A stretch of DNA of 62,659 nt, the filler included. It is 7 parts of 7 records of this genome, joined end to end, with 100 filler letters (N's around TTAATTAATTAA, not from the genome) between each part and the next. Parts side by side here need not be neighbours in the genome. Positions count along the whole stretch, not along the records: positions 15,650 to 28,601 come from SRR31156797_21741; 6 more parts are not named here. One strand, given 5' to 3'. Every line of letters begins with the position of its first letter. The stretch's first letter is position 1. Made by a program: the position numbers and the translations under genes. This document shows positions 1 to 62,659 of this stretch, piece after piece. Below the pieces are notes generated by a model, which saw only the letters and a list, made by a program, of their open reading frames with translations, was not told where the DNA came from and made no database searches.

Positions 1-14
1 TGCATATTTATTTT

Positions 15-2207
15 CTACCAGGGAACATACGAAATCTTTTTCGAAACAAAACCAGTCCCATTATTATATCGTACAAAATAAACGCCTGGAAGGTTACCGG
101 ACAAATCTATTTGAACTTTTCTGTTTAGAAGGTTACTAAAATTAACCTGAACCTTTTGCCCCAATAAGTTATAAACTGATATTTTTTCGGGTGAAATCTC
201 TTTCCCGGCTTCTAAAGTAAATACATCAGAAACAGGGTTTGGATAAACTAATATATCAAGTGGCCCACTTACCCTTTGCGTATCATTAGCAGTTGAAATT
301 CCGTTTACGTTGCATGCAACCAATTCAAACACATTGGAAATAGCATAATTTTCAACATTAGTAAACGCAAAATCATACCATAAACTGCCCCTTTTATAAT
401 AAAAAAAATTGTTTTGTCCTGCTTCGCGTACCGACTGATAAACAACAAATGTATCGAGGACATTCATATTATTCAATTCAAAGCCAACAAAAAAGGTCTC
501 TCCGGGTTCTACCGTTTCGCTAAATCCCAGATAATTCATAGCGCCTTCGGTCATAAAATCCAATTCAAAATTCTCGGAATAAATAAGTGTTTCAGGCAAA
601 TTACCTCCGTTATAAATATTAACAGTAATTTCGCCATCGTTTCCTGAATCTATTAATTTTCCAATCCCAAAGGAAATTCCCTGGAGTTTTTCATCGCCTT
701 CAATTGAAAATTTTTCGACAAACTCGGTAATCCCTGAGTTATTTGTCCCCCCCCAGTATCCTTCTGATTCATCGTTAACAATAAGCTTAACTAACTGATG
801 TTGATCGTCGCCTGTAAGATTTGTATAAGCCCTGCATAAGTCGACTCCTGAATAAAACCTTTTCCCTTCTAATTTTTGTACTCCCAGGTTTAAAGGATCA
901 AGCCAGGTTTTTAACTGTTTTGTAGTTTCCTGCCGGTAATCCCACGATAAATCCAGTCGTTCAAAATAATCGTATACCGGATCTTCACAGGTTGCAACTC
1001 CTCCGGTTAATGTTCCAATAATACTTTGTTCGCGATTAAAAAGTGCGCCTCCCGAGGAACCATTTTCTGTTACCCCTTCATCCCAGCGTGCAATTTCAAT
1101 AAATCCGTTTTTTGTATAATGCGAATTAAAATCTTCAATTTTTTGAATATCATAATCTATGGCAATCTTTTTAATATCGCCCCACGGATGATGAATACTA
1201 ACAACCGTATCGGTAAGTACACCGGAATTATCCCAGCCGGCATAAAACGGCCGGTATTCGGGTGGAGGAACCAGGCTCATTTCAACCAGAGCAAAATCCA
1301 GGCTGTCGAACTGCGCTTTCATAATTGCCCCTGAAACTGAATTTGAAGGATCGCCGTCTAAGGGGCCACAATACGGACTTTCGTAATTAAATATGAAAAC
1401 TGTAGTTTCAGCAAGATCCCAATCATCGTAACAATGTGCAGCCGAAATAATATAAGGTTTTTCATCTTCGGCCGTATTATTCACCAAGGTACCCGAACAA
1501 TATTCCACCCCATTTACAACCAATCGGCAAACTGCATCTTTTATTTCCGACCAGTTTCCTCCCAATTCACAATTAACATCTACATTACAGCTTCCTGCAA
1601 CTGTTGGAAAAAACGGACGCCGATCATCATCTTTTAGAACACCAATAAAATCGTGGTTTACCCGAATTATTTCAAAATACTGATTTTGAGGAATACCTTG
1701 TGGAATTTCAAATTGAATGGTAATTTCGTCGCCTTTAACAGGCATTACTGCAAATTTGCCGGAAGATTTATTATTTACTGAAGTAAACGCACCAAGAATA
1801 TGATTTTGATTTTTATTAAAGAGAAAAAGCCTTGTATTCTCGGGCAACTTAAAATCATCAAAAATAAGGTTTAACGATTTTGCTCCTTTTGAATTAATTT
1901 TTAACCGCCAGATTTGAGTTCCGTTTTCAGTTTCAGTCCAAACACCAGAATTATCCGTATTTAGATTTACTTCAACCGGATAAGCAAACCGAAATGGTTT
2001 TAACTTTACCGATGCATTTATCTCATCCACTGACTGTTTTAATAAAACTTCATTATTTTGTTGTGGTAAATTCACAACAGGTACTTCAGCACTTTTCAGT
2101 GTTAAAAATTCAAGAGGTTTGCCGCCTTGCGAAATCTGTCCATAAGAAAGTCCCTGAAACAGAAGAACCCCAACAAGAACCAAAAAGGTAATTCGCATTA
2201 AAAACAT
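15..2207 (-). CDS. Secreted trypsin-like serine protease (lysyl-endopeptidase/Achromobacter protease I-like) with C-terminal T9SS sorting domain
   Basis: Signal peptide; catalytic motifs ISAAHC, DFALVE, HHPWGDIKKI and GVTENGSSGGALF; C-terminal VYPNP...GVYFV...KKI T9SS type-A CTD. Confidence 0.88.
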   Translation of the reverse strand: MFLMRITFLVLVGVLLFQGLSYGQISQGGKPLEFLTLKSAEVPVVNLPQQNNEVLLKQSVDEINASVKLKPFRFAYPVEVNLNTDNSGVWTETENGTQIWRLKINSKGAKSLNLIFDDFKLPENTRLFLFNKNQNHILGAFTSVNNKSSGKFAVMPVKGDEITIQFEIPQGIPQNQYFEIIRVNHDFIGVLKDDDRRPFFPTVAGSCNVDVNCELGGNWSEIKDAVCRLVVNGVEYCSGTLVNNTAEDEKPYIISAAHCYDDWDLAETTVFIFNYESPYCGPLDGDPSNSVSGAIMKAQFDSLDFALVEMSLVPPPEYRPFYAGWDNSGVLTDTVVSIHHPWGDIKKIAIDYDIQKIEDFNSHYTKNGFIEIARWDEGVTENGSSGGALFNREQSIIGTLTGGVATCEDPVYDYFERLDLSWDYRQETTKQLKTWLDPLNLGVQKLEGKRFYSGVDLCRAYTNLTGDDQHQLVKLIVNDESEGYWGGTNNSGITEFVEKFSIEGDEKLQGISFGIGKLIDSGNDGEITVNIYNGGNLPETLIYSENFELDFMTEGAMNYLGFSETVEPGETFFVGFELNNMNVLDTFVVYQSVREAGQNNFFYYKRGSLWYDFAFTNVENYAISNVFELVACNVNGISTANDTQRVSGPLDILVYPNPVSDVFTLEAGKEISPEKISVYNLLGQKVQVNFSNLLNRKVQIDLSGNLPGVYFVRYNNGTGFVSKKISYVPW

Positions 2208-2368
2208 TTTGCTAAAAATATTAATTCCCCAGGATTCATACTACATATTTCTAATTTAATTATAAGAATTCTGTAAAATTCATTCCCCAATTAAATAAAA
2301 CTAATTATTTAATGTTGTAAATTACGTTAGAATTAAAATAAAATTGTTTCACTATTAATCATTTAATC

Positions 2369-2758
2369 ATGAAAAAGTTAAATTTTATTACCACACTGTT
2401 TGTAATTTTTGTATTTACCGTCATCTCTGTTTCTGCCGCAGATAAACCTCCAACAAAGGGAACAATTACAATGCCGGAAAATATTAAATCAATAATCGAC
2501 AAATCATGTTTTGGCTGTCACAATACCGATTCTCAAAATGAAGATGCCAAAGAAGATCTTGATTTTAATACGCTGGATGAATTATCGAAAATTAAAAAAA
2601 TCAGTGCTCTAAAAGAAATTGGCGAAACGGTTAAGGAAGGAGAAATGCCTCCAAAACGTTTTCTGGAAAGAAACCCGGATAAAAAGGTTACCGAAGAAGA
2701 AATTAAATTATTAACGGAATGGGTTAAAACCGAATCGGAAGCATTGGTAAAACAGTAA
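2369..2758 (+). CDS. Mono-heme c heme-binding domain protein (Haem_bd-like)
   Basis: Signal peptide, single CxxCH (SCFGCH), distal GEMPP motif, C-terminal LTEW. Confidence 0.8.
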   Translation: MKKLNFITTLFVIFVFTVISVSAADKPPTKGTITMPENIKSIIDKSCFGCHNTDSQNEDAKEDLDFNTLDELSKIKKISALKEIGETVKEGEMPPKRFLERNPDKKVTEEEIKLLTEWVKTESEALVKQ

Positions 2759-2835
2759 AAAAAGACTCATTTTCGAAAAAAAATACCGGATTTCGTAACT
2801 TGCGCTAATCCGGTTTTTCATTTAATACATTCAAT

Positions 2836-3303
2836 ATGCAAAGAATATTACAGGTACTTTTTATATTGCTGATAAGCGCACTGGTTATAATTCAGTTTTT
2901 TCAGCCCAAAGAAAACAAAGGTACTATTAACGAGAATCATATTTTTCAAAAAGAAAATATTCCGGGAAATATAAAAGAAATACTTACAAATGCTTGTCTC
3001 GATTGCCATTCCAACAACACAAATTATTTGTGGTATCATAAAATTGCACCCGTTTCCTGGATGGTTAATAATCATGTAATCGATGGAAAGAAACATCTGA
3101 ATTTTTCGGATTGGGGAGATTTAGACACTTTTGACAAAATTGGCTCTCTCGATGAAATTTGCGATGAAGTAGCAGACAAAAAAATGCCCATAAAAGCTTA
3201 TATTAAAATGCATAAAAAAGCTAAATTAAGCGAAGAACAAATACTTGAAATTTGTGCATGGACAGAAAAAATAAGTGAAGAATTATTAAAATCAATGCAG
3301 TAA
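2836..3303 (+). CDS. Heme-binding domain protein (Haem_bd family)
   Basis: N-terminal TM segment, ACLDCHSNNT, WY..IAPVSW, HLNFSDW and KMP motifs. Confidence 0.85.
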   Translation: MQRILQVLFILLISALVIIQFFQPKENKGTINENHIFQKENIPGNIKEILTNACLDCHSNNTNYLWYHKIAPVSWMVNNHVIDGKKHLNFSDWGDLDTFDKIGSLDEICDEVADKKMPIKAYIKMHKKAKLSEEQILEICAWTEKISEELLKSMQ

Positions 3304-3306
3304 AAT

Positions 3307-3720
3307 ATGAAAGTTCTGGTAATGTATGTCGATGAATTTGGTTATACCCCGGCACAAAAAAACCTCGAATCGGCAAAGGAAATTAATCAGGGAGCCGTAT
3401 TTACCAATTCAATCCTGGCATTTATTCAGATTGAAGCAAGCGATGAAGAAAATGATGTTAAAAGCCGCGAAAAGAAACTGGTAAACCACCTGAAATGGAC
3501 GGCACGTAAAAACAATTGCAAAAAAGTAATCCTGCATTCTTTTGCACATCTTTCGGAATCGAAAGCATCTATTGAGTTTACAAAAGAACTATTCGACCAG
3601 GCTGAAATACGCTTACAAAATGCTGAATTTGAAACCGCACAAACACCCTTTGGATATTTTCTCGATTTACAAATAAAAGCCCCGGGTTATTCTTTGGCAA
3701 GAATTTGGGCAACACTTTAA
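3307..3720 (+). CDS. Stand-alone archaeal-type threonyl-tRNA synthetase editing domain (tRNA-Thr_ED, DTD-like fold)
   Basis: FAHLS and PFGY motifs, LAFIQIE strand and 137-aa length match the archaeal ThrRS N-terminal editing domain. Confidence 0.8.
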   Translation: MKVLVMYVDEFGYTPAQKNLESAKEINQGAVFTNSILAFIQIEASDEENDVKSREKKLVNHLKWTARKNNCKKVILHSFAHLSESKASIEFTKELFDQAEIRLQNAEFETAQTPFGYFLDLQIKAPGYSLARIWATL

Positions 3721-3839
3721 AGGATGAAGATTTAAAGATTAATGATTACTTTCCTGTGTATTAATATATAAGCACAAATTCACCTAAAAAAACAGTTTGT
3801 CTAACTTTCAGTTATATTTGCACCCAGAAATTATTTAAT

Positions 3840-5087
3840 ATGAAATTTGAGGAGTATTCCATTTCACCCGATATAAAAAAGAATTTAAAAAAACTGGGAT
3901 TTCGGCGACCAACTGATATTCAATACAAAGCAATTCCTCCCATATTAAAAGGAGAAGATGTATTAGCAATTGCACAAACCGGAACTGGAAAAACCGCCGC
4001 ATTTGCCATTCCCATAATTCACAAAATTCAGGCTGGGAAAAAGCAAAAAAAATTATTTGGTGTTAAATGCCTGGTAATGGTTCCAACGCATGAGCTTGCA
4101 CAACAAATAACAGAAGTTTTTAAAACTGTTGGAAATAAAACCGGGGTAAAAACCACGGGAATTTTTGGTGGGGTTGAACAAGCTCCTCAAATTGAAGAAC
4201 TCGAAAAAGGAATTGACATTTTAGTAGCTACGCCGGGTCGCTTATTTGATTTGGCAAGCCAGGGATTTTTAAAACTAAATCAACTCGAAATTCTAATCCT
4301 CGACGAAGCAGACCACATGCTCGATCTTGGATTTATTAAAGACATTTACGACCTGGTACGAAAACTACCCAACAGAAGACAAACACTTTTCTTTTCGGCT
4401 ACCATCGATAATAAAATAAAAAAACTGGCTTACTCGCTGGTAAATAAACCTATTAGAATACAGGTTTCGCCTAAAAATCCGGTGGCAAAAAACATTGAAC
4501 ATTCAGTAGCTTTTATTGAAATGGATGATAAAAGGGCATTTCTTGAACGACTTGTTACCGAAAATCCTGAAAGTAAAATACTGGTATTTGTACGAACAAA
4601 AGTACGTGCCGAACGAGTAAAAAAGGCTATGTCACGGGTTGAAATTAAAAGCAATACCATTCACAGCGACAAAGAACAAAATGAACGATCGAAAACCCTC
4701 GAAGACTTTAAAAAAGGAAGTATTAAATTACTAATTACCACCGATGTTAGTGCACGTGGAATTGATATCCCAAATGTTGATTTTGTAGTAAACTATGATT
4801 TACCCGAAATTTCGGCCAATTATGTGCATCGTGTTGGACGAACCGGAAGAGGAACAAAAAAAGGACAAGCTGTTTCGTTTTGTAGCTCTGAAGAAAAGGA
4901 AATTTTAGACGAAATTGAATCGTACCTGGAAAAAGAAATTACAGTTCTTGAAATAAACAGGGAAATGTATCATGATACGCTTGATTTCACGAAAGACACC
5001 GATTACAACTGGAAAAAACTAATTCGCGAAAATGAACGTGAAGTAAAAGAATTCAGCAATAAAAAGAAAAAAGGAAAGAAAAAATAG
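3840..5087 (+). CDS. DEAD-box RNA helicase (RhlE-like)
   Basis: Q motif PTDIQ, AQTGTGKT, PTHELA, TPGR, DEAD, SAT, ARGID, HRVGRTGR; basic C-tail. Confidence 0.95.
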   Translation: MKFEEYSISPDIKKNLKKLGFRRPTDIQYKAIPPILKGEDVLAIAQTGTGKTAAFAIPIIHKIQAGKKQKKLFGVKCLVMVPTHELAQQITEVFKTVGNKTGVKTTGIFGGVEQAPQIEELEKGIDILVATPGRLFDLASQGFLKLNQLEILILDEADHMLDLGFIKDIYDLVRKLPNRRQTLFFSATIDNKIKKLAYSLVNKPIRIQVSPKNPVAKNIEHSVAFIEMDDKRAFLERLVTENPESKILVFVRTKVRAERVKKAMSRVEIKSNTIHSDKEQNERSKTLEDFKKGSIKLLITTDVSARGIDIPNVDFVVNYDLPEISANYVHRVGRTGRGTKKGQAVSFCSSEEKEILDEIESYLEKEITVLEINREMYHDTLDFTKDTDYNWKKLIRENEREVKEFSNKKKKGKKK

Positions 5088-5115
5088 TATCGTTATTTTA
5101 GAAGAGCCATTTTAT

Positions 5116-5775
5116 TTAAAGATATTCCAATTTAATATCCCGAATTGCACCTGTTGTATTCCAGGTACATATTCCAAATGGTTTTGAAAGCGTAACTTCC
5201 GGTCTGATATATAATTTATGTTCGCCTATTTCAAAATCCAACACATTTTCTTCATTTATCCAGGCTTCAATTTTAGTACGAGTTACCTTCAACCTGATTT
5301 TGTACCAAGTATTTTTTTCAAAGTTCATTAACACTTTTGTTACATTTTCTGAAGTATCTAAACCGTCGATTGTGCTCAAACCGACTACCGGACCACCCCA
5401 TCCGCCAACAATAAACGAACAAAATGTTTCATTTACAGGAAAAGTTATTCCACAAAAAAAATCATTCCCCGAAACCCTCATTGCGTTCATTCTTACTTCA
5501 TAATTAACCGTTGGAAAATCGCGGGTGTAGTTTATTCCGGTACAACCATCGCCGTACGAAAGAACGATTTTCCCATCGGTAACCTGAACCGGTCCTTGTG
5601 TTCCAAAATTTGTAACTTCCCAGCCCGTTAAAGTTTTTCCGTCAAAAATAGAATTCTCAACATTACCCTGAACTAATTCTTCTTGTTTAATTTTAGTACC
5701 TCCAGACCGACAAGCAGTAAAAAAAAATATGAATAAAAATATTTTCCAGTAATTCATTGATTTACATTTAGTCAC
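5116..5775 (-). CDS. DUF1080 (3-keto-disaccharide hydrolase-like) lipoprotein
   Basis: Lipobox FTAC; IFDGKTLTGW, GNDFFCG and GGWGG motifs; true start may be the second Met (MNYWK). Confidence 0.75.
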   Translation of the reverse strand: MTKCKSMNYWKIFLFIFFFTACRSGGTKIKQEELVQGNVENSIFDGKTLTGWEVTNFGTQGPVQVTDGKIVLSYGDGCTGINYTRDFPTVNYEVRMNAMRVSGNDFFCGITFPVNETFCSFIVGGWGGPVVGLSTIDGLDTSENVTKVLMNFEKNTWYKIRLKVTRTKIEAWINEENVLDFEIGEHKLYIRPEVTLSKPFGICTWNTTGAIRDIKLEYL

Positions 5776-5804
5776 AAATATTTAAACGCTTTACTTTTTG
5801 AATA

Positions 5805-6284
5805 TTATTCATTTAATTCGCGCAATGCTTTTCGCGAAGCTCTATCGACCAACGTAAAGAAGCGGTCGGTTTCATTTTTCAAACCCGATTTTTTATGCCC
5901 TTTAACTTTTACAAATTCGCAATTCAATTTATCTGTAATCTGAAAAAATTCTTTGTATAATACCCAATTCTTAAGCCGCATTCCTTTTTTTGAATAGAAA
6001 TTGTTTATTTCCATTTTCTCACGACGGTTTTGTAATTTTACAATATTCTGTGAATCGGTATAAACAGTAATCAATTCTGCATATTCAGGTATTTGATTTA
6101 ATGCCCATAAAAGTGTCTGTAATTCAAGCTTTGTAGAGGAAGTTTGGTGAAATTTTTTAACTTTTACTGATTGATTTAGATTATCAACAAATTTATCATT
6201 TGCTTTTATCAACAACATTGCACCAAACCCAACATCTGTTGTTGTGTTTACGCTACCATCAGTATATAATATTAAATCCTTCAA
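5805..6284 (-). CDS. rnhA: Ribonuclease HI family protein
   Basis: YTDGS, STKLEL, YTDS, KVKGH and VDRAS catalytic motifs; TTG start. Confidence 0.85.
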   Translation of the reverse strand: MKDLILYTDGSVNTTTDVGFGAMLLIKANDKFVDNLNQSVKVKKFHQTSSTKLELQTLLWALNQIPEYAELITVYTDSQNIVKLQNRREKMEINNFYSKKGMRLKNWVLYKEFFQITDKLNCEFVKVKGHKKSGLKNETDRFFTLVDRASRKALRELNE

Positions 6285-6401
6285 CTTTTTTGTTGTATTA
6301 AATTATGTAAAACCAGATCCCAGTAACAAGATTATTTTTAAAGTAAATTTGATAATTCCATAAAACAAAAAAACAACTCAAAAAAGTTGCTTAAAATTTA
6401 G

Positions 6402-6435
6402 AAAAAAAAAGGGGCAACCTTCATCAAAGTTGCCC
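6402..6435 (-). terminator. Rho-independent terminator with no upstream ORF
   Basis: Minus strand GGGCAACTTT-GATG-AAGGTTGCCC-C-T9; 10-bp stem with one G-U pair. Confidence 0.7.
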
Positions 6436-6589
6436 ATACTTGTATTATGAAAGATAAAAAATAAGGGTTTGTCCAGTAAAACTATGCATTATTATATTAA
6501 AAACCAAATTTAAAAATCGGCTTTTTTTTGTTCGATAAACATCAATTTCTAAAATAAATCCCGGCTAAAATCAAGAAATCCAGAAAAGC

Positions 6590-6616
6590 AAAAAGGGCCG
6601 CTCAACAGCAACCCTT
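6590..6616 (-). terminator. Rho-independent terminator with no upstream ORF
   Basis: Minus strand AAGGGTTGCT-GTTG-AGCGGCCCTT then a T-rich tail; two G-U pairs form only on the minus strand. Confidence 0.65.
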
Positions 6617-6929
6617 ACAATAACTAGCTTTTCTATTAACTGGTAAACACCAATTAATAATTTAAAGTTACTCTTTTTGGTTTGAAAAATGTTTTTTGAA
6701 AAAAATATTATTCGCGAATTAACTTTCAAAATGCAAAAATCAGCATTTTTTACCTTTTCAATCAGAATTTTTAACCCCCTCTCTCAGCAATTAAAACCTC
6801 TAAATTCGATATTATTTCTAAAACACAAACAAAACTCATGTAATCTCAGAACCAAACGCAACAAAAAATAACTTACGAATTTTGTTATTTTTTAAACAAA
6901 TCGTATATTTACAGAAATTTTGTATAGAA

Positions 6930-7520
6930 ATGAATTCAAAAATGGAAAATCCAAAATACAGCAGCATCATAAAAACAGCACACAGTTTATTTTGGAAACA
7001 TGGAATTAGCAGGGTAAGTATCGAAGAAATTTGCAGAGAAGCCAACGTAAGCAAAATGACTTTTTACAAATTTTTCTCAAATAAAAAAGAACTGGGAAAA
7101 ACAGTTATCAATAGTATTATTGATGAAAGCATTGAGAAATACAATAAAATAATGAACGAGCCAATTTCATTTGAAGAAAAGATAAAAAAACAAATGCTGT
7201 TAAAATTTGAAGGAACAAAAGAGATTAGCGCCGAACTGGTAAAAGACATTTATTCCAATCAAAAATTAGGATTACACCTTCACTGGCAAAAACGTTCTGA
7301 TGAATTTGTAGATATTGTAAAAGAAGATTATCGAAAAGCGCAAAAAAACGGTTCGATTAGAAAAGATCTTAACCTCGATTTTGTTTTTATAATTAACAAT
7401 AAAATGGCCGGATTATTATCCGATCCGCAACTTACATCTATGTACGGGAATATGCAGGAACTAATTATGGAATATGCAAATCTAATTTTTTACGGAATTG
7501 TATCGCACCAAAAAGAATAA
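6930..7520 (+). CDS. TetR/AcrR family transcriptional regulator
   Basis: N-terminal HTH LFWKHGISRVSIEEICREANVSKMTFYKFFSNKKEL; ATG 6930 preferred over TTG 6882. Confidence 0.9.
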   Translation: MNSKMENPKYSSIIKTAHSLFWKHGISRVSIEEICREANVSKMTFYKFFSNKKELGKTVINSIIDESIEKYNKIMNEPISFEEKIKKQMLLKFEGTKEISAELVKDIYSNQKLGLHLHWQKRSDEFVDIVKEDYRKAQKNGSIRKDLNLDFVFIINNKMAGLLSDPQLTSMYGNMQELIMEYANLIFYGIVSHQKE

Positions 7521-7521
7521 A

Positions 7522-7899
7522 ATGAAAATTCAATTGCTTATATATTGTTTTGTATTTCTTCTTATTTCAGAATACACACAGGCACAAACAACTAGTTATG
7601 AACCAACTAGTTCTTTTTTACTAAAAGGGCAATTCTCTGCATGGGGGCATTTTAATATGGATAACACCCTCCCTGTATGGACAGGAAGCCGATATATTCC
7701 ACAAATAAATTATGAATTAAAATTTAGCGAAAACCAAATGCTCGACTTTGAAGCCTCTTCAAATTTATTTGGAAGCCTTGGCTTTAATCCTTTTGATTCG
7801 GCCAGTGTAAGCGGAAAAGTTAAACCATACCGTCTTTGGACCCGGTTCTCATCTCAGCAATTTGAAATAAGGGCAGGACTACAAAAAATAAATTTTGGT
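7522..7899 (+). CDS. Exported/outer-membrane protein, 3'-truncated at contig end
   Basis: Signal peptide; YRLW...FEIRAGLQKINFG resembles beta-barrel porin strands. Confidence 0.55.
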
Positions 7900-7999
7900 N
7901 NNNNNNNNNNNNNNNNNNNNNNNNNNNNNNNNNNNNNNNNNNNTTAATTAATTAANNNNNNNNNNNNNNNNNNNNNNNNNNNNNNNNNNNNNNNNNNNN
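7900..7999. other. Artificial contig spacer
   Basis: N44-TTAATTAATTAA-N44 (stop codons in all frames). Confidence 0.99.
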
Positions 8000-8519
8000 C
8001 CCGGAGGGTCCCGGCAAAGCCGGCACGATCCAAAAACCTGAATAAATGATCTGTTGTTTTCACTTTATTCTGCTTACAGATAATTAAAAGCCACAATATT
8101 TCCATAAAATTGAGAGTCTCAATCGTGACAAGCATGACGATCACATGAGGAATTCTACAGAACCTTTAACTATGTTTCTTTCTCACAAGTAAAGCGAATG
8201 AAGCAATCACTATTCTCGTAAGAGCGGTGAAATCAGGACTGCCTATGATACTTCTTTCACCGCAGGCATAGAAGCTAACCAGCGTTTCCTCTGAATCATC
8301 CTATCGTTATATATTTGTGTGCCTGTTAAATAAATAAGTAATTCAGGCTGAACCTTGCTTTTTTATTTGTTTTTACTGAAATCAGTATTTTCTTTTTTGC
8401 AACTTTATACCAGCTACAGGCATACCATATCATTTACTAAACTTTAAATAGAGTGTCATGCTAACAAATGACATGTTATCATTTGTCATGATTTATAGTA
8501 ATAAATGGAAGGAGAAAAT

Positions 8520-8645
8520 ATGCTTGGAATAGATGATCCACAGATATGGCTGGCTTACATACTATGTTTTGTAAGCGCCGTTGGCTGCATAATCTATGGA
8601 GCCCTAAAATGGAATGATGGTTCCGATGACGGAGAGGTGATCTGA
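8520..8645 (+). CDS. Small symporter accessory membrane protein (41 aa; not in ORF track)
   Basis: MLGIDDPQIWLAYILCFVSAVGCIIYGALKWNDGSDDGEVI; GAAGGAG RBS; TGATG overlap with the symporter start. Confidence 0.85.
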   Translation: MLGIDDPQIWLAYILCFVSAVGCIIYGALKWNDGSDDGEVI

Positions 8646-10231
8646 TGGCACTTAGTACACCTGTTCTCGGAGTCATAATACTTGTATACCTCATGGTAAT
8701 CTTTTATCTCGGATGGCTCGGATTCAAGAAGACAAAACAGACCGAAGACTACATGGTAGCTGGAAGGCAGATACATCCTTATATCCTTGCACTGTCCTAT
8801 GGTGCAACATTTATCAGTACCTCAGCCATAATCGGATTTGGTGGAGCTGCCGGTGCCCTTGGTATGGGGCTCTTATGGCTTGCATTCATGAACATCTTTG
8901 TAGGGATATTCATAGCATTCGTAGTGTTCGGTTCAAAGACACGCCGTATGGGACTGAATCTTAATGCTGTTACATTCCCTGAACTGCTTGGAAGGCGTTT
9001 CCAGTCAAGATTCATTCAGGGATTCTCAGGAGCAATCATAGGCATATTCATGCCGCTTTATGCAGGTATCGTACTTATCGGAGGAGCAAGGTTCCTTGAA
9101 TCCACCCTCAATATAAACTATGACATCGCAGTTCTTATTCTCACAGTTATCGTAGCAGCTTACGTTATCACAGGTGGACTTATTGCTGTTATGTATACAG
9201 ACGCCCTTCAGGGAGCACTCATGTTCATTGGAATGGCATTCCTGCTTGTATTCACCTACATCAAACTGGGAGGAGTCACTGCTGCTCATTCCGCACTTAC
9301 ATCCATGAACGACCTCGTACCGGATAGTCTCGTAGCCGGAGGACATATGGGATGGACATCCATGCCGGCATTCGGCTCACCCATATGGTGGACACTGATA
9401 TCAACACTGGTCCTCGGTGTGGGAATAGGAGTTGTCGCTCAGCCACAGCTCGCAGTCAGGTTCATGACAGTGAAGAACGACACAGCACTAAATAGAGCAG
9501 TACTGGTAGGAGGACCTTTTATCCTCATGATGACAGGTGTTGCCTTTACGGTAGGTGCACTTTCAAACGCGTATTTCTATGAAACACTAGGCAAGATATC
9601 AGTTGTAGTTGCAGGAGGAAATACCGACCTTATTATGCCCGAGTTCATCAACAGTGCCATGCCTGAGACCTTTGTGATTCTGTTCATGTTGACCCTGCTT
9701 GCAGCAGCAATGTCAACCTTAAGCTCGCAGTTCCACACAATGGGAACATCCATAGGACACGACTTCTATCGTGAGTTCATCAAGAAAGGGGAACTCGGAC
9801 AGACAATCAACATAACCAGAGCAGCAATTGCGTTCACGATCCTTGCAAGCGTCATACTGGCATACATACTGCCGATCAGTATCATTGCCCGTGCAACAGC
9901 AATCTTCTTCGGACTCTGTGCAGCAGCTTTCCTGCCAATGTACGCAGGTGCATTGTTCTGGAAGCGTATGACAAAAGAAGGCGCGATCGCAAGTCTTCTT
10001 GTAGGTACCTTCAGCAGTCTGTTCTGGCTTGCATTCGTACATGCAAAGGAAGCCGTACCACTTGGCATCAGCAAAGCGATCTTTGGCGTTGACACCATCC
10101 TCACAGGAACCTGGACCGTTGTAGACCCAATACTTGTAGCTACACCACTTGCTTTTGTAATTGCTATTGTCGTAAGTCTGATGACAAAGCCAACGCCTCA
10201 GGAACACCTGGATGTGTGCTTTAAGAAATGA
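8645..10231 (+). CDS. Sodium:solute symporter (SSF) family protein
   Basis: DYMVAGR, LSYGATFISTSAIIGFGG, YTDALQG, QPQLAVRF and AAAMST motifs; polytopic membrane protein. Confidence 0.93.
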   Translation: MALSTPVLGVIILVYLMVIFYLGWLGFKKTKQTEDYMVAGRQIHPYILALSYGATFISTSAIIGFGGAAGALGMGLLWLAFMNIFVGIFIAFVVFGSKTRRMGLNLNAVTFPELLGRRFQSRFIQGFSGAIIGIFMPLYAGIVLIGGARFLESTLNINYDIAVLILTVIVAAYVITGGLIAVMYTDALQGALMFIGMAFLLVFTYIKLGGVTAAHSALTSMNDLVPDSLVAGGHMGWTSMPAFGSPIWWTLISTLVLGVGIGVVAQPQLAVRFMTVKNDTALNRAVLVGGPFILMMTGVAFTVGALSNAYFYETLGKISVVVAGGNTDLIMPEFINSAMPETFVILFMLTLLAAAMSTLSSQFHTMGTSIGHDFYREFIKKGELGQTINITRAAIAFTILASVILAYILPISIIARATAIFFGLCAAAFLPMYAGALFWKRMTKEGAIASLLVGTFSSLFWLAFVHAKEAVPLGISKAIFGVDTILTGTWTVVDPILVATPLAFVIAIVVSLMTKPTPQEHLDVCFKK

Positions 10232-10236
10232 TGTTT

Positions 10237-10263
10237 AAACCTGTGGTTTCCACAGGTTTTTTT
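10237..10263 (+). terminator. Hairpin plus T-tract terminator
   Basis: AAACCTGTGG-TTT-CCACAGGTTT followed by a T run, right after the symporter stop. Confidence 0.7.
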
Positions 10264-10289
10264 GTTTATTTATATTATTTGATTAATCA

Positions 10290-11594
10290 TCAGAAAGACG
10301 AAATATTTTTGCAGGCATCCTTTTTTGGCAGCTTAATGTGGAAAGTCGAGCCCTGGTTTTCCTTGCTTTCAACGCTGATATTTCCCTCGTGGCGCTGGAT
10401 AATACGCTGACAAATATTTAGACCTAGGCCCACACCGGAATATCTTCTTGTAAGGGAACCATCGCCCTGATAAAAATCATCAAAAATATGGGACAAATGC
10501 TCTTCAATGATGCCAACACCCCGGTCCTGTATGCTAAGGTGCAGGTGTTCATTAGTTTCTTTTACAGATATAGTAACAGTACTTCCCGAAGGAGAGAACT
10601 TGATGGCATTGTCAAGCATGTGGCTTAGTACACGAAATAGCTTTTTACCGTCACCGTAAATAATAGGAACCCTGTCCGGATAGTTGGTCTGGACTTTGAG
10701 ATTCTTGGAAGCAAATGATCTGGTTAAACTAATAGTTGAAGCTTCAATAATATCAAGTATATTTAGTGGGTTAGATTCATAAAAATTTTCATTGGAATGC
10801 TCTCTGCCAAGATACAGGACTGAATCAACGATCCTCTCCAGCTTACCGACATTAAGAAGTGAATTGTCAAGGGCTTTTTTTTGCTCTTTATTAATAGATC
10901 CAAGGCAACTATCGTGTAAAAGTTCAGTATAGCCTTTGATTATTGAAAGAGGTGTTTTTAATTCATGACTAAATGACGACATCAACGTATTTTTCATCAT
11001 TTTAAGTGACTCCAGTTTTTCCTTGTTTCTGAGAGACTCTTTTTCGTAGGATTCAAGCTTTGATTCACAGTCATTAATTTTAAGAGCATTAAAACCCGAG
11101 CTAAGCAATAAGTGTATAAGCAGGTTAAAACAGTCTATTTTTTCGTTGATATCATTTTTACTTAGCACTGGAATGGTAGAAATAGGGGGCAGAGAGAAAG
11201 CAGAATCATGAAGTAAACAATCTTCATGTTTCTTAAAACCTTCAGGTGCAGGTTCCCGGAAGAAGAACTGACCGGATATTACCGTTGCCAGGTACTTTCC
11301 TTTAAAGAGGACAGGAACTTCGATGCATGCAAGACCTGCACTACAGCTGTATACACGACACTCGTTTTTTGTAGTTCCTAGGAATTTAATTTTGACTTTG
11401 TCTCCAATACACTTTTCCACGTGTGCCTTTCCAACACCATGAAATCCGGAACATATGGCTTTCAGACCTGAGGACATAATGCTATTTCCATCAGTATCAA
11501 CAAGATCAAATGAAAGATCAGGAGTTCTGTCAAAACGGACTATCAATTCCTGAAGTTCAGATATATCGACTAAATCAGTAAATTTATAATCCAT
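10290..11594 (-). CDS. PocR-sensor histidine kinase
   Basis: N-terminal PocR-type domain (LVDISELQEL, C..FH, CSAGL, SGQFF); H-box SHELKTPL; N box DNAIKF; DRGVGI; GVGLGL. Confidence 0.88.
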   Translation of the reverse strand: MDYKFTDLVDISELQELIVRFDRTPDLSFDLVDTDGNSIMSSGLKAICSGFHGVGKAHVEKCIGDKVKIKFLGTTKNECRVYSCSAGLACIEVPVLFKGKYLATVISGQFFFREPAPEGFKKHEDCLLHDSAFSLPPISTIPVLSKNDINEKIDCFNLLIHLLLSSGFNALKINDCESKLESYEKESLRNKEKLESLKMMKNTLMSSFSHELKTPLSIIKGYTELLHDSCLGSINKEQKKALDNSLLNVGKLERIVDSVLYLGREHSNENFYESNPLNILDIIEASTISLTRSFASKNLKVQTNYPDRVPIIYGDGKKLFRVLSHMLDNAIKFSPSGSTVTISVKETNEHLHLSIQDRGVGIIEEHLSHIFDDFYQGDGSLTRRYSGVGLGLNICQRIIQRHEGNISVESKENQGSTFHIKLPKKDACKNISSF

Positions 11595-11829
11595 TTCTAA
11601 CTCCTTGTAGTCCTAGTCTTAAAAAACCAGTTAATTACACAAATTTATTTTGCTGTCTAAACAGCTTTCTTGTATATATAGACATAAGAACCAAAGATAC
11701 TTATATTTTTAAGAAAATTAATATAATGCTAAAAATAGTACAACTGTCCACATTGATGGAAACACATATATACGAGATTATATGGCTGAATATAAAAACA
11801 AACTAACAGTACAAACTATTTAGAATCGC

Positions 11830-11912
11830 TATAAGGAATGGCAAAAGTCGTATGACGAGAACTAGAGGGGATATGTAATATATTATAAATGCAACTCGAC
11901 TTTTGCCTAATA
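11830..11912 (-). ncRNA. Candidate archaeal small RNA
   Basis: 11-bp perfect inverted repeat GGCAAAAGTCG (11840-11850 and 11897-11907) enclosing TCCCCTCT on the minus strand; TTTATA box about 24 nt upstream. Confidence 0.45.
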
Positions 11913-11987
11913 TAGCTTCGACATTATGAAATATAAACCTATCTGTAGTATATAAATGGATCATTAAATATTTTAATGATTCAAAAT

Positions 11988-12683
11988 TTATAAATTTATT
12001 GAGCTCCCTATTTTCATGATTTCAACCCTAGCATTTGATACTGATTTTACATTCTGGCTAAAAATTACTGGATCCTGCTTAATCACATCAAATGTATTGT
12101 AATGCATTGGAATGACAATTTTTGGACGCAACATCTCAACTGCAACTGCGGCATCTTCTGCATCCATGGTATATCTGCCCCCTATTGGAAGAATAGCAAT
12201 ATCCGGACAATAAAGCTCTGAAATAAGCCTCATATCACTAAAAACACCCGTATCACCTGCATGATAAACAGAAACCTCTCCTGCCTTTATGACAAAGCCT
12301 GCTGCTTTGCCACCATCAAAACTCCATCCAGACTCGTCTATAGACGATGAATGTCTTGCATCGGTCATTATGAACTGAATACCACTAAGCTCGACTTTGC
12401 CCCCAATATTCATTCCCAGAGTTTTAATTTTCTTTGATTTCAGATATTGCGATATCTCATGAATACACACCACAGTACAATTCGTCCTTTTAGCTATACT
12501 TAAAGTATCTCCAAAATGGTCATTATGTCCATGGGTCACTGCAATAATATCAGGATCAAGGTCCTCAGCTTTTACGGCAGCTTTGGGATTCTCAGATATA
12601 AAAGGATCAATTAGTACTGTTGTCCCCAAAACACCTAACTGGAAACAGGAATGACCAAGCCATGTTAGTTTAAAGTTGTTCAT
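11988..12683 (-). CDS. Metal-dependent hydrolase, metallo-beta-lactamase fold (UPF0173-like)
   Basis: WLGHS, IDPF, THGHNDH, HAGDT, LPIGG and PMHY motifs. Confidence 0.92.
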   Translation of the reverse strand: MNNFKLTWLGHSCFQLGVLGTTVLIDPFISENPKAAVKAEDLDPDIIAVTHGHNDHFGDTLSIAKRTNCTVVCIHEISQYLKSKKIKTLGMNIGGKVELSGIQFIMTDARHSSSIDESGWSFDGGKAAGFVIKAGEVSVYHAGDTGVFSDMRLISELYCPDIAILPIGGRYTMDAEDAAVAVEMLRPKIVIPMHYNTFDVIKQDPVIFSQNVKSVSNARVEIMKIGSSINL

Positions 12684-12748
12684 GTATCGGAAATGTTTTT
12701 TGAAAATAATAGTCTATCGGCAAGTATAATTGCAAAAGAATCTAAAAG

Positions 12749-13909
12749 ATGAACATGAAAATTGGCGTGGTTATCCATGGACCGGATGTTGTGGATTCAG
12801 GAATGGCAAAACAAGTCATAGAGAAGTTAAAGGATTATGGCCAGGTATCTGCCATTATGGCAGGGACCATAGGTAAAACTGCCGTTCTTGATGCTCATCT
12901 CGAAGATCTTATCGATATTAAAAAAAGCCTGAAACCAAGCAGATGCATAGAAGAATTCTTCCGGACAAAAGATATTGTTATTCTTTTAAATCATGGGAAA
13001 AACACAGAAAATGGTCTTCTTTTTGCAAACATCGTTGTTTCCAGGATTAAAAATCGTCATAAAAAACCCCTGATTCATATTGAAAGACCCGGATGTCCGA
13101 ATGGAAAAATTGTACCCTGGAACTTATCTGCAAAAGATTTCGCCCGGAAAACCGGAACTTTTCTTCAGCTTGAAGTTACAGACATTCCTGAACTTGTGAC
13201 TCCAATAAGTGTGGAAGACCATGGTCATCGGATTATCAGAAATGTATATGGTGTTCATAAAGGGGAGAAAATAATGATTAATGGCATAATTGTGGGCTTT
13301 GCCAGGTCAGAGGACATAAAGATCATCAGTGAGGATGGATTTATAAAGAAAATAGAAGGTGCGAGAGTCAAGGAACATGGGCTGGAAAAATTGCATGGAT
13401 ACGACCAGAAAATACCTGTTGACCTGAGGACATGCTGGGTGAAAAGTGGTCCATTAAGAGGAGATAACTTTTCTGTTCGTAATGAAGATAAAGGTTTCAA
13501 ATACATGTCCCATGATGAAAAAATTGATGTAAATCCTGAAAAGGGACTTAAAGCTGTTCTAATAGATCATGAAGCTGAAAAAACCTTTGAACTGGCTGAA
13601 GGTGCCAGTATTGCGGTTACAATTGGGGATGACACTACCGATATTGCAGCGGATATACTCTACAGGCTAAAAATACCAGTCATTGGGATTACAGACGGAG
13701 ATATAGATGGATTTTCACATTTGAAACACATTTGCACAGGTTCTACAATAATAAGGTTGAAGTCAGGCACTGATGATATAATAGGAAAAGAGATACGAGA
13801 GCAACTATTTAATGGAGAATATTTTGCCTATTTTAATACAATAGAATTGATCAAGAACAAAATATTCCATATTTCGAATAGATATTTCTTATTTAGAAAA
13901 GATTATTAA
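12749..13909 (+). CDS. DUF2117 family protein (methanogen-associated)
   Basis: IGVVIHGP..DSG, GTIGKTAVLDA, TIGDDTT and GITDGD motifs. Confidence 0.8.
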   Translation: MNMKIGVVIHGPDVVDSGMAKQVIEKLKDYGQVSAIMAGTIGKTAVLDAHLEDLIDIKKSLKPSRCIEEFFRTKDIVILLNHGKNTENGLLFANIVVSRIKNRHKKPLIHIERPGCPNGKIVPWNLSAKDFARKTGTFLQLEVTDIPELVTPISVEDHGHRIIRNVYGVHKGEKIMINGIIVGFARSEDIKIISEDGFIKKIEGARVKEHGLEKLHGYDQKIPVDLRTCWVKSGPLRGDNFSVRNEDKGFKYMSHDEKIDVNPEKGLKAVLIDHEAEKTFELAEGASIAVTIGDDTTDIAADILYRLKIPVIGITDGDIDGFSHLKHICTGSTIIRLKSGTDDIIGKEIREQLFNGEYFAYFNTIELIKNKIFHISNRYFLFRKDY

Positions 13910-14015
13910 TTATTAAGTGTTTTAAATTTGCGCATATATAACTTTAAATATAATAATGTCATAGTAGTACTAGAAGCTCATTAGAGCACTAATTAAAATA
14001 AGGGGTTATTTAATT

Positions 14016-14396
14016 ATGAAAGACTTTGAAGTAAAAATACTTGATGATACAGACTATAAGTTCATTGAAGCACTGAAAAGCCTGGGTATGTCACGGAATG
14101 TTGCAACCACATTGACCTATCTTTCCAATGTGAATGAAGCATCTTCTCAGGAGATTGAAATGAGCACAGGTCTTAGACAGCCGGAAGTAAGCGTTGCCAT
14201 GAGGCACATGCGTGAAAGAAGCTGGATCGACATACACAACAAAAAGGCAGTCGGAAAAGGCAGGCCTACAAAGATCTACAGACTTTCTGCTCCAGTTGAA
14301 GATATTATCAAGCACTACGAACAGAAGATCATAGAAGACACAAAGACAACGATGGACGCTATCACCAAGCTTAAAGACATCACAAAAAGAATGTGA
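14016..14396 (+). CDS. Archaeal winged-HTH transcriptional regulator (ArsR/TrmB-like)
   Basis: EIEMSTGLRQPEVSVAM and GKGRP motifs. Confidence 0.85.
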   Translation: MKDFEVKILDDTDYKFIEALKSLGMSRNVATTLTYLSNVNEASSQEIEMSTGLRQPEVSVAMRHMRERSWIDIHNKKAVGKGRPTKIYRLSAPVEDIIKHYEQKIIEDTKTTMDAITKLKDITKRM

Positions 14397-14421
14397 AGTT
14401 TTTAGGTGTGTCCGGCCAGTC

Positions 14422-14634
14422 TTATCCCTGTGATTCAATACACATGATAGTTAAGTTGCCGGGCACAGCAATTCCATCAAAAGGAACTGCTTTTTTTTCT
14501 TTTAAAATAAGGACTGTTTCTTGGTTTATACCAAGAATGTCCAGAACATTTTCATAAGTGCTTCCATCCGGAACGTCAAGTTTTTTGTTTGAAAGCTCCG
14601 AATTGACCAGTTCAACATTAATACTTATAGTCAA
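14422..14634 (-). CDS. MoaD/ThiS/SAMP-like ubiquitin-fold small protein
   Basis: 70 aa; GSTYENVLDILGINQETVLIL...VP.D pattern; ends SQG; TTG start with GGTGA RBS. Confidence 0.7.
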   Translation of the reverse strand: MTISINVELVNSELSNKKLDVPDGSTYENVLDILGINQETVLILKEKKAVPFDGIAVPGNLTIMCIESQG

Positions 14635-14756
14635 TCTGTGGTCTCACCATCCGTGGACCTGAGATCATCGAGGTTTTCCTGCAACAGTTTTGCATCGAGT
14701 TCTTCGTGTTTCTTTTCACCCTTACGTTCATAGTCTCTTTTATGGAACTTTGACAT
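14631..14756 (-). CDS. Small charged hypothetical protein (41 aa; not in ORF track)
   Basis: MSKFHKRDYERKGEKKHEELDAKLLQENLDDLRSTDGETTD; GAGGTG RBS; stop overlaps the downstream TTG start (TTGA). Confidence 0.7.
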   Translation of the reverse strand: MSKFHKRDYERKGEKKHEELDAKLLQENLDDLRSTDGETTD

Positions 14757-14958
14757 ATACAAAAACACCTCGGATTAAATCTGCTACGATAGGTATTAAC
14801 CTTTTCGGGAAAGAAGTATAGTCTGATTATGATCCGGTTTAAAAACCCCCGGTATTGAAGAAAGAAAAGCTTAATGAGCAAAATATATCGAAGAAAAATA
14901 TAAATGCAACCCGATGTATACTACAGTAGAAATCAAATCCTGACGGTAAAGATTTAAA

Positions 14959-15549
14959 ATGGCCCGGAATAACCAGAACCAAACACTTATAAATTTTATC
15001 GACAAGATTCAGGCCAGAAGCTCTGTATTCTTTTATAGTGAAGACAGTGATGAAGATAAACTGCTTGAACTACTTTCAGAACAAGTCCTTACAAAGAATT
15101 CTTTACCTGTAATTCATATCTACTGGAATGATGGCGAAAAAAGTTGCACTCCAGACTTTAATAAAAGCATTTCATTTACTTTGTTTAAAAATTTCACCAG
15201 CACGTTAATTAAAATAGAGAAACTTTTGGCTGCTGAGGAGCAGGTTCTCATCCTTGCCAATATCAGTACTATCCCACAGGGGCAAAGCAGCAAGCCATAC
15301 CTTCATTTTCTTTCCATACTACTTCGAAAATGCAATATGCATAAAAGTACAATAATGACAATTGCCAGGGAAGAGGACATCAACAACGATATTGTTTCTT
15401 CTTTTAATAACAGGTTTTTACTCAAAAACAGAAGAATAAAGGAAATGGATGATTCAGGCACTGATCTTCGGTATGAAATCACTGGAAATAGTCTGCACCT
15501 TGAACCTTACATGCAAAGTGATATGAGCAAACTGAAAGAAATCTTCAGT
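14959..15549 (+). CDS. Hypothetical protein, 3'-truncated
   Basis: Open frame to the contig end; no recognisable motif. Confidence 0.6.
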
Positions 15550-15649
15550 NNNNNNNNNNNNNNNNNNNNNNNNNNNNNNNNNNNNNNNNNNNNTTAATTA
15601 ATTAANNNNNNNNNNNNNNNNNNNNNNNNNNNNNNNNNNNNNNNNNNNN
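15550..15649. other. Artificial contig spacer
   Basis: N44-TTAATTAATTAA-N44. Confidence 0.99.
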
Positions 15650-15650
15650 A

Positions 15651-16688
15651 CTTTCAAATGGTCCAATTGATGCAGAAGAGGGATGGGTTGCTGATACCTA
15701 TGGTGCCTTAGAAGGTCAAATCAATGCTTGGCCCCTTGATGAGAATATGATTGATTATACAACTGATGCAAATGGGCAACGAACTTCTGGAAATATCATT
15801 GATACAAAAGGGGATTTCAACCCTGGTGGTGAAGGAAGTAGCAGCGTTGATGTAACAGCTATTAATATTGATGCGATCACTGCTTTAAATGAAAATGGTG
15901 GTGAAGCAAATGTTGCAACAGGATATCATGCAGTTGAATTTTTACTATGGGGACAAGATCAAGACTATGCAAACTTTGTCAAAGATAGTGTAACAAATGG
16001 TCCACTTACAGCAGGTCAAAGACCACTGAGCGATTTTACTACAGATAAAGATGCGCAAAGAAGATTAGACTACTTAAAAGCAAGTAGTGATAAAATCGTA
16101 GCTGACCTTGAGATCGTAACAAATGCTTGGGAGAAAAAAGTATCAGGAAACTCGGGTCTTTATAGAGAAGCATTTCTTGGGCTTGGTTCACGTGCTATTG
16201 CTAAAGATGAAGCTTTAAAACAGATCTTTGCAGGTATGGGTGTATTTATCAAATCTGAACTAGCAAATGAAAGAATCGCTGTAGCAGTTCTAACTCCAAG
16301 TGAAGAGGATGAACACTCTTGCTTTTCAGATAATACTCACAGAGATATCGCTACAAACTATCAAGGGTTTAAAAATGTGTTAATGGGGACTTATAAAGGG
16401 AAACATTATGGTATGGCTCCTATTGATTCAGTTGACATTGAGACTAAAACACAAATCTTAGACCTTATGGCTTCAATTGAAAATAAGATCGCTTCGATCA
16501 ATGCAATTGCTGATACAAGCAGACATTTTGATTATCAAATTAGACCAAATGATCCTCAAGCAAAAGTGATTGTTAAGCTTAAAAACGAGATGAGAAAACT
16601 TGGTGATATGATGGTAAATGTGGCAAAAGCAAACGGTGTAAGCTTACAAGTAGAAGATGTAACTGATGCAGAAGAAACTAAAATATAG
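15651..16688 (+). CDS. Imelysin family iron-regulated protein (IrpA/IcmP-like), 5'-truncated
   Basis: Frame open from the contig start; INAWPLDE, GYHAVEFLLWGQD, ELANER and EDEHSCFSDNT motifs. Confidence 0.92.
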   Translation, partial: LSNGPIDAEEGWVADTYGALEGQINAWPLDENMIDYTTDANGQRTSGNIIDTKGDFNPGGEGSSSVDVTAINIDAITALNENGGEANVATGYHAVEFLLWGQDQDYANFVKDSVTNGPLTAGQRPLSDFTTDKDAQRRLDYLKASSDKIVADLEIVTNAWEKKVSGNSGLYREAFLGLGSRAIAKDEALKQIFAGMGVFIKSELANERIAVAVLTPSEEDEHSCFSDNTHRDIATNYQGFKNVLMGTYKGKHYGMAPIDSVDIETKTQILDLMASIENKIASINAIADTSRHFDYQIRPNDPQAKVIVKLKNEMRKLGDMMVNVAKANGVSLQVEDVTDAEETKI

Positions 16689-18066
16689 TTTTAGCTTTTT
16701 AAGTGGAGTAGCTCTTGCTACTACACTTCAAGCAAATACTTTACAAAAAGAGTTTGAAAAAAAACACTATACTAGTGATAATTCAAAAAAACTTTTTTCT
16801 CATAGAGTAACAGGTCTTAATGATGAGCAAATAGATCAATTTATCTTAGGGAAAAGCTTTTTTAGAATCCCATGGGTTGAAGCTCCAAGTGCTACTACTG
16901 CAAGAGATGGACTAGGACCTCTTTTTAGTGCAAACACATGTATTAGCTGCCATCCAAATAATGGAATATCTTCTATTTATACCGATAATGGCGATATAAG
17001 TAGAGGATATGTTTCAAGACTATCTATTCCTAGTAATGGAAGTATGGAACATAAGAATGAACTGACACTCAAAGGATTTGTAAGTGAGCCAGTATATGGA
17101 TCACAGCTAAGTATAAATGGATCTAAAAATGTTCCATTTGAGGGGAAACCAAAACTTACATATAAAAAGATCACCCTAACCTACCCTGATGGAGAAAAAG
17201 TTGAACTTCAAAAACCAATCCATGGAATTGATAATCAAGTAAAAGATTTACAATATGGAGAGATGGATAAAAACACCATTATATCCAATCGTATAGCACA
17301 AAGTTTAGCAGGGATGGGACTTCTTGAAAAAATCACCGATGAACAAATATTAGCCAATGAAGATATTGATGATAGCAATAAAGATGGGATATCTGGAAAA
17401 GCAAATAAAGTGTACTCATTGGAACATAAAACGTATACGCTTGGTCGATATACTTGGAAAGCGAGTGCTCCATCTATTATAGAGCAAACTGCTAATGCAG
17501 CTCATAATGATATGAGTTTAACCAGTCCATTTATCCAAGTAGAAAATTGTACTACCTTTCAAGAAGCCTGTAATAAAGCTCCAAAAGGAGATGCAATTCG
17601 AGCAGGAACTCCACATGATCTGCCACAGCAAAGACTAGAAGCAATTGCTTTTTATCTTAAAAATCTAAAGATCCCAAAATCAACAGTGACAGAAAAAAAA
17701 GGGGAAGAGCTTTTTAATACAATTGGTTGTGCAAAATGTCATATTCCAAGCTTTACTCTATCAAATGGAGCTACGACCAAACCTTATACTGATCTGCTTT
17801 TGCATGATATGGGAGAGGGTTTAAGTGATGGAAGAAGTGAGTTTTTAGCAAGTGGCAGTGAATGGAGAACTTCTCCACTTTGGTCTATTGGAAAGTATGA
17901 ACAAGCTTTAGGGAAAAAACCAAATCTTTTACACGACGGTCGTGCAAGAACTATCGAAGAAGCGATCCTTTGGCATGGAGGAGAAGCACTAAAAGCACAA
18001 AACTCTTTTATGGAACTATCTTCTGAAAACAGAGAAAAAGTAATTAAATTTATCAAGGAGTTATAA
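16666..18066 (+). CDS. Di-heme oxidoreductase (DHOR/DUF1111, IrpB-like)
   Basis: DGLGPLF...CISCH and CAKCH; PYTDLLLHDMG, WRTSPLW, LHDGRAR and AILWHGGEA motifs. Confidence 0.92.
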   Translation: MQKKLKYSFSFLSGVALATTLQANTLQKEFEKKHYTSDNSKKLFSHRVTGLNDEQIDQFILGKSFFRIPWVEAPSATTARDGLGPLFSANTCISCHPNNGISSIYTDNGDISRGYVSRLSIPSNGSMEHKNELTLKGFVSEPVYGSQLSINGSKNVPFEGKPKLTYKKITLTYPDGEKVELQKPIHGIDNQVKDLQYGEMDKNTIISNRIAQSLAGMGLLEKITDEQILANEDIDDSNKDGISGKANKVYSLEHKTYTLGRYTWKASAPSIIEQTANAAHNDMSLTSPFIQVENCTTFQEACNKAPKGDAIRAGTPHDLPQQRLEAIAFYLKNLKIPKSTVTEKKGEELFNTIGCAKCHIPSFTLSNGATTKPYTDLLLHDMGEGLSDGRSEFLASGSEWRTSPLWSIGKYEQALGKKPNLLHDGRARTIEEAILWHGGEALKAQNSFMELSSENREKVIKFIKEL

Positions 18067-19025
18067 TGAGAATTTTAGTTGTAGTAACCTTACTACTAAA
18101 TAGTCTATTTGCCAATGAGTATTTAGAATCAATTTATGAGAATATATTGATTAAAAATACAAAAACAGCAATAGAATCAACGAATAAGTTACAAAAAACT
18201 ATTCAAAAACAAGATGCAAAAAAAGCCAAAGAACTTTTTAGTGACCTTGTAAAAGAATGGAAAAGTGTCCAAGCATTTTATATCTTAGGTGACCTTGATA
18301 GTAGTTATATTGATATTCCTAGATATATTGATACTTTTCATCATGGAAATGAAGATATAACCGTCCAACTTCAAAGAGTGGTAAAAAGTGATGATGATCT
18401 AAGTATCTCACTTTTTAAACACTCCTTTAAAACGATCAATGCTCTTGAATATATCTTATTTGAACAAGATATAAAACAGCAAAGAGTAAAAGATATCGCT
18501 GTAACTATTACGGAGACTATCAAAGGATATCTTCAAGATATACAAACAGGATATAAGGAGACAAAACAAGCCTTTATAAATGATGAACAAAAAGCAAATG
18601 CTATGATGCTCAATGCTCTCATTGAAACCTCTTATAAGCTAAAAGAGTGGAGAGTGGGTGATCCTGCTGGGCTTAGTAGAAAGTATAAAAACCATCCCGA
18701 TAATAGTAGAGGGGAGTATTTTATCTCAAAGAACTCTTTTTATGCGATTGAAGCGATCCTTGATACCCATCTTGATATCTTAGGTAAAAGAGATTTTAGA
18801 AATTATGGATCTCTTATAGAATCATATGATATAAAAGAGGAACTACAAGATGCAATATCTCATCTAAAAGATGCAAAACAAAATCTAAGCACACTATCTT
18901 TAGATGATTTTAGTAAAGCAAAACCACTTTACAAGTCTCTAAAAAAAGTGCATATCTCTTATTATATCACTCTTATTGGGAAATTAAAGATCACAGCAAA
19001 GGTACTTGACGCAGATGGAGATTAA
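18066..19025 (+). CDS. Second imelysin-like periplasmic protein
   Basis: Signal peptide; INALEYILF motif; C-terminal DADGD typical of the imelysin-like partner of DHOR. Confidence 0.8.
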   Translation: MRILVVVTLLLNSLFANEYLESIYENILIKNTKTAIESTNKLQKTIQKQDAKKAKELFSDLVKEWKSVQAFYILGDLDSSYIDIPRYIDTFHHGNEDITVQLQRVVKSDDDLSISLFKHSFKTINALEYILFEQDIKQQRVKDIAVTITETIKGYLQDIQTGYKETKQAFINDEQKANAMMLNALIETSYKLKEWRVGDPAGLSRKYKNHPDNSRGEYFISKNSFYAIEAILDTHLDILGKRDFRNYGSLIESYDIKEELQDAISHLKDAKQNLSTLSLDDFSKAKPLYKSLKKVHISYYITLIGKLKITAKVLDADGD

Positions 19026-19917
19026 TTTATACGATCAATTCTTTGCAATGTTTGAATCTAATAAACGACTTTATTGGGTCTATGTTTTATCATCATTGAT
19101 GATAGCTGGACTCTATTTGTCTGTATTTAAAAAGCAAAGACGTATAAATCTAAGCTCTAAATTATGGCTCCATCCAAGCGCACTGCTTGATTATAAATAT
19201 TTTATAGTCTCATTTTTTATAAAAACCCTTTTGATCATCCCTTTTGTTTTGGGGGTAACCGAAGTTTCAATGTTTGTCTATGAATACCTTTTAGATACCT
19301 ATGGATTTATGAAAGTCACTCTATTTTCCTATGAAACAATTATCGTACTGTATACGCTGTGTCTTTTTTTAGTGAGTGATTTTACACGATATTGGATCCA
19401 TAGATGGCTTCATACGATCCCATTTCTTTGGGAGTTTCATAAGGTACATCATAGTCCAAAGGTTTTAAATCCTATGAGTTTTTATAGAGTCCATCCAGTA
19501 GAAAATATCCTTTTTGCTATTCGATATGCTCTAAGTATAGGAAGTGTCACCGGAGTATTTTTATACTTTTTTGGTGCATATATTAGTGTGATGGAAGTAC
19601 TTGGAGCAAATATCTTTTTATTTGTTTTTTCTTTGATGGGATCAAACTTAAGACACTCCCATATCAAACTAACGTATCCTAAAGTGATGGAGAACATTTT
19701 TATCTCTCCATACCAACACCAAATACACCATAGTACAAAACATACCGATAAAAACTTTGGGGGATATTTAGCGATCTGGGATAAAGTGTTTAGATCATTG
19801 GAGTATTCAAAAGATGTCAAAACAGTGAAATTTGGGCTTGGAGGGGGAGAGTTTAACTCTGTCTCCAAACTTTTATTTCAACCATTTATCAATATAGGAA
19901 AAAAATATGCAAAATAA
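19006..19917 (+). CDS. Sterol desaturase/fatty-acid hydroxylase family membrane di-iron protein
   Basis: His boxes HRWLH, HKVHH, RHSH and HQIHH; KNFGGYLAIWD; start probably the internal ATG (MEINL). Confidence 0.9.
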   Translation: MTQMEINLYDQFFAMFESNKRLYWVYVLSSLMIAGLYLSVFKKQRRINLSSKLWLHPSALLDYKYFIVSFFIKTLLIIPFVLGVTEVSMFVYEYLLDTYGFMKVTLFSYETIIVLYTLCLFLVSDFTRYWIHRWLHTIPFLWEFHKVHHSPKVLNPMSFYRVHPVENILFAIRYALSIGSVTGVFLYFFGAYISVMEVLGANIFLFVFSLMGSNLRHSHIKLTYPKVMENIFISPYQHQIHHSTKHTDKNFGGYLAIWDKVFRSLEYSKDVKTVKFGLGGGEFNSVSKLLFQPFINIGKKYAK

Positions 19918-21097
19918 AAAAATACCACTACTTACACTTTTAGCAACAAGTTTATTTTTTGCAGGGTGTACAAAAACCTTAGAACAAGAAGATCCAAAAC
20001 TCTTCTCCAAACTAGAAGCGAAGCTTGGAAAACAGCTTTTCTTTGATCCGATCCTCTCAAGCAACCAAACTCAGAGTTGTAGTAGCTGTCATAATCCTGA
20101 ACACGGCTTTATCGATAATAGAGACAATGGAGTACAAGGTGCAGGGAGTATGGGAGCTGATGGGAAAAGCATTGGAGATAGAAATGCTCCAACTGCAAGC
20201 TATGCAGTCTTTAGTCCAGATTTTCACTTTGACAATAAAAAGAAACAGTTCATCGGTGGACAATTTTGGGACGGAAGAGCAGCCCATATAAAAGAGCAAG
20301 CTGGAGGACCTCCACTTAATCCCGTTGAGATGGGGATGGTCTCTAGCAAAGATATTATGGATAGAGTTGAAAAAAGGCAAGACTACAATAAACAGTTTAC
20401 AAAACTTTATGGGGAAGAGATCTTTAAAGATGAAGAGAAATTCTACGATAAACTCACAGGTGCCATAGCCTCTTTTGAATCAACCAAAGAGTTTGCCCCT
20501 TTTGATAGTAAATATGATAGATTTTTACAAGGAGAATATGACCTTACTCCATTAGAAGATCTAGGACGAAGTCTATTCTTTTCAAACAATAATACGAGCT
20601 GTGCCTCATGCCATATGTTAAAAAAAGAGGATAGTCCAAGAGATACATTTACAAACTATCAGTACCACAATATTGGAACTCCACAAAACTCTTTGCTTAT
20701 GGAGAAAAATGTAGTTGATAAAGATACTTTTATTGATCATGGACTTATGAATAATCCACAAGTAAAAGATCGAGATGATGCAGAGAAATATGCAGGGAAG
20801 ATGAAAGTACCAAGCTTAAGAAACGTAGCAGTTACTGGTCCATATATGCATAATGGAGTTTTTCAAAACTTAAGCACAGTAGTAGCTTTTTATGATAAAT
20901 ATACCAACAAAGAGGCACTTATAAATCCAGAAACTAAAAAACCATGGAGAGAACCTGAGGTAAAAGTAGCAAAAGATGATCTAGAACTTTTACAACAAGG
21001 AAGAGCTTTAAATGAGAGAAAGATACAAGCTCTTGTAGCATTTATGAATCTTCTCACTGATAAAAAATATGAACATTTAATACCAAAGGATAATTAA
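19907..21097 (+). CDS. MauG-like di-heme cytochrome c enzyme (CcP/MauG superfamily), lipoprotein
   Basis: Lipobox FAGC; CSSCH and CASCH; GGQFWDGRA, LNPVEM, TGPYMHNGVF, FYDKY and INPET..PW.EPEV. Confidence 0.88.
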   Translation: MQNKKIPLLTLLATSLFFAGCTKTLEQEDPKLFSKLEAKLGKQLFFDPILSSNQTQSCSSCHNPEHGFIDNRDNGVQGAGSMGADGKSIGDRNAPTASYAVFSPDFHFDNKKKQFIGGQFWDGRAAHIKEQAGGPPLNPVEMGMVSSKDIMDRVEKRQDYNKQFTKLYGEEIFKDEEKFYDKLTGAIASFESTKEFAPFDSKYDRFLQGEYDLTPLEDLGRSLFFSNNNTSCASCHMLKKEDSPRDTFTNYQYHNIGTPQNSLLMEKNVVDKDTFIDHGLMNNPQVKDRDDAEKYAGKMKVPSLRNVAVTGPYMHNGVFQNLSTVVAFYDKYTNKEALINPETKKPWREPEVKVAKDDLELLQQGRALNERKIQALVAFMNLLTDKKYEHLIPKDN

Positions 21098-21098
21098 G

Positions 21099-22103
21099 AT
21101 GCTAAAAATACTATTAACACTTTCAATACTTCTCTCAACGATCTATGCAAATGAAGTAAACGTATACTCCCATAGACACTACGAAGTAGATAAACAACTT
21201 TATAAAGAGTTTGAAAAACAAACAGGAATAAAGGTCAATATCATCAAAGCAAGTTCTGCTGAACTAATCCAAAGGATCGTCAAAGAAGGGAAATATACTA
21301 AAGCAGATCTTCTTTTAACGACCGATGTAGGGATGCTTGAACTTGCAAAAAGCAAAGGGATATTTGCACCTATCAAATCAAAGTTTTTAGATAAAACCAT
21401 ACCAAAGTATCTAAGAGATAAAGATAACCTTTGGTTTGCTCTTACAAAAAGAGCACGGGTGATCGCTTATAATATAGATGAAATAGAAAAAAGTGAGCTT
21501 AGCACCTATGAAGCTCTTACGGATAAAAAGTGGAAAGATAGAATCGTAGTGACAAAAAGTAATGAGGTATATAATCAATCTCTTTTAGCTTCTCTTATTG
21601 TAAATAATGGTCATGAATCAGCAAAAGAATGGGCAAAAGGGATCAAAGCAAATATGGCAAGAAGACCAACAGGAGCTGATAAAGACTCTTTAAGAGCCAT
21701 CGCAGCAGGTCTTGGAGACATAGCGATCGTCAATACCTACTATATCGGCCAAATGTTAAAAGGAACAAGCTTTAGTGATAAAGCAACAGCTGAATATATC
21801 GGTGTATTTTTCCCAAATCAAAAGGACAGAGGAACGCATATCAATGTCTCAGGAGCAGGTGTAACAAAATATGCAAAACATAAACAAAATGCTATAAAAC
21901 TGATAGAGTTTTTAGCAAGCAAAAAAGCACAAGAGCTTTTTGCAAGTATTAACTTTGAATACCCAGTAAACAAAGAAGCAAAAGTATCAGATCTGCTTAT
22001 CTCTTGGGGTGAATTTAAAGAAGATACAACGGCTCTTGATAAAGTGGGAAGTAAAAATGTAGAAGCGGTAAAAATCTTTCACGAAATTGGTTGGGATAGA
22101 TAA
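21099..22103 (+). CDS. fbpA: Fe(III) ABC transporter substrate-binding protein (FbpA/FutA type)
   Basis: VNVYSHRHY, YNQSL, VNTYY tandem Tyr ligands, GTHINVSG, NFEYP. Confidence 0.9.
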   Translation: MLKILLTLSILLSTIYANEVNVYSHRHYEVDKQLYKEFEKQTGIKVNIIKASSAELIQRIVKEGKYTKADLLLTTDVGMLELAKSKGIFAPIKSKFLDKTIPKYLRDKDNLWFALTKRARVIAYNIDEIEKSELSTYEALTDKKWKDRIVVTKSNEVYNQSLLASLIVNNGHESAKEWAKGIKANMARRPTGADKDSLRAIAAGLGDIAIVNTYYIGQMLKGTSFSDKATAEYIGVFFPNQKDRGTHINVSGAGVTKYAKHKQNAIKLIEFLASKKAQELFASINFEYPVNKEAKVSDLLISWGEFKEDTTALDKVGSKNVEAVKIFHEIGWDR

Positions 22104-22105
22104 CA

Positions 22106-23686
22106 TTGAAACTCTTTAACCGATATGTGAGTATCAGTACCCTTATCACTTTATTGATACTCCTTCCTATTGTTTCGTTGCTATTTTTCTCTTTTGGACA
22201 TGGAACAGGAACTTTAGAGCATCTTGCCAATACAGTTTTAAGTGAGTATATTTTAAATACACTCAAACTAATTGTATTTGTCTCTATTTTTGCACTAATC
22301 TTTGGAGTACTAAGTGCTTATTTTACAAGCTTTTATGAGTTTCGTTTTGCAAAAACATTTAGTATCCTTTTAGCTTTGCCTTTTGTGATCCCAACTTATA
22401 TCTTAGGATATATCTATGGAGACCTTTTAGGTTTTTTTGGACCAGTTCATATCTTTTTAAAAGAGCTTGGAGTGATTGATCGAGGATTTTTTAACATCCT
22501 TCAATTTAACTCTGTATCGGTAATACTAGCTCTTGGGCTTTATCCATATATATACCTTATCGTAAAAGCCTCTTTTTTAAAAAGCAGCTCAGCTCTTCAT
22601 AATGTGGCTCTTAGTCTTGGAAAAAATAGATGGGAACTTTTTTATAAAGTGATCTTACCTCTATCTCGTCCAGCGATCATTGGAAGTCTAGCACTAGTGA
22701 TTATGGAAGTGGTCAATGAATATGGAGCAGTTGCATACTATGGTGTAGATACTTTAAGTACAGCTATCTATTCTAGTTGGTTTTCGATGAATGATCCTGC
22801 CAGTTCTGCCGTTTTAAGTATTATTGCTATGTCGATCATATTTATCTTGCTTTTTATTGAAAAGTATTCAAGAAAAAACACTAGCTATAAAATAGAAACC
22901 ATCTCAAAAGAGATCAAAAAAACACCACTTAAAACTTGGCAAAAGTTTTTTGTCTATAGTTTTTTATCTATTCCTATTTTATTTGGATTTATTATCCCAT
23001 TTATTTGGATCATGATCTATACCCTTAAACATGCTCCAAGTGTTTTAGATGATGAGTTTATCGGTGCAGTTTTCAATAGTTTTATAAGTGCCTCACTTTC
23101 AGCTTTTATCATTGTGATATTTGCTGTGATCATCAGCTATACTTTACGAATCTCAAAAAAAGGGAGTATCAAATATCTTCCAAAAGTAGCTGGTATTGGG
23201 TATGCGATTCCTGGAGTGGTGATCGGTGTGGGGATGATCACTTTACTTGGAGATATAGATAACTATTTGATACAACAGTTTGGACTAGGTGAGCTTCTTT
23301 TAAGCGGAACACTCTTTGCTCTTAGTTTTGGATATGTGGTACGATTTTTAGCAGTTGGTCTTAATATGATAGAATCAAGCTATGAAAAGATCAGTATCAA
23401 TATCAATAAAGCTTCAAGGAACTTGGGGAAAAACTACTTTCAAACTCTTCTGTTTGTAGAACTTCCACTTTTAAAAAAGACTCTTTTATTTGGATTTTTA
23501 CTTGTGTTTGTAGATATTATCAAAGAGCTTCCTCTTACACTAGTACTTCGTCCATTTAACTACGAAACACTCTCAACAAAAACCTATGAATATGCAACCA
23601 ATATGATGATACAGCAAAGTGCCGTGTATGCTTTTGTGATCATTATACTTTGTTTTATTCCAGTTCTTATTAGTAATAAAAGGTAA
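22106..23686 (+). CDS. fbpB: Fe(III) ABC transporter permease
   Basis: Two permease repeats; LYPYIY, LPLSRPAI, GYAIPG and KELP..L.LRPFN motifs. Confidence 0.9.
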   Translation: MKLFNRYVSISTLITLLILLPIVSLLFFSFGHGTGTLEHLANTVLSEYILNTLKLIVFVSIFALIFGVLSAYFTSFYEFRFAKTFSILLALPFVIPTYILGYIYGDLLGFFGPVHIFLKELGVIDRGFFNILQFNSVSVILALGLYPYIYLIVKASFLKSSSALHNVALSLGKNRWELFYKVILPLSRPAIIGSLALVIMEVVNEYGAVAYYGVDTLSTAIYSSWFSMNDPASSAVLSIIAMSIIFILLFIEKYSRKNTSYKIETISKEIKKTPLKTWQKFFVYSFLSIPILFGFIIPFIWIMIYTLKHAPSVLDDEFIGAVFNSFISASLSAFIIVIFAVIISYTLRISKKGSIKYLPKVAGIGYAIPGVVIGVGMITLLGDIDNYLIQQFGLGELLLSGTLFALSFGYVVRFLAVGLNMIESSYEKISININKASRNLGKNYFQTLLFVELPLLKKTLLFGFLLVFVDIIKELPLTLVLRPFNYETLSTKTYEYATNMMIQQSAVYAFVIIILCFIPVLISNKR

Positions 23687-23689
23687 AAA

Positions 23690-24433
23690 ATGCTTAGTTT
23701 AAAAAATATAAAAAAATCTTTCGAAGAAAAACAGATATTACAAGGGATCAACCTTGAAGTGAGTAAGGGGGAGATCATCTCTATCTTAGGACAAAGTGGA
23801 AGCGGAAAAAGTACTATTTTAAACCTTATTGCAGGCTTTGAAGAACCTGACAATGGACAAGTTACTTATAAAAATAAACTCCTTTGTAGTCAAAATATTT
23901 TTATAGAACCGCAACATAGAGATATAGGATTTGTATTTCAAAACTACGCCCTCTTCCCACATTTAAGTGTAAAAGAGAATATCCTTTTTGGGATCGATAA
24001 AGAATCGAAACCTACAAAGGCACGAATTCTACACGAGATGATAGAGTTACTTGATTTAGACGGAAAAGAGGATCAATACCCTCATCAATTAAGTGGTGGA
24101 CAACAACAGCGCGTTGCAATTGCAAGATCAATTGCAAAAGGGAGTGATCTGATCTTATTTGATGAAGTATTTTCAAGTATTGATTCAATTTTAAAACTAA
24201 AGATTCTTACTCAATTAAAAAGAATTTTAAAAGAGAGAAATATCACTGCAATCTTTGTAACCCACTCTCCTAGAGAAGCAGTGATGCTAAGTGATAAAAT
24301 TGCCTATATAGAAGATGGACAGATTTTGCAATACGACACTCCAAAAAATCTCAATCAAAATCCAGCTTCACAGTCAGTATCAAATCTTTTTGGGGATAAT
24401 AGTTTTATTTTTTCTAAGGTTCAGTTTCATTAG
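23690..24433 (+). CDS. fbpC: Fe(III) ABC transporter ATP-binding protein
   Basis: GQSGSGKS, FQNYALFPH, LSGGQQQR, ILFDE and VTH motifs. Confidence 0.9.
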   Translation: MLSLKNIKKSFEEKQILQGINLEVSKGEIISILGQSGSGKSTILNLIAGFEEPDNGQVTYKNKLLCSQNIFIEPQHRDIGFVFQNYALFPHLSVKENILFGIDKESKPTKARILHEMIELLDLDGKEDQYPHQLSGGQQQRVAIARSIAKGSDLILFDEVFSSIDSILKLKILTQLKRILKERNITAIFVTHSPREAVMLSDKIAYIEDGQILQYDTPKNLNQNPASQSVSNLFGDNSFIFSKVQFH

Positions 24434-24436
24434 AGA

Positions 24437-25150
24437 CTAACCTACCAATGGATTTTGTTTATTATTTCTAGTAAAAGCTTCTAAAGTAGAATTTTGTTCA
24501 TCTTTTCTTTTTGTATATTCAGTCATTATTTCACTAAAAGATTGAGTTACAGCAGTAAAATTTACACTTTTATAAAAACCAGGATAGTTCTCTTCAACTC
24601 TTTTATGAAATTCTGGATAACCATTCATATAATGGAACAAATCCTCTGATTTAAAACTATAATCTAAAGTACGCCTTCCACCTCCACTTAAACTATAAGA
24701 CCAATTCTTAGGATCTTTTTTAAAAGCTTCAGCAACCTCTGGATTCATTAGACTATTTTCATAATTAATAGGCTTATCAATTTGAGCATGCATATCTGCT
24801 ATAGGGAGAAGTACAGTTTTAATAAAATCACCAAAGTCTTCACCTCTATTATATGTATCGTTAAGTTTGTCAAATAGTACTTCATTTAAAATATCATCAT
24901 CTGAATATGAAGTCATACCATGTAAAGCACCTATTTTAACTTCAGTCTCTCTAGGTAAATTGCTATCTCTTATCCAATCTCTTAAATCATCTCCATTAAT
25001 AGCTTTATAATCTTCAAAAGTAAAACTATCAATATCAAAGGGTTGAGTCATATCAAACTTTTTTTCTGAAAATTCTTCAACCTCTTGTGTTTGAGATCCC
25101 TTTTGTACAGTGTCTACATAAGTTGTATTTGCTGTTGATTCTACTTGCAT
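24437..25150 (-). CDS. Hypothetical acidic protein, MQxxS family paralog 1
   Basis: 237-aa ORF, AAAGGA RBS; visible similarity to 25161-25937. Confidence 0.8.
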   Translation of the reverse strand: MQVESTANTTYVDTVQKGSQTQEVEEFSEKKFDMTQPFDIDSFTFEDYKAINGDDLRDWIRDSNLPRETEVKIGALHGMTSYSDDDILNEVLFDKLNDTYNRGEDFGDFIKTVLLPIADMHAQIDKPINYENSLMNPEVAEAFKKDPKNWSYSLSGGGRRTLDYSFKSEDLFHYMNGYPEFHKRVEENYPGFYKSVNFTAVTQSFSEIMTEYTKRKDEQNSTLEAFTRNNKQNPLVG

Positions 25151-25160
25151 TTAATATCCT

Positions 25161-25937
25161 TTAAACTTGAATATTTACTTGATTAGTTTCCTCTTTTTTT
25201 GCTAAAAGAGAATTATAATTATCATTCATTCTGCTATATCTCTCATAAGCTTCTTTATAGTCATCAAATACAGCTGTTCCTCTTGCTTGTTCCATTTTTT
25301 GTTTTGATATTTCTAGCATAGTAGATAAAAAGTCTCCTGCTTCTTCTGAACTTAATAAAGTATCATTATAACTACTTCCTTGAACACCACTTTCATATCT
25401 TGCTTTATCTGCGGCATTCATAAAGATTCCTTGAGCCCTAGGATTATCTACACCTGCCTGAATTGCAGCATAATATTCAGGACTTACCTCTAATACATTA
25501 CTTAAAGTAGGACTACCTAAAGAGTAATCCATTGTTTCTTTTGCCATTTGAATAGAAAACTCATGACGAGATTGCATAGATACTTTTGATTTTGCTTCCA
25601 TAAATACTGCTTCATTGGCTACATCATCTTCACTAAAGTTATTAGATACACCAATCATAAACTTGATTTGACTTTTTTCCTCTTCAGATCGCTCTGAAAA
25701 ATATTCATCAACTTCTTCATAAGTCATCCCTTTAGTATTTGCATACGTTAATACTTCATGATATCTTTCTGGCTGTTGCTCTTCTACACTTTTTACAGAA
25801 GATGAAGTATCCACTTTCTCTGTTGTACTCTCTTTTGTAAGTTCCTCTTCAAACTTTCCAGTTGAAGTCTCTTTTTGTTTAGTTTGTAAAGCACTTAGGT
25901 ATTGATCTGAGATATTTGATGTTGAGTTGATTTGCAT
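25161..25937 (-). CDS. Hypothetical acidic protein, MQxxS family paralog 2
   Basis: 258-aa ORF, AAAGGA RBS, S/T-rich N-terminus without a hydrophobic signal peptide. Confidence 0.8.
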   Translation of the reverse strand: MQINSTSNISDQYLSALQTKQKETSTGKFEEELTKESTTEKVDTSSSVKSVEEQQPERYHEVLTYANTKGMTYEEVDEYFSERSEEEKSQIKFMIGVSNNFSEDDVANEAVFMEAKSKVSMQSRHEFSIQMAKETMDYSLGSPTLSNVLEVSPEYYAAIQAGVDNPRAQGIFMNAADKARYESGVQGSSYNDTLLSSEEAGDFLSTMLEISKQKMEQARGTAVFDDYKEAYERYSRMNDNYNSLLAKKEETNQVNIQV

Positions 25938-25963
25938 TTTTTGTCCTTTTCATTTCCACTAAG

Positions 25964-25998
25964 AAAATTCTAACAAAAAGATGTCACGATAGCGTCAC
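25964..25998 (-). promoter_or_regulatory. Promoter with GTGAC(G/A) direct repeat, copy 1
   Basis: Minus strand GTGACG-N5-GTGACA-TCTTTT-TGtTAGAAT (extended -10); 30/35 nt identical to 27337-27371. Confidence 0.75.
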
Positions 25999-26066
25999 AA
26001 AAACTTTTATATATAGTTTTTTAATATCTATTCAATAAAATACATATGTGTTATTTAATAGATAGC

Positions 26067-27310
26067 TTAGCTTTCTAAATCATCCTTTTGCTCTTTTATA
26101 TTTTTATCAAAGTTATCAATGAGTACCTGAATGAAACCTCTTTGTTTCTCTAAATATTCATGATCTAGGTCTTCATCTTTATTACTATTTAAATCTTGAA
26201 TTCTATGTTCAAAATATGCTTTTATATTATCAACAATAAAGTTTTGATAAGTTTGATCCATATCTTGTGTCAAATTAATATTTCCATCAAAAGTAAAGTC
26301 TTCATACTCTTCTTTTAAAGGATCTGCTTTTTCTTGAAGAGTAGCAAAGTTATTTAAATAGTCTTGAAAAGAAAGTCCTGGTATCCTATCAAAATTTAAA
26401 GAAGTGTTTATTACCCCATTTCCAAAAACATTAGATTTTAATGCCTGTACATCTTCTGTACTAAGGGAATCAAGAGTTTCTAAAACTGCTTGCTTTAAAG
26501 GCTCATTATCAATTTGATGAAATCCATGCTCTTTTTTATCTCCATAAGGAAGACCAGATATCCTAATTGCTCTTTGATTCCCATAATCTAATAAGCCCAA
26601 TGAAGCATAAGCTTCTGCTCTATATAAAGCTTCTTCTTCACTTAATCCTTTATCGATCCATTTATTTACAAATGCCTCAAACTCTGGTGCATTCTCGTAT
26701 CTATTTTGAGATGTTTCTATAGAGAATTGATAGTTCCACACTCTTCCCCTCTGTGCACTTTCATTTAGTTCTATATCATGTGTTTCAGCTAACCCAATAT
26801 GCAGTTCTGCTTCATCGAGTGATAATCGAACTAATTTCCCATCATAAATAATATCTCTTGGATCAACATTTTTAATTTGCTCTAAATATTGAGCATATTT
26901 TTCAGGTGGTTCATAATCTGGATTATCTTTATTTGCCCAGTACTCTAACTTTGCTTCCATAAAATCCTCATACTCATTTTGATAAAACTGTTGTATTTTA
27001 TCACTTCTTTGGATTGCTTCTTCGTTAGTCATTGTTGAAGGTTTTTCAAAACCTTTTTCAGCATAAGAGGGTTCTGTTTTTGCAGTTTTAATGATCTTAC
27101 TTAATATTATTTGCTTGTCCACTCTTTATTTGCTTTCTCTTCATGATACTTACTAGAAAAATTATCTCTACCAACATTGCTTTGTGTAGGTTTTTTTGAA
27201 GATTGCTCTGTAATCGCTTCTTCAAAACATTTTGAAGGGCTTTCATGACGTTTCTTTTGAAGGCCATTTATATATTGTTGTGTAAGTCCTGAAGCTGAAT
27301 CAATTTGCAT
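26067..27310 (-). pseudogene. MQxxS family paralog 3, split into two overlapping frames (27107-27310 and 26067-27122)
   Basis: ATG 27310 with AAAGGA RBS gives MQIDS..., which stops at 27107; a 351-aa ORF overlaps in another frame from GTG 27122 with no clear RBS. Confidence 0.55.
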
Positions 27311-27336
27311 TGTATATCCTTTGAAGTAACTTTCAT

Positions 27337-27371
27337 AAAATTCTAGCAAAAAGTTGTCACAGTGGCGTCAC
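27337..27371 (-). promoter_or_regulatory. Promoter with GTGAC(G/A) direct repeat, copy 2
   Basis: Minus strand GTGACG-N5-GTGACA-ACTTTT-TGcTAGAAT upstream of ATG 27310. Confidence 0.75.
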
Positions 27372-27491
27372 GAGGATTCACCTTACTTTCATATTTCTTT
27401 AGAATATGACATAGTATGTGATATGTTAACTTTTTTAGGTAATACCACTTTTATTTTGCTTAGATAAAATTTCACTAAAAAAGGTTTCTAT

Positions 27492-28043
27492 ATGTTAGAA
27501 GTACTACTGTTATCTTTTGCTCTTGCTATGGATGCTTTTGCAGTATCTATTGGACTTGGAGTAAAAACACAAACTTTTAATACAAGGTTTGCAATTAAAG
27601 TTGCTCTATATTTTGGTCTTTTCCAAGCTTTAATGCCTTTATTTGGATATCTTGCAAGTGTAGGAGTGGGAAGTGTTATAGAGTCTATCGATCATTGGGT
27701 GGCTTTTATTTTACTTAGTTTAATTGGTGGGAAAATGCTTTATGAGAGTTTCCAAGAACCCACGGAAGAAGAGTTTACAAAAATTACAAATAAAGTTCTT
27801 TTACTTTTAGCTATTGCTACAAGTATAGATGCAATGGCTGCAGGATTTACACTTCCACTCATGACTTTAGATCCATTTATTTCAATGCTGCTAATTGGAG
27901 TGATCACTTTTGTTTTAAGTTTCTTAGGAGTATTTATTGGAACAAAAGGTGGAACATTTTTAGAAGATAAAGCTGAAAAGCTAGGAGGAGTTGTCCTTAT
28001 AGCTATTGGAGTAAAAATATTAGTTGAACATACTCTTTTTTAA
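27492..28043 (+). CDS. mntP: Manganese efflux pump MntP
   Basis: Two repeats LAMDAFAVS and ATSIDAMAAG; FGLFQALMP; DHWVAF. Confidence 0.93.
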   Translation: MLEVLLLSFALAMDAFAVSIGLGVKTQTFNTRFAIKVALYFGLFQALMPLFGYLASVGVGSVIESIDHWVAFILLSLIGGKMLYESFQEPTEEEFTKITNKVLLLLAIATSIDAMAAGFTLPLMTLDPFISMLLIGVITFVLSFLGVFIGTKGGTFLEDKAEKLGGVVLIAIGVKILVEHTLF

Positions 28044-28047
28044 TATA

Positions 28048-28072
28048 TGAAGAGTCTTATTTAGACTCTTCA
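28048..28072. terminator. Hairpin between convergent genes
   Basis: TGAAGAGTCT-TATTT-AGACTCTTCA perfect 10-bp stem. Confidence 0.6.
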
Positions 28073-28212
28073 CAATATTTCCAGTTGAGCTCTTTCTCAA
28101 CTTGTTTTGATGTTTTCATTTGAGGTTTTTCTATATTTTTATTTGAAGCTGTACATCCTGCTATAAAAAATCCGATCAAACTTATCATCAATAGTTTTAA
28201 AAACATTTTCAT
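28057..28212 (-). CDS. Small lipoprotein (51 aa; not in ORF track)
   Basis: MKMFLKLLMISLIGFFIAGCTASNK...WKYCEESK; lipobox IAGC; AAAGGA RBS. Confidence 0.75.
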   Translation of the reverse strand: MKMFLKLLMISLIGFFIAGCTASNKNIEKPQMKTSKQVEKELNWKYCEESK

Positions 28213-28261
28213 GATCTATCCTTTTTTATGAAACAAAAGGTGTAAGACCTTTTGCTTTTGA

Positions 28262-28601
28262 TTAATCAAACTCTGGTTTTGGAGTTTTATCTGTGATAAC
28301 TGGGAGAATAGGATATTTGATCTCAGGTTTTTTACCAGTTAAAGATTTTAAGAAAGTCTCAATAGAAGTAAGCTCTTTATCACTCATAGTAATACCAAGT
28401 TGAGTTGAACCCATCTCTTTAATTGCATCTTTTAATGCCCAAATATTACCATTATGGAAATATGGTGCAGTCTCTTCTATATTTCTAAGAGTTGGTGTTT
28501 TTACCATACCATTTTTATCTCCTGTAAAATCCCCTTTTGCATAAGAGTATTTTGCATGAATTTGGAATGGCTGCATAGTTCCACCTAGTCCAATATCACT
28601 A
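28262..28601 (-). CDS. Bacterial di-heme cytochrome c peroxidase, C-terminal fragment
   Basis: KTPTLRNIEETAPYFHNG, EMGSTQLG and FLKSLTG motifs; 5' end lost at contig edge. Confidence 0.85.
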
Positions 28602-28701
28602 NNNNNNNNNNNNNNNNNNNNNNNNNNNNNNNNNNNNNNNNNNNNTTAATTAATTAANNNNNNNNNNNNNNNNNNNNNNNNNNNNNNNNNNNNNNNNNNN
28701 N
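28602..28701. other. Artificial contig spacer
   Basis: N44-TTAATTAATTAA-N44. Confidence 0.99.
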
Positions 28702-28703
28702 TG

Positions 28704-29192
28704 ACCTACGATTTTTACAATGGCTGGCATAATGTGACAGGGCATCATAGCAATTATTTACCATCAGCAAAGCCTGTACTGGACAAAAACAGTGTTGTTG
28801 ATGCCATTGATATGCATGTAAATGCAGGATTCCCGGTTGAGAAGATTAATCTGGGTATTCCGTTCTATGGTCGAATTTGGAAAGGGGTAAAAGAAGATGG
28901 AACTAATCCTTTATTTAAGGAGGCTGAAACAGTTGGAATGGGAATTGATTATATCGATTTCTGCAAAAATATTAATGCTAATGGTTATTTCCGTTATTGG
29001 GATGAAAAGGCAAAAGCTCCGTATTTGTGGAATCCAGAGGAAAAAACTTTTATTTCGTACGAAGATGAAGAATCGATTGCTTTAAAAGTTGAATACCTGA
29101 AGAAAAGAGGATTGGCCGGAGCCATGTTTTGGGAATACAGTGCCGATCAGGATAAAAAGTTGCTCAGGGCTGTTACCAATAACTTAAAATAG
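28704..29192 (+). CDS. GH18 chitinase-family protein, C-terminal fragment
   Basis: TYDF, TGHHSNY, KINLGIPFYGR, WDEKAKAPYLW, ISYEDEESI and GAMFWEY motifs. Confidence 0.88.
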   Translation, partial: TYDFYNGWHNVTGHHSNYLPSAKPVLDKNSVVDAIDMHVNAGFPVEKINLGIPFYGRIWKGVKEDGTNPLFKEAETVGMGIDYIDFCKNINANGYFRYWDEKAKAPYLWNPEEKTFISYEDEESIALKVEYLKKRGLAGAMFWEYSADQDKKLLRAVTNNLK

Positions 29193-29244
29193 AAAAGACA
29201 TCTATTCTATAAAAGATAGATGCCTTTTGCTAGTACATAACGAA

Positions 29245-29703
29245 TTATTTATAAAAAGGTAGTATCAAATAAGTGTAAATTGCGCAACCAACACAAATTG
29301 TCAATGCAAATTCCAATCCCGCAAAAAATACCAGAACCCCGGCAATAGCCATCGAAACTGTAAGCGGTCCTGTAAAGTATAAGGTTACTATAAGTAACAT
29401 CATAAAAAATCCAAGCCGTGCAGCAAAAATCTTAGGGGCTTTATCAATATGTTTTTCCCCTAAATTTAGGGCATTTGTAAGTGTATGACTGGTATAACTT
29501 ATAGGACTAAATTTTGCTTTTGTAAAAGCTCGTATAAAAAAATCAGCCATTAGGATAAGCAATAAAACCGGAGCTTGAAAGGCAAAACCTCCAACTAGCA
29601 ATAAAATGCCTAAAATGGCATTTAGCCGGGTGATCTGTTCATTTATTTTTTCGTTTGATATTGGACAAATCAGTTGTTTCATTATTTCTGTTTTAATTTC
29701 CAT
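29245..29703 (-). CDS. DUF4395 membrane protein
   Basis: RLNA, DFFIR, APKIFAARLG and ICVGC motifs. Confidence 0.85.
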   Translation of the reverse strand: MEIKTEIMKQLICPISNEKINEQITRLNAILGILLLVGGFAFQAPVLLLILMADFFIRAFTKAKFSPISYTSHTLTNALNLGEKHIDKAPKIFAARLGFFMMLLIVTLYFTGPLTVSMAIAGVLVFFAGLEFALTICVGCAIYTYLILPFYK

Positions 29704-29738
29704 TCAAAATAAATACAAAAAACTCTTTTATTTGTGAT

Positions 29739-29754
29739 TGTGACGGTTGTCATG
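29739..29754. promoter_or_regulatory. CRP/FNR-family-like operator upstream of the DUF4395 gene
   Basis: TGTGA-N6-TCATG, close to the TGTGA-N6-TCACA consensus. Confidence 0.4.
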
Positions 29755-29927
29755 GTTAATCCTTACAAATATTTAACAAATCGTATTGTTTGTTATATAA
29801 TTATTGGCTGTGGTGTGTAACTTTATGGCTTCGAAAAAGAAGGTAGATCAAGAGACATGAAAAGGAAATTTAGAAATTTGCATGATTGCTGGCTACCTTG
29901 ATTTTTAGATTAAAATTATACGAATAC

Positions 29928-31757
29928 ATGAGGAAAATAATTTTATTGATTCTGGGAATAGCAGTAATGGGATTTGCCATAGCGCAGGAGAAAAAAGTAG
30001 CAAAACCAGTTTTTAAAAACGGAGAAGCACAAATTGTTAAGGCTTTTGAGGATCCGGATCGCTGGATTAGAGAAGATCTTTGGGTAGAAACAGAATTTGA
30101 CAGCGATGGTGATGGGCAATTTGATCGAATGCATGTTGATGTTACCCGTCCTTATCAAACCGAATCAGAAGGATTAAAACTTCCTGTAGTTTATAATTCC
30201 AGTCCTTACTTTGCCGGTGTGGCAGGAAATAGCCCGGAATTCTTTTGGAATGTACATCACGAAATAGGCGAGAAACCACATTCTTATACTCACCCGCCTG
30301 AAATTCAACGAACCGGCGAACGCCCGATAATATCCAAGAGACATGTAAAAACGTGGGTGCCTCGTGGTTACATTGTGGTTCATTCTTCTTCGCCAGGTAC
30401 AGGTTTATCTGATGGATCGCCAACGGTTGGTGGTGACAATGAGTCGCTGGCACCCAAAGCGGTAATCGATTGGTTGTGTGGACGAGGAAAAGGATATAAA
30501 ACCCGTACCGGAAAGGAAGAGGTAAAAGCCTACTGGAGTACCGGAAAAGTTGGTATGACCGGAACTTCGTACAACGGAACTTTACCTTTGGCTGCAGCTA
30601 CAACTGGCGTGGAAGGGCTGGAAGCGATTATTCCAGTTGCTCCAAATACTTCCTATTATCATTATTATCGTTCAAATGGATTGGTTCGTTCACCTGGAGG
30701 GTACTTGGGGGAAGACATTGATGTACTGTTTGATTTTATCCATAGTGGCGATTTAAATAAAAGACCTTATGCAAGGGAACATATTCGTGACACTGAAATG
30801 CGAAACAATATAGACCGGGTTACAGGAGACTACAATGACTTTTGGGCTGGTCGCGATTATTTAAATGACATGGAGCCAATGAAAGCTGCTTTGTTAATGT
30901 CGCATGGTTTTAACGATTGGAATGTGATGCCTGAACACAGTTTGCGAATCTACGAGGCTGCAAAAGCAAAAGGATTACCTTGTCAAATTTATTACCACCA
31001 AAACGGGCATGGAGGTCCACCTCCAATGTCGATGATGAACCGCTGGTTCACCCGCTATTTGCATGGGATAGAAAATGGTGTTGAAAACGATGCAAAAGCC
31101 TGGATTGTGAGAGAAAGTGATGAACCTGCCGAGCCCACTGCATATAAAGATTATCCAAACCCGGAAGCCCGCTTGGTAAAGTTACACCTACTGGAAGGAG
31201 CTCCTGAACAAGGGAAACTTATTTTAGAAGGAAACGCAGTAAAATCAACAGAAACATTGATTGACAACTACTCTTTTTCAGCAGCAACGCTGGCTAAGGC
31301 AGAAAATACCGAACACCGCCTGATTTATGTTACCCCGGTTTTAAAAGAAGCAATTCATCTTTCGGGAAAACCCAAAATAAGCATAAAGGCAGCCAGTAGT
31401 AAGCCTGCTGTAAATCTTTCGGTTTACCTGGTTTCATTGCCCTGGAACGAAGGAAGGCATGTAAAAATTACAGACAATATTATCACCCGGGGATGGGCCG
31501 ATCTACAGAACTACAAGTCGTTGCGTGAAAGTAATCCTTTAGAGCCGGGAAAGTTTTACGAAATGACTTTTGAACTTCAACCCGATGATCAGGTAATTCC
31601 TGCTGGACAACAAATTGGATTAATGATTTTTTCAAGCGACAGAGATTTTACTTTACGTCCAGAACCAGGAACAAAACTAACGGTTGATCTGGAAGGGACA
31701 AGCATTGAAATTCCCGTGGTTGGCGGAAAATCGGAATGGCAAAAAGCCATGGAATAA
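29928..31757 (+). CDS. Xaa-Pro dipeptidyl-peptidase (S15/CocE-NonD family)
   Basis: Signal peptide; nucleophile GTSYNG; HGFNDWNV; HQNGHG. Confidence 0.9.
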   Translation: MRKIILLILGIAVMGFAIAQEKKVAKPVFKNGEAQIVKAFEDPDRWIREDLWVETEFDSDGDGQFDRMHVDVTRPYQTESEGLKLPVVYNSSPYFAGVAGNSPEFFWNVHHEIGEKPHSYTHPPEIQRTGERPIISKRHVKTWVPRGYIVVHSSSPGTGLSDGSPTVGGDNESLAPKAVIDWLCGRGKGYKTRTGKEEVKAYWSTGKVGMTGTSYNGTLPLAAATTGVEGLEAIIPVAPNTSYYHYYRSNGLVRSPGGYLGEDIDVLFDFIHSGDLNKRPYAREHIRDTEMRNNIDRVTGDYNDFWAGRDYLNDMEPMKAALLMSHGFNDWNVMPEHSLRIYEAAKAKGLPCQIYYHQNGHGGPPPMSMMNRWFTRYLHGIENGVENDAKAWIVRESDEPAEPTAYKDYPNPEARLVKLHLLEGAPEQGKLILEGNAVKSTETLIDNYSFSAATLAKAENTEHRLIYVTPVLKEAIHLSGKPKISIKAASSKPAVNLSVYLVSLPWNEGRHVKITDNIITRGWADLQNYKSLRESNPLEPGKFYEMTFELQPDDQVIPAGQQIGLMIFSSDRDFTLRPEPGTKLTVDLEGTSIEIPVVGGKSEWQKAME

Positions 31758-31820
31758 CATTAAAAGCTATAAAAACCGTTCTGGATTTTTTAGACCAAAA
31801 CGGTTTTCTATTTTGAGTTG

Positions 31821-34061
31821 CTAATAATTATTAGTCATATAAACTTCTAGTTTTCCTCCTTTCATCAGTTCATCATGCGTGAAGAATGGCTCTGAAAGCT
31901 CTTTTCCATCTAATATTACTTTCTCAACATATTTATTTTGGGGGGAATTGTTGTGGACTACAATTTCAAAAATACCATCTGGAACACGAATCTGGGCTTT
32001 ATCAACAATTGGTCTGCCAATGGTATAAGTTGGATTACCGGGGCAAACCTGGTAAAAACCAAGGGCACTCATAACATACCAGGCCGACATTTGTCCACAG
32101 TCTTCATTCCCGATTATTCCTGCAGGTTCCGGAAGGTAGAAATCATATAGGATTTGATCGAGGTATTTTTGGGTTTTCCATTTTGCATCAGTCCAGTTAT
32201 ATAAATACGCCATGTGGTGGCTGGGTTCATTTCCATGGGCATATTGTCCGATTAAACCGGTAATATCAGCCGATGCATTCTCTCCTAAAATCTCGGAACC
32301 AGTGTTAAACAGGCTGTCTAATTGTATCTCAAATTGTTTTTTACCGCCCATTAGCGCAATATGTCCTTTTATGTCGTGAGGAACAAAATAGCTCCATTGG
32401 TAGGCATTGCCTTCCACATAGTCGGCATGTTCATGGTCAGAATGTTTTGGATTAAAGGGTTCGCGCCATTGGCCATTGGCATTTTTGCCCCGCATAAAAC
32501 CTGATTTCGGATCGAAGTAATGTTGGTAGAACTTCGATTTTTTATTGAATTCTTTCGCTGTCTCCTTATCTCCGGCTGCTTCAGCAATTATGCTTACACA
32601 CCTGTCGTAATAGGCCATTTCAACACCGTACGAAACCGATACTTTAATGGAATCGGCCGGAATCAGACCATATTTTTCCTTGAAATAAATGTGTTTTTTC
32701 ATAATCTCAGCACCTTTATTGCTTTCATTTGCTTTAAGCCATTCGGGTTGCCAGGTTGCAGCAGTTACTGCCGCGTTTTTCCAGTCCTCAAGATTTGCTT
32801 CCGGAACCAGGCCTTTTACAAGTGCATCAGCCATTACCGATGTGGCAGGATAACCTACCATTGTTCCTGTATAGTTCGATGCCAATTCCCATTTTGGTAA
32901 CATACCCCCTTCACGGTATTTTTGCACCAAAGATTCGGCCCATTCCCCAGCCTTTTTAGGTTTTATTATGGTCATTAACGGATGCAAAGCTCTAAAGGTA
33001 TCCCATAACGAAAATACGGTATAATTGGTAAATCCATGGGGGGCTTGTTTTATCGTCTTGTCCATCCCCCGATAACGCCCGTCAACATCCTGGTAGGTAT
33101 AAGGTGCAATCATCGAGTGGTATAGTGCCGAATAAAAATTCTTTTTTACTTCATTGTCGGTGGTTTCTATCTCCACTCCTTGTAAAGCATTTCTCCAATT
33201 GTTTTGTGCAAGCTCAACTGTTTTTTCAAAGTCCCAGCCGGGCAGTTCAGTTTTCAAATTCTTGGCAGCTCCTTCTTCATCAACTACCGAAAGTGCAACT
33301 TTTACAAGAAGAGGTTTGTCCAATCCGATAAAACGAAAATGTAATTTAATGTCTTTTGCTGTAAGTTCGGTAAGGTCCGATTTTTCACCTTCTACGTATG
33401 TTGTTAACGATTCAAAGGGCTCTGCAAATTCAATGCGATAAGCCATTAAATGGTCGCTGGCCCATCCTCTCGTTTTATGCACTCCTTCTATCGTTTTATT
33501 GTCGATCTTGCGTACAGTGTTTTCAACAAGTTTGTGCCCCCAATTGGGTTGAAGGATATGACCAAGATCGAGCATAAGATTTCGGTCGTTACTGTTCTCA
33601 AAGGTATAGCGGTGAAAACCAACCCGCTTGCTGGCGGTAAGTTCTGCTTGAATTCCAAAGTTATTTAAACGAACTTTATATAAGCCGGGCGATGCCGATT
33701 CCTCTTCTTTTAAAAATGTTGCAATGGGTTTTACTTCATCGCTATTTGAGTAGGGTAGAAGTAAGATCTCTCCCATATCTCCAATTCCGGTTCCGCTTAA
33801 ATGAGTATGACTAAATCCGTAAATTAACGAATCTTCGTAATGATAACCACTACTTGCATCCCAGCCAGGTATATGCGTGTCGGGACTCAGCTGAACCATG
33901 CCAAAAGGAGTAGTGGCCCCCGGAAATGTATGTCCGTGAAATCCGGTGCCAATAAATGGATCAACATAAATAAGCGGATCAAATTTTTCAGTAACCGGTT
34001 TGTTTGGTGTACATCCGAAAATAAAAGGCAGGATAAAAAATAGAATTGTTTTTATATTCAT
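31821..34061 (-). CDS. GH92 alpha-mannosidase (lipoprotein)
   Basis: GHTFPGA, QLSPDT, FSLWDT, EGNAYQW, GNEPSHH and GNEDCGQMSAW motifs. Confidence 0.93.
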   Translation of the reverse strand: MNIKTILFFILPFIFGCTPNKPVTEKFDPLIYVDPFIGTGFHGHTFPGATTPFGMVQLSPDTHIPGWDASSGYHYEDSLIYGFSHTHLSGTGIGDMGEILLLPYSNSDEVKPIATFLKEEESASPGLYKVRLNNFGIQAELTASKRVGFHRYTFENSNDRNLMLDLGHILQPNWGHKLVENTVRKIDNKTIEGVHKTRGWASDHLMAYRIEFAEPFESLTTYVEGEKSDLTELTAKDIKLHFRFIGLDKPLLVKVALSVVDEEGAAKNLKTELPGWDFEKTVELAQNNWRNALQGVEIETTDNEVKKNFYSALYHSMIAPYTYQDVDGRYRGMDKTIKQAPHGFTNYTVFSLWDTFRALHPLMTIIKPKKAGEWAESLVQKYREGGMLPKWELASNYTGTMVGYPATSVMADALVKGLVPEANLEDWKNAAVTAATWQPEWLKANESNKGAEIMKKHIYFKEKYGLIPADSIKVSVSYGVEMAYYDRCVSIIAEAAGDKETAKEFNKKSKFYQHYFDPKSGFMRGKNANGQWREPFNPKHSDHEHADYVEGNAYQWSYFVPHDIKGHIALMGGKKQFEIQLDSLFNTGSEILGENASADITGLIGQYAHGNEPSHHMAYLYNWTDAKWKTQKYLDQILYDFYLPEPAGIIGNEDCGQMSAWYVMSALGFYQVCPGNPTYTIGRPIVDKAQIRVPDGIFEIVVHNNSPQNKYVEKVILDGKELSEPFFTHDELMKGGKLEVYMTNNY

Positions 34062-34266
34062 GATATGTAATTTACGATTGGGCAAATTTACTTCTTAATA
34101 ATTTTAAAAAGAAGGATTTTAAGGAAGAGATTAAATAAAAGTAGAAACCAGTGATATAATACCTCAATATTAAGTGTCTTTAACAACTTTTTATTATAAT
34201 GCTGATACTTGTTAATATTCATGGAAATAAAAATTTCTATTTTCAGCACTTCAAAAAATAAACTCT

Positions 34267-35637
34267 ATGTTTCAATCATCAACTTATATTAAGCGCAGAA
34301 GAATTTTAAAGGAAAAAGTAGGTAATGGGATCATTCTTCTTTTTGGGAACGATGAATCATCAATGAATTATACAGATAATACCTATCATTTCAGACAAGA
34401 TAGTACTTTCATGTACTATTTTGGTATTTCACATCCTGGATTAGCTGCTATTATTGATATCGATAATGACAAGGAAATAATTTTCGGAGACGATTATACC
34501 ATTGATGATATTGTTTGGATGGGGCCGCAACCTACTATTGCCGACCGTGCTGCCTTGTGTGGCATTCAAACTGTTCATCCTATACATGAACTTTCTTCGG
34601 TAGTTGAGAAAAGCAGAAAGATTCATTTTTTACCGCTTTATCGTCCCGAAAACAAGATTAAACTTCTGGAATTAATTGATGTTGCTCCAAAAGATGTGGC
34701 AAATACTTATTCCCTCGATTTGGTAAAGGCAGTTGTAAGTCAGCGTGAAATTAAAAATGAAGAAGAGATCAAGCAAATTCATCAGGCTGTTGATGTATCG
34801 GTAGATATGCATGTGGCAGCAATGAGATTTGCCCGCTCCGGAATGATGGAAGCTGAAGTTACTGCCGAGATTCAAAAGGTTGCTGTGGCTGCAGGTGGAA
34901 ACATCGCTTTCCCGATTATTGCTACAAAAAACGGGCAAACACTACATAATCATTACCACGGAAATAGAATCAATGAAGGAGATTTATTTTTGGTAGATGC
35001 TGGCTACGAAAATGAACTATGTTATGCAGGTGATTTATCAAGTACTTTTCCTGTGAGTAAGAAATTTACCTCCGAGCAAAAAGAAATATACGAAATTACA
35101 TTGGACGCTCATCAGGCTGCTGTAAATGCTCTTGAGTTTAATAAACCTTTTAAAAATGCGCATATTGCCGCATGTACAACCATTTTCGACGGTTTAAAGT
35201 CAATGGGATTTACCAAAGGAAATTCAATGGATGCGTTTGAAGCGGGTGCTCATGCTTTGTTTTTCCCATGCGGCACAGGACATATGATGGGGCTTGATGT
35301 ACACGATATGGAAGATCTTGGCGAAGTGTGGGTTGGTTACGATGGACAGCCCAAAAGTACACAGTTTGGATTAAAGTCGCTAAGACTTGCAAAGCCTTTA
35401 AGAGCAGGTCATGTTTTTACCATTGAACCTGGCATATATTTTATTCCTGAATTGATTGATTTATGGAAAGGACAAAACAAGTTTAACGATTTTATTAATT
35501 GGGAGAAGGTAAACAGTTACAGAAATTTTGGCGGAATTCGTAACGAAGAAGATTTTGTAATGAATGAAAACGGAGCTCAATTGCTTGGAAAGCCAAAGCC
35601 TAAATCGGTTGAAGAGGTAGAAGCTTTAAGAGGCTAG
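34267..35637 (+). CDS. Xaa-Pro aminopeptidase (aminopeptidase P, M24B)
   Basis: FRQDS, LVDAG, YAGDL, GHMMGLDVHD, TIEPGIY and GGIRNEED metal-ligand motifs. Confidence 0.92.
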   Translation: MFQSSTYIKRRRILKEKVGNGIILLFGNDESSMNYTDNTYHFRQDSTFMYYFGISHPGLAAIIDIDNDKEIIFGDDYTIDDIVWMGPQPTIADRAALCGIQTVHPIHELSSVVEKSRKIHFLPLYRPENKIKLLELIDVAPKDVANTYSLDLVKAVVSQREIKNEEEIKQIHQAVDVSVDMHVAAMRFARSGMMEAEVTAEIQKVAVAAGGNIAFPIIATKNGQTLHNHYHGNRINEGDLFLVDAGYENELCYAGDLSSTFPVSKKFTSEQKEIYEITLDAHQAAVNALEFNKPFKNAHIAACTTIFDGLKSMGFTKGNSMDAFEAGAHALFFPCGTGHMMGLDVHDMEDLGEVWVGYDGQPKSTQFGLKSLRLAKPLRAGHVFTIEPGIYFIPELIDLWKGQNKFNDFINWEKVNSYRNFGGIRNEEDFVMNENGAQLLGKPKPKSVEEVEALRG

Positions 35638-35748
35638 TTAAGAACGATTCAGGTTACATGTTAAGGATAAGGCACTTGTAGCCTGAATTGGATTTATCTC
35701 ATCTCAATAAATCCAAAAAAAATATACTTTTGCTCCAAACAAGATTTT

Positions 35749-36288
35749 ATGAGGAAGGGTTATTTGTTTATCTTTTTGTTATTAAATCCGTTTGGGTTAT
35801 TTGCTCAAAATGAAGTTGGTCCGGAAGGACAGAAACTGGTGTGGGTATTCCTTTTTCTCTTTGTTATTTGTTTGGTCTTTTTTATAATCACTAAGCCTTT
35901 TCAAAAATTAAGAACACTGTCGTTCAGTGGATTGAAGAAGGTCAAGATTGGTTTGGAAAAGGATACTTTGTATTATCCCGATACTCTTACACTCACGATT
36001 AAGAACAATGCGAATAAAGATATTGATGTGAAACAACCTTTACTCATTTTTGATAACTTCTGGCTTAAAAGAAAGTTCAGGATCAAAGGAATAGATAACC
36101 GTGTTTTTTATCCCTTATACCTTGAGAAAGGTAAAACACACACATTAAAAATTGACTTATCCCGTTTTTACGGGCATGATAAAAAACTTAAAAGATTTCC
36201 GAAAGCAAAAGTAATTTTAACGGATGTTAACGGGAAGAAACTAGGGAGCAAGTCGGTTTACTTACGAAAAACACTACTAAACTTTTAA
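35749..36288 (+). CDS. Hypothetical membrane-anchored basic protein
   Basis: Signal plus TM segment; stop overlaps the pullulanase start (TAATG). Confidence 0.7.
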   Translation: MRKGYLFIFLLLNPFGLFAQNEVGPEGQKLVWVFLFLFVICLVFFIITKPFQKLRTLSFSGLKKVKIGLEKDTLYYPDTLTLTIKNNANKDIDVKQPLLIFDNFWLKRKFRIKGIDNRVFYPLYLEKGKTHTLKIDLSRFYGHDKKLKRFPKAKVILTDVNGKKLGSKSVYLRKTLLNF

Positions 36289-38234
36289 TGAGAAGCTGGA
36301 AATTTAATCATATCGATTTTTCTACTTATCCCGGTTACAGGGGAAAAGATCTTGGCGTTTTTTGGGCACCTGAGAAAACAACCATAAAAATTTGGGCACC
36401 TACTGCAAAGGTGGTTGAATTACGTTTGTATAAAGATGGAGTAAAAGGAGAGGCCTACTATAAAACAAATCTTCAAAGAAAAGATAAAGGAATTTGGTCG
36501 ACCATATTAACAGGCGATTACGAAGGTAAATTTTATACCTTCAGGATTAACGATGGAAAATGGCTGGAGGAAGTCCCTGATATTTATGCACGTTGTGTAG
36601 GCGCAAATGGTTTGCGCGGAATGATTTATAACTCCAACAAAACAAATCCGGAGGGATGGATTTTTGATAACGGTCTACGTTTAAAAAGTTTTACTGATGC
36701 TGTAATCTACGAAACTCATGTACGCGACTTTTCAATTGCCGAGAATTCAGGAATAAAAAACAAAGGACTATACCTGGGATTTACTGAAGAAGGAACACAA
36801 TCCCCGGAAGGGGTAAAGACTGGTATTGATCATTTAAAAGAGTTAGGAGTAACCCATGTACATTTGCTCCCGGTAAACGATTTTGTTACGGTAGATGAAG
36901 AAAAGCCCCTTGAAAAATACAACTGGGGTTACGATCCAATGCACTACAATGCTCTCGAAGGTTCGTATGCTACCGATGCATACGACGGTCGTAAACGCAT
37001 TCTGGAATTTAAAAAACTGGTTAAAACCTTGCACGATAACGGCATTGGGGTTATTCTCGATGTGGTTTATAACCATACTTATTTTGCCAAAGAATCGGTT
37101 TTTAACCAGGTTGTTCCCGGGTATTATTATCGCCAGAAACCGGATGGCACTTTCGCCAATGCTTCGGGATGTGGCAACGAGATTGCGTCGGAACGTGAGA
37201 TGGTACGCCGGTACATCATCGATTCGCTAAAATATTGGATTGAGGAATATCATATTGATGGATTTCGTTTTGACCTTATGGGGATTTTCGACACAAAGGT
37301 CATGCAAAAGATACGAAAGCAACTCAATAAAATTGATAAAGGACTTTTACTTTATGGCGAAGGTTGGGCTGCAGATCAGAGTCCTATGTCGGAAGATCTT
37401 CGGGCAGTAAAAAGAAATACTCCAAATATGGCAGGTATCGCCAGTTTTAATGATGATTTCAGAGATGCCTTAAAGGGAAATCATGGAGATAAAAAATCGA
37501 AAGGTTTTGTAAGTGGCCTGGGTTTGCGCGAAGAAGCGGTTAAGTTTGGAATAACCGGAGCCGTTCATCATCCGCAGGTAAATTACGGGTATATCGATTC
37601 GGTTAGCTGGGCCTGGGCTGTGGAACCAGATCAGTGTATTAATTACGTTTCTTGTCACGATAATTATACCCTATGGGATAAATTGAAACAAAGTTTACCA
37701 AAAGCTTCTGATTTTGAGCTGCGCCAACGTGTTAAGCTGGCAGGTGCATTGGTGCTTACTTCTCAGGGTGTTCCGTTATTGCATGCCGGAGTTGATTTTT
37801 GCCGAAGCAAAGGAGGCAATGGAAATTCTTATAAATCTCTTGATCATGTAAATCAGCTAGATTGGAGCAGAAAAAATGAATACATTGACGTTTTTGATTA
37901 TTATAAAGAACTTATAAAACTTCGAAAGAATCATCCGGTTTTCAGGATGTCATCTGCCGAATTCATTCGTCGTGATCTTAATTTTTGTTCCGAATATAAA
38001 ATTGGTGTAGTTTCCTACTGCTTAAATGGTAAAACCATGGGAGACGAGTGGGAACAGGTATTTGTGATCTTTAACGGGAATAAAAAAGTGGTTGAAATTC
38101 CGCTTCAAAAAGGAAATTATAAAGTAGTGGCTAAGGCTGATCAGATTAATGAAGATGGTTTAGAATTCATTAGTGAAGTACTTCTTGCAGAACCGCTTTC
38201 GATGACTATTTTGGTTCAGGCTGAGAAGGTGTGA
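36288..38234 (+). CDS. pulA: Type I pullulanase (GH13)
   Basis: YNWGYDP signature; DVVYNH, GFRFDLMG, YGEGW and CHDN motifs. Confidence 0.93.
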   Translation: MRSWKFNHIDFSTYPGYRGKDLGVFWAPEKTTIKIWAPTAKVVELRLYKDGVKGEAYYKTNLQRKDKGIWSTILTGDYEGKFYTFRINDGKWLEEVPDIYARCVGANGLRGMIYNSNKTNPEGWIFDNGLRLKSFTDAVIYETHVRDFSIAENSGIKNKGLYLGFTEEGTQSPEGVKTGIDHLKELGVTHVHLLPVNDFVTVDEEKPLEKYNWGYDPMHYNALEGSYATDAYDGRKRILEFKKLVKTLHDNGIGVILDVVYNHTYFAKESVFNQVVPGYYYRQKPDGTFANASGCGNEIASEREMVRRYIIDSLKYWIEEYHIDGFRFDLMGIFDTKVMQKIRKQLNKIDKGLLLYGEGWAADQSPMSEDLRAVKRNTPNMAGIASFNDDFRDALKGNHGDKKSKGFVSGLGLREEAVKFGITGAVHHPQVNYGYIDSVSWAWAVEPDQCINYVSCHDNYTLWDKLKQSLPKASDFELRQRVKLAGALVLTSQGVPLLHAGVDFCRSKGGNGNSYKSLDHVNQLDWSRKNEYIDVFDYYKELIKLRKNHPVFRMSSAEFIRRDLNFCSEYKIGVVSYCLNGKTMGDEWEQVFVIFNGNKKVVEIPLQKGNYKVVAKADQINEDGLEFISEVLLAEPLSMTILVQAEKV

Positions 38235-38728
38235 ATATTTCCGCATAAAAATCGGGAGAATCCCATCAATGAATAAGTTCCTGGTTGCCGTGTTTGTTTA
38301 AGTTGCAATTTGCTATAAATTCTTTTAGGAGCGTTGGATTCCAGGTCGATAACAAAAGGGGTAAGTGTTGCATTGTGTAAAATAAGGTGGTCAATGTGTT
38401 CGAAATTATTGGGATCATTATTAAACAACTCACCTTCTGCCACCATTTTCTTTCCAAATAACCTGCACTTTTCAATTATTTTTTTTGTTGAATTTAATTG
38501 TTTTAGTCCTGCTTTGATGATCACGTAATCTGCCCACTTAAAGTCATCGTTTTTAATCTTTCTTTTGTTTAAATCTATTAGTCTTTCATTCCAGGTTATG
38601 GGTAGATGTATGGAGCTTTCCAGCAAGGCTCTGGGTATAGCGGTTTGTTTGTTAAAAACCTTTTGCAGGAAGGCCGAAAATCCTTTCTGGCTAGTTTCTA
38701 TTTCCGGGTAAACCAATAATATTTTCAT
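38216..38728 (-). CDS. Stand-alone degenerate cobalamin-binding-like domain (N-terminus of B12-dependent radical SAM proteins)
   Basis: MKILLVYP...LPITWNERLIDLN...WADYV...KKMVAEG.LF...IDHLIL...DLE...KRIY pattern; no CxxxCxxC. Confidence 0.65.
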   Translation of the reverse strand: MKILLVYPEIETSQKGFSAFLQKVFNKQTAIPRALLESSIHLPITWNERLIDLNKRKIKNDDFKWADYVIIKAGLKQLNSTKKIIEKCRLFGKKMVAEGELFNNDPNNFEHIDHLILHNATLTPFVIDLESNAPKRIYSKLQLKQTRQPGTYSLMGFSRFLCGNIHTFSA

Positions 38729-38953
38729 GACAGCATCTAATTTTTTTTAATTCTTTATTTCAAATAAACGACCATTTAATTCGAAAAGAAAATGATTGTG
38801 GTGTTCGCCTGTAAATTGTGATATATTGAATCTTTTTGTGGGAGATGGCATAAGTTAGGGATAACTGGCAAATATCCCTTAACCGCAAAAACAGGGGGTA
38901 AGGGAGAAATAATTGTTAAGCCAAAGGCGATTGTGGTAATTAGATGTAATTGT

Positions 38954-39187
38954 TTATAAGCCTTTAAGGGCTTCTTTTACTTTTAAAGCATATTGCCTCG
39001 AAACGGGTATTTGCTGGGGATAATCAAAAAGGTTCAGAGCCAAACCATCAGTTCCACGACTAACCTTTTTGATGTAATTTTTATTCACCATACACGAACG
39101 GTGACAACGAATCATTTCCCGGTGTTTTCCAAGCAGGTTTTCAGTTGACTTCATAGTACTTCGGATAAGCTTTTTCTTTACCGAGTC
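38954..39187 (-). CDS. LytTR-domain transcriptional regulator, C-terminal fragment
   Basis: LIRSTMK, RCHRSCMVN and IPVSRQY LytTR motifs. Confidence 0.88.
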   Translation of the reverse strand, partial: DSVKKKLIRSTMKSTENLLGKHREMIRCHRSCMVNKNYIKKVSRGTDGLALNLFDYPQQIPVSRQYALKVKEALKGL

Positions 39188-39189
39188 GT

Positions 39190-39289
39190 NNNNNNNNNNN
39201 NNNNNNNNNNNNNNNNNNNNNNNNNNNNNNNNNTTAATTAATTAANNNNNNNNNNNNNNNNNNNNNNNNNNNNNNNNNNNNNNNNNNNN
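39190..39289. other. Artificial contig spacer
   Basis: N44-TTAATTAATTAA-N44. Confidence 0.99.
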
Positions 39290-41499
39290 GTTTCGGTTTT
39301 TATATCTCTTAAGTCAATGAGAAAACAGGAGAAAATATCCGATAAATCCGTAACAATGTCCGGATTCAAGAAATTATGATGATTATAAATACAATGATAA
39401 TTCCTTTTCGATTTTTCAATATAAAGCGGAACCTTTTTAAAATTTGTAATAGATGAACGTTTACGACAATTTTGAATACATTCTTCGTTTACGCTCTCCT
39501 TTTCACATCCAATAACCTGATGCAATAAACATTGCCTGCTGGTTAGAAGCAAAACAGGATGATAGATGCTATAGTACAGTTTGAAATTGTCAGGTTTTTT
39601 AATGCTTTTTATCTGCTTTTTACTAATTTCATTTGAAATAAAGGCTCCATGACAGTTAAACTTTTCTTTCAAGCATAGAAGGCCAAAGGAATTGACAATA
39701 TTAAGATAGGGTCCTGCTATCCATGGGATTCCTTCTTTACAGGCGTTATAAGCGATTCCGGTATTATTGGTTAGAATTAGTTTGGGTTTCGCGTGTAGAA
39801 GAAATTCTATGGCAGCCGTATAATTTTCTCCGATTAAAATAGAAGGGAACCAGGGGATTAAGTTTTTGTTTTTTGAAAAAAGATCGATAAAGTCAGCATA
39901 TTCATTTTTGAAACAATTGGGTAGTTCAAAAAATATGTGTGAAGAGGTCTCATCACAAAGGTACAAATCCTTTTTTGAAGATATCAATACCGCAAGATCG
40001 GGTTTAGTTTTGAGTGCTGCTTGTTTTTTTAGGAAGGGAACGCCGATTGGATCAATAATTTCTTTTGAACCCGTTAAAATGGATAATATCCTTTTTTTTA
40101 TTGAGGTAAGCTCCTTAAACGGTATGAAAAGATCACTTTGAAGCGTTTCCAATTCTAAATGCTTAATGTAATATTCCGTACTGTTTAAGGATTTAAGTCT
40201 TTTAAATATAATATTGTAATCCAGGCACTGAACAGTGCTTTTCTTGTTTTTTGGGGCAGGGGCTTTGCTGCCGGATGCGATTGCTTTTGGGTCATCTTTT
40301 GGGTTCCGATTGTGCGGGTTTGGGGTGTATGTTCCGGCATTTACGAGCTTAATTTCTGAAAGAACGATAAATGACGTGTTCGGGGTTTTTACGGAAACTT
40401 TTAATGGGGAATCCAATTTTCCTGAAATACTGATTGTTAAAGGAGCTTTAGCGATGCTTAATTGTTTTATTTTCTTTTTAATATCAGCTGTGGTTTCTTC
40501 TTTTTCTTCATAAAGTTTTATTTGGCCGTTTACCATTTGGTTATTCGTGGAATAATTGTTAACGTCTGAAAGGTGTTGAATGGTGTTATCCCGGGGATTA
40601 TCAATAAACATGTTTTTATGGATATCTCCCTTTAAATATGAATTTGAAAAATCCCGGTTAAATACTTTATATAGATCGCTATTGTCATCATTGAGCCTGC
40701 CGGTATTATAAAAACGCCGGATTTGGTTTTTCCAGCAATTAACCACCGTATATACGTAATCCGGCTTTTTTATTCTTCCTTCAATTTTTAGTGAATCAAC
40801 CCCCGCATCGGATATTTCTCTTAGATCGAAATACGCTGAATTGTCTTTAAGATTAAGGGGGAAATTTTTACCTTCGGGAGTGGTTAAATATCGATCCCTG
40901 CAGGGTTGACTACATCTGCCGCGATTGCCGGATTTTCCATTAAGAACCGAACTCATATAACAAATGCCTGAAAAAGAGATACAGTAGGAACCATGGACAA
41001 ATACTTCAGTTGAGATCTTGTTTTTATGTCCGATCAACGTTAACGCTTTTATCTCATGAATATTCAACTCTCTTGATAGATTAATCCGGGTCGTATTCAG
41101 TTTGCTTAAGAATAATATCTGACCTTCATTATGGGTCGTCAGCTGCGTAGAGGCATGTATTTCAAGCTCTTTAAAATATTCGGATAGTAGATACAGCAAT
41201 CCCAAATCCTGAACAATGACCCCATCGATACTTGTATTAACCAGTTTATTCAGTAAGCTTATGAGGGACGGGATTTCACTTTCCACGATAATGATATTTA
41301 GGGTTAGAAAAATTTTGCAATTATTTCCATGAGCCAGATTTAAAACCCCATTTAGGTCATTAAAATTTAAATTTGTTGCTCGGTTTCTGGCATTAAATTT
41401 ATTCAGGCCACAGTATACGGCATCCGCTCCTGCTAAAATTGCGGCTTTTATGGCATCAATATCCCCCCCGGGCGCCAGTAATTCAATTTTGTTTTTCAT
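39290..41499 (-). CDS. Peptidase U32 family protein (long RlhA-like type), 3'-truncated
   Basis: ELLAPGG, GADAVYCG, HASTQ, HGSYCISFSGIC, GNRGRCSQPCR (Fe-S Cys) and SLKIEGR motifs. Confidence 0.9.
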
Positions 41500-41557
41500 C
41501 GTATTCTCTTGCGTTAAAAAAACCTTCCCAAGATAATGGAAAAAGCGAACCGGATGA

Positions 41558-41710
41558 GATTATTGACGTCTATCCTGCGCCATCAATCGTTTTCTCAGAT
41601 GGATGGGTTGAATTGTGAAGCGGAATCCATTGTCTAGGTTATACATATTTCTGATTCCAGCACGGAAGAGAAAATAGGTGAAATTGAAGAGACTGTCAAC
41701 TTGAGACTGG
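41558..41710 (-). repeat. Duplicated ~150-bp promoter/leader-like element, copy A
   Basis: Co-linear similarity to 47031-47179; 25-nt identical core GAAGAGACTGTCAACTTGAGACTGG; TTGACA-N17-TATTTT on the minus strand. Confidence 0.8.
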
Positions 41711-41848
41711 AAAGGATAGGGTAACACAGAACCAGGGAGCCGATCATTGTCGATTCATGTTCCGGGTGACACTTCTCTCTTTCCGCGCCTATTTTACCGT
41801 ATACCCATGCAAGCGCTGCCTCCATATTTTCTCATTCGTGGACGGACA

Positions 41849-42076
41849 CTACCTTGCCGGCCGGAAGTGTCTGATCCATCCCCAACAGCAATCAGCAAAT
41901 AGATTGAGCCTACGCTCTTTGTTAAGTTTTGACGGCGTCATTTTCAGCACGGACGCTCCAGCCATGTCGATGGTGGTAAATTCCTCCCTCAGATCCCGAT
42001 GGGTTAAAAACATGTGGAGACGTTCTCCTTCATCGGCGGCGGCGTATTTTTCCACGATCATTTTCATTGATTCCAT
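41849..42076 (-). CDS. Small hypothetical protein (75 aa)
   Basis: CAGGAG RBS; ERLHMFL.HRDLREEF..ID motif; operator upstream. Confidence 0.7.
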   Translation of the reverse strand: MESMKMIVEKYAAADEGERLHMFLTHRDLREEFTTIDMAGASVLKMTPSKLNKERRLNLFADCCWGWIRHFRPAR

Positions 42077-42114
42077 TTTAATCTCCTGTCTATGGGGGTA
42101 ATGTTCATCTTGTA

Positions 42115-42132
42115 AGCACGAACGTTCGTGCT
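42115..42132. promoter_or_regulatory. TetR-type operator (perfect 18-bp palindrome)
   Basis: AGCACGAACGTTCGTGCT. Confidence 0.8.
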
Positions 42133-42226
42133 AATAGTGGGCCCGTTAAAAACATCCTGATCATATAAATTTACGCTAATCCTGTCTTTGGAGTGGATGG
42201 CACCGGATGCACACCGGTCTTTTTTT

Positions 42227-42808
42227 CTATTGATAGCGCTCTATCAGTGTATCCAGCGCGGTTTTTTGACGGTGTTGAATGTCTTCGTTTTCCAGCAGTT
42301 TGTGATAGAGATGAAACCCCAGCAGAAGGGAATACAACTCAAAAGCAAATTGTTCACAATCGATATCTTTCCTGAAATGTCCCACCCGAACGGCCGATTG
42401 GGCAATGCGAGAGAGGCTGTCAATCCAGGTTTCCTGCTGCAGTAGAAGAAAATCACGGATTTTCCCCGGACGATTATTGAAGTCATTGCTGGTCTGGACA
42501 AAAATACAGCCGCCCGTCAGTTTCGATGTCCAGTTAATCCAGTTTTCCACCAAGGCTTTGATGCGGGGAATGCCGGGATCGGTTTTAAGGGCAGGGGCCA
42601 CCACGCCTTGGGAGAAAAGATAACCTGCATGGCGAAGAATGTCCTTTTGAAGATTTTCTTTGGATTGAAAATGGGCGAACAATCCGCTTTTGGACATGCG
42701 GGTTTCTTTGGCCAGTGCGCCGATGCTCACATCTTCCAATCCCAATCGGCTGGCCATCTCCAGCCCCGCTTCCAGAATCATTAATTTGGTGTCTTCGCCT
42801 TTGGTCAT
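42227..42808 (-). CDS. TetR/AcrR family transcriptional regulator
   Basis: GLEDVSIGALAKETRMSKSGLFAHFQSKENL HTH; GGCIF motif. Confidence 0.93.
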   Translation of the reverse strand: MTKGEDTKLMILEAGLEMASRLGLEDVSIGALAKETRMSKSGLFAHFQSKENLQKDILRHAGYLFSQGVVAPALKTDPGIPRIKALVENWINWTSKLTGGCIFVQTSNDFNNRPGKIRDFLLLQQETWIDSLSRIAQSAVRVGHFRKDIDCEQFAFELYSLLLGFHLYHKLLENEDIQHRQKTALDTLIERYQ

Positions 42809-42815
42809 GATCTAT

Positions 42816-42844
42816 AAAATAGTACGACCGTTCGTGCTTGTCAA
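42816..42844 (-). promoter_or_regulatory. Sigma70 promoter of tetR with the operator in its spacer
   Basis: TTGACA-AGCACGAACGGTCGTAC-TATTTT; operator 42821-42838 is 16/18 identical to the palindrome at 42115. Confidence 0.8.
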
Positions 42845-42987
42845 GCGCTATTTTTTTTATTCTCCTGTAAGCGGAAAAGGCATTTCGGATCGAACCGACC
42901 TGAGCATGCCGGATGATCAACGCTTCTTTTCTTCGGCTCACAAGAAGTGTTGAATCCACCGGGAGGCGGCCGATCCCGAAATTTTTT

Positions 42988-44022
42988 TTATGGCTTTGAA
43001 ATTTGGACATTGGCCCCGTCTTCCGCATGAAATCCGGCTTGGATGTGGATTTCAGGCGCCTGGATGGTGATTGTCGCGCCTCTTTTAATGATAACTTCGG
43101 TTCCGATGGTTATGGATACGTTACCATTACAGGTGCAATCGGTTCCCGCGTCTAAGGTGATATTTTCAAGCATCACCTGATCTCCCGAACAGTCAGGGCA
43201 CTCATGGGAGTAGGTACAGGTCACGGTAAGGCTGTCTTCACCGGTATTTCCCGCTCCATCGAAAGCGACGACGGTGATGATATTCTCTCCGTCATAAAGG
43301 GTGATAGGGGGTGTGATCCACACGGTGGTTCCGCTGGTTTCACCGCTTCCGCCCCGGTTGTTTTCCCAGGTGAGTCTCGTAACATCCACATTGTCCGAAG
43401 CCGTTCCGCCCATTGTCAGGGAAGTGGTATCGGTGGCATGGGTGTCGTTTAACGTGGGGGATGTGATCGTTACTTCGGGCGGTGTGGTGTCCGGAGGCGG
43501 GGTGTAATATACTTCATTTGAATATCCGCTTTCAAAGCCGGCTGCATCATGGGCCGTTACAACAAAATAAGTTTCCCAGGTATCGCTCAATCCGGTTATT
43601 GTAACCTGTGGGGAATTGACATTTTCCAGACTCGATAAATGAATGATGATCGGGCTGACCCCTTCCGATGCCCCAGTGCCCACATAGGGCGGACCACTGG
43701 CGTCATCATCGTAATAAAGCCCGTATCCCACAAGATTCCCTTCCCGGTTTGGGTCCCACTGAAGCGTTACTTGGGTGCGGCGTGAGGACCTTAAAACGGT
43801 TCTGACGATTCTCAAATTTGTAGGCGCTGCGGGTGGAGAATTTTCTCTGACGGCCGATTCCGCTGTTGATCCCATGAAGCGGGTGGTGGAAGGAGGTTCT
43901 TGTCCAAGAACCGTTGTAAAACCTGCAAAAAACAGGAGCATTGCAAGCAACCATGTTTTATCCCATAAGCCATGGGTCGTTCTGTTCCCTCTGCTGTTCA
44001 AGTCCATGTTTTTCTCTTTCAA
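42988..44022 (-). CDS. Secreted FN3/Ig-like domain protein (putative adhesin or matrix protein)
   Basis: Signal-like hydrophobic stretch; FN3 (VTLQWDPN...YFVVTAHD..GFESGYSNEV); DTTPPEVTITSP Ig-like domain; Cys-containing beta-stack C-terminus (GFHAEDGA); ATG 44007 plausible start. Confidence 0.8.
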   Translation of the reverse strand: MKEKNMDLNSRGNRTTHGLWDKTWLLAMLLFFAGFTTVLGQEPPSTTRFMGSTAESAVRENSPPAAPTNLRIVRTVLRSSRRTQVTLQWDPNREGNLVGYGLYYDDDASGPPYVGTGASEGVSPIIIHLSSLENVNSPQVTITGLSDTWETYFVVTAHDAAGFESGYSNEVYYTPPPDTTPPEVTITSPTLNDTHATDTTSLTMGGTASDNVDVTRLTWENNRGGSGETSGTTVWITPPITLYDGENIITVVAFDGAGNTGEDSLTVTCTYSHECPDCSGDQVMLENITLDAGTDCTCNGNVSITIGTEVIIKRGATITIQAPEIHIQAGFHAEDGANVQISKP

Positions 44023-44254
44023 CCGATCATATGTTGATGCTGACCTGATCGAAGTACTTTGAGGGCTTCATTTTTTTCGATCATCCGCACAAGATCCGAT
44101 TTTCATTCATCTTTGGGCCGCAAAAGATGAATATGGAAAAAAAGGCACAGCAATAGCGAGGTCCTGGCGTTCGCGATCGTAAAACCAAAGGGGCACGGTT
44201 TTGAAAGATGGAAAGAATTTGAAACGATTGAATTGAAATGAGGCGTTCATTTTC

Positions 44255-44334
44255 TCAGCGACCCGGCTGTCTTTCAAAATGGAAGATCCGTGGTTTTCCG
44301 TCCCCACCTCACGATGGGTTTGGCTTTTTTATCA
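44255..44334 (-). ncRNA. Cyclic di-GMP-I (GEMM-I) riboswitch
   Basis: Minus strand AAAGCCAAACCCATC-GTGA-GGTGGGGACGGAAAACCACGGATCT...AGACAGCCGGGTCGCTGA: GNRA-capped P2, GAC/AAA junction and P3 match the GEMM-I consensus. Confidence 0.85.
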
Positions 44335-44383
44335 AAAGAAAGCCGGAAAGGCTTTTAATGAGAGGTGCAAAAGACCCTTATGA

Positions 44384-45169
44384 TTATCTATAATCAATGG
44401 GTATTTCTGTCAAGGTAAAAGCATCTTGTGTGGGGACATTCCTTGTGGGTTTCGTCATTGCCTCTGCAACTTTTCCGCGCACATATTCCATGTGTTGGTC
44501 TACGGGAAGATCCAGAGGGCAGTTATCTTCACACATCATGGTTTCAAAGCACCCGAATACCCCGTCGTCAGTCCCCACGATTTCAAGATAATCATGGGTT
44601 TTTCGGTTGTCCCTGGGATCCATCATGAACCGGGCGATTCGATTGATGCCCGCTGCTCCAAGAAACCCTTTTCCGTTGGCCATGGTGGCACATCCGGAAA
44701 TACAGCAGCCACATTCAATGCAGCGTTCCCCGTTGTACACCCTCAAGGCATCGGCATTGTCCATGGGTGCTTCCGTGGTTTTTGGATCAAAGTCGTCCCC
44801 ATCGTGAATCCAGGCCCGTATCCTTGAATCCAGGTTGCGAAACCACGTGTGGGTATCCACGGTGAGGTCTCCCAGCAATTTGAAAAAGGGCATGGGCATC
44901 AACCGGATATTCGGCCGCAGATTGGATGTCAGGGTTCGGCAGGCCATGCGGTTGATGCCGTTGACGATCATGGCACAGGATCCGCAGACGGAAGAGCGGC
45001 AGACGAAATCGAACATGAGTGTGGGGTCCCGGCTTTCCCGAAGCCGGTTGAGGGCCGTAAACAGGGTCATGCCGGGCGTTTCCGTCAGGGTAAAGGGCTG
45101 CATGAACGGCTCCCTTTCAGGCTGATTGGGATCGTATCGGAATATTTCAAGGTTTAGACGCCGGGCCAT
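44384..45169 (-). CDS. frdB: Fumarate reductase/succinate dehydrogenase iron-sulfur subunit
   Basis: CRSSVCGSC...C, CIECGCCISGC and GCFETMMCEDNCP cluster motifs; ATG 45169 assumed as start. Confidence 0.9.
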   Translation of the reverse strand: MARRLNLEIFRYDPNQPEREPFMQPFTLTETPGMTLFTALNRLRESRDPTLMFDFVCRSSVCGSCAMIVNGINRMACRTLTSNLRPNIRLMPMPFFKLLGDLTVDTHTWFRNLDSRIRAWIHDGDDFDPKTTEAPMDNADALRVYNGERCIECGCCISGCATMANGKGFLGAAGINRIARFMMDPRDNRKTHDYLEIVGTDDGVFGCFETMMCEDNCPLDLPVDQHMEYVRGKVAEAMTKPTRNVPTQDAFTLTEIPIDYR

Positions 45170-46991
45170 GGGATTCCTCAAGGGGGTTGGCGGTTGCGGG
45201 CTTCATGTTTTTGGATGGATGCGGGGATGTCGCCTGTTCGCGGGTACGGTTTTCCGGCGGCAGTTCGGCGGTATCCACCGGTTCATAGCGTAACAGAGGC
45301 CTTTTTTCGCCCTCCGGCCAGAAGGCCAGGGTACGCTTCATCCAGTGATGGTCGTCACGAAAAGGATAATCCTCCCTGAAATGGCTCCCCCGGCTTTCGG
45401 TTCGCCGCAGTGCTCCCCAGGTGATGCACAGCGCCAGTTTGATCATTCCCGGCAACTGCAGGGCCGCGGAAATTTCAGGGGAAATCGGGGGGCTGTGGGG
45501 AGAAACCCGCACCTGTTTCGCCCGTTCCCGTAATTGGGCCAGAATATTCACCGACTCCCTCAAACCGTCTTCATTTCTGAATATGCCGGCCTTTTCCCAT
45601 AAAACGGCGGCCATTCGGTTTCGGAGATTGAAAACCTTTTCCCCCCGCACCCCTTGCCTCAGGAAAGCGATACGTTCATTTTGCCGTTTTACCGCATCAT
45701 CGGCGACACGGCGGGGGCAATCAATGGGGCGCTCTTTGAGGGTTTGGACCAGGTACCGTCCCACCACCATGCCCGCCACCACCGTTTCCGCCAGGGAATT
45801 GCCGCCCAACCGGTTGAATCCGTGCAGATCCCAGCAGGCGGCTTCCCCCAGGGCAAAGAGCCCTTCCATCCCGTGGGCGGCCCCGTGGATATTCGTTCGG
45901 ATGCCTCCCATCTGGTAGTGTTGGGCCGGACGTACGGGAATCAGGTCCCGAAGGGGATCGATGCCGCTGAAATTCCGGCAGATGGCGACGATCTCCCTCA
46001 GATGCGCCTTCATGTGTTCTTTCCCCAGATGGCGCAAATCGAGCCAGAGATGGGGGCCGTCCATACTGTCCGCCCCGTTTCCCAGTTTCATGTGACGCAC
46101 CATGGTGCGGGCCACCACATCCCTGAAGGCCAGGTCTTTGGCCACCGGTTCATAATCGGGCATGAAACGGTGGTGATGACAATCCCGCAGCACGCCGCCG
46201 TCACCACGGGCCCCTTCGGTGATGAGAATACCGGACGGCACCAGGGCCGTGGGGTGAAACTGCACCGCTTCCATGTTTCCCAAGGGGACCACACCGGTCT
46301 CCAGGGCCATGGACATGCCGGTGCCGAGACTGGCCACCCCGTTGGTGGTGTTCCGGTAGAGCATGCCGCATCCACCGGTGGCCATGACCGTGGCCGATGC
46401 CGTGTAGGCGGTGAGATCACCGGTTTTGAGGCACCGGCATACCGCTCCATAGCATCGATGGCCGTCGTGGATAAGGGAGAGGGCTTCCATGCGGTCATGC
46501 ACCGGAATACGGAGTTTTTCCACCCTGCTGTCCATGGTGTACAAGAGGGAATGGCCGGTGCCGTCCGCCGTGAAACAGGCCCGCCATTTTTGGGTTCCGC
46601 CGAATTTTCTTCCCGCTATGAGGCCCCGGCTTCCGCCCGGTTCGGTAACACGGGTCCAGGGTACCCCCCAGGAGGCCATTTGACGCACCGCTTCAGGGGC
46701 GCGCTCCGCAAACAACCGGGCAACCTGCTGGTCACACCCCCAGTCCGATCCCCTGACCGTGTCGGCAAAATGAAGGTCGGGATGATCGCCTTTTCCCATG
46801 GGACTGTTGCCCAGGCTCGCCTGCATGCCGCCCTGGGCCGCCGTACTGTGGGATCGGCGGGGAGGCACCTGGCTCACCATGGTCACCGTATATCCCCATA
46901 AGGCGGCTTCAATTGCAACCCGTTCGCCGGCAAGTCCCGCGCCGATCACCAGCAGGTCCGAAATGTGGGATTGAATCGGCTTCACGGGCAC
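45147..46991 (-). CDS. frdA: Fumarate reductase flavoprotein subunit
   Basis: GAGLAG, RSHSTAAQGG (covalent FAD His), QFHPT, TEGARGDGG, HYQMGG, HGFNRLGGNSL and ESRGSH motifs. Confidence 0.93.
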   Translation of the reverse strand: MPVKPIQSHISDLLVIGAGLAGERVAIEAALWGYTVTMVSQVPPRRSHSTAAQGGMQASLGNSPMGKGDHPDLHFADTVRGSDWGCDQQVARLFAERAPEAVRQMASWGVPWTRVTEPGGSRGLIAGRKFGGTQKWRACFTADGTGHSLLYTMDSRVEKLRIPVHDRMEALSLIHDGHRCYGAVCRCLKTGDLTAYTASATVMATGGCGMLYRNTTNGVASLGTGMSMALETGVVPLGNMEAVQFHPTALVPSGILITEGARGDGGVLRDCHHHRFMPDYEPVAKDLAFRDVVARTMVRHMKLGNGADSMDGPHLWLDLRHLGKEHMKAHLREIVAICRNFSGIDPLRDLIPVRPAQHYQMGGIRTNIHGAAHGMEGLFALGEAACWDLHGFNRLGGNSLAETVVAGMVVGRYLVQTLKERPIDCPRRVADDAVKRQNERIAFLRQGVRGEKVFNLRNRMAAVLWEKAGIFRNEDGLRESVNILAQLRERAKQVRVSPHSPPISPEISAALQLPGMIKLALCITWGALRRTESRGSHFREDYPFRDDHHWMKRTLAFWPEGEKRPLLRYEPVDTAELPPENRTREQATSPHPSKNMKPATANPLEESHGPASKP

Positions 46992-47030
46992 ATCTTTCCG
47001 GCAGAAAGATCCCGTGACTCAAACATGCCT

Positions 47031-47179
47031 GATTTTTGACGTCCAGCCTGCGTCATCCGTAGCTTTTCTCAGATGGGTGGGTCCAATTATGACCCGATAC
47101 CTATGGTTTCACCTGTTTTCGGATTTTACCAAAGGAGAGAAAATACGTTAAGCGGAAGAGACTGTCAACTTGAGACTGG
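47031..47179 (-). repeat. Duplicated ~150-bp promoter/leader-like element, copy B
   Basis: Co-linear similarity to 41558-41710; TTGACA (47163-47168)-N17-TATTTT (47140-47145) on the minus strand. Confidence 0.8.
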
Positions 47180-47316
47180 GACGTGCATCAAAAAAACAAG
47201 GGCAGGGGTCCGTTCAACATGAGATAAAAATCTCTTTCTGTGGCTTGACAAAAAATCATGGCTTTGCCTATATGTCTAAAAAAAAGCATGTCCGTGGCGT
47301 TGCACGAGGAAGGTTT

Positions 47317-48447
47317 ATGGGAGACATGAAAAAACCTGCGTTGGGGTTATGGGTGATTCTGGGAGTTCTTTTTCAGGGAATCAATGGGTTTGCCTACCAG
47401 ATCAACGAGCAGCTTTCCATGGGCGGGGTTGTTGCCGGTGTATACCAGTATCAGAATATTTCGGATGCTCCCGGCTTCCATAACGAGCGCAGGGGCTTTT
47501 TGACTTTTGAGCCGGAAATTTCCTATACGCCCACCGATTGTGACGAGGTTTTCGCCAAGTTCGGAATCGGTGCCGGAGATGGCTTGCTGGCAAACGGCAG
47601 GTCCCCCTTTGTGTTGGCCCCCTGGGGGGGGAATGTGGAGGACAGCTATCTGAATATTAACGGCAGAAACCGCGACTATCTGCTCACGGCCTGGTATAAG
47701 CACACCTTCACTTTCAGCGTGAACCACACTCTGGGGGTCACGGCCGGCATCATCGATGCGACGGATTACATGGATGAAAATGCCTTTGCCAATGATGAAT
47801 TCACACAGTTCATGAACCAGGCGTTGATAAACGGCCCCAATGCGTTCTTGCCCAGTTACGACATGGGTGTGGCCCTGGAATGGCAGATGGACCGGTTCTC
47901 CGTGAAAGGCGTGGGCATGGCGCTGGGCAGCAATGGTGAAGAAGGTGAATCTGACGAGCCCTACAATTATTACGGAATCCAGTTGGGTTACCGGGTGGAT
48001 TTCGGGTTGGGTGAAGGGAATTACCGCATGATCGTGGATGCCACCAGCAGCGATTTTACCAATGCGGCGGGAACCGGAAAAGAGCGAAAGGTTGCGGTGC
48101 TCTTTTCCTTTGACCAGCAGCTTGGGGAGATCCTGGGGGCGTGGCTCCGTTTTGGCCGGCAGGACGATGAGGCGGCCATTCATTACAATAATATTTTTTC
48201 AGGGGGATTAAACATCAGCGGCAGTCTGTGGGGTCGAGAGGGCGACAATGCGGGGATCGGTTGTGCCCGCCTTACGGGTGGCAATCAAGGTGTGAATTAC
48301 ACCGATGTATTTGAGGTTTACGGACGGATTGCCTTTAACTCCATCTTCGGGGTGACCGGGGATGTTCAGTATATGAAAGATTCAATGGCGGTGGGGGAGA
48401 GTCCCCAAGGCTGGATTTTCGGGCTGCGGTTGACCGCTGAATTTTAG
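47317..48447 (+). CDS. Carbohydrate-selective (OprB-like) porin
   Basis: Signal peptide; IIDATDY.DENAFANDE..QF motif; amphipathic strands; terminal GLRLTAEF. Confidence 0.8.
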   Translation: MGDMKKPALGLWVILGVLFQGINGFAYQINEQLSMGGVVAGVYQYQNISDAPGFHNERRGFLTFEPEISYTPTDCDEVFAKFGIGAGDGLLANGRSPFVLAPWGGNVEDSYLNINGRNRDYLLTAWYKHTFTFSVNHTLGVTAGIIDATDYMDENAFANDEFTQFMNQALINGPNAFLPSYDMGVALEWQMDRFSVKGVGMALGSNGEEGESDEPYNYYGIQLGYRVDFGLGEGNYRMIVDATSSDFTNAAGTGKERKVAVLFSFDQQLGEILGAWLRFGRQDDEAAIHYNNIFSGGLNISGSLWGREGDNAGIGCARLTGGNQGVNYTDVFEVYGRIAFNSIFGVTGDVQYMKDSMAVGESPQGWIFGLRLTAEF

Positions 48448-48453
48448 CGTTTT

Positions 48454-49194
48454 TCACGTCCGGACTTCATAATTCTTCAATTTCTTACGGAGGGTCTTTC
48501 GGGTAATCCCCAGCCTTCTGGCCGCCTCGCTCTTGTTGCCGGAGGTTGACGCCAGGGTCTTCAGGATGGTTTCCCTTTCCATCCTTTCAAGGGAAACGCC
48601 CCCATCCGGTATTTGCAGGGAAGGATCGACCGCATTTTCTGAATGAACGCTCTGGACCTCCATGGGCAGATCATGGGGTTGAATATATTCAAAACGGCTC
48701 ATGACCACGGCCCGCTCCACCGCATTCATCAACTCCCGAACATTCCCCGGCCAACCGTATCGCAGCATCCGGTCCATGGCGTGGGGGGAAAATCCTTTCA
48801 CTTTCTTGCGGTTTTTTTGAGAAAACCGTTCCAGGAAATGCCGGGCCAGCAACGGGATATCCTCTGCCCTGTCGGCCAGGGAGGGGACTGCCAGCGCCAC
48901 CACGTTCAGCCGGTAATAGAGATCCTCACGGAAACGCCCCCCCTCAACCTCCTGAAGCAGGTCCTTGTTGGTTGCCGCGATGATTCGAACATCCACTTTG
49001 AGCAGTTCTTCCCCCCCAACCCTGAAAAACTCCATTTCCTGTAAGGCGCGCAGCAGTTTCACCTGCATGGACAGGGACATTTCACCCACTTCATCCAGGA
49101 ATAGACTTCCACCGTCCGCCTGGCGGAACTTCCCTTCTTTCCGCTTGTGGGCCCCGGTGAAAGCCCCTTTTTCATGGCCGAAAAGTTCCGACTC
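48454..49194 (-). CDS. Sigma54-dependent enhancer-binding protein (NtrC/ZraR-like), 5'-truncated
   Basis: [41 protein letters not shown] and Fis-type HTH. Confidence 0.93.
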
Positions 49195-49294
49195 NNNNNN
49201 NNNNNNNNNNNNNNNNNNNNNNNNNNNNNNNNNNNNNNTTAATTAATTAANNNNNNNNNNNNNNNNNNNNNNNNNNNNNNNNNNNNNNNNNNNN
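49195..49294. other. Artificial contig spacer
   Basis: N44-TTAATTAATTAA-N44. Confidence 0.99.
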
Positions 49295-49719
49295 GCTTCT
49301 TCAACAGGCTCTTCCCTGAATTCCTCAGCAGGAGCAGTGTCTTTTACTTCAGGCACAGGCTTTTCTTCAGCACCTTTCACTTGAACAGGCTCCTCCCCTT
49401 TCTCCTCTTTCTGAGTAACATCCTCCTTTTCAGCAGCTGCTTCCGGTGCTTTTTCTTCCTGCTCCACATCAGATTTCACCTCCTCAGGCTCAGGCTTTGA
49501 TTCTGCTGGTTTCTTTTCGGTTTGAACTGCTTCCGGGGATGGTTTATCCTGCTCTTTCGGGCTTTCGGATTCCGGTTGGGCTTCTTTTCCTTTCACTTCA
49601 TGAGTTTCCTCAGTTTGTGAATTTGCTTCAACTTTTTTGTTTTCGGTTTGTGAAGTCTTCTCATCCTGGTTTGAATTTTCTTCTCCAGGAATTTGATTCA
49701 GTTGATCTTTCTTGTCCAT
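49295..49719 (-). CDS. Protein with acidic low-complexity N-terminus, 3'-truncated (possibly DUF349-type)
   Basis: E/K/P-rich open frame from ATG 49719 to the contig edge; family is a guess. Confidence 0.6.
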
Positions 49720-49937
49720 TACTTTTATTAACGTTACTGAAGTACTTATATGAGCGTTCTGGTTTTGTTTAAAAACCTGATATTTAGATTACCTGTTAAA
49801 AAAAGAGGTGCAAAAATAGCAATTAATCAAAACGACAAGCAATTTTGACCATTTTATAAAATTGAATACCCTTGCAGGTAGTGCTGATGGCTAAATGATG
49901 ATTCCCGCTGGAAACAGGAATATGAAGGGATTTTTCG

Positions 49938-50603
49938 CTAATTGTCTGGGTTTATCGTGCGTGTTTCAATCACCGATTTCATTTGAAGGGCATCAGCTGC
50001 GGAAATGGTTAGTCTTCCCGACGGGTCAACTTCAAAAACCACAAGGTAATCCACATCCTGATCCATCCCAAAATCATAGTTCATGTAAGTAACTCCTTTA
50101 GGGATCGGATTTCCCAGTTTCTTACTCATCTCAATATTTTTCTGCCAGGATGTACTCAACGGGATTTCAGCATCATTGGCAATCCGTTCTGCCTCCTGCA
50201 CGGCTGTTTCATATGCGCCCTCGTAAACCAGCGTAACGGAATTAAACATGCCGGTAAGATCATCTTTGGAGGTCATGTGAGAATATTCGGGAACGATTAG
50301 CATGTTTTCAGGAACCGACAAACCAATTTCTAAAGCCCAGGCTGGGAGATAGCTGGCAGCGGAAAGTTTTTCTGCTTTCAGTTGGAGCCGGTCAGCATCG
50401 TCTGCCAGTTCGGCCATCCTTAATTGATATTCAGCCATGGAGATAACACGCGACTCGTACAGCGCCTCAATCTGTCTGGCTTCATCCTGTAAAATCTCCG
50501 GAACTTTTATCCTGTCACCCGGTTTGAGTTCACGTTCCCCACGTTGAGAACTGCAGGAATATAGAAACAACGAAATGATAATGATCTGAAGAAAATAACG
50601 CAT
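49938..50603 (-). CDS. Hypothetical lipoprotein
   Basis: Lipobox LYSC after a hydrophobic stretch. Confidence 0.75.
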   Translation of the reverse strand: MRYFLQIIIISLFLYSCSSQRGERELKPGDRIKVPEILQDEARQIEALYESRVISMAEYQLRMAELADDADRLQLKAEKLSAASYLPAWALEIGLSVPENMLIVPEYSHMTSKDDLTGMFNSVTLVYEGAYETAVQEAERIANDAEIPLSTSWQKNIEMSKKLGNPIPKGVTYMNYDFGMDQDVDYLVVFEVDPSGRLTISAADALQMKSVIETRTINPDN

Positions 50604-50627
50604 GTCAAAATTTTTGAGATTAATAAT

Positions 50628-51554
50628 TTATTCCTTGCCAAAAAGACTGGTACTCAGGTAGCGTTCGCCGGTATCGCAGGTAATGATAACAAAATTCTTA
50701 CCGCTGTTTTCGGGCCTGGAAGCCACCCGTTTTGCAGCCCAAAGAATGGCCCCGCTTGACGTTCCTGCAAAAACACCTTCATGGCTGGCCAGGCCACGTG
50801 TTTCATCCATGGCATCATCATCTTTCACTGTAACAATTTCATCAATTATGTCGCGGTTAAGCACTTCAGGAATAAATCCTGCACCTATGCCTGCAATTTT
50901 ATGTTTACCTGGCTCTCCGCCTGAAATTACCGGGGATCCGGCCGGTTCTACAGCAATGACTTTTAATTGTGGATTTTTTGATTTCAGGAATTCCCCTGCA
51001 CCAGTAATGGTTCCGCCGGTTCCAACTCCGGCAACAAAGAAATCAACCTTGCCTGCTATATCTTCCCAGATTTCCGGGCCTGTGGTTTTGCGATGCATTT
51101 CGGCATTGGCTTCATTCCTGAACTGATAAGGGATGTAGCTTTTGGGATATTTTTCGCTTAACTCAAGTGCTTTTTCTATGGACCCTTTCATGCCGGCTGA
51201 TGAATCTGTTAAAATAACCTCAGCGCCATAGGCCTGCATCACTTTACGCCGTTCAACAGAGGTAGCCTCCGGCATGGTGATAATGAGCCTGTATTTTCTG
51301 GCTGCACAAACCATTGCCAAACCAATACCTGTATTTCCGCTGGTGGGTTCAATAATCACTGTTTCAGAACCTATCAGGCCATTTTCTTCGCCATGATTGA
51401 TCATGGCCCAGGCCAAACGGTCTTTTACAGATCCGCCGGGATTCTGGTATTCGAGTTTGGCGAAAATATTAGCACCGCATTGCCGGCTGCTTTCTTTTAA
51501 TTTTAAAAGGGGTGTACCACCAATTAATTCGGTAATATCATTTGCTGGTTTCAT
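50628..51554 (-). CDS. cysK: Cysteine synthase A
   Basis: NPGGSVKDR (PLP Lys), EPTSGNTG, GVGTGGT, GIGAGFIP and DTGERYLS motifs. Confidence 0.95.
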   Translation of the reverse strand: MKPANDITELIGGTPLLKLKESSRQCGANIFAKLEYQNPGGSVKDRLAWAMINHGEENGLIGSETVIIEPTSGNTGIGLAMVCAARKYRLIITMPEATSVERRKVMQAYGAEVILTDSSAGMKGSIEKALELSEKYPKSYIPYQFRNEANAEMHRKTTGPEIWEDIAGKVDFFVAGVGTGGTITGAGEFLKSKNPQLKVIAVEPAGSPVISGGEPGKHKIAGIGAGFIPEVLNRDIIDEIVTVKDDDAMDETRGLASHEGVFAGTSSGAILWAAKRVASRPENSGKNFVIITCDTGERYLSTSLFGKE

Positions 51555-51646
51555 CTTTCAGGTTTCGTTTACGTAAAAAACAAAACGGCGCAAACTACCA
51601 AGTGTTCAAATATTGATCGGTTAAAGCAAGGAAATACAGGTAAGCC

Positions 51647-52336
51647 TTAGCTGGAGGTTGTGGCAGCCGAAACCACTGCCGTCGTGGTTATGGTGGTAAC
51701 AATTGCTGCCTGAACGGCTGTAACGGTGCTATCAAGTACTTTGGCAATCTCGTTGTTTTTCATGATCTCTTTTACCCGTTTCCTGGCAGTACGTCGCTCC
51801 TCACGAATGAAGAAACTGGTAGTCATTTTGGTTGCACCAATTAGCGCTGTTAAAAGCATGGTGTCTTTGCCTCCGATTTTGCGTCCGATGACAACAGTGT
51901 GAATTTCAGCAATGATTTGCCTCCGTACTTTACCATTCCTTGCTGGATAGCGGTTATATCTAAATAATCCAAGTGCCTTCTTTTCTTTAATTGTTAAAAT
52001 TTTACGCCTGATTAGGCTTTCGCGAAGCAGACTTTTTAAATCTCGCATCAAACCCGACTGTGCGATACCGGAAATCCAGTTTTTTACTTTTTTCTGCCGT
52101 TTTGATCTTGCTATCCGTTTAATCACCAAGTCCAAAACCTCATCACCGGTTTTTTTTGTATTGGACAATACAACCCTATCGTTCACCAGTTTAAATTTTT
52201 CAAGTTCGGCAAGTTCAAGCATTATTGCTCCGGCAATACCATATGATGCAAAGCTTGCCGTATTTAGCATGCGCCCTTTTTCGGGGTGATAACATAATAA
52301 GAGGTATTTTTCCTTGAGTGAAATGTCGGATTCCAT
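51647..52336 (-). CDS. GPP34/GOLPH3-like family protein
   Basis: L.E..LLL...EKG, GIAGAIMLELA, TGDEVLD, WI and LGLF...RYP motifs. Confidence 0.75.
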   Translation of the reverse strand: MESDISLKEKYLLLCYHPEKGRMLNTASFASYGIAGAIMLELAELEKFKLVNDRVVLSNTKKTGDEVLDLVIKRIARSKRQKKVKNWISGIAQSGLMRDLKSLLRESLIRRKILTIKEKKALGLFRYNRYPARNGKVRRQIIAEIHTVVIGRKIGGKDTMLLTALIGATKMTTSFFIREERRTARKRVKEIMKNNEIAKVLDSTVTAVQAAIVTTITTTAVVSAATTSS

Positions 52337-52561
52337 AATTTCCTGAATTTTTTGATATCTACAAATGTAGTATATTTTTCAGGTTTGTTTTCCGATTTTC
52401 ACAGCAATTTTGATCTGATAAAATAAGCATTTGAATACCGAAATATCAATCTTTTAAAGAGTTATAAAAGCTCGTTAAAATTTGTTAAAGCAAGAATAGA
52501 CTAATTTTAAAAGGGTTCAGTTTTTTGTTCTTTTGCACGCCGAAAAAAAATCATAAAGCCT

Positions 52562-53503
52562 ATGGATATAGTAGTTGAAAATTTAACCAAAATTTACGGA
52601 ACCCAGCGGGCTGTCGACAACATCTCTTTCCGCGTTAAAACTGGTGAAGTATTGGGTTTTCTTGGACCAAACGGTGCAGGCAAGACCACTACCATGAAAG
52701 CGATTACCACCTATCTCAATCCTGATGAAGGAAATATTTTGGTGGGTGATTATTCCATTCATGAGCACCCTGAAGAGATTAAAAGACGGATCGGCTACCT
52801 GCCTGAGAGTAACCCGCTTTACCAGGAAATGCCCATCATCGATTACCTGGAATTTGTTGCAAAACTCCAGGGCATCGAAAACAGCAGGGTAAAAGAACGC
52901 ATCCTGGATATGGTTAACGTTTGCGGCCTTGAAGGAGAAAAACACAAAAAGATCAGTGAACTGTCAAAAGGTTACAGGCAGCGGGTAGGCCTTGCGCAGG
53001 CACTCATTCACGATCCTGAAGTGCTTATTCTTGATGAGCCCACAACAGGACTGGACCCAAACCAGATTGTTGAGATCCGGGAACTCATTAAAAAAATAGG
53101 TCGTGAAAAGACCGTTATCCTCAGTTCACACATTCTTGCGGAAGTTGAAGCGACCTGCGACAGGATCATGATCATCAACAAAGGGAAAATTGTTGCTGAC
53201 GGCACATCCGAAAACCTCAGAAAACAAGCCCAGGGCAAGGAGATCGTGAGGGTGAGGGTGGATGTTGAAGGCACCGGTGCTGATGCCAATGGCGTATTTG
53301 AAAAACTGAAAGGTATCAGCAGTGTTGAAATGGTTGACATCATCAACAGCCAGGAAAAAACATTTGAGGTGCAGAGTGTGCAGGACGCCTCATCACTGAA
53401 AGACATTTTCAGGCTTTGTGTGAGCAATGGCTGGACACTCATGGAACTTTCACCGATTGAAACCAAACTCGAGGATGTATTCCGTGAACTAACCATTAAT
53501 TAA
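52562..53503 (+). CDS. gldA: GldA-type ABC transporter ATP-binding protein
   Basis: GPNGAGKTT, GYLPESNPLY, LSKGYRQRVGLAQA and DEPTTGLDPNQI motifs. Confidence 0.8.
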   Translation: MDIVVENLTKIYGTQRAVDNISFRVKTGEVLGFLGPNGAGKTTTMKAITTYLNPDEGNILVGDYSIHEHPEEIKRRIGYLPESNPLYQEMPIIDYLEFVAKLQGIENSRVKERILDMVNVCGLEGEKHKKISELSKGYRQRVGLAQALIHDPEVLILDEPTTGLDPNQIVEIRELIKKIGREKTVILSSHILAEVEATCDRIMIINKGKIVADGTSENLRKQAQGKEIVRVRVDVEGTGADANGVFEKLKGISSVEMVDIINSQEKTFEVQSVQDASSLKDIFRLCVSNGWTLMELSPIETKLEDVFRELTIN

Positions 53504-53577
53504 GCGGAAAAACCGTTTTTTTAGTTATCGGAATACTTCAAAATCAACAGAATTAAAAATTTAAATCAACGATAAAA

Positions 53578-54297
53578 ATGAAGCAGATTTGGGTAATTAG
53601 TAAAAGAGAATTACAATCGTTTTTTGATTCCCTGACAGCCTACATCATGCTTGTTGCATTTTTGGGATTCAGCGGCCTGTTCACCTGGCTTTACGGCCAG
53701 GACATTTTCTTTGTGAAACAGGCCAGCTTACAGGCATTTTTTGGTGTTGCATACTGGACATTGTTTTTCTTTATTCCGGCACTGACCATGCGTCAGTTTG
53801 CCGAAGAAAACAAAACAGGCACCATCGAACTTTTGCTCACACGCCCCATCAATGACTGGCAGGTGGTGATCGGGAAATTTTTCGCAACCTTGTTATTGAT
53901 CGTTATTGCACTGGCGTTTACCCTGCCCTATTATATTACAGTAGCCAACCTGGGTAACATCGACCACGGTGCAACAATCACCGGATACCTTGGCCTGATT
54001 CTGATCAGTGCATCATACATCAGTATCGGCATATTTACCAGCAGCATCTCCAACAACCAGATCGTGGGATTTTTGCTGGCACTGGCCATTGGTATTTTGT
54101 TCCACTTTTTATTTTCGTTTCTGGCAAGCAGCACAACTGGTTTAGTCGGCGACATTCTTTATTACCTGAGCATCAGCACCCATTTCGAATCCATTTCAAG
54201 GGGTGTACTCGACAGTAAAGACCTGGTTTTCTTCTTCTCGCTGATTTTCCTCGGACTGATCAGTACCGAAGCTGTTCTGCAAAAAAACAGGAATTAA
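53578..54297 (+). CDS. gldF: GldF-type ABC-2 permease
   Basis: IPALTMR.FAEE.KTGTIELLLT; NQIV; HFESISRG motifs. Confidence 0.8.
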   Translation: MKQIWVISKRELQSFFDSLTAYIMLVAFLGFSGLFTWLYGQDIFFVKQASLQAFFGVAYWTLFFFIPALTMRQFAEENKTGTIELLLTRPINDWQVVIGKFFATLLLIVIALAFTLPYYITVANLGNIDHGATITGYLGLILISASYISIGIFTSSISNNQIVGFLLALAIGILFHFLFSFLASSTTGLVGDILYYLSISTHFESISRGVLDSKDLVFFFSLIFLGLISTEAVLQKNRN

Positions 54298-54324
54298 TAA
54301 CCAAATCATTGAAACTACTGAATT

Positions 54325-55845
54325 ATGAAAAGTACTAAATCAATATTTTTCCAAATACTCATGATCGTAGGTGCATTGATTCTGGTCAATGTGCTTTCAG
54401 AGCGATTCTTTGTGAGACTGGATTTTACCGAAGACAGGATATATACGCTCAGCGATGCAACTGAAAATATTTTGAAATCACTGGATGAACCGGTGACTGT
54501 AACAGCGTATTTCACACGCGGCAGCCAGCAGCAAATCGAAAAAGCAAGACAGGATTTCAAAGATCTCCTGATAGAATATTCAAGTGTTTCGGGAGGCATG
54601 CTTAACTATGAATTTTTAAACCCAAATGAAGATCCGCAGGTAGAGCAGGAAGCCATGCAAGCTGGTATACAGCCACTTGTGATTAGTGTCCGCGAAAAAG
54701 ATCAGGTGAAGCAACAAAAGGTTTATCTCGGCGCAAAAATTACCATAGGTGAACAAACTGATATCATCCCGGTAATGCAACCCGGAGCAGCGATGGAATA
54801 TGCATTGTCATCATCCATCAAAAAATTGTCGGTAATAGATAAACCAAAAGTCGGCCTGATCCAGGGTCATGGCGAACCATCGATGAGCGCCTACCAGCAG
54901 GCCATGCAACAGCTGCTTGTGCTTTACGACTTACAACCCGTAACGCTTACAGACGAAAATACCACACTTGCCGATTTTAAAACACTGGCTATCATTGCAC
55001 CAACAGATTCTTTTCCGGAGCCAGACCTCCAGGCCCTCGACAACTACCTGGCCAGTGGTGGTAATCTTTATGTGGCATTCAACCGGTTTGAAGGCGATTT
55101 TCAAACGATGCGCGGTAACCCGGTTGAAACCAACCTGGCATCATGGCTGGAGGAAAAAGGATTGAAAGTTGAGAACAACTGTGTGGTTGATGCCAGCTCC
55201 GGAACAGTGGGTGTAAGGCAGCAAACCGGATTCATGACCTTTACCCGTCAGATACCTTTCCCCTACTGGCCCATGATCAGAAAATTCGACGAGGATATGC
55301 CAATCACACAAGGTTTGGAACAGGTGATGCTCCAACTGGCAAGTACCATAAATTTTACCGGTGATACATCCCTGTCATTTAATCCATTCCTGCTCACCTC
55401 TGAGAAATCAGGGACAATGCCATTGCCGGTATTTTTCAACGTGCAAAAAGAATGGGGAGAAAGTGATTTCCCACTTGAAAATCTTACAGTTGGTGCCATC
55501 CTCGAAGGGCCAATCGTGAGCGAGACCCCGGCCAGCATCGTTTTGATTGGTGACGGAGATTTTGCCATCAACGGCGAAGGCCAGGAAGCCCAACAGCGCC
55601 AGGCTGACAATGTGAGCCTGATGGTGAATGCCATCGACTTCCTGTCCGACGACACCGGCCTGATTGACCTGAGGACAAAAGAAGTTACTTCACGTCCGCT
55701 GGATGAACTGGAAGAAGGCAGAAGCACATTCCTGAAATGGCTCAATTTTGCCCTGCCACTCATTCTCGTAATTTTATACGGAATAATCAGATCACAAATG
55801 AGAAGAAGAAAACGCATAAAAAGAATGGAGGAAGGTTATGTTTAA
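54325..55845 (+). CDS. gldG: GldG-type ABC auxiliary protein
   Basis: RLDFTED..YTLS, EYALSSSI, GHGE, GDGDF and LRTK...RPL motifs; C-terminal TM. Confidence 0.8.
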   Translation: MKSTKSIFFQILMIVGALILVNVLSERFFVRLDFTEDRIYTLSDATENILKSLDEPVTVTAYFTRGSQQQIEKARQDFKDLLIEYSSVSGGMLNYEFLNPNEDPQVEQEAMQAGIQPLVISVREKDQVKQQKVYLGAKITIGEQTDIIPVMQPGAAMEYALSSSIKKLSVIDKPKVGLIQGHGEPSMSAYQQAMQQLLVLYDLQPVTLTDENTTLADFKTLAIIAPTDSFPEPDLQALDNYLASGGNLYVAFNRFEGDFQTMRGNPVETNLASWLEEKGLKVENNCVVDASSGTVGVRQQTGFMTFTRQIPFPYWPMIRKFDEDMPITQGLEQVMLQLASTINFTGDTSLSFNPFLLTSEKSGTMPLPVFFNVQKEWGESDFPLENLTVGAILEGPIVSETPASIVLIGDGDFAINGEGQEAQQRQADNVSLMVNAIDFLSDDTGLIDLRTKEVTSRPLDELEEGRSTFLKWLNFALPLILVILYGIIRSQMRRRKRIKRMEEGYV

Positions 55846-56818
55846 AAAACTGAATGCCAAAACACTGATCATCATACTGATCATTCTCGGAGGAATTTAC
55901 TTCATTTCAACCATGACCGGAAATAAGGATCGTTCCTTCAGGGATGTCCTGGTGAGCATCGATACTGCTGAAGTCACCGATATCGTGATCAATATCCCGA
56001 AGGAAGACCTGAACGTAACCCTTTCGCGCACCGGCCAATCACAATGGGAGGTTTCAGGAAACGGAAATACTTACCCGGCACAAAGCTCAGTGGTTCAGGC
56101 CATCCTGGCACAATACACAAAACTGGAACCCAAACGTATTGCCGGCACCAGTGATGCCAAATGGGAAAGCTTTGAAGTGAGCGATTCAACAGGAACCAGG
56201 GTTACCCTCAAAAATAGTGGTGATGTGCTTTCTGATGTTTATGTCGGGAAATTTTCATACTCACAGCCACCCCAGACCGGCGGGCAACAAAACTTTCAAC
56301 AGCAGCAGCGCGGGACAATGACTTCGTACGTAAGGCTTGCTGATGAGGACAAAACCTATGCTGTGGATGGTTTCCTCAAAATGTCATATCAGGGTGATAT
56401 CAATGCCTACAGGAACAAAACCCTGTTAAGTGTCGATAAAAACAACATTTCAAAAATTGATTTTCAATACCCGGACAGGAAAATAGAACTTACCAAAGAA
56501 GGTACACAGTGGCTGATGAACGGGATGCCTGCTGATTCGGCAAATACAGCCAAATATCTGAATAAAATTTACAGGCTCAACAGCAGCAATTTTGTAGATC
56601 TTTCTACGCAAAAGGTGAGCGATGCTACCCACAAGGTAACTGTTGAAGGAAGTAATTTTACACCGGTTGTTTTAAAGGCATTTCCTGCTGCAGATACCAA
56701 CATCAAATATGTGGTGACATCTTCCATAAATCCGGGAGCTGAATTTGACGGAGCAAAAGCAAATCTCTACGAAAAAGTTTTTGTTGAAGAAACTGCTTTC
56801 CTGCCTGATATGGAATAA
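55838..56818 (+). CDS. DUF4340 domain protein
   Basis: N-terminal anchor; YVGK...YVR...YAV...RNK pattern; usual position after GldG-like genes. Confidence 0.75.
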   Translation: MFKKLNAKTLIIILIILGGIYFISTMTGNKDRSFRDVLVSIDTAEVTDIVINIPKEDLNVTLSRTGQSQWEVSGNGNTYPAQSSVVQAILAQYTKLEPKRIAGTSDAKWESFEVSDSTGTRVTLKNSGDVLSDVYVGKFSYSQPPQTGGQQNFQQQQRGTMTSYVRLADEDKTYAVDGFLKMSYQGDINAYRNKTLLSVDKNNISKIDFQYPDRKIELTKEGTQWLMNGMPADSANTAKYLNKIYRLNSSNFVDLSTQKVSDATHKVTVEGSNFTPVVLKAFPAADTNIKYVVTSSINPGAEFDGAKANLYEKVFVEETAFLPDME

Positions 56819-56839
56819 AATTTTTTATGCATCATATTA

Positions 56840-56875
56840 AAAAGCCTGGGGATGATTCTTCAGGCTTTTCTTTTT
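56840..56875 (+). terminator. Rho-independent terminator
   Basis: AAAAGCCTGGGGA-TGAT-TCTTCAGGCTTTT followed by CTTTTT. Confidence 0.75.
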
Positions 56876-56960
56876 CAGGGAAATTGGTTTACTTTACAAC
56901 ACTTTTTTGGTGTAGCACAGGGATTTAACCTGATTAATTCACAAACTTTGTAAGTTTGTG

Positions 56961-57060
56961 NNNNNNNNNNNNNNNNNNNNNNNNNNNNNNNNNNNNNNNN
57001 NNNNTTAATTAATTAANNNNNNNNNNNNNNNNNNNNNNNNNNNNNNNNNNNNNNNNNNNN
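56961..57060. other. Artificial contig spacer
   Basis: N44-TTAATTAATTAA-N44. Confidence 0.99.
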
Positions 57061-57314
57061 AACAAAAATTAAATAATAGCAATTAAAAGTAATTGGTCGC
57101 TGGCAATTGGAAATCATTTAATCCGGGATGCTTCCTTCTGAGTTACAAGAACCTTTCTTAACCCAAAAGAAAAGCTCTCGCCGGTTTACGCTCTTCATTA
57201 CAGCTTGCCGGCAAACATTTGTTTTTAACAGGCTTATTGCCTCTGTTATTCGATTTGCCTTATTCTTCGCAATAATCCCTGCAGACAAAAGCTCATTGGT
57301 AATTGAACGAACAT

Positions 57315-57344
57315 AAAAAGCCCGGCAAATAAATTACCGGGCTT
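57315..57344 (-). terminator. Rho-independent terminator of the DUF1080 gene
   Basis: Minus strand AAGCCCGGTAA...TTGCCGGGCTTTTT. Confidence 0.7.
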
Positions 57345-57368
57345 GCAAAATATTCAAGGTTTAATTTC

Positions 57369-58124
57369 TTATTGCTCCAATATTCGAATATTACGGAACC
57401 AAACATCATCGCCATGATCCTGGAAGCCAATATATCCTTCTTCGGCAACATCGGCCCAATTCGGATTTAATCCCGGGAATTTGGAGTCTTTTACCATGGC
57501 TTTCCAATCATCGGTCCACAAGTGGTATTCAACAACTGTTTCACCATTCATGCGGTGCCATACACTTCCGCGGTAAACTTCAATTTCAATTTCGTTCCAT
57601 TCGCCTGCCGGTTTTGCATTCTGAGGCTTTGCCGGAATCATATCGTACAATGAGCTGGCCTTACGATTTCCATCTTTTCCCATACGTGCATCAGGGTGCT
57701 TTTCGTTATCCAAAACCTGGCACTCGGGAGCCGTTTTGTAAATAGGCCATCCGTCAACTTCTTGTCCCAGGTAAAAAATACCCGAGTTACCGCCTTCCGA
57801 AATTTTCCATTCTAATTTTAAACGGAAGTTTGAGAACTTTTTATCAAAAATGATGTCGCCACCGTCAGAATGACCAGCTTCTCCACGACCGGATCCCTTG
57901 AAATGTAAGGTACCATCAACAACTTCCCATGCGGTTGGGAAATGCTCTTTGTTGTAGCCACGCCACCCATCGCTTGTTTCACCATCGAAAAGCAACACCC
58001 AGCCTTCTTCTTTCTCTTGTTTTGTTAATTGATTAGGAGCAGACGAGCCACCCATTTTTGTACTCTTACATGAAATTGTTAAAATAAAGGCAACAACCAT
58101 CATAAGTGAAAAAACTTTTTTCAT
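57369..58124 (-). CDS. DUF1080 (3-keto-disaccharide hydrolase-like) lipoprotein
   Basis: Lipobox TISC; LLFDG, GNSGIFY, PECQVLD, SLYD, GEWN and QDHG...FRNI motifs; ATG 58124. Confidence 0.9.
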   Translation of the reverse strand: MKKVFSLMMVVAFILTISCKSTKMGGSSAPNQLTKQEKEEGWVLLFDGETSDGWRGYNKEHFPTAWEVVDGTLHFKGSGRGEAGHSDGGDIIFDKKFSNFRLKLEWKISEGGNSGIFYLGQEVDGWPIYKTAPECQVLDNEKHPDARMGKDGNRKASSLYDMIPAKPQNAKPAGEWNEIEIEVYRGSVWHRMNGETVVEYHLWTDDWKAMVKDSKFPGLNPNWADVAEEGYIGFQDHGDDVWFRNIRILEQ

Positions 58125-58328
58125 CGTAATGTTATTTAATTGGTTAAAGATTATAATATAGTTAATCGTTAGATTGTACACGAAAGTACAAAAATTGTAA
58201 AAACAAAAGTGTTCAGCAGAAAAAAGAAATTATAAAGAATTCGGTAATAGCAGCTGGCACCTTTAGTTTTATGTAGTTCTTTTATACCTTTGTAGGTTAG
58301 ATACAAGATTATTTGACCAAAATATATT

Positions 58329-59372
58329 ATGAGTACAACAAAGCCAAAAAGAATTGGGATTTTAACTGCAGGAGGAGATTGCCCCGGGTTAAATGCAGCG
58401 ATTAGAGGAGTTGGAAAAACAGCAATTGTTGAGTACGGCATGGAAGTTTTAGGGTTTAATGCCGGGTATTCGGGTCTGATTAATGGCGATTATATCGAAT
58501 TAAAAGAATCGGCACTTTCGGGTATACTAACACTTGGAGGTACCATACTTGGCACATCGCGGGAGAAACCCTACAAAATGGTTAAAAACGGGAAAAATGA
58601 TACCGACAAACCAGAAAAGATTAAAAAAAATTATAAAGAACTTGGTCTTGATGCCGTAGTTTGTATTGGTGGTAATGGAACCATGAAAACCGCAAACATG
58701 TTGGCCAAAGAAGGACTAAACGTAATTGGTATTCCGAAAACCATCGACAATGATGTTTGGGGAACCGATGTTACTTTTGGATTTGATTCGGCTGTTGGAA
58801 TTGCTACTGATGCTTTAGACCGACTACATACCACAGCCAACTCGCACCAACGGGTAATGATTATTGAAATTATGGGACACCACGCCGGATGGCTGGCGTT
58901 ATACTCGGGACTTGCCGGTGGTGGCGATATAATTTTGTTACCGGAACTGGATTACAATATCCGCTCGGTTTGTAAAAAAATTGAAAGCCGCTACGAAAGC
59001 AATAAGCCATATTCTATTGTAGTTGTAGCCGAAGGTATTGACCACCCGAAAAATGTATCGGCGGCTACCCATGTTGCAAAAGCGATTGAAACCTACACCG
59101 GGATTGAGACACGAGAAACAGTATTGGGATACATTCAACGCGGAGGTTCTCCAACTCCGATGGATAGGATATTAGCTACACGTTACGGTGCTTTTGCTGC
59201 CAGATCGATAGCCGAAGAAAACTTTGGAACAATGGTAGCAATTAGAAATAATCAATTAACAACTGTGCCCTTGGAAGAAGTGGGAGGAAAACTTCGTTTG
59301 GTTGAACAAGATAATCCGCTAATTGCCAAAGCACGGAAAATGGGTGTTTCTTTTGGTGATGAGTACCTTTAA
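58329..59372 (+). CDS. pfkA: 6-phosphofructokinase (PfkA family)
   Basis: GGDCPGLN, GGTILGTSR, GGNGT, PKTIDND, EIMGH and LGYIQRGG motifs. Confidence 0.93.
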   Translation: MSTTKPKRIGILTAGGDCPGLNAAIRGVGKTAIVEYGMEVLGFNAGYSGLINGDYIELKESALSGILTLGGTILGTSREKPYKMVKNGKNDTDKPEKIKKNYKELGLDAVVCIGGNGTMKTANMLAKEGLNVIGIPKTIDNDVWGTDVTFGFDSAVGIATDALDRLHTTANSHQRVMIIEIMGHHAGWLALYSGLAGGGDIILLPELDYNIRSVCKKIESRYESNKPYSIVVVAEGIDHPKNVSAATHVAKAIETYTGIETRETVLGYIQRGGSPTPMDRILATRYGAFAARSIAEENFGTMVAIRNNQLTTVPLEEVGGKLRLVEQDNPLIAKARKMGVSFGDEYL

Positions 59373-59397
59373 AAAATGATGAATATAAGCAGTAATG

Positions 59398-59434
59398 AAA
59401 AAACGCTCTGATTACACTCAGTGCGTTTTTTTTT
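59398..59434. terminator. Bidirectional terminator between pfkA and rsmG
   Basis: AAAAAACGCTCTGA...TCAGTGCGTTTTTTTTT. Confidence 0.7.
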
Positions 59435-60053
59435 ATAATGGTAAGTGCAAAACCTTTTTTGTTTCAAAAAATTCTTCTTCAAAATATTCCTCAAGGTTCT
59501 GAAGAAAGACCTTTTTCCCAAAGGGCTTTATCTCTTCTGTTAAGTCACCGCCTTTCAGGTAAATTACTCCGTTTGGCATAGCATTAAACTGTTCCTTCGA
59601 GATATTTTTTCTAATCCAGTTCACAAATTCAGGCAAGCGTGTAACCGCCCTGCTAACCACAAAATCGTATTTATTTTTAAGCTGTTCTGCCCGAACCTGA
59701 TCAGCCATTACATTTTTCAAACCCAACGAATTTTTTACACCGTTAACAACTTTTATTTTTTTTCCAATTGAATCAACTAAATGAAACTGTACTTCCGGAA
59801 ATAGAATGGCTAAAGGAATTCCAGGGAATCCACCTCCGGTTCCCACGTCGAGTACTTTTGTTTTAGCCACAAACTTTGTAAACTTGGCAATACCCAGTGA
59901 ATGCAATACATGGCGCTGATAAAATTCCGAGAAATCTTTTCTTGAGATTACATTAATCTTAGCATTCCAATCGGCATATAAAGGTTCCAATTGTTTAAAC
60001 TGGTCAATCTGGGAGGCGGTTAAATCAGGAAAATACTTCAGAATAATATCCAT
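59433..60053 (-). CDS. rsmG: 16S rRNA m7G527 methyltransferase RsmG (GidB)
   Basis: WNAKINVISR, HVLHSL, DVGTGGGFPG, SRAV and LKGG motifs. Confidence 0.95.
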   Translation of the reverse strand: MDIILKYFPDLTASQIDQFKQLEPLYADWNAKINVISRKDFSEFYQRHVLHSLGIAKFTKFVAKTKVLDVGTGGGFPGIPLAILFPEVQFHLVDSIGKKIKVVNGVKNSLGLKNVMADQVRAEQLKNKYDFVVSRAVTRLPEFVNWIRKNISKEQFNAMPNGVIYLKGGDLTEEIKPFGKKVFLQNLEEYFEEEFFETKKVLHLPL

Positions 60054-60061
60054 ACAAAAGC

Positions 60062-60670
60062 TTAGTCTTTTTGCCCTATCTCGGTGCTTTCAATCATTTT
60101 AAACAGCATTTCTCGTGCTCTGAAAAGTTGCGCTTTAACTGTTCCGAGTGGCAAATCTAACTCTTTTGCAATTTCTTCGTACGAAAACTCACGAAAATAT
60201 CGAAGTTCAACAAGTGTTTGATAACGGGGCTTTAACTTTCGCACAACTCTACGCAACAAAATGGCCTTCTGCTGGCGAATTAGTTTTTCTTCCGGATCAG
60301 GATCTTTAGATCGAAGTTTTACTGTTTCGTTGTTTTCATCCTGCCCGTTATTTTCTATCGTAACGTATACTCCTTTCTTTTTGCGAAGAAAATCGATACA
60401 GTTATTTGATGCAATTTTAAAAAGCCAGGTACTAAAAGCATAAGTTGGAGAATACTGATGTAAACTTTTAAAAGCCTTACCAAAAGCTTCAAGTGTAAGG
60501 TCTTCTGCATCGCTGCGGTTGTTTACCATCTTCAGCAGCATAAAGTAAATGGCATCTTTGTATCGGTTTAAAAGTCGCGCAAAGGCTTTATCATCTTCAT
60601 TTAACGCGGCTTTAACAAGTTCATAGTCCTGTCGCGCTTTATCCGATAATATCAACCCTTGTTTTTCCAT
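60062..60670 (-). CDS. ECF RNA polymerase sigma-70 factor
   Basis: DAEDL, FSTWLFKIA.N..ID and SYEEIA...GTVKAQLFRAR motifs. Confidence 0.93.
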   Translation of the reverse strand: MEKQGLILSDKARQDYELVKAALNEDDKAFARLLNRYKDAIYFMLLKMVNNRSDAEDLTLEAFGKAFKSLHQYSPTYAFSTWLFKIASNNCIDFLRKKKGVYVTIENNGQDENNETVKLRSKDPDPEEKLIRQQKAILLRRVVRKLKPRYQTLVELRYFREFSYEEIAKELDLPLGTVKAQLFRAREMLFKMIESTEIGQKD

Positions 60671-61809
60671 TTTTGACTTCGGCTTTTACGGTTAAAATGC
60701 CATCTGAATACTAGCTTATAAAATGGCATAATGAAACTGAATACTAACGAAGTTATGAATATTTTACGTTCATTCAAACGATTCTGTGAGATTTTTATGA
60801 TAAACATATAAATCACCAACTTAAGTACAACCAATAACAAAACCACCGACCATAGGTTGAATGCCATCATTAATACTAAAAACATTAAGGGAAGAAAGAG
60901 TACTTCTGTAATCCGGTCGAATTGCAAAAATATTCGTTTCCAAAGCGGTAAATGTTTTTCAATCCTGATGCTTTTTTTTAGAAGGTTTAGAAATTCATTG
61001 CGGTTAATCTCCATTTTTTTTACAGTAATGGCAGCCGGATTAAATATAAACTCACAGTGGTTCTTTTTAAGAAACGAATTTATGATTAGTTCAAGGTTTG
61101 CATAAGGTTCTTTAATGTTTTGTCCGTATCCCCCAAGCTTAAAATACTCTTGTCGTTTAAACGCCACGTTTTCTTCGCTATAGACAAACGCCACACCGGT
61201 ATTTGTATAACCAAAGCTCCGAAGTTGAAGAAAAAAGTTTTCGATTCGATACAAAATATTGTACCATCCTGGACGATTAGCAACGGCAACATAACCAATT
61301 TTTACGCCAATCTTATCTTCTGTCTTTTGCTGAAACGACTCTAACCACTCCTTACCTATATTTTCGAAGCCTGAAGTCATTATTAGAACCCAATCGTTTT
61401 GCGCAGACTTTAGTGCTATATTTTGAGATAACTTTTCAGAATAACGCGTTTCCTGGCTTAAGGTTGATATTTTTAACCGACCGAACTTTTGTTTTAACAT
61501 CCCCAAAACTGTCAAGGTACTATCCTGAGAATAATCGTCTACAGCAATTAGTTCAAACTTTTGTCCTCCACAACCAAGTAACTGGGGCAAAACGTGTTTA
61601 ATATTCTCTTCTTCATTTCTAACAGTTAACAAAACTGAAACAGAATTGGTTACTACATTTTCTCTTTTGTTTTGTTTTTTTAAAGCAACTTTTCCGGTTA
61701 TGAGAAAAAGATGAATTAACCGTATAAGCCACCCACAAATAGCAGCAGAGCAGACTATAAGCTGAATATTAGATAACGAATTAAAAGTATTTACAATCTC
61801 CTTAACCAT
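60652..61809 (-). CDS. GT2-family glycosyltransferase-like membrane protein (degenerate motifs)
   Basis: VSVLLTVRNEE, VDDYSQDST and GGY motifs; N- and C-terminal TMs; no DxD visible. Confidence 0.8.
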   Translation of the reverse strand: MVKEIVNTFNSLSNIQLIVCSAAICGWLIRLIHLFLITGKVALKKQNKRENVVTNSVSVLLTVRNEEENIKHVLPQLLGCGGQKFELIAVDDYSQDSTLTVLGMLKQKFGRLKISTLSQETRYSEKLSQNIALKSAQNDWVLIMTSGFENIGKEWLESFQQKTEDKIGVKIGYVAVANRPGWYNILYRIENFFLQLRSFGYTNTGVAFVYSEENVAFKRQEYFKLGGYGQNIKEPYANLELIINSFLKKNHCEFIFNPAAITVKKMEINRNEFLNLLKKSIRIEKHLPLWKRIFLQFDRITEVLFLPLMFLVLMMAFNLWSVVLLLVVLKLVIYMFIIKISQNRLNERKIFITSLVFSFIMPFYKLVFRWHFNRKSRSQKWKNKG

Positions 61810-61988
61810 TCAATGTTTTTCTCTGGAATAAAAAAGCAATGGCAATAGTAGTAAAATTAAGTTTACTGCTGCTTTAAAACAGCCTGCATTTTGTTTACAT
61901 GAATTAGTTTTTATTAACACCACCATCAATTAATGTACACGAATCAATTCGGGCGAAATAACTATATTTGCGACGCAATTTTATGCAG

Positions 61989-62659
61989 ATGAAGTTTGAA
62001 CTACAGAAAACATCAGAGGACTCACGTGCCCGGGCAGGGCGGATCACTACTGATCATGGAGAAATAGAAACACCCATTTTTATGCCTGTTGGAACAGCAG
62101 GATCGGTAAAAGGTATTCACACCAGGGATATTAAAGAAGATATTCAGGCTCAGATTATTTTGGGTAATACCTACCATTTGTATTTACGGCCAGGAATTAA
62201 CGTTATTGAAAAAGCGGGTGGTTTACACAAATTCAATCGTTGGGATCGGCCAATTTTAACCGATAGCGGAGGATTCCAGGTATTTTCATTGGGAGATATC
62301 AGAAAACTTACCGAAGAAGGAGCCCGGTTTCAATCGCATATTGATGGCTCTTACCACATGTTTACACCGGAAAACGTGATGGACATTCAACGTACTATTG
62401 GTGCCGATATTATTATGGCCTTTGATGAATGCACTCCTGGTGATGCTGATTATGCTTATGCAAAAAAATCGCTGGAGCTTACACAACGGTGGCTGGAACG
62501 GTGTTTTAACCGATTCAACAACACCGATCCAAAATATGGTTATTCGCAATCGCTTTTCCCGATTGTGCAAGGTAACACCTATGCCGATTTAAGAAAAGCT
62601 GCCGTGGCTCATGTTAAAACATTTGATGCCGACGGTTATGCCATTGGTGGATTATCGGT
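61989..62659 (+). CDS. tgt: Queuine tRNA-ribosyltransferase, 3'-truncated (not in ORF track)
   Basis: MKFEL...RARAG...TPIFMPVGT, GNTYHL, TDSGGFQ, FDEC, IVQG and AIGGLS; frame open to the window end. Confidence 0.95.
   Translation, partial: MKFELQKTSEDSRARAGRITTDHGEIETPIFMPVGTAGSVKGIHTRDIKEDIQAQIILGNTYHLYLRPGINVIEKAGGLHKFNRWDRPILTDSGGFQVFSLGDIRKLTEEGARFQSHIDGSYHMFTPENVMDIQRTIGADIIMAFDECTPGDADYAYAKKSLELTQRWLERCFNRFNNTDPKYGYSQSLFPIVQGNTYADLRKAAVAHVKTFDADGYAIGGLS

Follow-up and report, generated by a model that had tools for sequence, protein, structure and literature searches.

The gene at positions 19907–21097 encodes a di-haem c-type enzyme which, judged from its sequence, belongs to the branch of Paracoccus MauG and has a second haem predicted to be ligated by His and Tyr. 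It is the fifth gene of an imelysin/DUF1111 cassette that is a conserved iron-acquisition cassette, and its tightest partner there is a membrane protein of the FA_hydroxylase family, not an imelysin. The window, i.e., the whole stretch of 62,659 nucleotides that was analysed, consists of seven contigs joined by N linkers, and the gene neighbourhood is therefore limited to the contig that carries the MauG-like gene (15650–28601, 12,952 bases). An N linker occupies 15550–15649, and the contig start truncates the 5' end of the imelysin 1 gene. The features of this contig are as follows.

15650..16688, + strand: imelysin 1, IcmP/PA4370-like, with the GxHxxE motif as GYHAVE; 5'-truncated (Pfam PF09375, E 3.5e-40)
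16666..18066, + strand: DUF1111/DHOR di-haem protein with two CxxCH motifs (Pfam PF06537, E 1.5e-77)
18066..19025, + strand: imelysin-like protein 2 (Pfam PF09375, E 1.6e-19)
19006..19917, + strand: membrane di-iron protein of the FA_hydroxylase ('sterol desaturase') family (Pfam PF04116, E 2.4e-24)
19907..21097, + strand: predicted MauG-clade His/Tyr di-haem enzyme, a 396-aa open frame (Pfam PF03150; alignment with PDB 3l4m)
19907..19969, + strand: signal peptide with a lipobox-like FAGC end (Cys21), read from the translation
20078..20092, + strand: first haem motif CSSCH, residues 58–62, aligned with MauG Cys31–His35 (five-coordinate haem)
20267..20269, + strand: Trp121, equivalent of the MauG inter-haem Trp93 in the PDB alignment
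20582..20599, + strand: Asn-rich loop SNNNTS before the second haem motif, in place of the MauG loop carrying Trp199
20600..20614, + strand: second haem motif CASCH, residues 232–236, aligned with MauG Cys201–His205 (six-coordinate haem)
20891..20893, + strand: Tyr329, the first Y of FYDKY, equivalent of the MauG haem ligand Tyr294 in the PDB alignment
21099..22103, + strand: FutA/FbpA-type periplasmic Fe(III)-binding protein (Pfam SBP_bac_6; PDB 2pt1, E 2.3e-101)
22106..23686, + strand: ABC permease with two BPD_transp_1 domains (Pfam)
23690..24433, + strand: ABC ATPase (Pfam)
28262..28600, − strand: C-terminal fragment of a canonical cytochrome c peroxidase (CcP), truncated by the contig end (PDB 4aal, E 7.5e-25)

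Eight same-strand genes, which overlap or are separated by gaps of at most 3 bases, form the operon, in the order IcmP-like imelysin, DUF1111/DHOR protein, imelysin-like protein, FA_hydroxylase-family protein and MauG-like enzyme, followed by a FutA-type Fe(III) ABC importer; the FA_hydroxylase-family gene overlaps its neighbours on both sides. Scanning the operon for promoters and terminators gave nothing beyond chance (4 terminator-like sites vs 4.2 expected). The assignment to an iron-uptake operon in the first-pass annotation holds, as the gene directly downstream encodes a FutA-type protein, which matches C. jejuni 1y4t (E 1.9e-84) in addition to 2pt1. A full-length orthologue of imelysin 1 (L003:5399-6730) matches the IcmP structure 7xrx (E 9e-56). 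Imelysin-like protein 2 has a motif without the His (INALEY), an invariant KEW-R and a conserved C-terminal LDADGD tail in an alignment of 29 sequences. PDB sequence searches found no relative of imelysin-like protein 2, of the DUF1111/DHOR protein or of the FA_hydroxylase-family protein.

The cassette is conserved among relatives. With the MauG-like gene as seed, 96 loci were scored, 46 of which, the window included, carry the Asn-rich loop (group A), and 41 of which carry an 'SxQFTNC' loop (group B). All five cassette genes are present in 27 of the 28 evaluable group A loci, and the FA_hydroxylase gene lies directly upstream of the MauG-like gene in 38/39 evaluable ones; the linkage to imelysin, DHOR and 'desaturase', for which a neighbourhood survey had been proposed, is thus strongly conserved; genomes G252 and G306 carry the same five genes. 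The neighbours change with the loop subgroup, i.e., group A has imelysin 2 and the hydroxylase, and group B has another imelysin type and DUF1513. In 15 of the 41 group B loci the MauG-like gene adjoins a classical imelysin-DHOR-imelysin-DUF1513 cluster, with at least three arrangements of the genes, and the same applies to G019 and G027; DUF1513 is confined to clusters of this type, and the hydroxylase is not part of group B loci. A relationship of DUF1513 to the heavy chain of methylamine dehydrogenase was also considered and rejected (BLASTP E 0.026 over 22 residues, no Pfam cross-hit). Of the 401 Pseudomonadota genomes sampled, 21 encode a close homologue of the MauG-like enzyme, and relatives are also present at many loci of Campylobacterota. 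DHOR is present in 17 of these 21 genomes vs 67 of the 380 without a homologue (Fisher p 2e-9, uncorrected for relatedness).

The iron context extends to the flanks of the cassette, with a FutA-type gene at or near the 3' side in 10/46 group A loci and an FTR1 gene upstream in three loci (L006, L008 and L162). In 16 of 23 loci of relatives, imelysin 1 is preceded by a Fur-box-like site, with 3–5 mismatches, that is among the top 7% of windows of the same locus; in AT-rich DNA a match with 3–4 mismatches is weak evidence; these counts come from relatives, and the contig in the window begins inside imelysin 1 and lacks the promoter region.

Over its whole length the MauG-like enzyme aligns with MauG of P. 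denitrificans (3l4m; E 1e-102, 347 bits in phmmer vs PDB), to which it is 48% identical by tblastn; other PDB matches score lower, with 148 bits for BthA (6nx0), 96 for MbnH (6e1c) and no more than 105 for canonical CcPs, and Pfam PF03150 (CCP_MauG fold) matches with E 4.6e-48. In the numbering of the 3l4m chain, which is used for all MauG residues here, both CxxCH motifs, Tyr294, Trp93 and the distal-pocket residues Gln103/Pro107/Glu113 (Gln131/Pro135/Glu141) are aligned and kept, and Tyr329 falls on Tyr294 within the C-terminal string TGPYMHNGVF..VVAFYDKY..INPETKKPWREPEV. The first haem motif is invariant in 43/43 relatives, and Tyr occupies the ligand position in the same 43/43 and in all 87 group A and B loci. 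These data agree with the proposal of a MauG-type His/Tyr di-haem enzyme, the Tyr ligand being assigned from the PDB sequence alignment because the AF2 model, built from a 43-sequence alignment, is too poor (mean pLDDT 63.7). In canonical CcPs the electron-transfer haem has a Met or a His in sixth position, and Tyr stands at this position here; the CcP fragment at 28262–28600, also noted earlier as lacking the MauG pattern, carries Met (KEMGS) in place of the MauG Tyr motif. The enzyme is periplasmic and probably lipid-anchored, with a lipobox-like end to its signal peptide; relatives have VGC/AGC ends or plain signal peptides.

Differences from Paracoccus MauG are found in gene context, i.e., an iron cassette and no mau genes, and in front of the second haem motif. 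There the SNNNTS loop, which marks the cassette-linked subgroup, is three residues longer than that of MauG, and the surface residue Trp199, at the substrate interface of MauG, aligns with one of its Asn residues; the earlier remark that no Trp precedes the second CxxCH was thus correct, and the position is never Trp among the 87 group A and B loops listed. The inter-haem position is W in 30, Y in 8, L in 7 and H in 1 of the 46 group A loci, and L in 19, W in 17, H in 4 and A in 1 of the 41 group B loci, so Trp is present in 47/87.

The NCBIfam model TIGR03791 (TTQ_mauG) gives the MauG-like enzyme 89.8 bits (cut-off 443.85), and this model does not define the Paracoccus type because Paracoccus MauG itself reaches only 96.8 bits; TIGR04039 (MbnH) gives 142.2 bits (cut-off 362.85). 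A comparison with MauG, MbnH, BthA and CcP had been suggested, in which MauG is the best match by bits, but its place in the tree is insecure. In the maximum-likelihood tree Paracoccus MauG falls among the group B relatives, and it possibly is nested inside the MauG-like family; a position outside the family is not rejected by the AU test (p 0.41).

The FA_hydroxylase-family partner retains all of the His boxes that are invariant in 37 aligned relatives, among which the predicted periplasmic loop is not conserved. Fusions of the hydroxylase to the MauG-like enzyme recur in at least 10 protein clusters (9 cluster representatives among the 120 long hits listed, plus P0245, plus L010), and a hydrophobic segment, mostly preceded by a Lys/Arg run, separates the fused domains in the six fusions with inspected linkers and in L010. 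A DHOR::MauG-like 'fusion', P0138, is given no weight because it is possibly an assembly chimera; it is a single cluster, joined exactly at the shared CxxCH and containing three haem motifs only. Close homologues of the hydroxylase accompany DUF4856, an imelysin with a TonB-dependent receptor, or FutA, including a hydroxylase::FutA fusion, and this variety of periplasmic iron proteins suggests a general role in iron uptake rather than a substrate shared with the MauG-like enzyme. Among 19 loci seeded on the hydroxylase, none had a multicopper oxidase in place of the MauG-like gene. A Protein Atlas search with the hydroxylase returned only 'sterol desaturase family' clusters.

The first three genes are of the same kinds, in the same order and on one strand, as those of PA4370-PA4373 in P. 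aeruginosa and VC1264-1266 in V. cholerae. The literature describes Fur-regulated imelysin-DUF1111-imelysin-DUF1513 operons that encode a GxHxxE imelysin, a DUF1111 protein and a His-less imelysin-like protein (PMC3143127), and ties four genes of the imelysin operon to iron uptake by mutant co-fitness (bioRxiv 10.1101/072470). The cassette differs in its fourth gene, which is of the FA_hydroxylase family instead of DUF1513, and in the added MauG-like enzyme; neither 'MauG' nor 'desaturase' occurs in PMC3143127. Literature searches for imelysin with MauG returned Leptospira only, which is unrelated, those for imelysin, sterol desaturase and cytochrome c peroxidase returned nothing relevant, and those for MauG with iron terms returned only a mis-named Actinobacillus CcP. 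The earlier description of the system as undescribed thus holds for the MauG-like/hydroxylase extension, as far as the literature searches reach, but not for the imelysin-DUF1111-imelysin core, which has been published in the two sources above.

EfeUOB offers a functional parallel, in which an imelysin-fold protein (the EfeO domain) and a periplasmic haem peroxidase (EfeB) serve iron import with an FTR1-type permease. EfeB, however, contains haem b and is of the DyP type, whereas the MauG-like enzyme is a di-haem protein of the c type; the MauG-like cassette differs further in that two of its products are di-haem proteins and that it has a membrane di-iron protein in addition. BthA of Burkholderia thailandensis (6NX0) resembles the MauG-like enzyme as a MauG-like His/Tyr di-haem protein without a mau operon and with no assigned physiological role; it differs in its low score, in belonging to another SSN cluster according to its published description, and in having no imelysin or hydroxylase context.

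We tentatively favour a role for the MauG-like enzyme as a peroxide-driven oxidant for iron that is handed to imelysin and FutA, a reading that we regard as plausible, with the doubts somewhat outweighing the confidence. The enzyme would be anchored at the outer face of the inner membrane, beside the hydroxylase-family protein, and in some lineages the two would form one chain via an internal signal or anchor segment. H2O2, or O2 together with electrons, would react at the five-coordinate haem to give a high-valent state, which may draw electrons from iron(II) on, or delivered by, imelysin or DHOR, with the Asn-rich surface loop and the His/Tyr haem as their path; iron(III) would then pass to the FutA/ABC importer in the window, or to the FTR1 permease in other loci. 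The MauG-like enzyme would thereby correspond, as a haem enzyme, to a ferroxidase or to the EfeB component of EfeUOB. Electron transfer of this kind fits several relatives, 44–53% identical, that have an added mono-haem cytochrome c domain. However, the oxidant stabilised by a His/Tyr haem of the MauG type is much stronger than would be required for iron(II), so that a protein residue or an organic molecule is the better fit as substrate, and a second peroxidase-like di-haem protein needs a reason because the cassette already has DHOR. The FutA gene is found in a minority of group A loci and FTR1 in few, and the intact His boxes of the hydroxylase suggest a real oxygenase step, which an iron oxidant leaves unexplained.

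That the MauG-like enzyme is instead a protein-modifying maturase is possible but unlikely. A bis-Fe(IV)-type state would oxidise Trp or Tyr of a partner, i.e., imelysin-like protein 2, imelysin 1 or DHOR, to a residue that binds metal or is redox-active and on which iron capture depends. The predicted His/Tyr haem, with Tyr at the ligand position throughout both groups, and the close relation to MauG, which is known to catalyse such a reaction, speak for this, as does the subgroup-specific loop at the Trp199 position, which changes with the neighbours. MbnH and MbnP provide the best precedent, a MauG-family enzyme encoded beside a periplasmic metal-handling protein, where the copper-binding substrate acquires a kynurenine ligand (PMC11951088); MbnH is, however, distant in sequence, and Pfam scans of neighbour genes in the window and in the loci of relatives found no MbnP-like gene. 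Trp65, Tyr72 and Trp195 of imelysin 2 are invariant, and its predicted complex with the MauG-like enzyme was scored as 'weak support' (0.43 vs 0.17 for the best control), with runs agreeing in at least 70% of contacts and a partner pLDDT of at least 89. Among solved complexes 51 of 78 attain the docking mark, as do 2 of 108 mismatched pairs, but scores of 0.60 or less include only 5 of the 78 solved complexes and all 4 passing mismatches (of 180), and by these counts of the tool itself a pass of this kind is more often wrong than right. When classical clusters from 20 genomes without the enzyme were compared with 19 clusters that have it, none of the Trp, Tyr, His, Cys or Met columns of imelysin 1, DHOR, imelysin 2B or DUF1513 followed the presence of the enzyme. 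Further, the enzyme is missing from 67 of the 84 DHOR-carrying genomes, Trp199 is absent, the inter-haem Trp is replaced by Leu, Tyr, His or Ala in 40/87 loci, and the conserved fusion partner is a membrane hydroxylase with a variable predicted periplasmic loop. With respect to the inter-haem position, this Trp is dispensable for the bis-Fe(IV) state in BthA (PMC6405878). The proposal in the first-pass annotation that the enzyme modifies a residue of an imelysin is so far not supported.

An ordinary periplasmic peroxidase that takes electrons from cytochrome c or DHOR and clears H2O2 during Fe(II) passage, protecting against Fenton damage and having no specific iron or protein substrate, is improbable. 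The distal-pocket residues that are common to CcPs and MauG are kept, the added cytochrome c domains of some relatives are compatible with such a role, L003 encodes peroxiredoxin and catalase a few kb further downstream, and BthA, a MauG-like former of the bis-Fe(IV) state, still turns over H2O2 (PMC6405878). The invariant ligand is nevertheless Tyr and not the Met of peroxidases, and tight, order-preserving linkage and fusion to a hydroxylase are unexpected for a general detoxifier. The CcP fragment counts on both sides, as it places peroxidase chemistry on the same contig and as the contig thereby already encodes a canonical CcP.

Less probable still is a two-enzyme membrane pathway, in which the FA_hydroxylase would hydroxylate a lipid, a quinone or a lipidic iron chelator and the tethered MauG-like enzyme would oxidise the product at the periplasmic face. 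Near-obligate adjacency, recurrent fusions and invariant His boxes are in line with it, and locus L042 has the hydroxylase/MauG-like pair without imelysins or DHOR; against it, close hydroxylase homologues accompany quite different periplasmic iron proteins, and group B enzymes work without the hydroxylase.

The MauG-like enzyme is very probably not a TTQ maturase. The absence of methylamine dehydrogenase nearby, as first annotated, is confirmed for the families searched in the contig and the window, where no aromatic amine dehydrogenase subunit was found either, and it extends to relatives, i.e., PF02975 (light chain) and PF06433 (heavy chain) are absent from 5/5 related genomes, with a working positive control, and PF02975 is absent from 20 of the 21 sampled genomes with a close MauG-like homologue. 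The reading as a true MauG, with a tryptophylquinone dehydrogenase as its substrate whose gene would lie elsewhere in the genome of the host, is close to refuted by these searches, which covered the window, relatives and sampled carriers. MauG is the closest solved relative, and G306 is the sole sampled carrier (1/21) with both a light-chain gene and a close homologue, but that homologue is part of a complete iron cassette and lies 1 Mb away from the light-chain gene, Trp199 is lacking, and the di-haem gene linked to mau in G205 is a distant relative only (95 bits on the cassette HMM). Automatic names of the type 'methylamine utilization protein MauG' on cassette genes are probably wrong.

MauG is the model of how a bis-Fe(IV) di-haem centre oxidises a protein over a long range, and to our knowledge enzymes of this class have just two known physiological substrates, pre-methylamine dehydrogenase and MbnP. 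Most of the closest relatives of the crystallised MauG found here are accessories of iron uptake, and the MauG-like gene in an iron cassette points to an unstudied oxidising step in bacterial iron capture. We consider it possible but unlikely that a large and so far unstudied MauG-type branch, the possible source of Paracoccus MauG, is dedicated to iron capture, tethered or fused to a hydroxylase that is a general iron-uptake companion and possibly the missing inner-membrane step, with a high-valent di-haem centre that modifies an imelysin residue or oxidises protein-bound iron. If true, this would be a haem-driven, modification- or oxidant-dependent route of iron acquisition without a described counterpart. 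The cassette bears on how the long-unexplained imelysin/DUF1111 systems work, and on why a membrane protein of the 'sterol desaturase' family accompanies, and fuses to, periplasmic iron proteins; and its presence as five genes in cultivable bacteria makes roles of MauG-type enzymes outside quinone cofactor synthesis testable.

The MauG-like gene of the window is the fifth of eight plus-strand genes that overlap or lie at most 3 bases apart, and promoter- or terminator-like sites within this operon are no more frequent than expected by chance. The overall observation of the first-pass annotation, a MauG-type enzyme inside an iron-uptake operon, is confirmed.

Features of the window
First operon gene, 5′ end lost at the contig start, plus strand: imelysin 1, with a GxHxxE motif
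Second operon gene, plus strand: DUF1111 protein (DHOR)
Third operon gene, 18066–19025, plus strand: imelysin-like protein 2
Fourth operon gene, plus strand: membrane protein of the FA_hydroxylase family
Fifth operon gene, 19907–21097, plus strand: MauG-like protein
Sixth operon gene, plus strand: FutA-type Fe(III)-binding protein (Synechocystis FutA1 2pt1, E 2e-101; C. jejuni 1y4t, E 2e-84)
Last two operon genes, plus strand: ABC permease and ABC ATPase (Pfam)
24437–27122, minus strand: three consecutive ORFs of 237, 258 and 351 amino acids, with no Pfam family at E 1e-10
27492–28043, plus strand: MntP-type manganese efflux gene, between these ORFs and a canonical CcP fragment
7900–7999, 15550–15649, 28602–28701, 39190–39289, 49195–49294 and 56961–57060: N linkers

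The stop codon of the gene for imelysin-like protein 2 and the start of the hydroxylase gene overlap, and the encoded protein ends in a nearly invariant, acidic LDADGD tail (alignment of 29 sequences) that could, to judge from its sequence, bind metal. Directly past the operon, on the opposite strand, the three ORFs without a Pfam family encode acidic proteins; the first two, which have similar starts, may be paralogues. The contig of the MauG-like gene (15650–28601; 12,952 bases) has 33% G+C, within a range of 33 to 49% for the seven contigs of the window, which are joined by fillers of 44 N, a 12-base stop-codon linker and 44 N. Gene contents assigned with Pfam indicate differing phyla for these contigs, and the record probably represents a mixed bin. 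Bacteroidota-like contigs carry a T9SS sorting tail, GH92 and GH18, archaeal-like contigs carry DUF2117 and an archaeal-type ThrRS editing domain, and Campylobacterota-like genes are also present.

The 396-residue ORF has a CCP_MauG domain (Pfam, E 4.6e-48), and both CxxCH motifs originally read from it are present, as is the C-terminal string. Among all PDB sequences, the top matches are Paracoccus denitrificans MauG (E ~1e-102, 347 bits, residues 38–393), followed at a distance by BthA (148 bits) and MbnH (96 bits); identity to the Paracoccus MauG gene is 48% by tblastn. Chain positions in the PDB alignment coincide with MauG residue numbering, so that key residues are directly identifiable. 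The tyrosine heme ligand holds up, MauG Tyr294 aligning with Tyr329; Trp93 corresponds to Trp121, and Gln103, Pro107 and Glu113 to Gln131, Pro135 and Glu141. The reported lack of a tryptophan before the second heme motif is likewise correct: MauG Trp199 is replaced by Asn in an SNNNTS loop longer by three residues, where the column of position 199 is unambiguous because position-199 variants occur among the PDB matches. At the N-terminus, a signal peptide ends in a lipobox-like FAGC.

On the NCBIfam model 'TTQ_mauG' (TIGR03791, cut-off 443.85) the window protein scores 89.8 bits, and the biochemically characterized, plasmid-encoded Paracoccus MauG (L016:7896–9059) scores 96.8. This model thus does not cover textbook MauG, which places the Paracoccus type in a lineage separate from that of the model. 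The window protein is a MauG-clade enzyme in which two functional marks of MauG, Trp199 and a dehydrogenase, are missing. According to PMC6405878, true MauGs fall 'largely' into a single SSN cluster, and BthA was shown to form bis-Fe(IV) without an inter-heme Trp; MbnH/MbnP are summarized in PMC11951088.

Conservation of the gene neighborhood was assessed in 96 loci including the window, 15 being derived from species-representative genomes and 80 from metagenomes; ORFs were called and scored with HMMs derived from the initial loci, and a subset was verified with Pfam. The annotated plasmid loci (L016, L017) were treated separately, and L015 is fragmentary. Counts somewhat overstate independence, as L003/L018 and L035/L036 have identical proteins. 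The relatives split into two groups by the loop before the second heme motif. In group A ('FFSN[NAQ]NxxC'; 46 loci with the window), whose named hosts are Arcobacteraceae, Sulfurospirillum, other Campylobacterales and Psychromonas, the linkage to a 'desaturase' is borne out: where 950 bases or more of upstream sequence are available, 38 of 39 loci, all but L050, have a hydroxylase-family gene directly upstream. The linkage to imelysin and DHOR extends to the complete five-gene order in 27 of the 28 loci whose upstream sequence reaches 4.7 kb or more; only L042 departs from it, having the hydroxylase/MauG-like pair with a FutA gene nearby. Ten of the 46 loci have a FutA-type gene downstream or close by, and in three (L006, L008, L162) FTR1 lies upstream of the cassette. 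Upstream of imelysin 1, the best match to a 19-base Fur-box consensus has 3 to 7 mismatches in the 23 group A loci with a promoter region; in 16 of these it has 3 to 5 and ranks within the best 7% of equal-sized windows of the same locus. The promoter region of the window's own operon is absent. Because the DNA is AT-rich, these matches are only suggestive of Fur regulation.

In group B ('FFSxQF[TS]NC'; 41 loci), 15 loci adjoin classical imelysin-DHOR-imelysin-DUF1513 clusters, with the MauG-like gene on either side of the cluster, divergent from it or within it; other loci neighbor ferritin-like genes (L064, L075), SufBD (L091) or unrelated genes, and an Azospirillum plasmid copy is solitary. 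In a quick maximum-likelihood tree of 108 sequences, group B is a clade (SH-aLRT 100) that includes Paracoccus MauG, whose nearest relative is 62% identical, and group A is a grade below it. An origin of textbook MauG from the iron-linked family is possible but unproven, as a placement of Paracoccus MauG outside everything is not rejected (AU test, p 0.41).

Fusions were examined in the best 120 of 784 long relatives (E up to 0.001). At least nine cluster representatives are FA_hydroxylase::MauG-like fusions, a representative search added one more (P0245), and fused forms occur at no fewer than five places in the tree; locus L010 is a comparable read-through that contains an internal ribosome-binding site and TTG. 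A hydrophobic, signal-like segment separates the domains in L010 and in the six fusions whose linker was inspected, mostly preceded by a Lys/Arg run, which would fit a cytoplasmic hydroxylase C-terminus and a periplasmic heme domain. Other partners are extra cytochrome c domains, Ig-like domains and, in at least five cases (P0126, P0128, P0129, P0133, P0134), a PQQ-type glucose/sorbosone dehydrogenase (GSDH) propeller, where the MauG-like domain is 52–55% identical and has a third loop type before the second heme motif. A single DHOR/MauG-like hybrid may be a chimera and was given no weight.

Classical imelysin-DUF1111-imelysin operons have been described, and the available text of PMC3143127 contains neither 'MauG' nor 'desaturase'; a fitness screen ties DUF1513 and its operon to iron uptake (preprint 10.1101/072470). 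In the literature outside subscription journals and supplements, we encountered no description of such operons extended by a MauG-like or hydroxylase gene. As to chemistry, we tentatively propose that the MauG-like enzyme would use peroxide to oxidize iron bound to a partner.

The earlier interpretation is sustained in part only, and its proposal that the enzyme modifies a residue of an operon partner such as an imelysin appears unlikely. When the classical clusters of 20 genomes lacking the enzyme were compared with 19 clusters containing it, enzyme presence was not followed by any Trp, Tyr, His, Cys or Met column of imelysin 1, of DHOR, of the second imelysin or of DUF1513. On the other side, complex prediction for enzyme residues 23–396 and imelysin-like protein 2 residues 17–319 gave 'weak support' (score 0.43 versus 0.17 for the best control; at least 70% contact agreement between runs; partner pLDDT at least 89). 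In benchmarks, 51 of 78 solved complexes attained this mark, as did 2 of 108 mismatches; at scores up to 0.60, only 5 solved complexes attained it, together with all 4 passing mismatches of 180. The prediction makes contact between these proteins a little likelier, and such a modeled complex cannot separate modification from electron transfer. That the protein is a plain peroxidase seems distinctly improbable. Canonical peroxidases in the PDB score at most 105 bits against it, and the canonical CcP fragment noted at 28262 is real, being the C-terminal third of a Met-ligated peroxidase ended by the contig edge.

A pathway coupled to the hydroxylase is a poor candidate. The His boxes of the hydroxylase-family protein are invariant in 37 relatives, whereas conservation is lacking in its predicted periplasmic loop. 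Of 401 evenly drawn Pseudomonadota genomes, 31 have homologues, and the closest non-cassette ones (~40% identity) are likewise found in iron contexts: in a four-gene cassette with DUF4856, imelysin and a TonB-dependent receptor in three Pseudomonadota genomes (L194, L195, L203; about 950–7360 each), with DUF4856 beside an imelysin-DHOR cluster (L197), with DUF4856, FutA and permease (L198), or paired with DUF4856 (L200). A 704-amino-acid open frame (L199:5348–7459, minus strand) is a hydroxylase::FutA-type fusion of the same kind as the hydroxylase::MauG-like one. Given these contexts outside the cassette, the hydroxylase-family protein accompanies periplasmic iron-uptake proteins in general and is not exclusive to the MauG-like enzyme.

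That the enzyme is a true MauG is hardly credible: as first noted for the window, methylamine dehydrogenase is missing, its light- and heavy-chain families being absent from five genomes with cassette loci as well, and the light-chain search recovers the gene on the Paracoccus plasmid. The light chain occurs in 8 of the 401 genomes and a close homologue of the window protein (47–59% identity) in 21; only G306 has both, with the homologue inside a complete group A cassette (L111, G306:C1:594500–608500) and the light-chain gene 1 Mb away. This genome measures 2.0 Mb. The mau-linked di-heme gene of another genome, G205, is a distant relative (95 bits on the cassette HMM).

DHOR is present in 17 of the 21 carriers versus 67 of the 380 other genomes (Fisher p 2e-9, uncorrected for relatedness), and in 6 of these 17 co-carrying genomes the two genes lie within 5 kb of each other. 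Since 67 of 84 DHOR genomes are without it, the MauG-like enzyme is an optional accessory. Linkage, fusion and co-occurrence make it very likely that this enzyme has a role in the imelysin/DUF1111 iron system.
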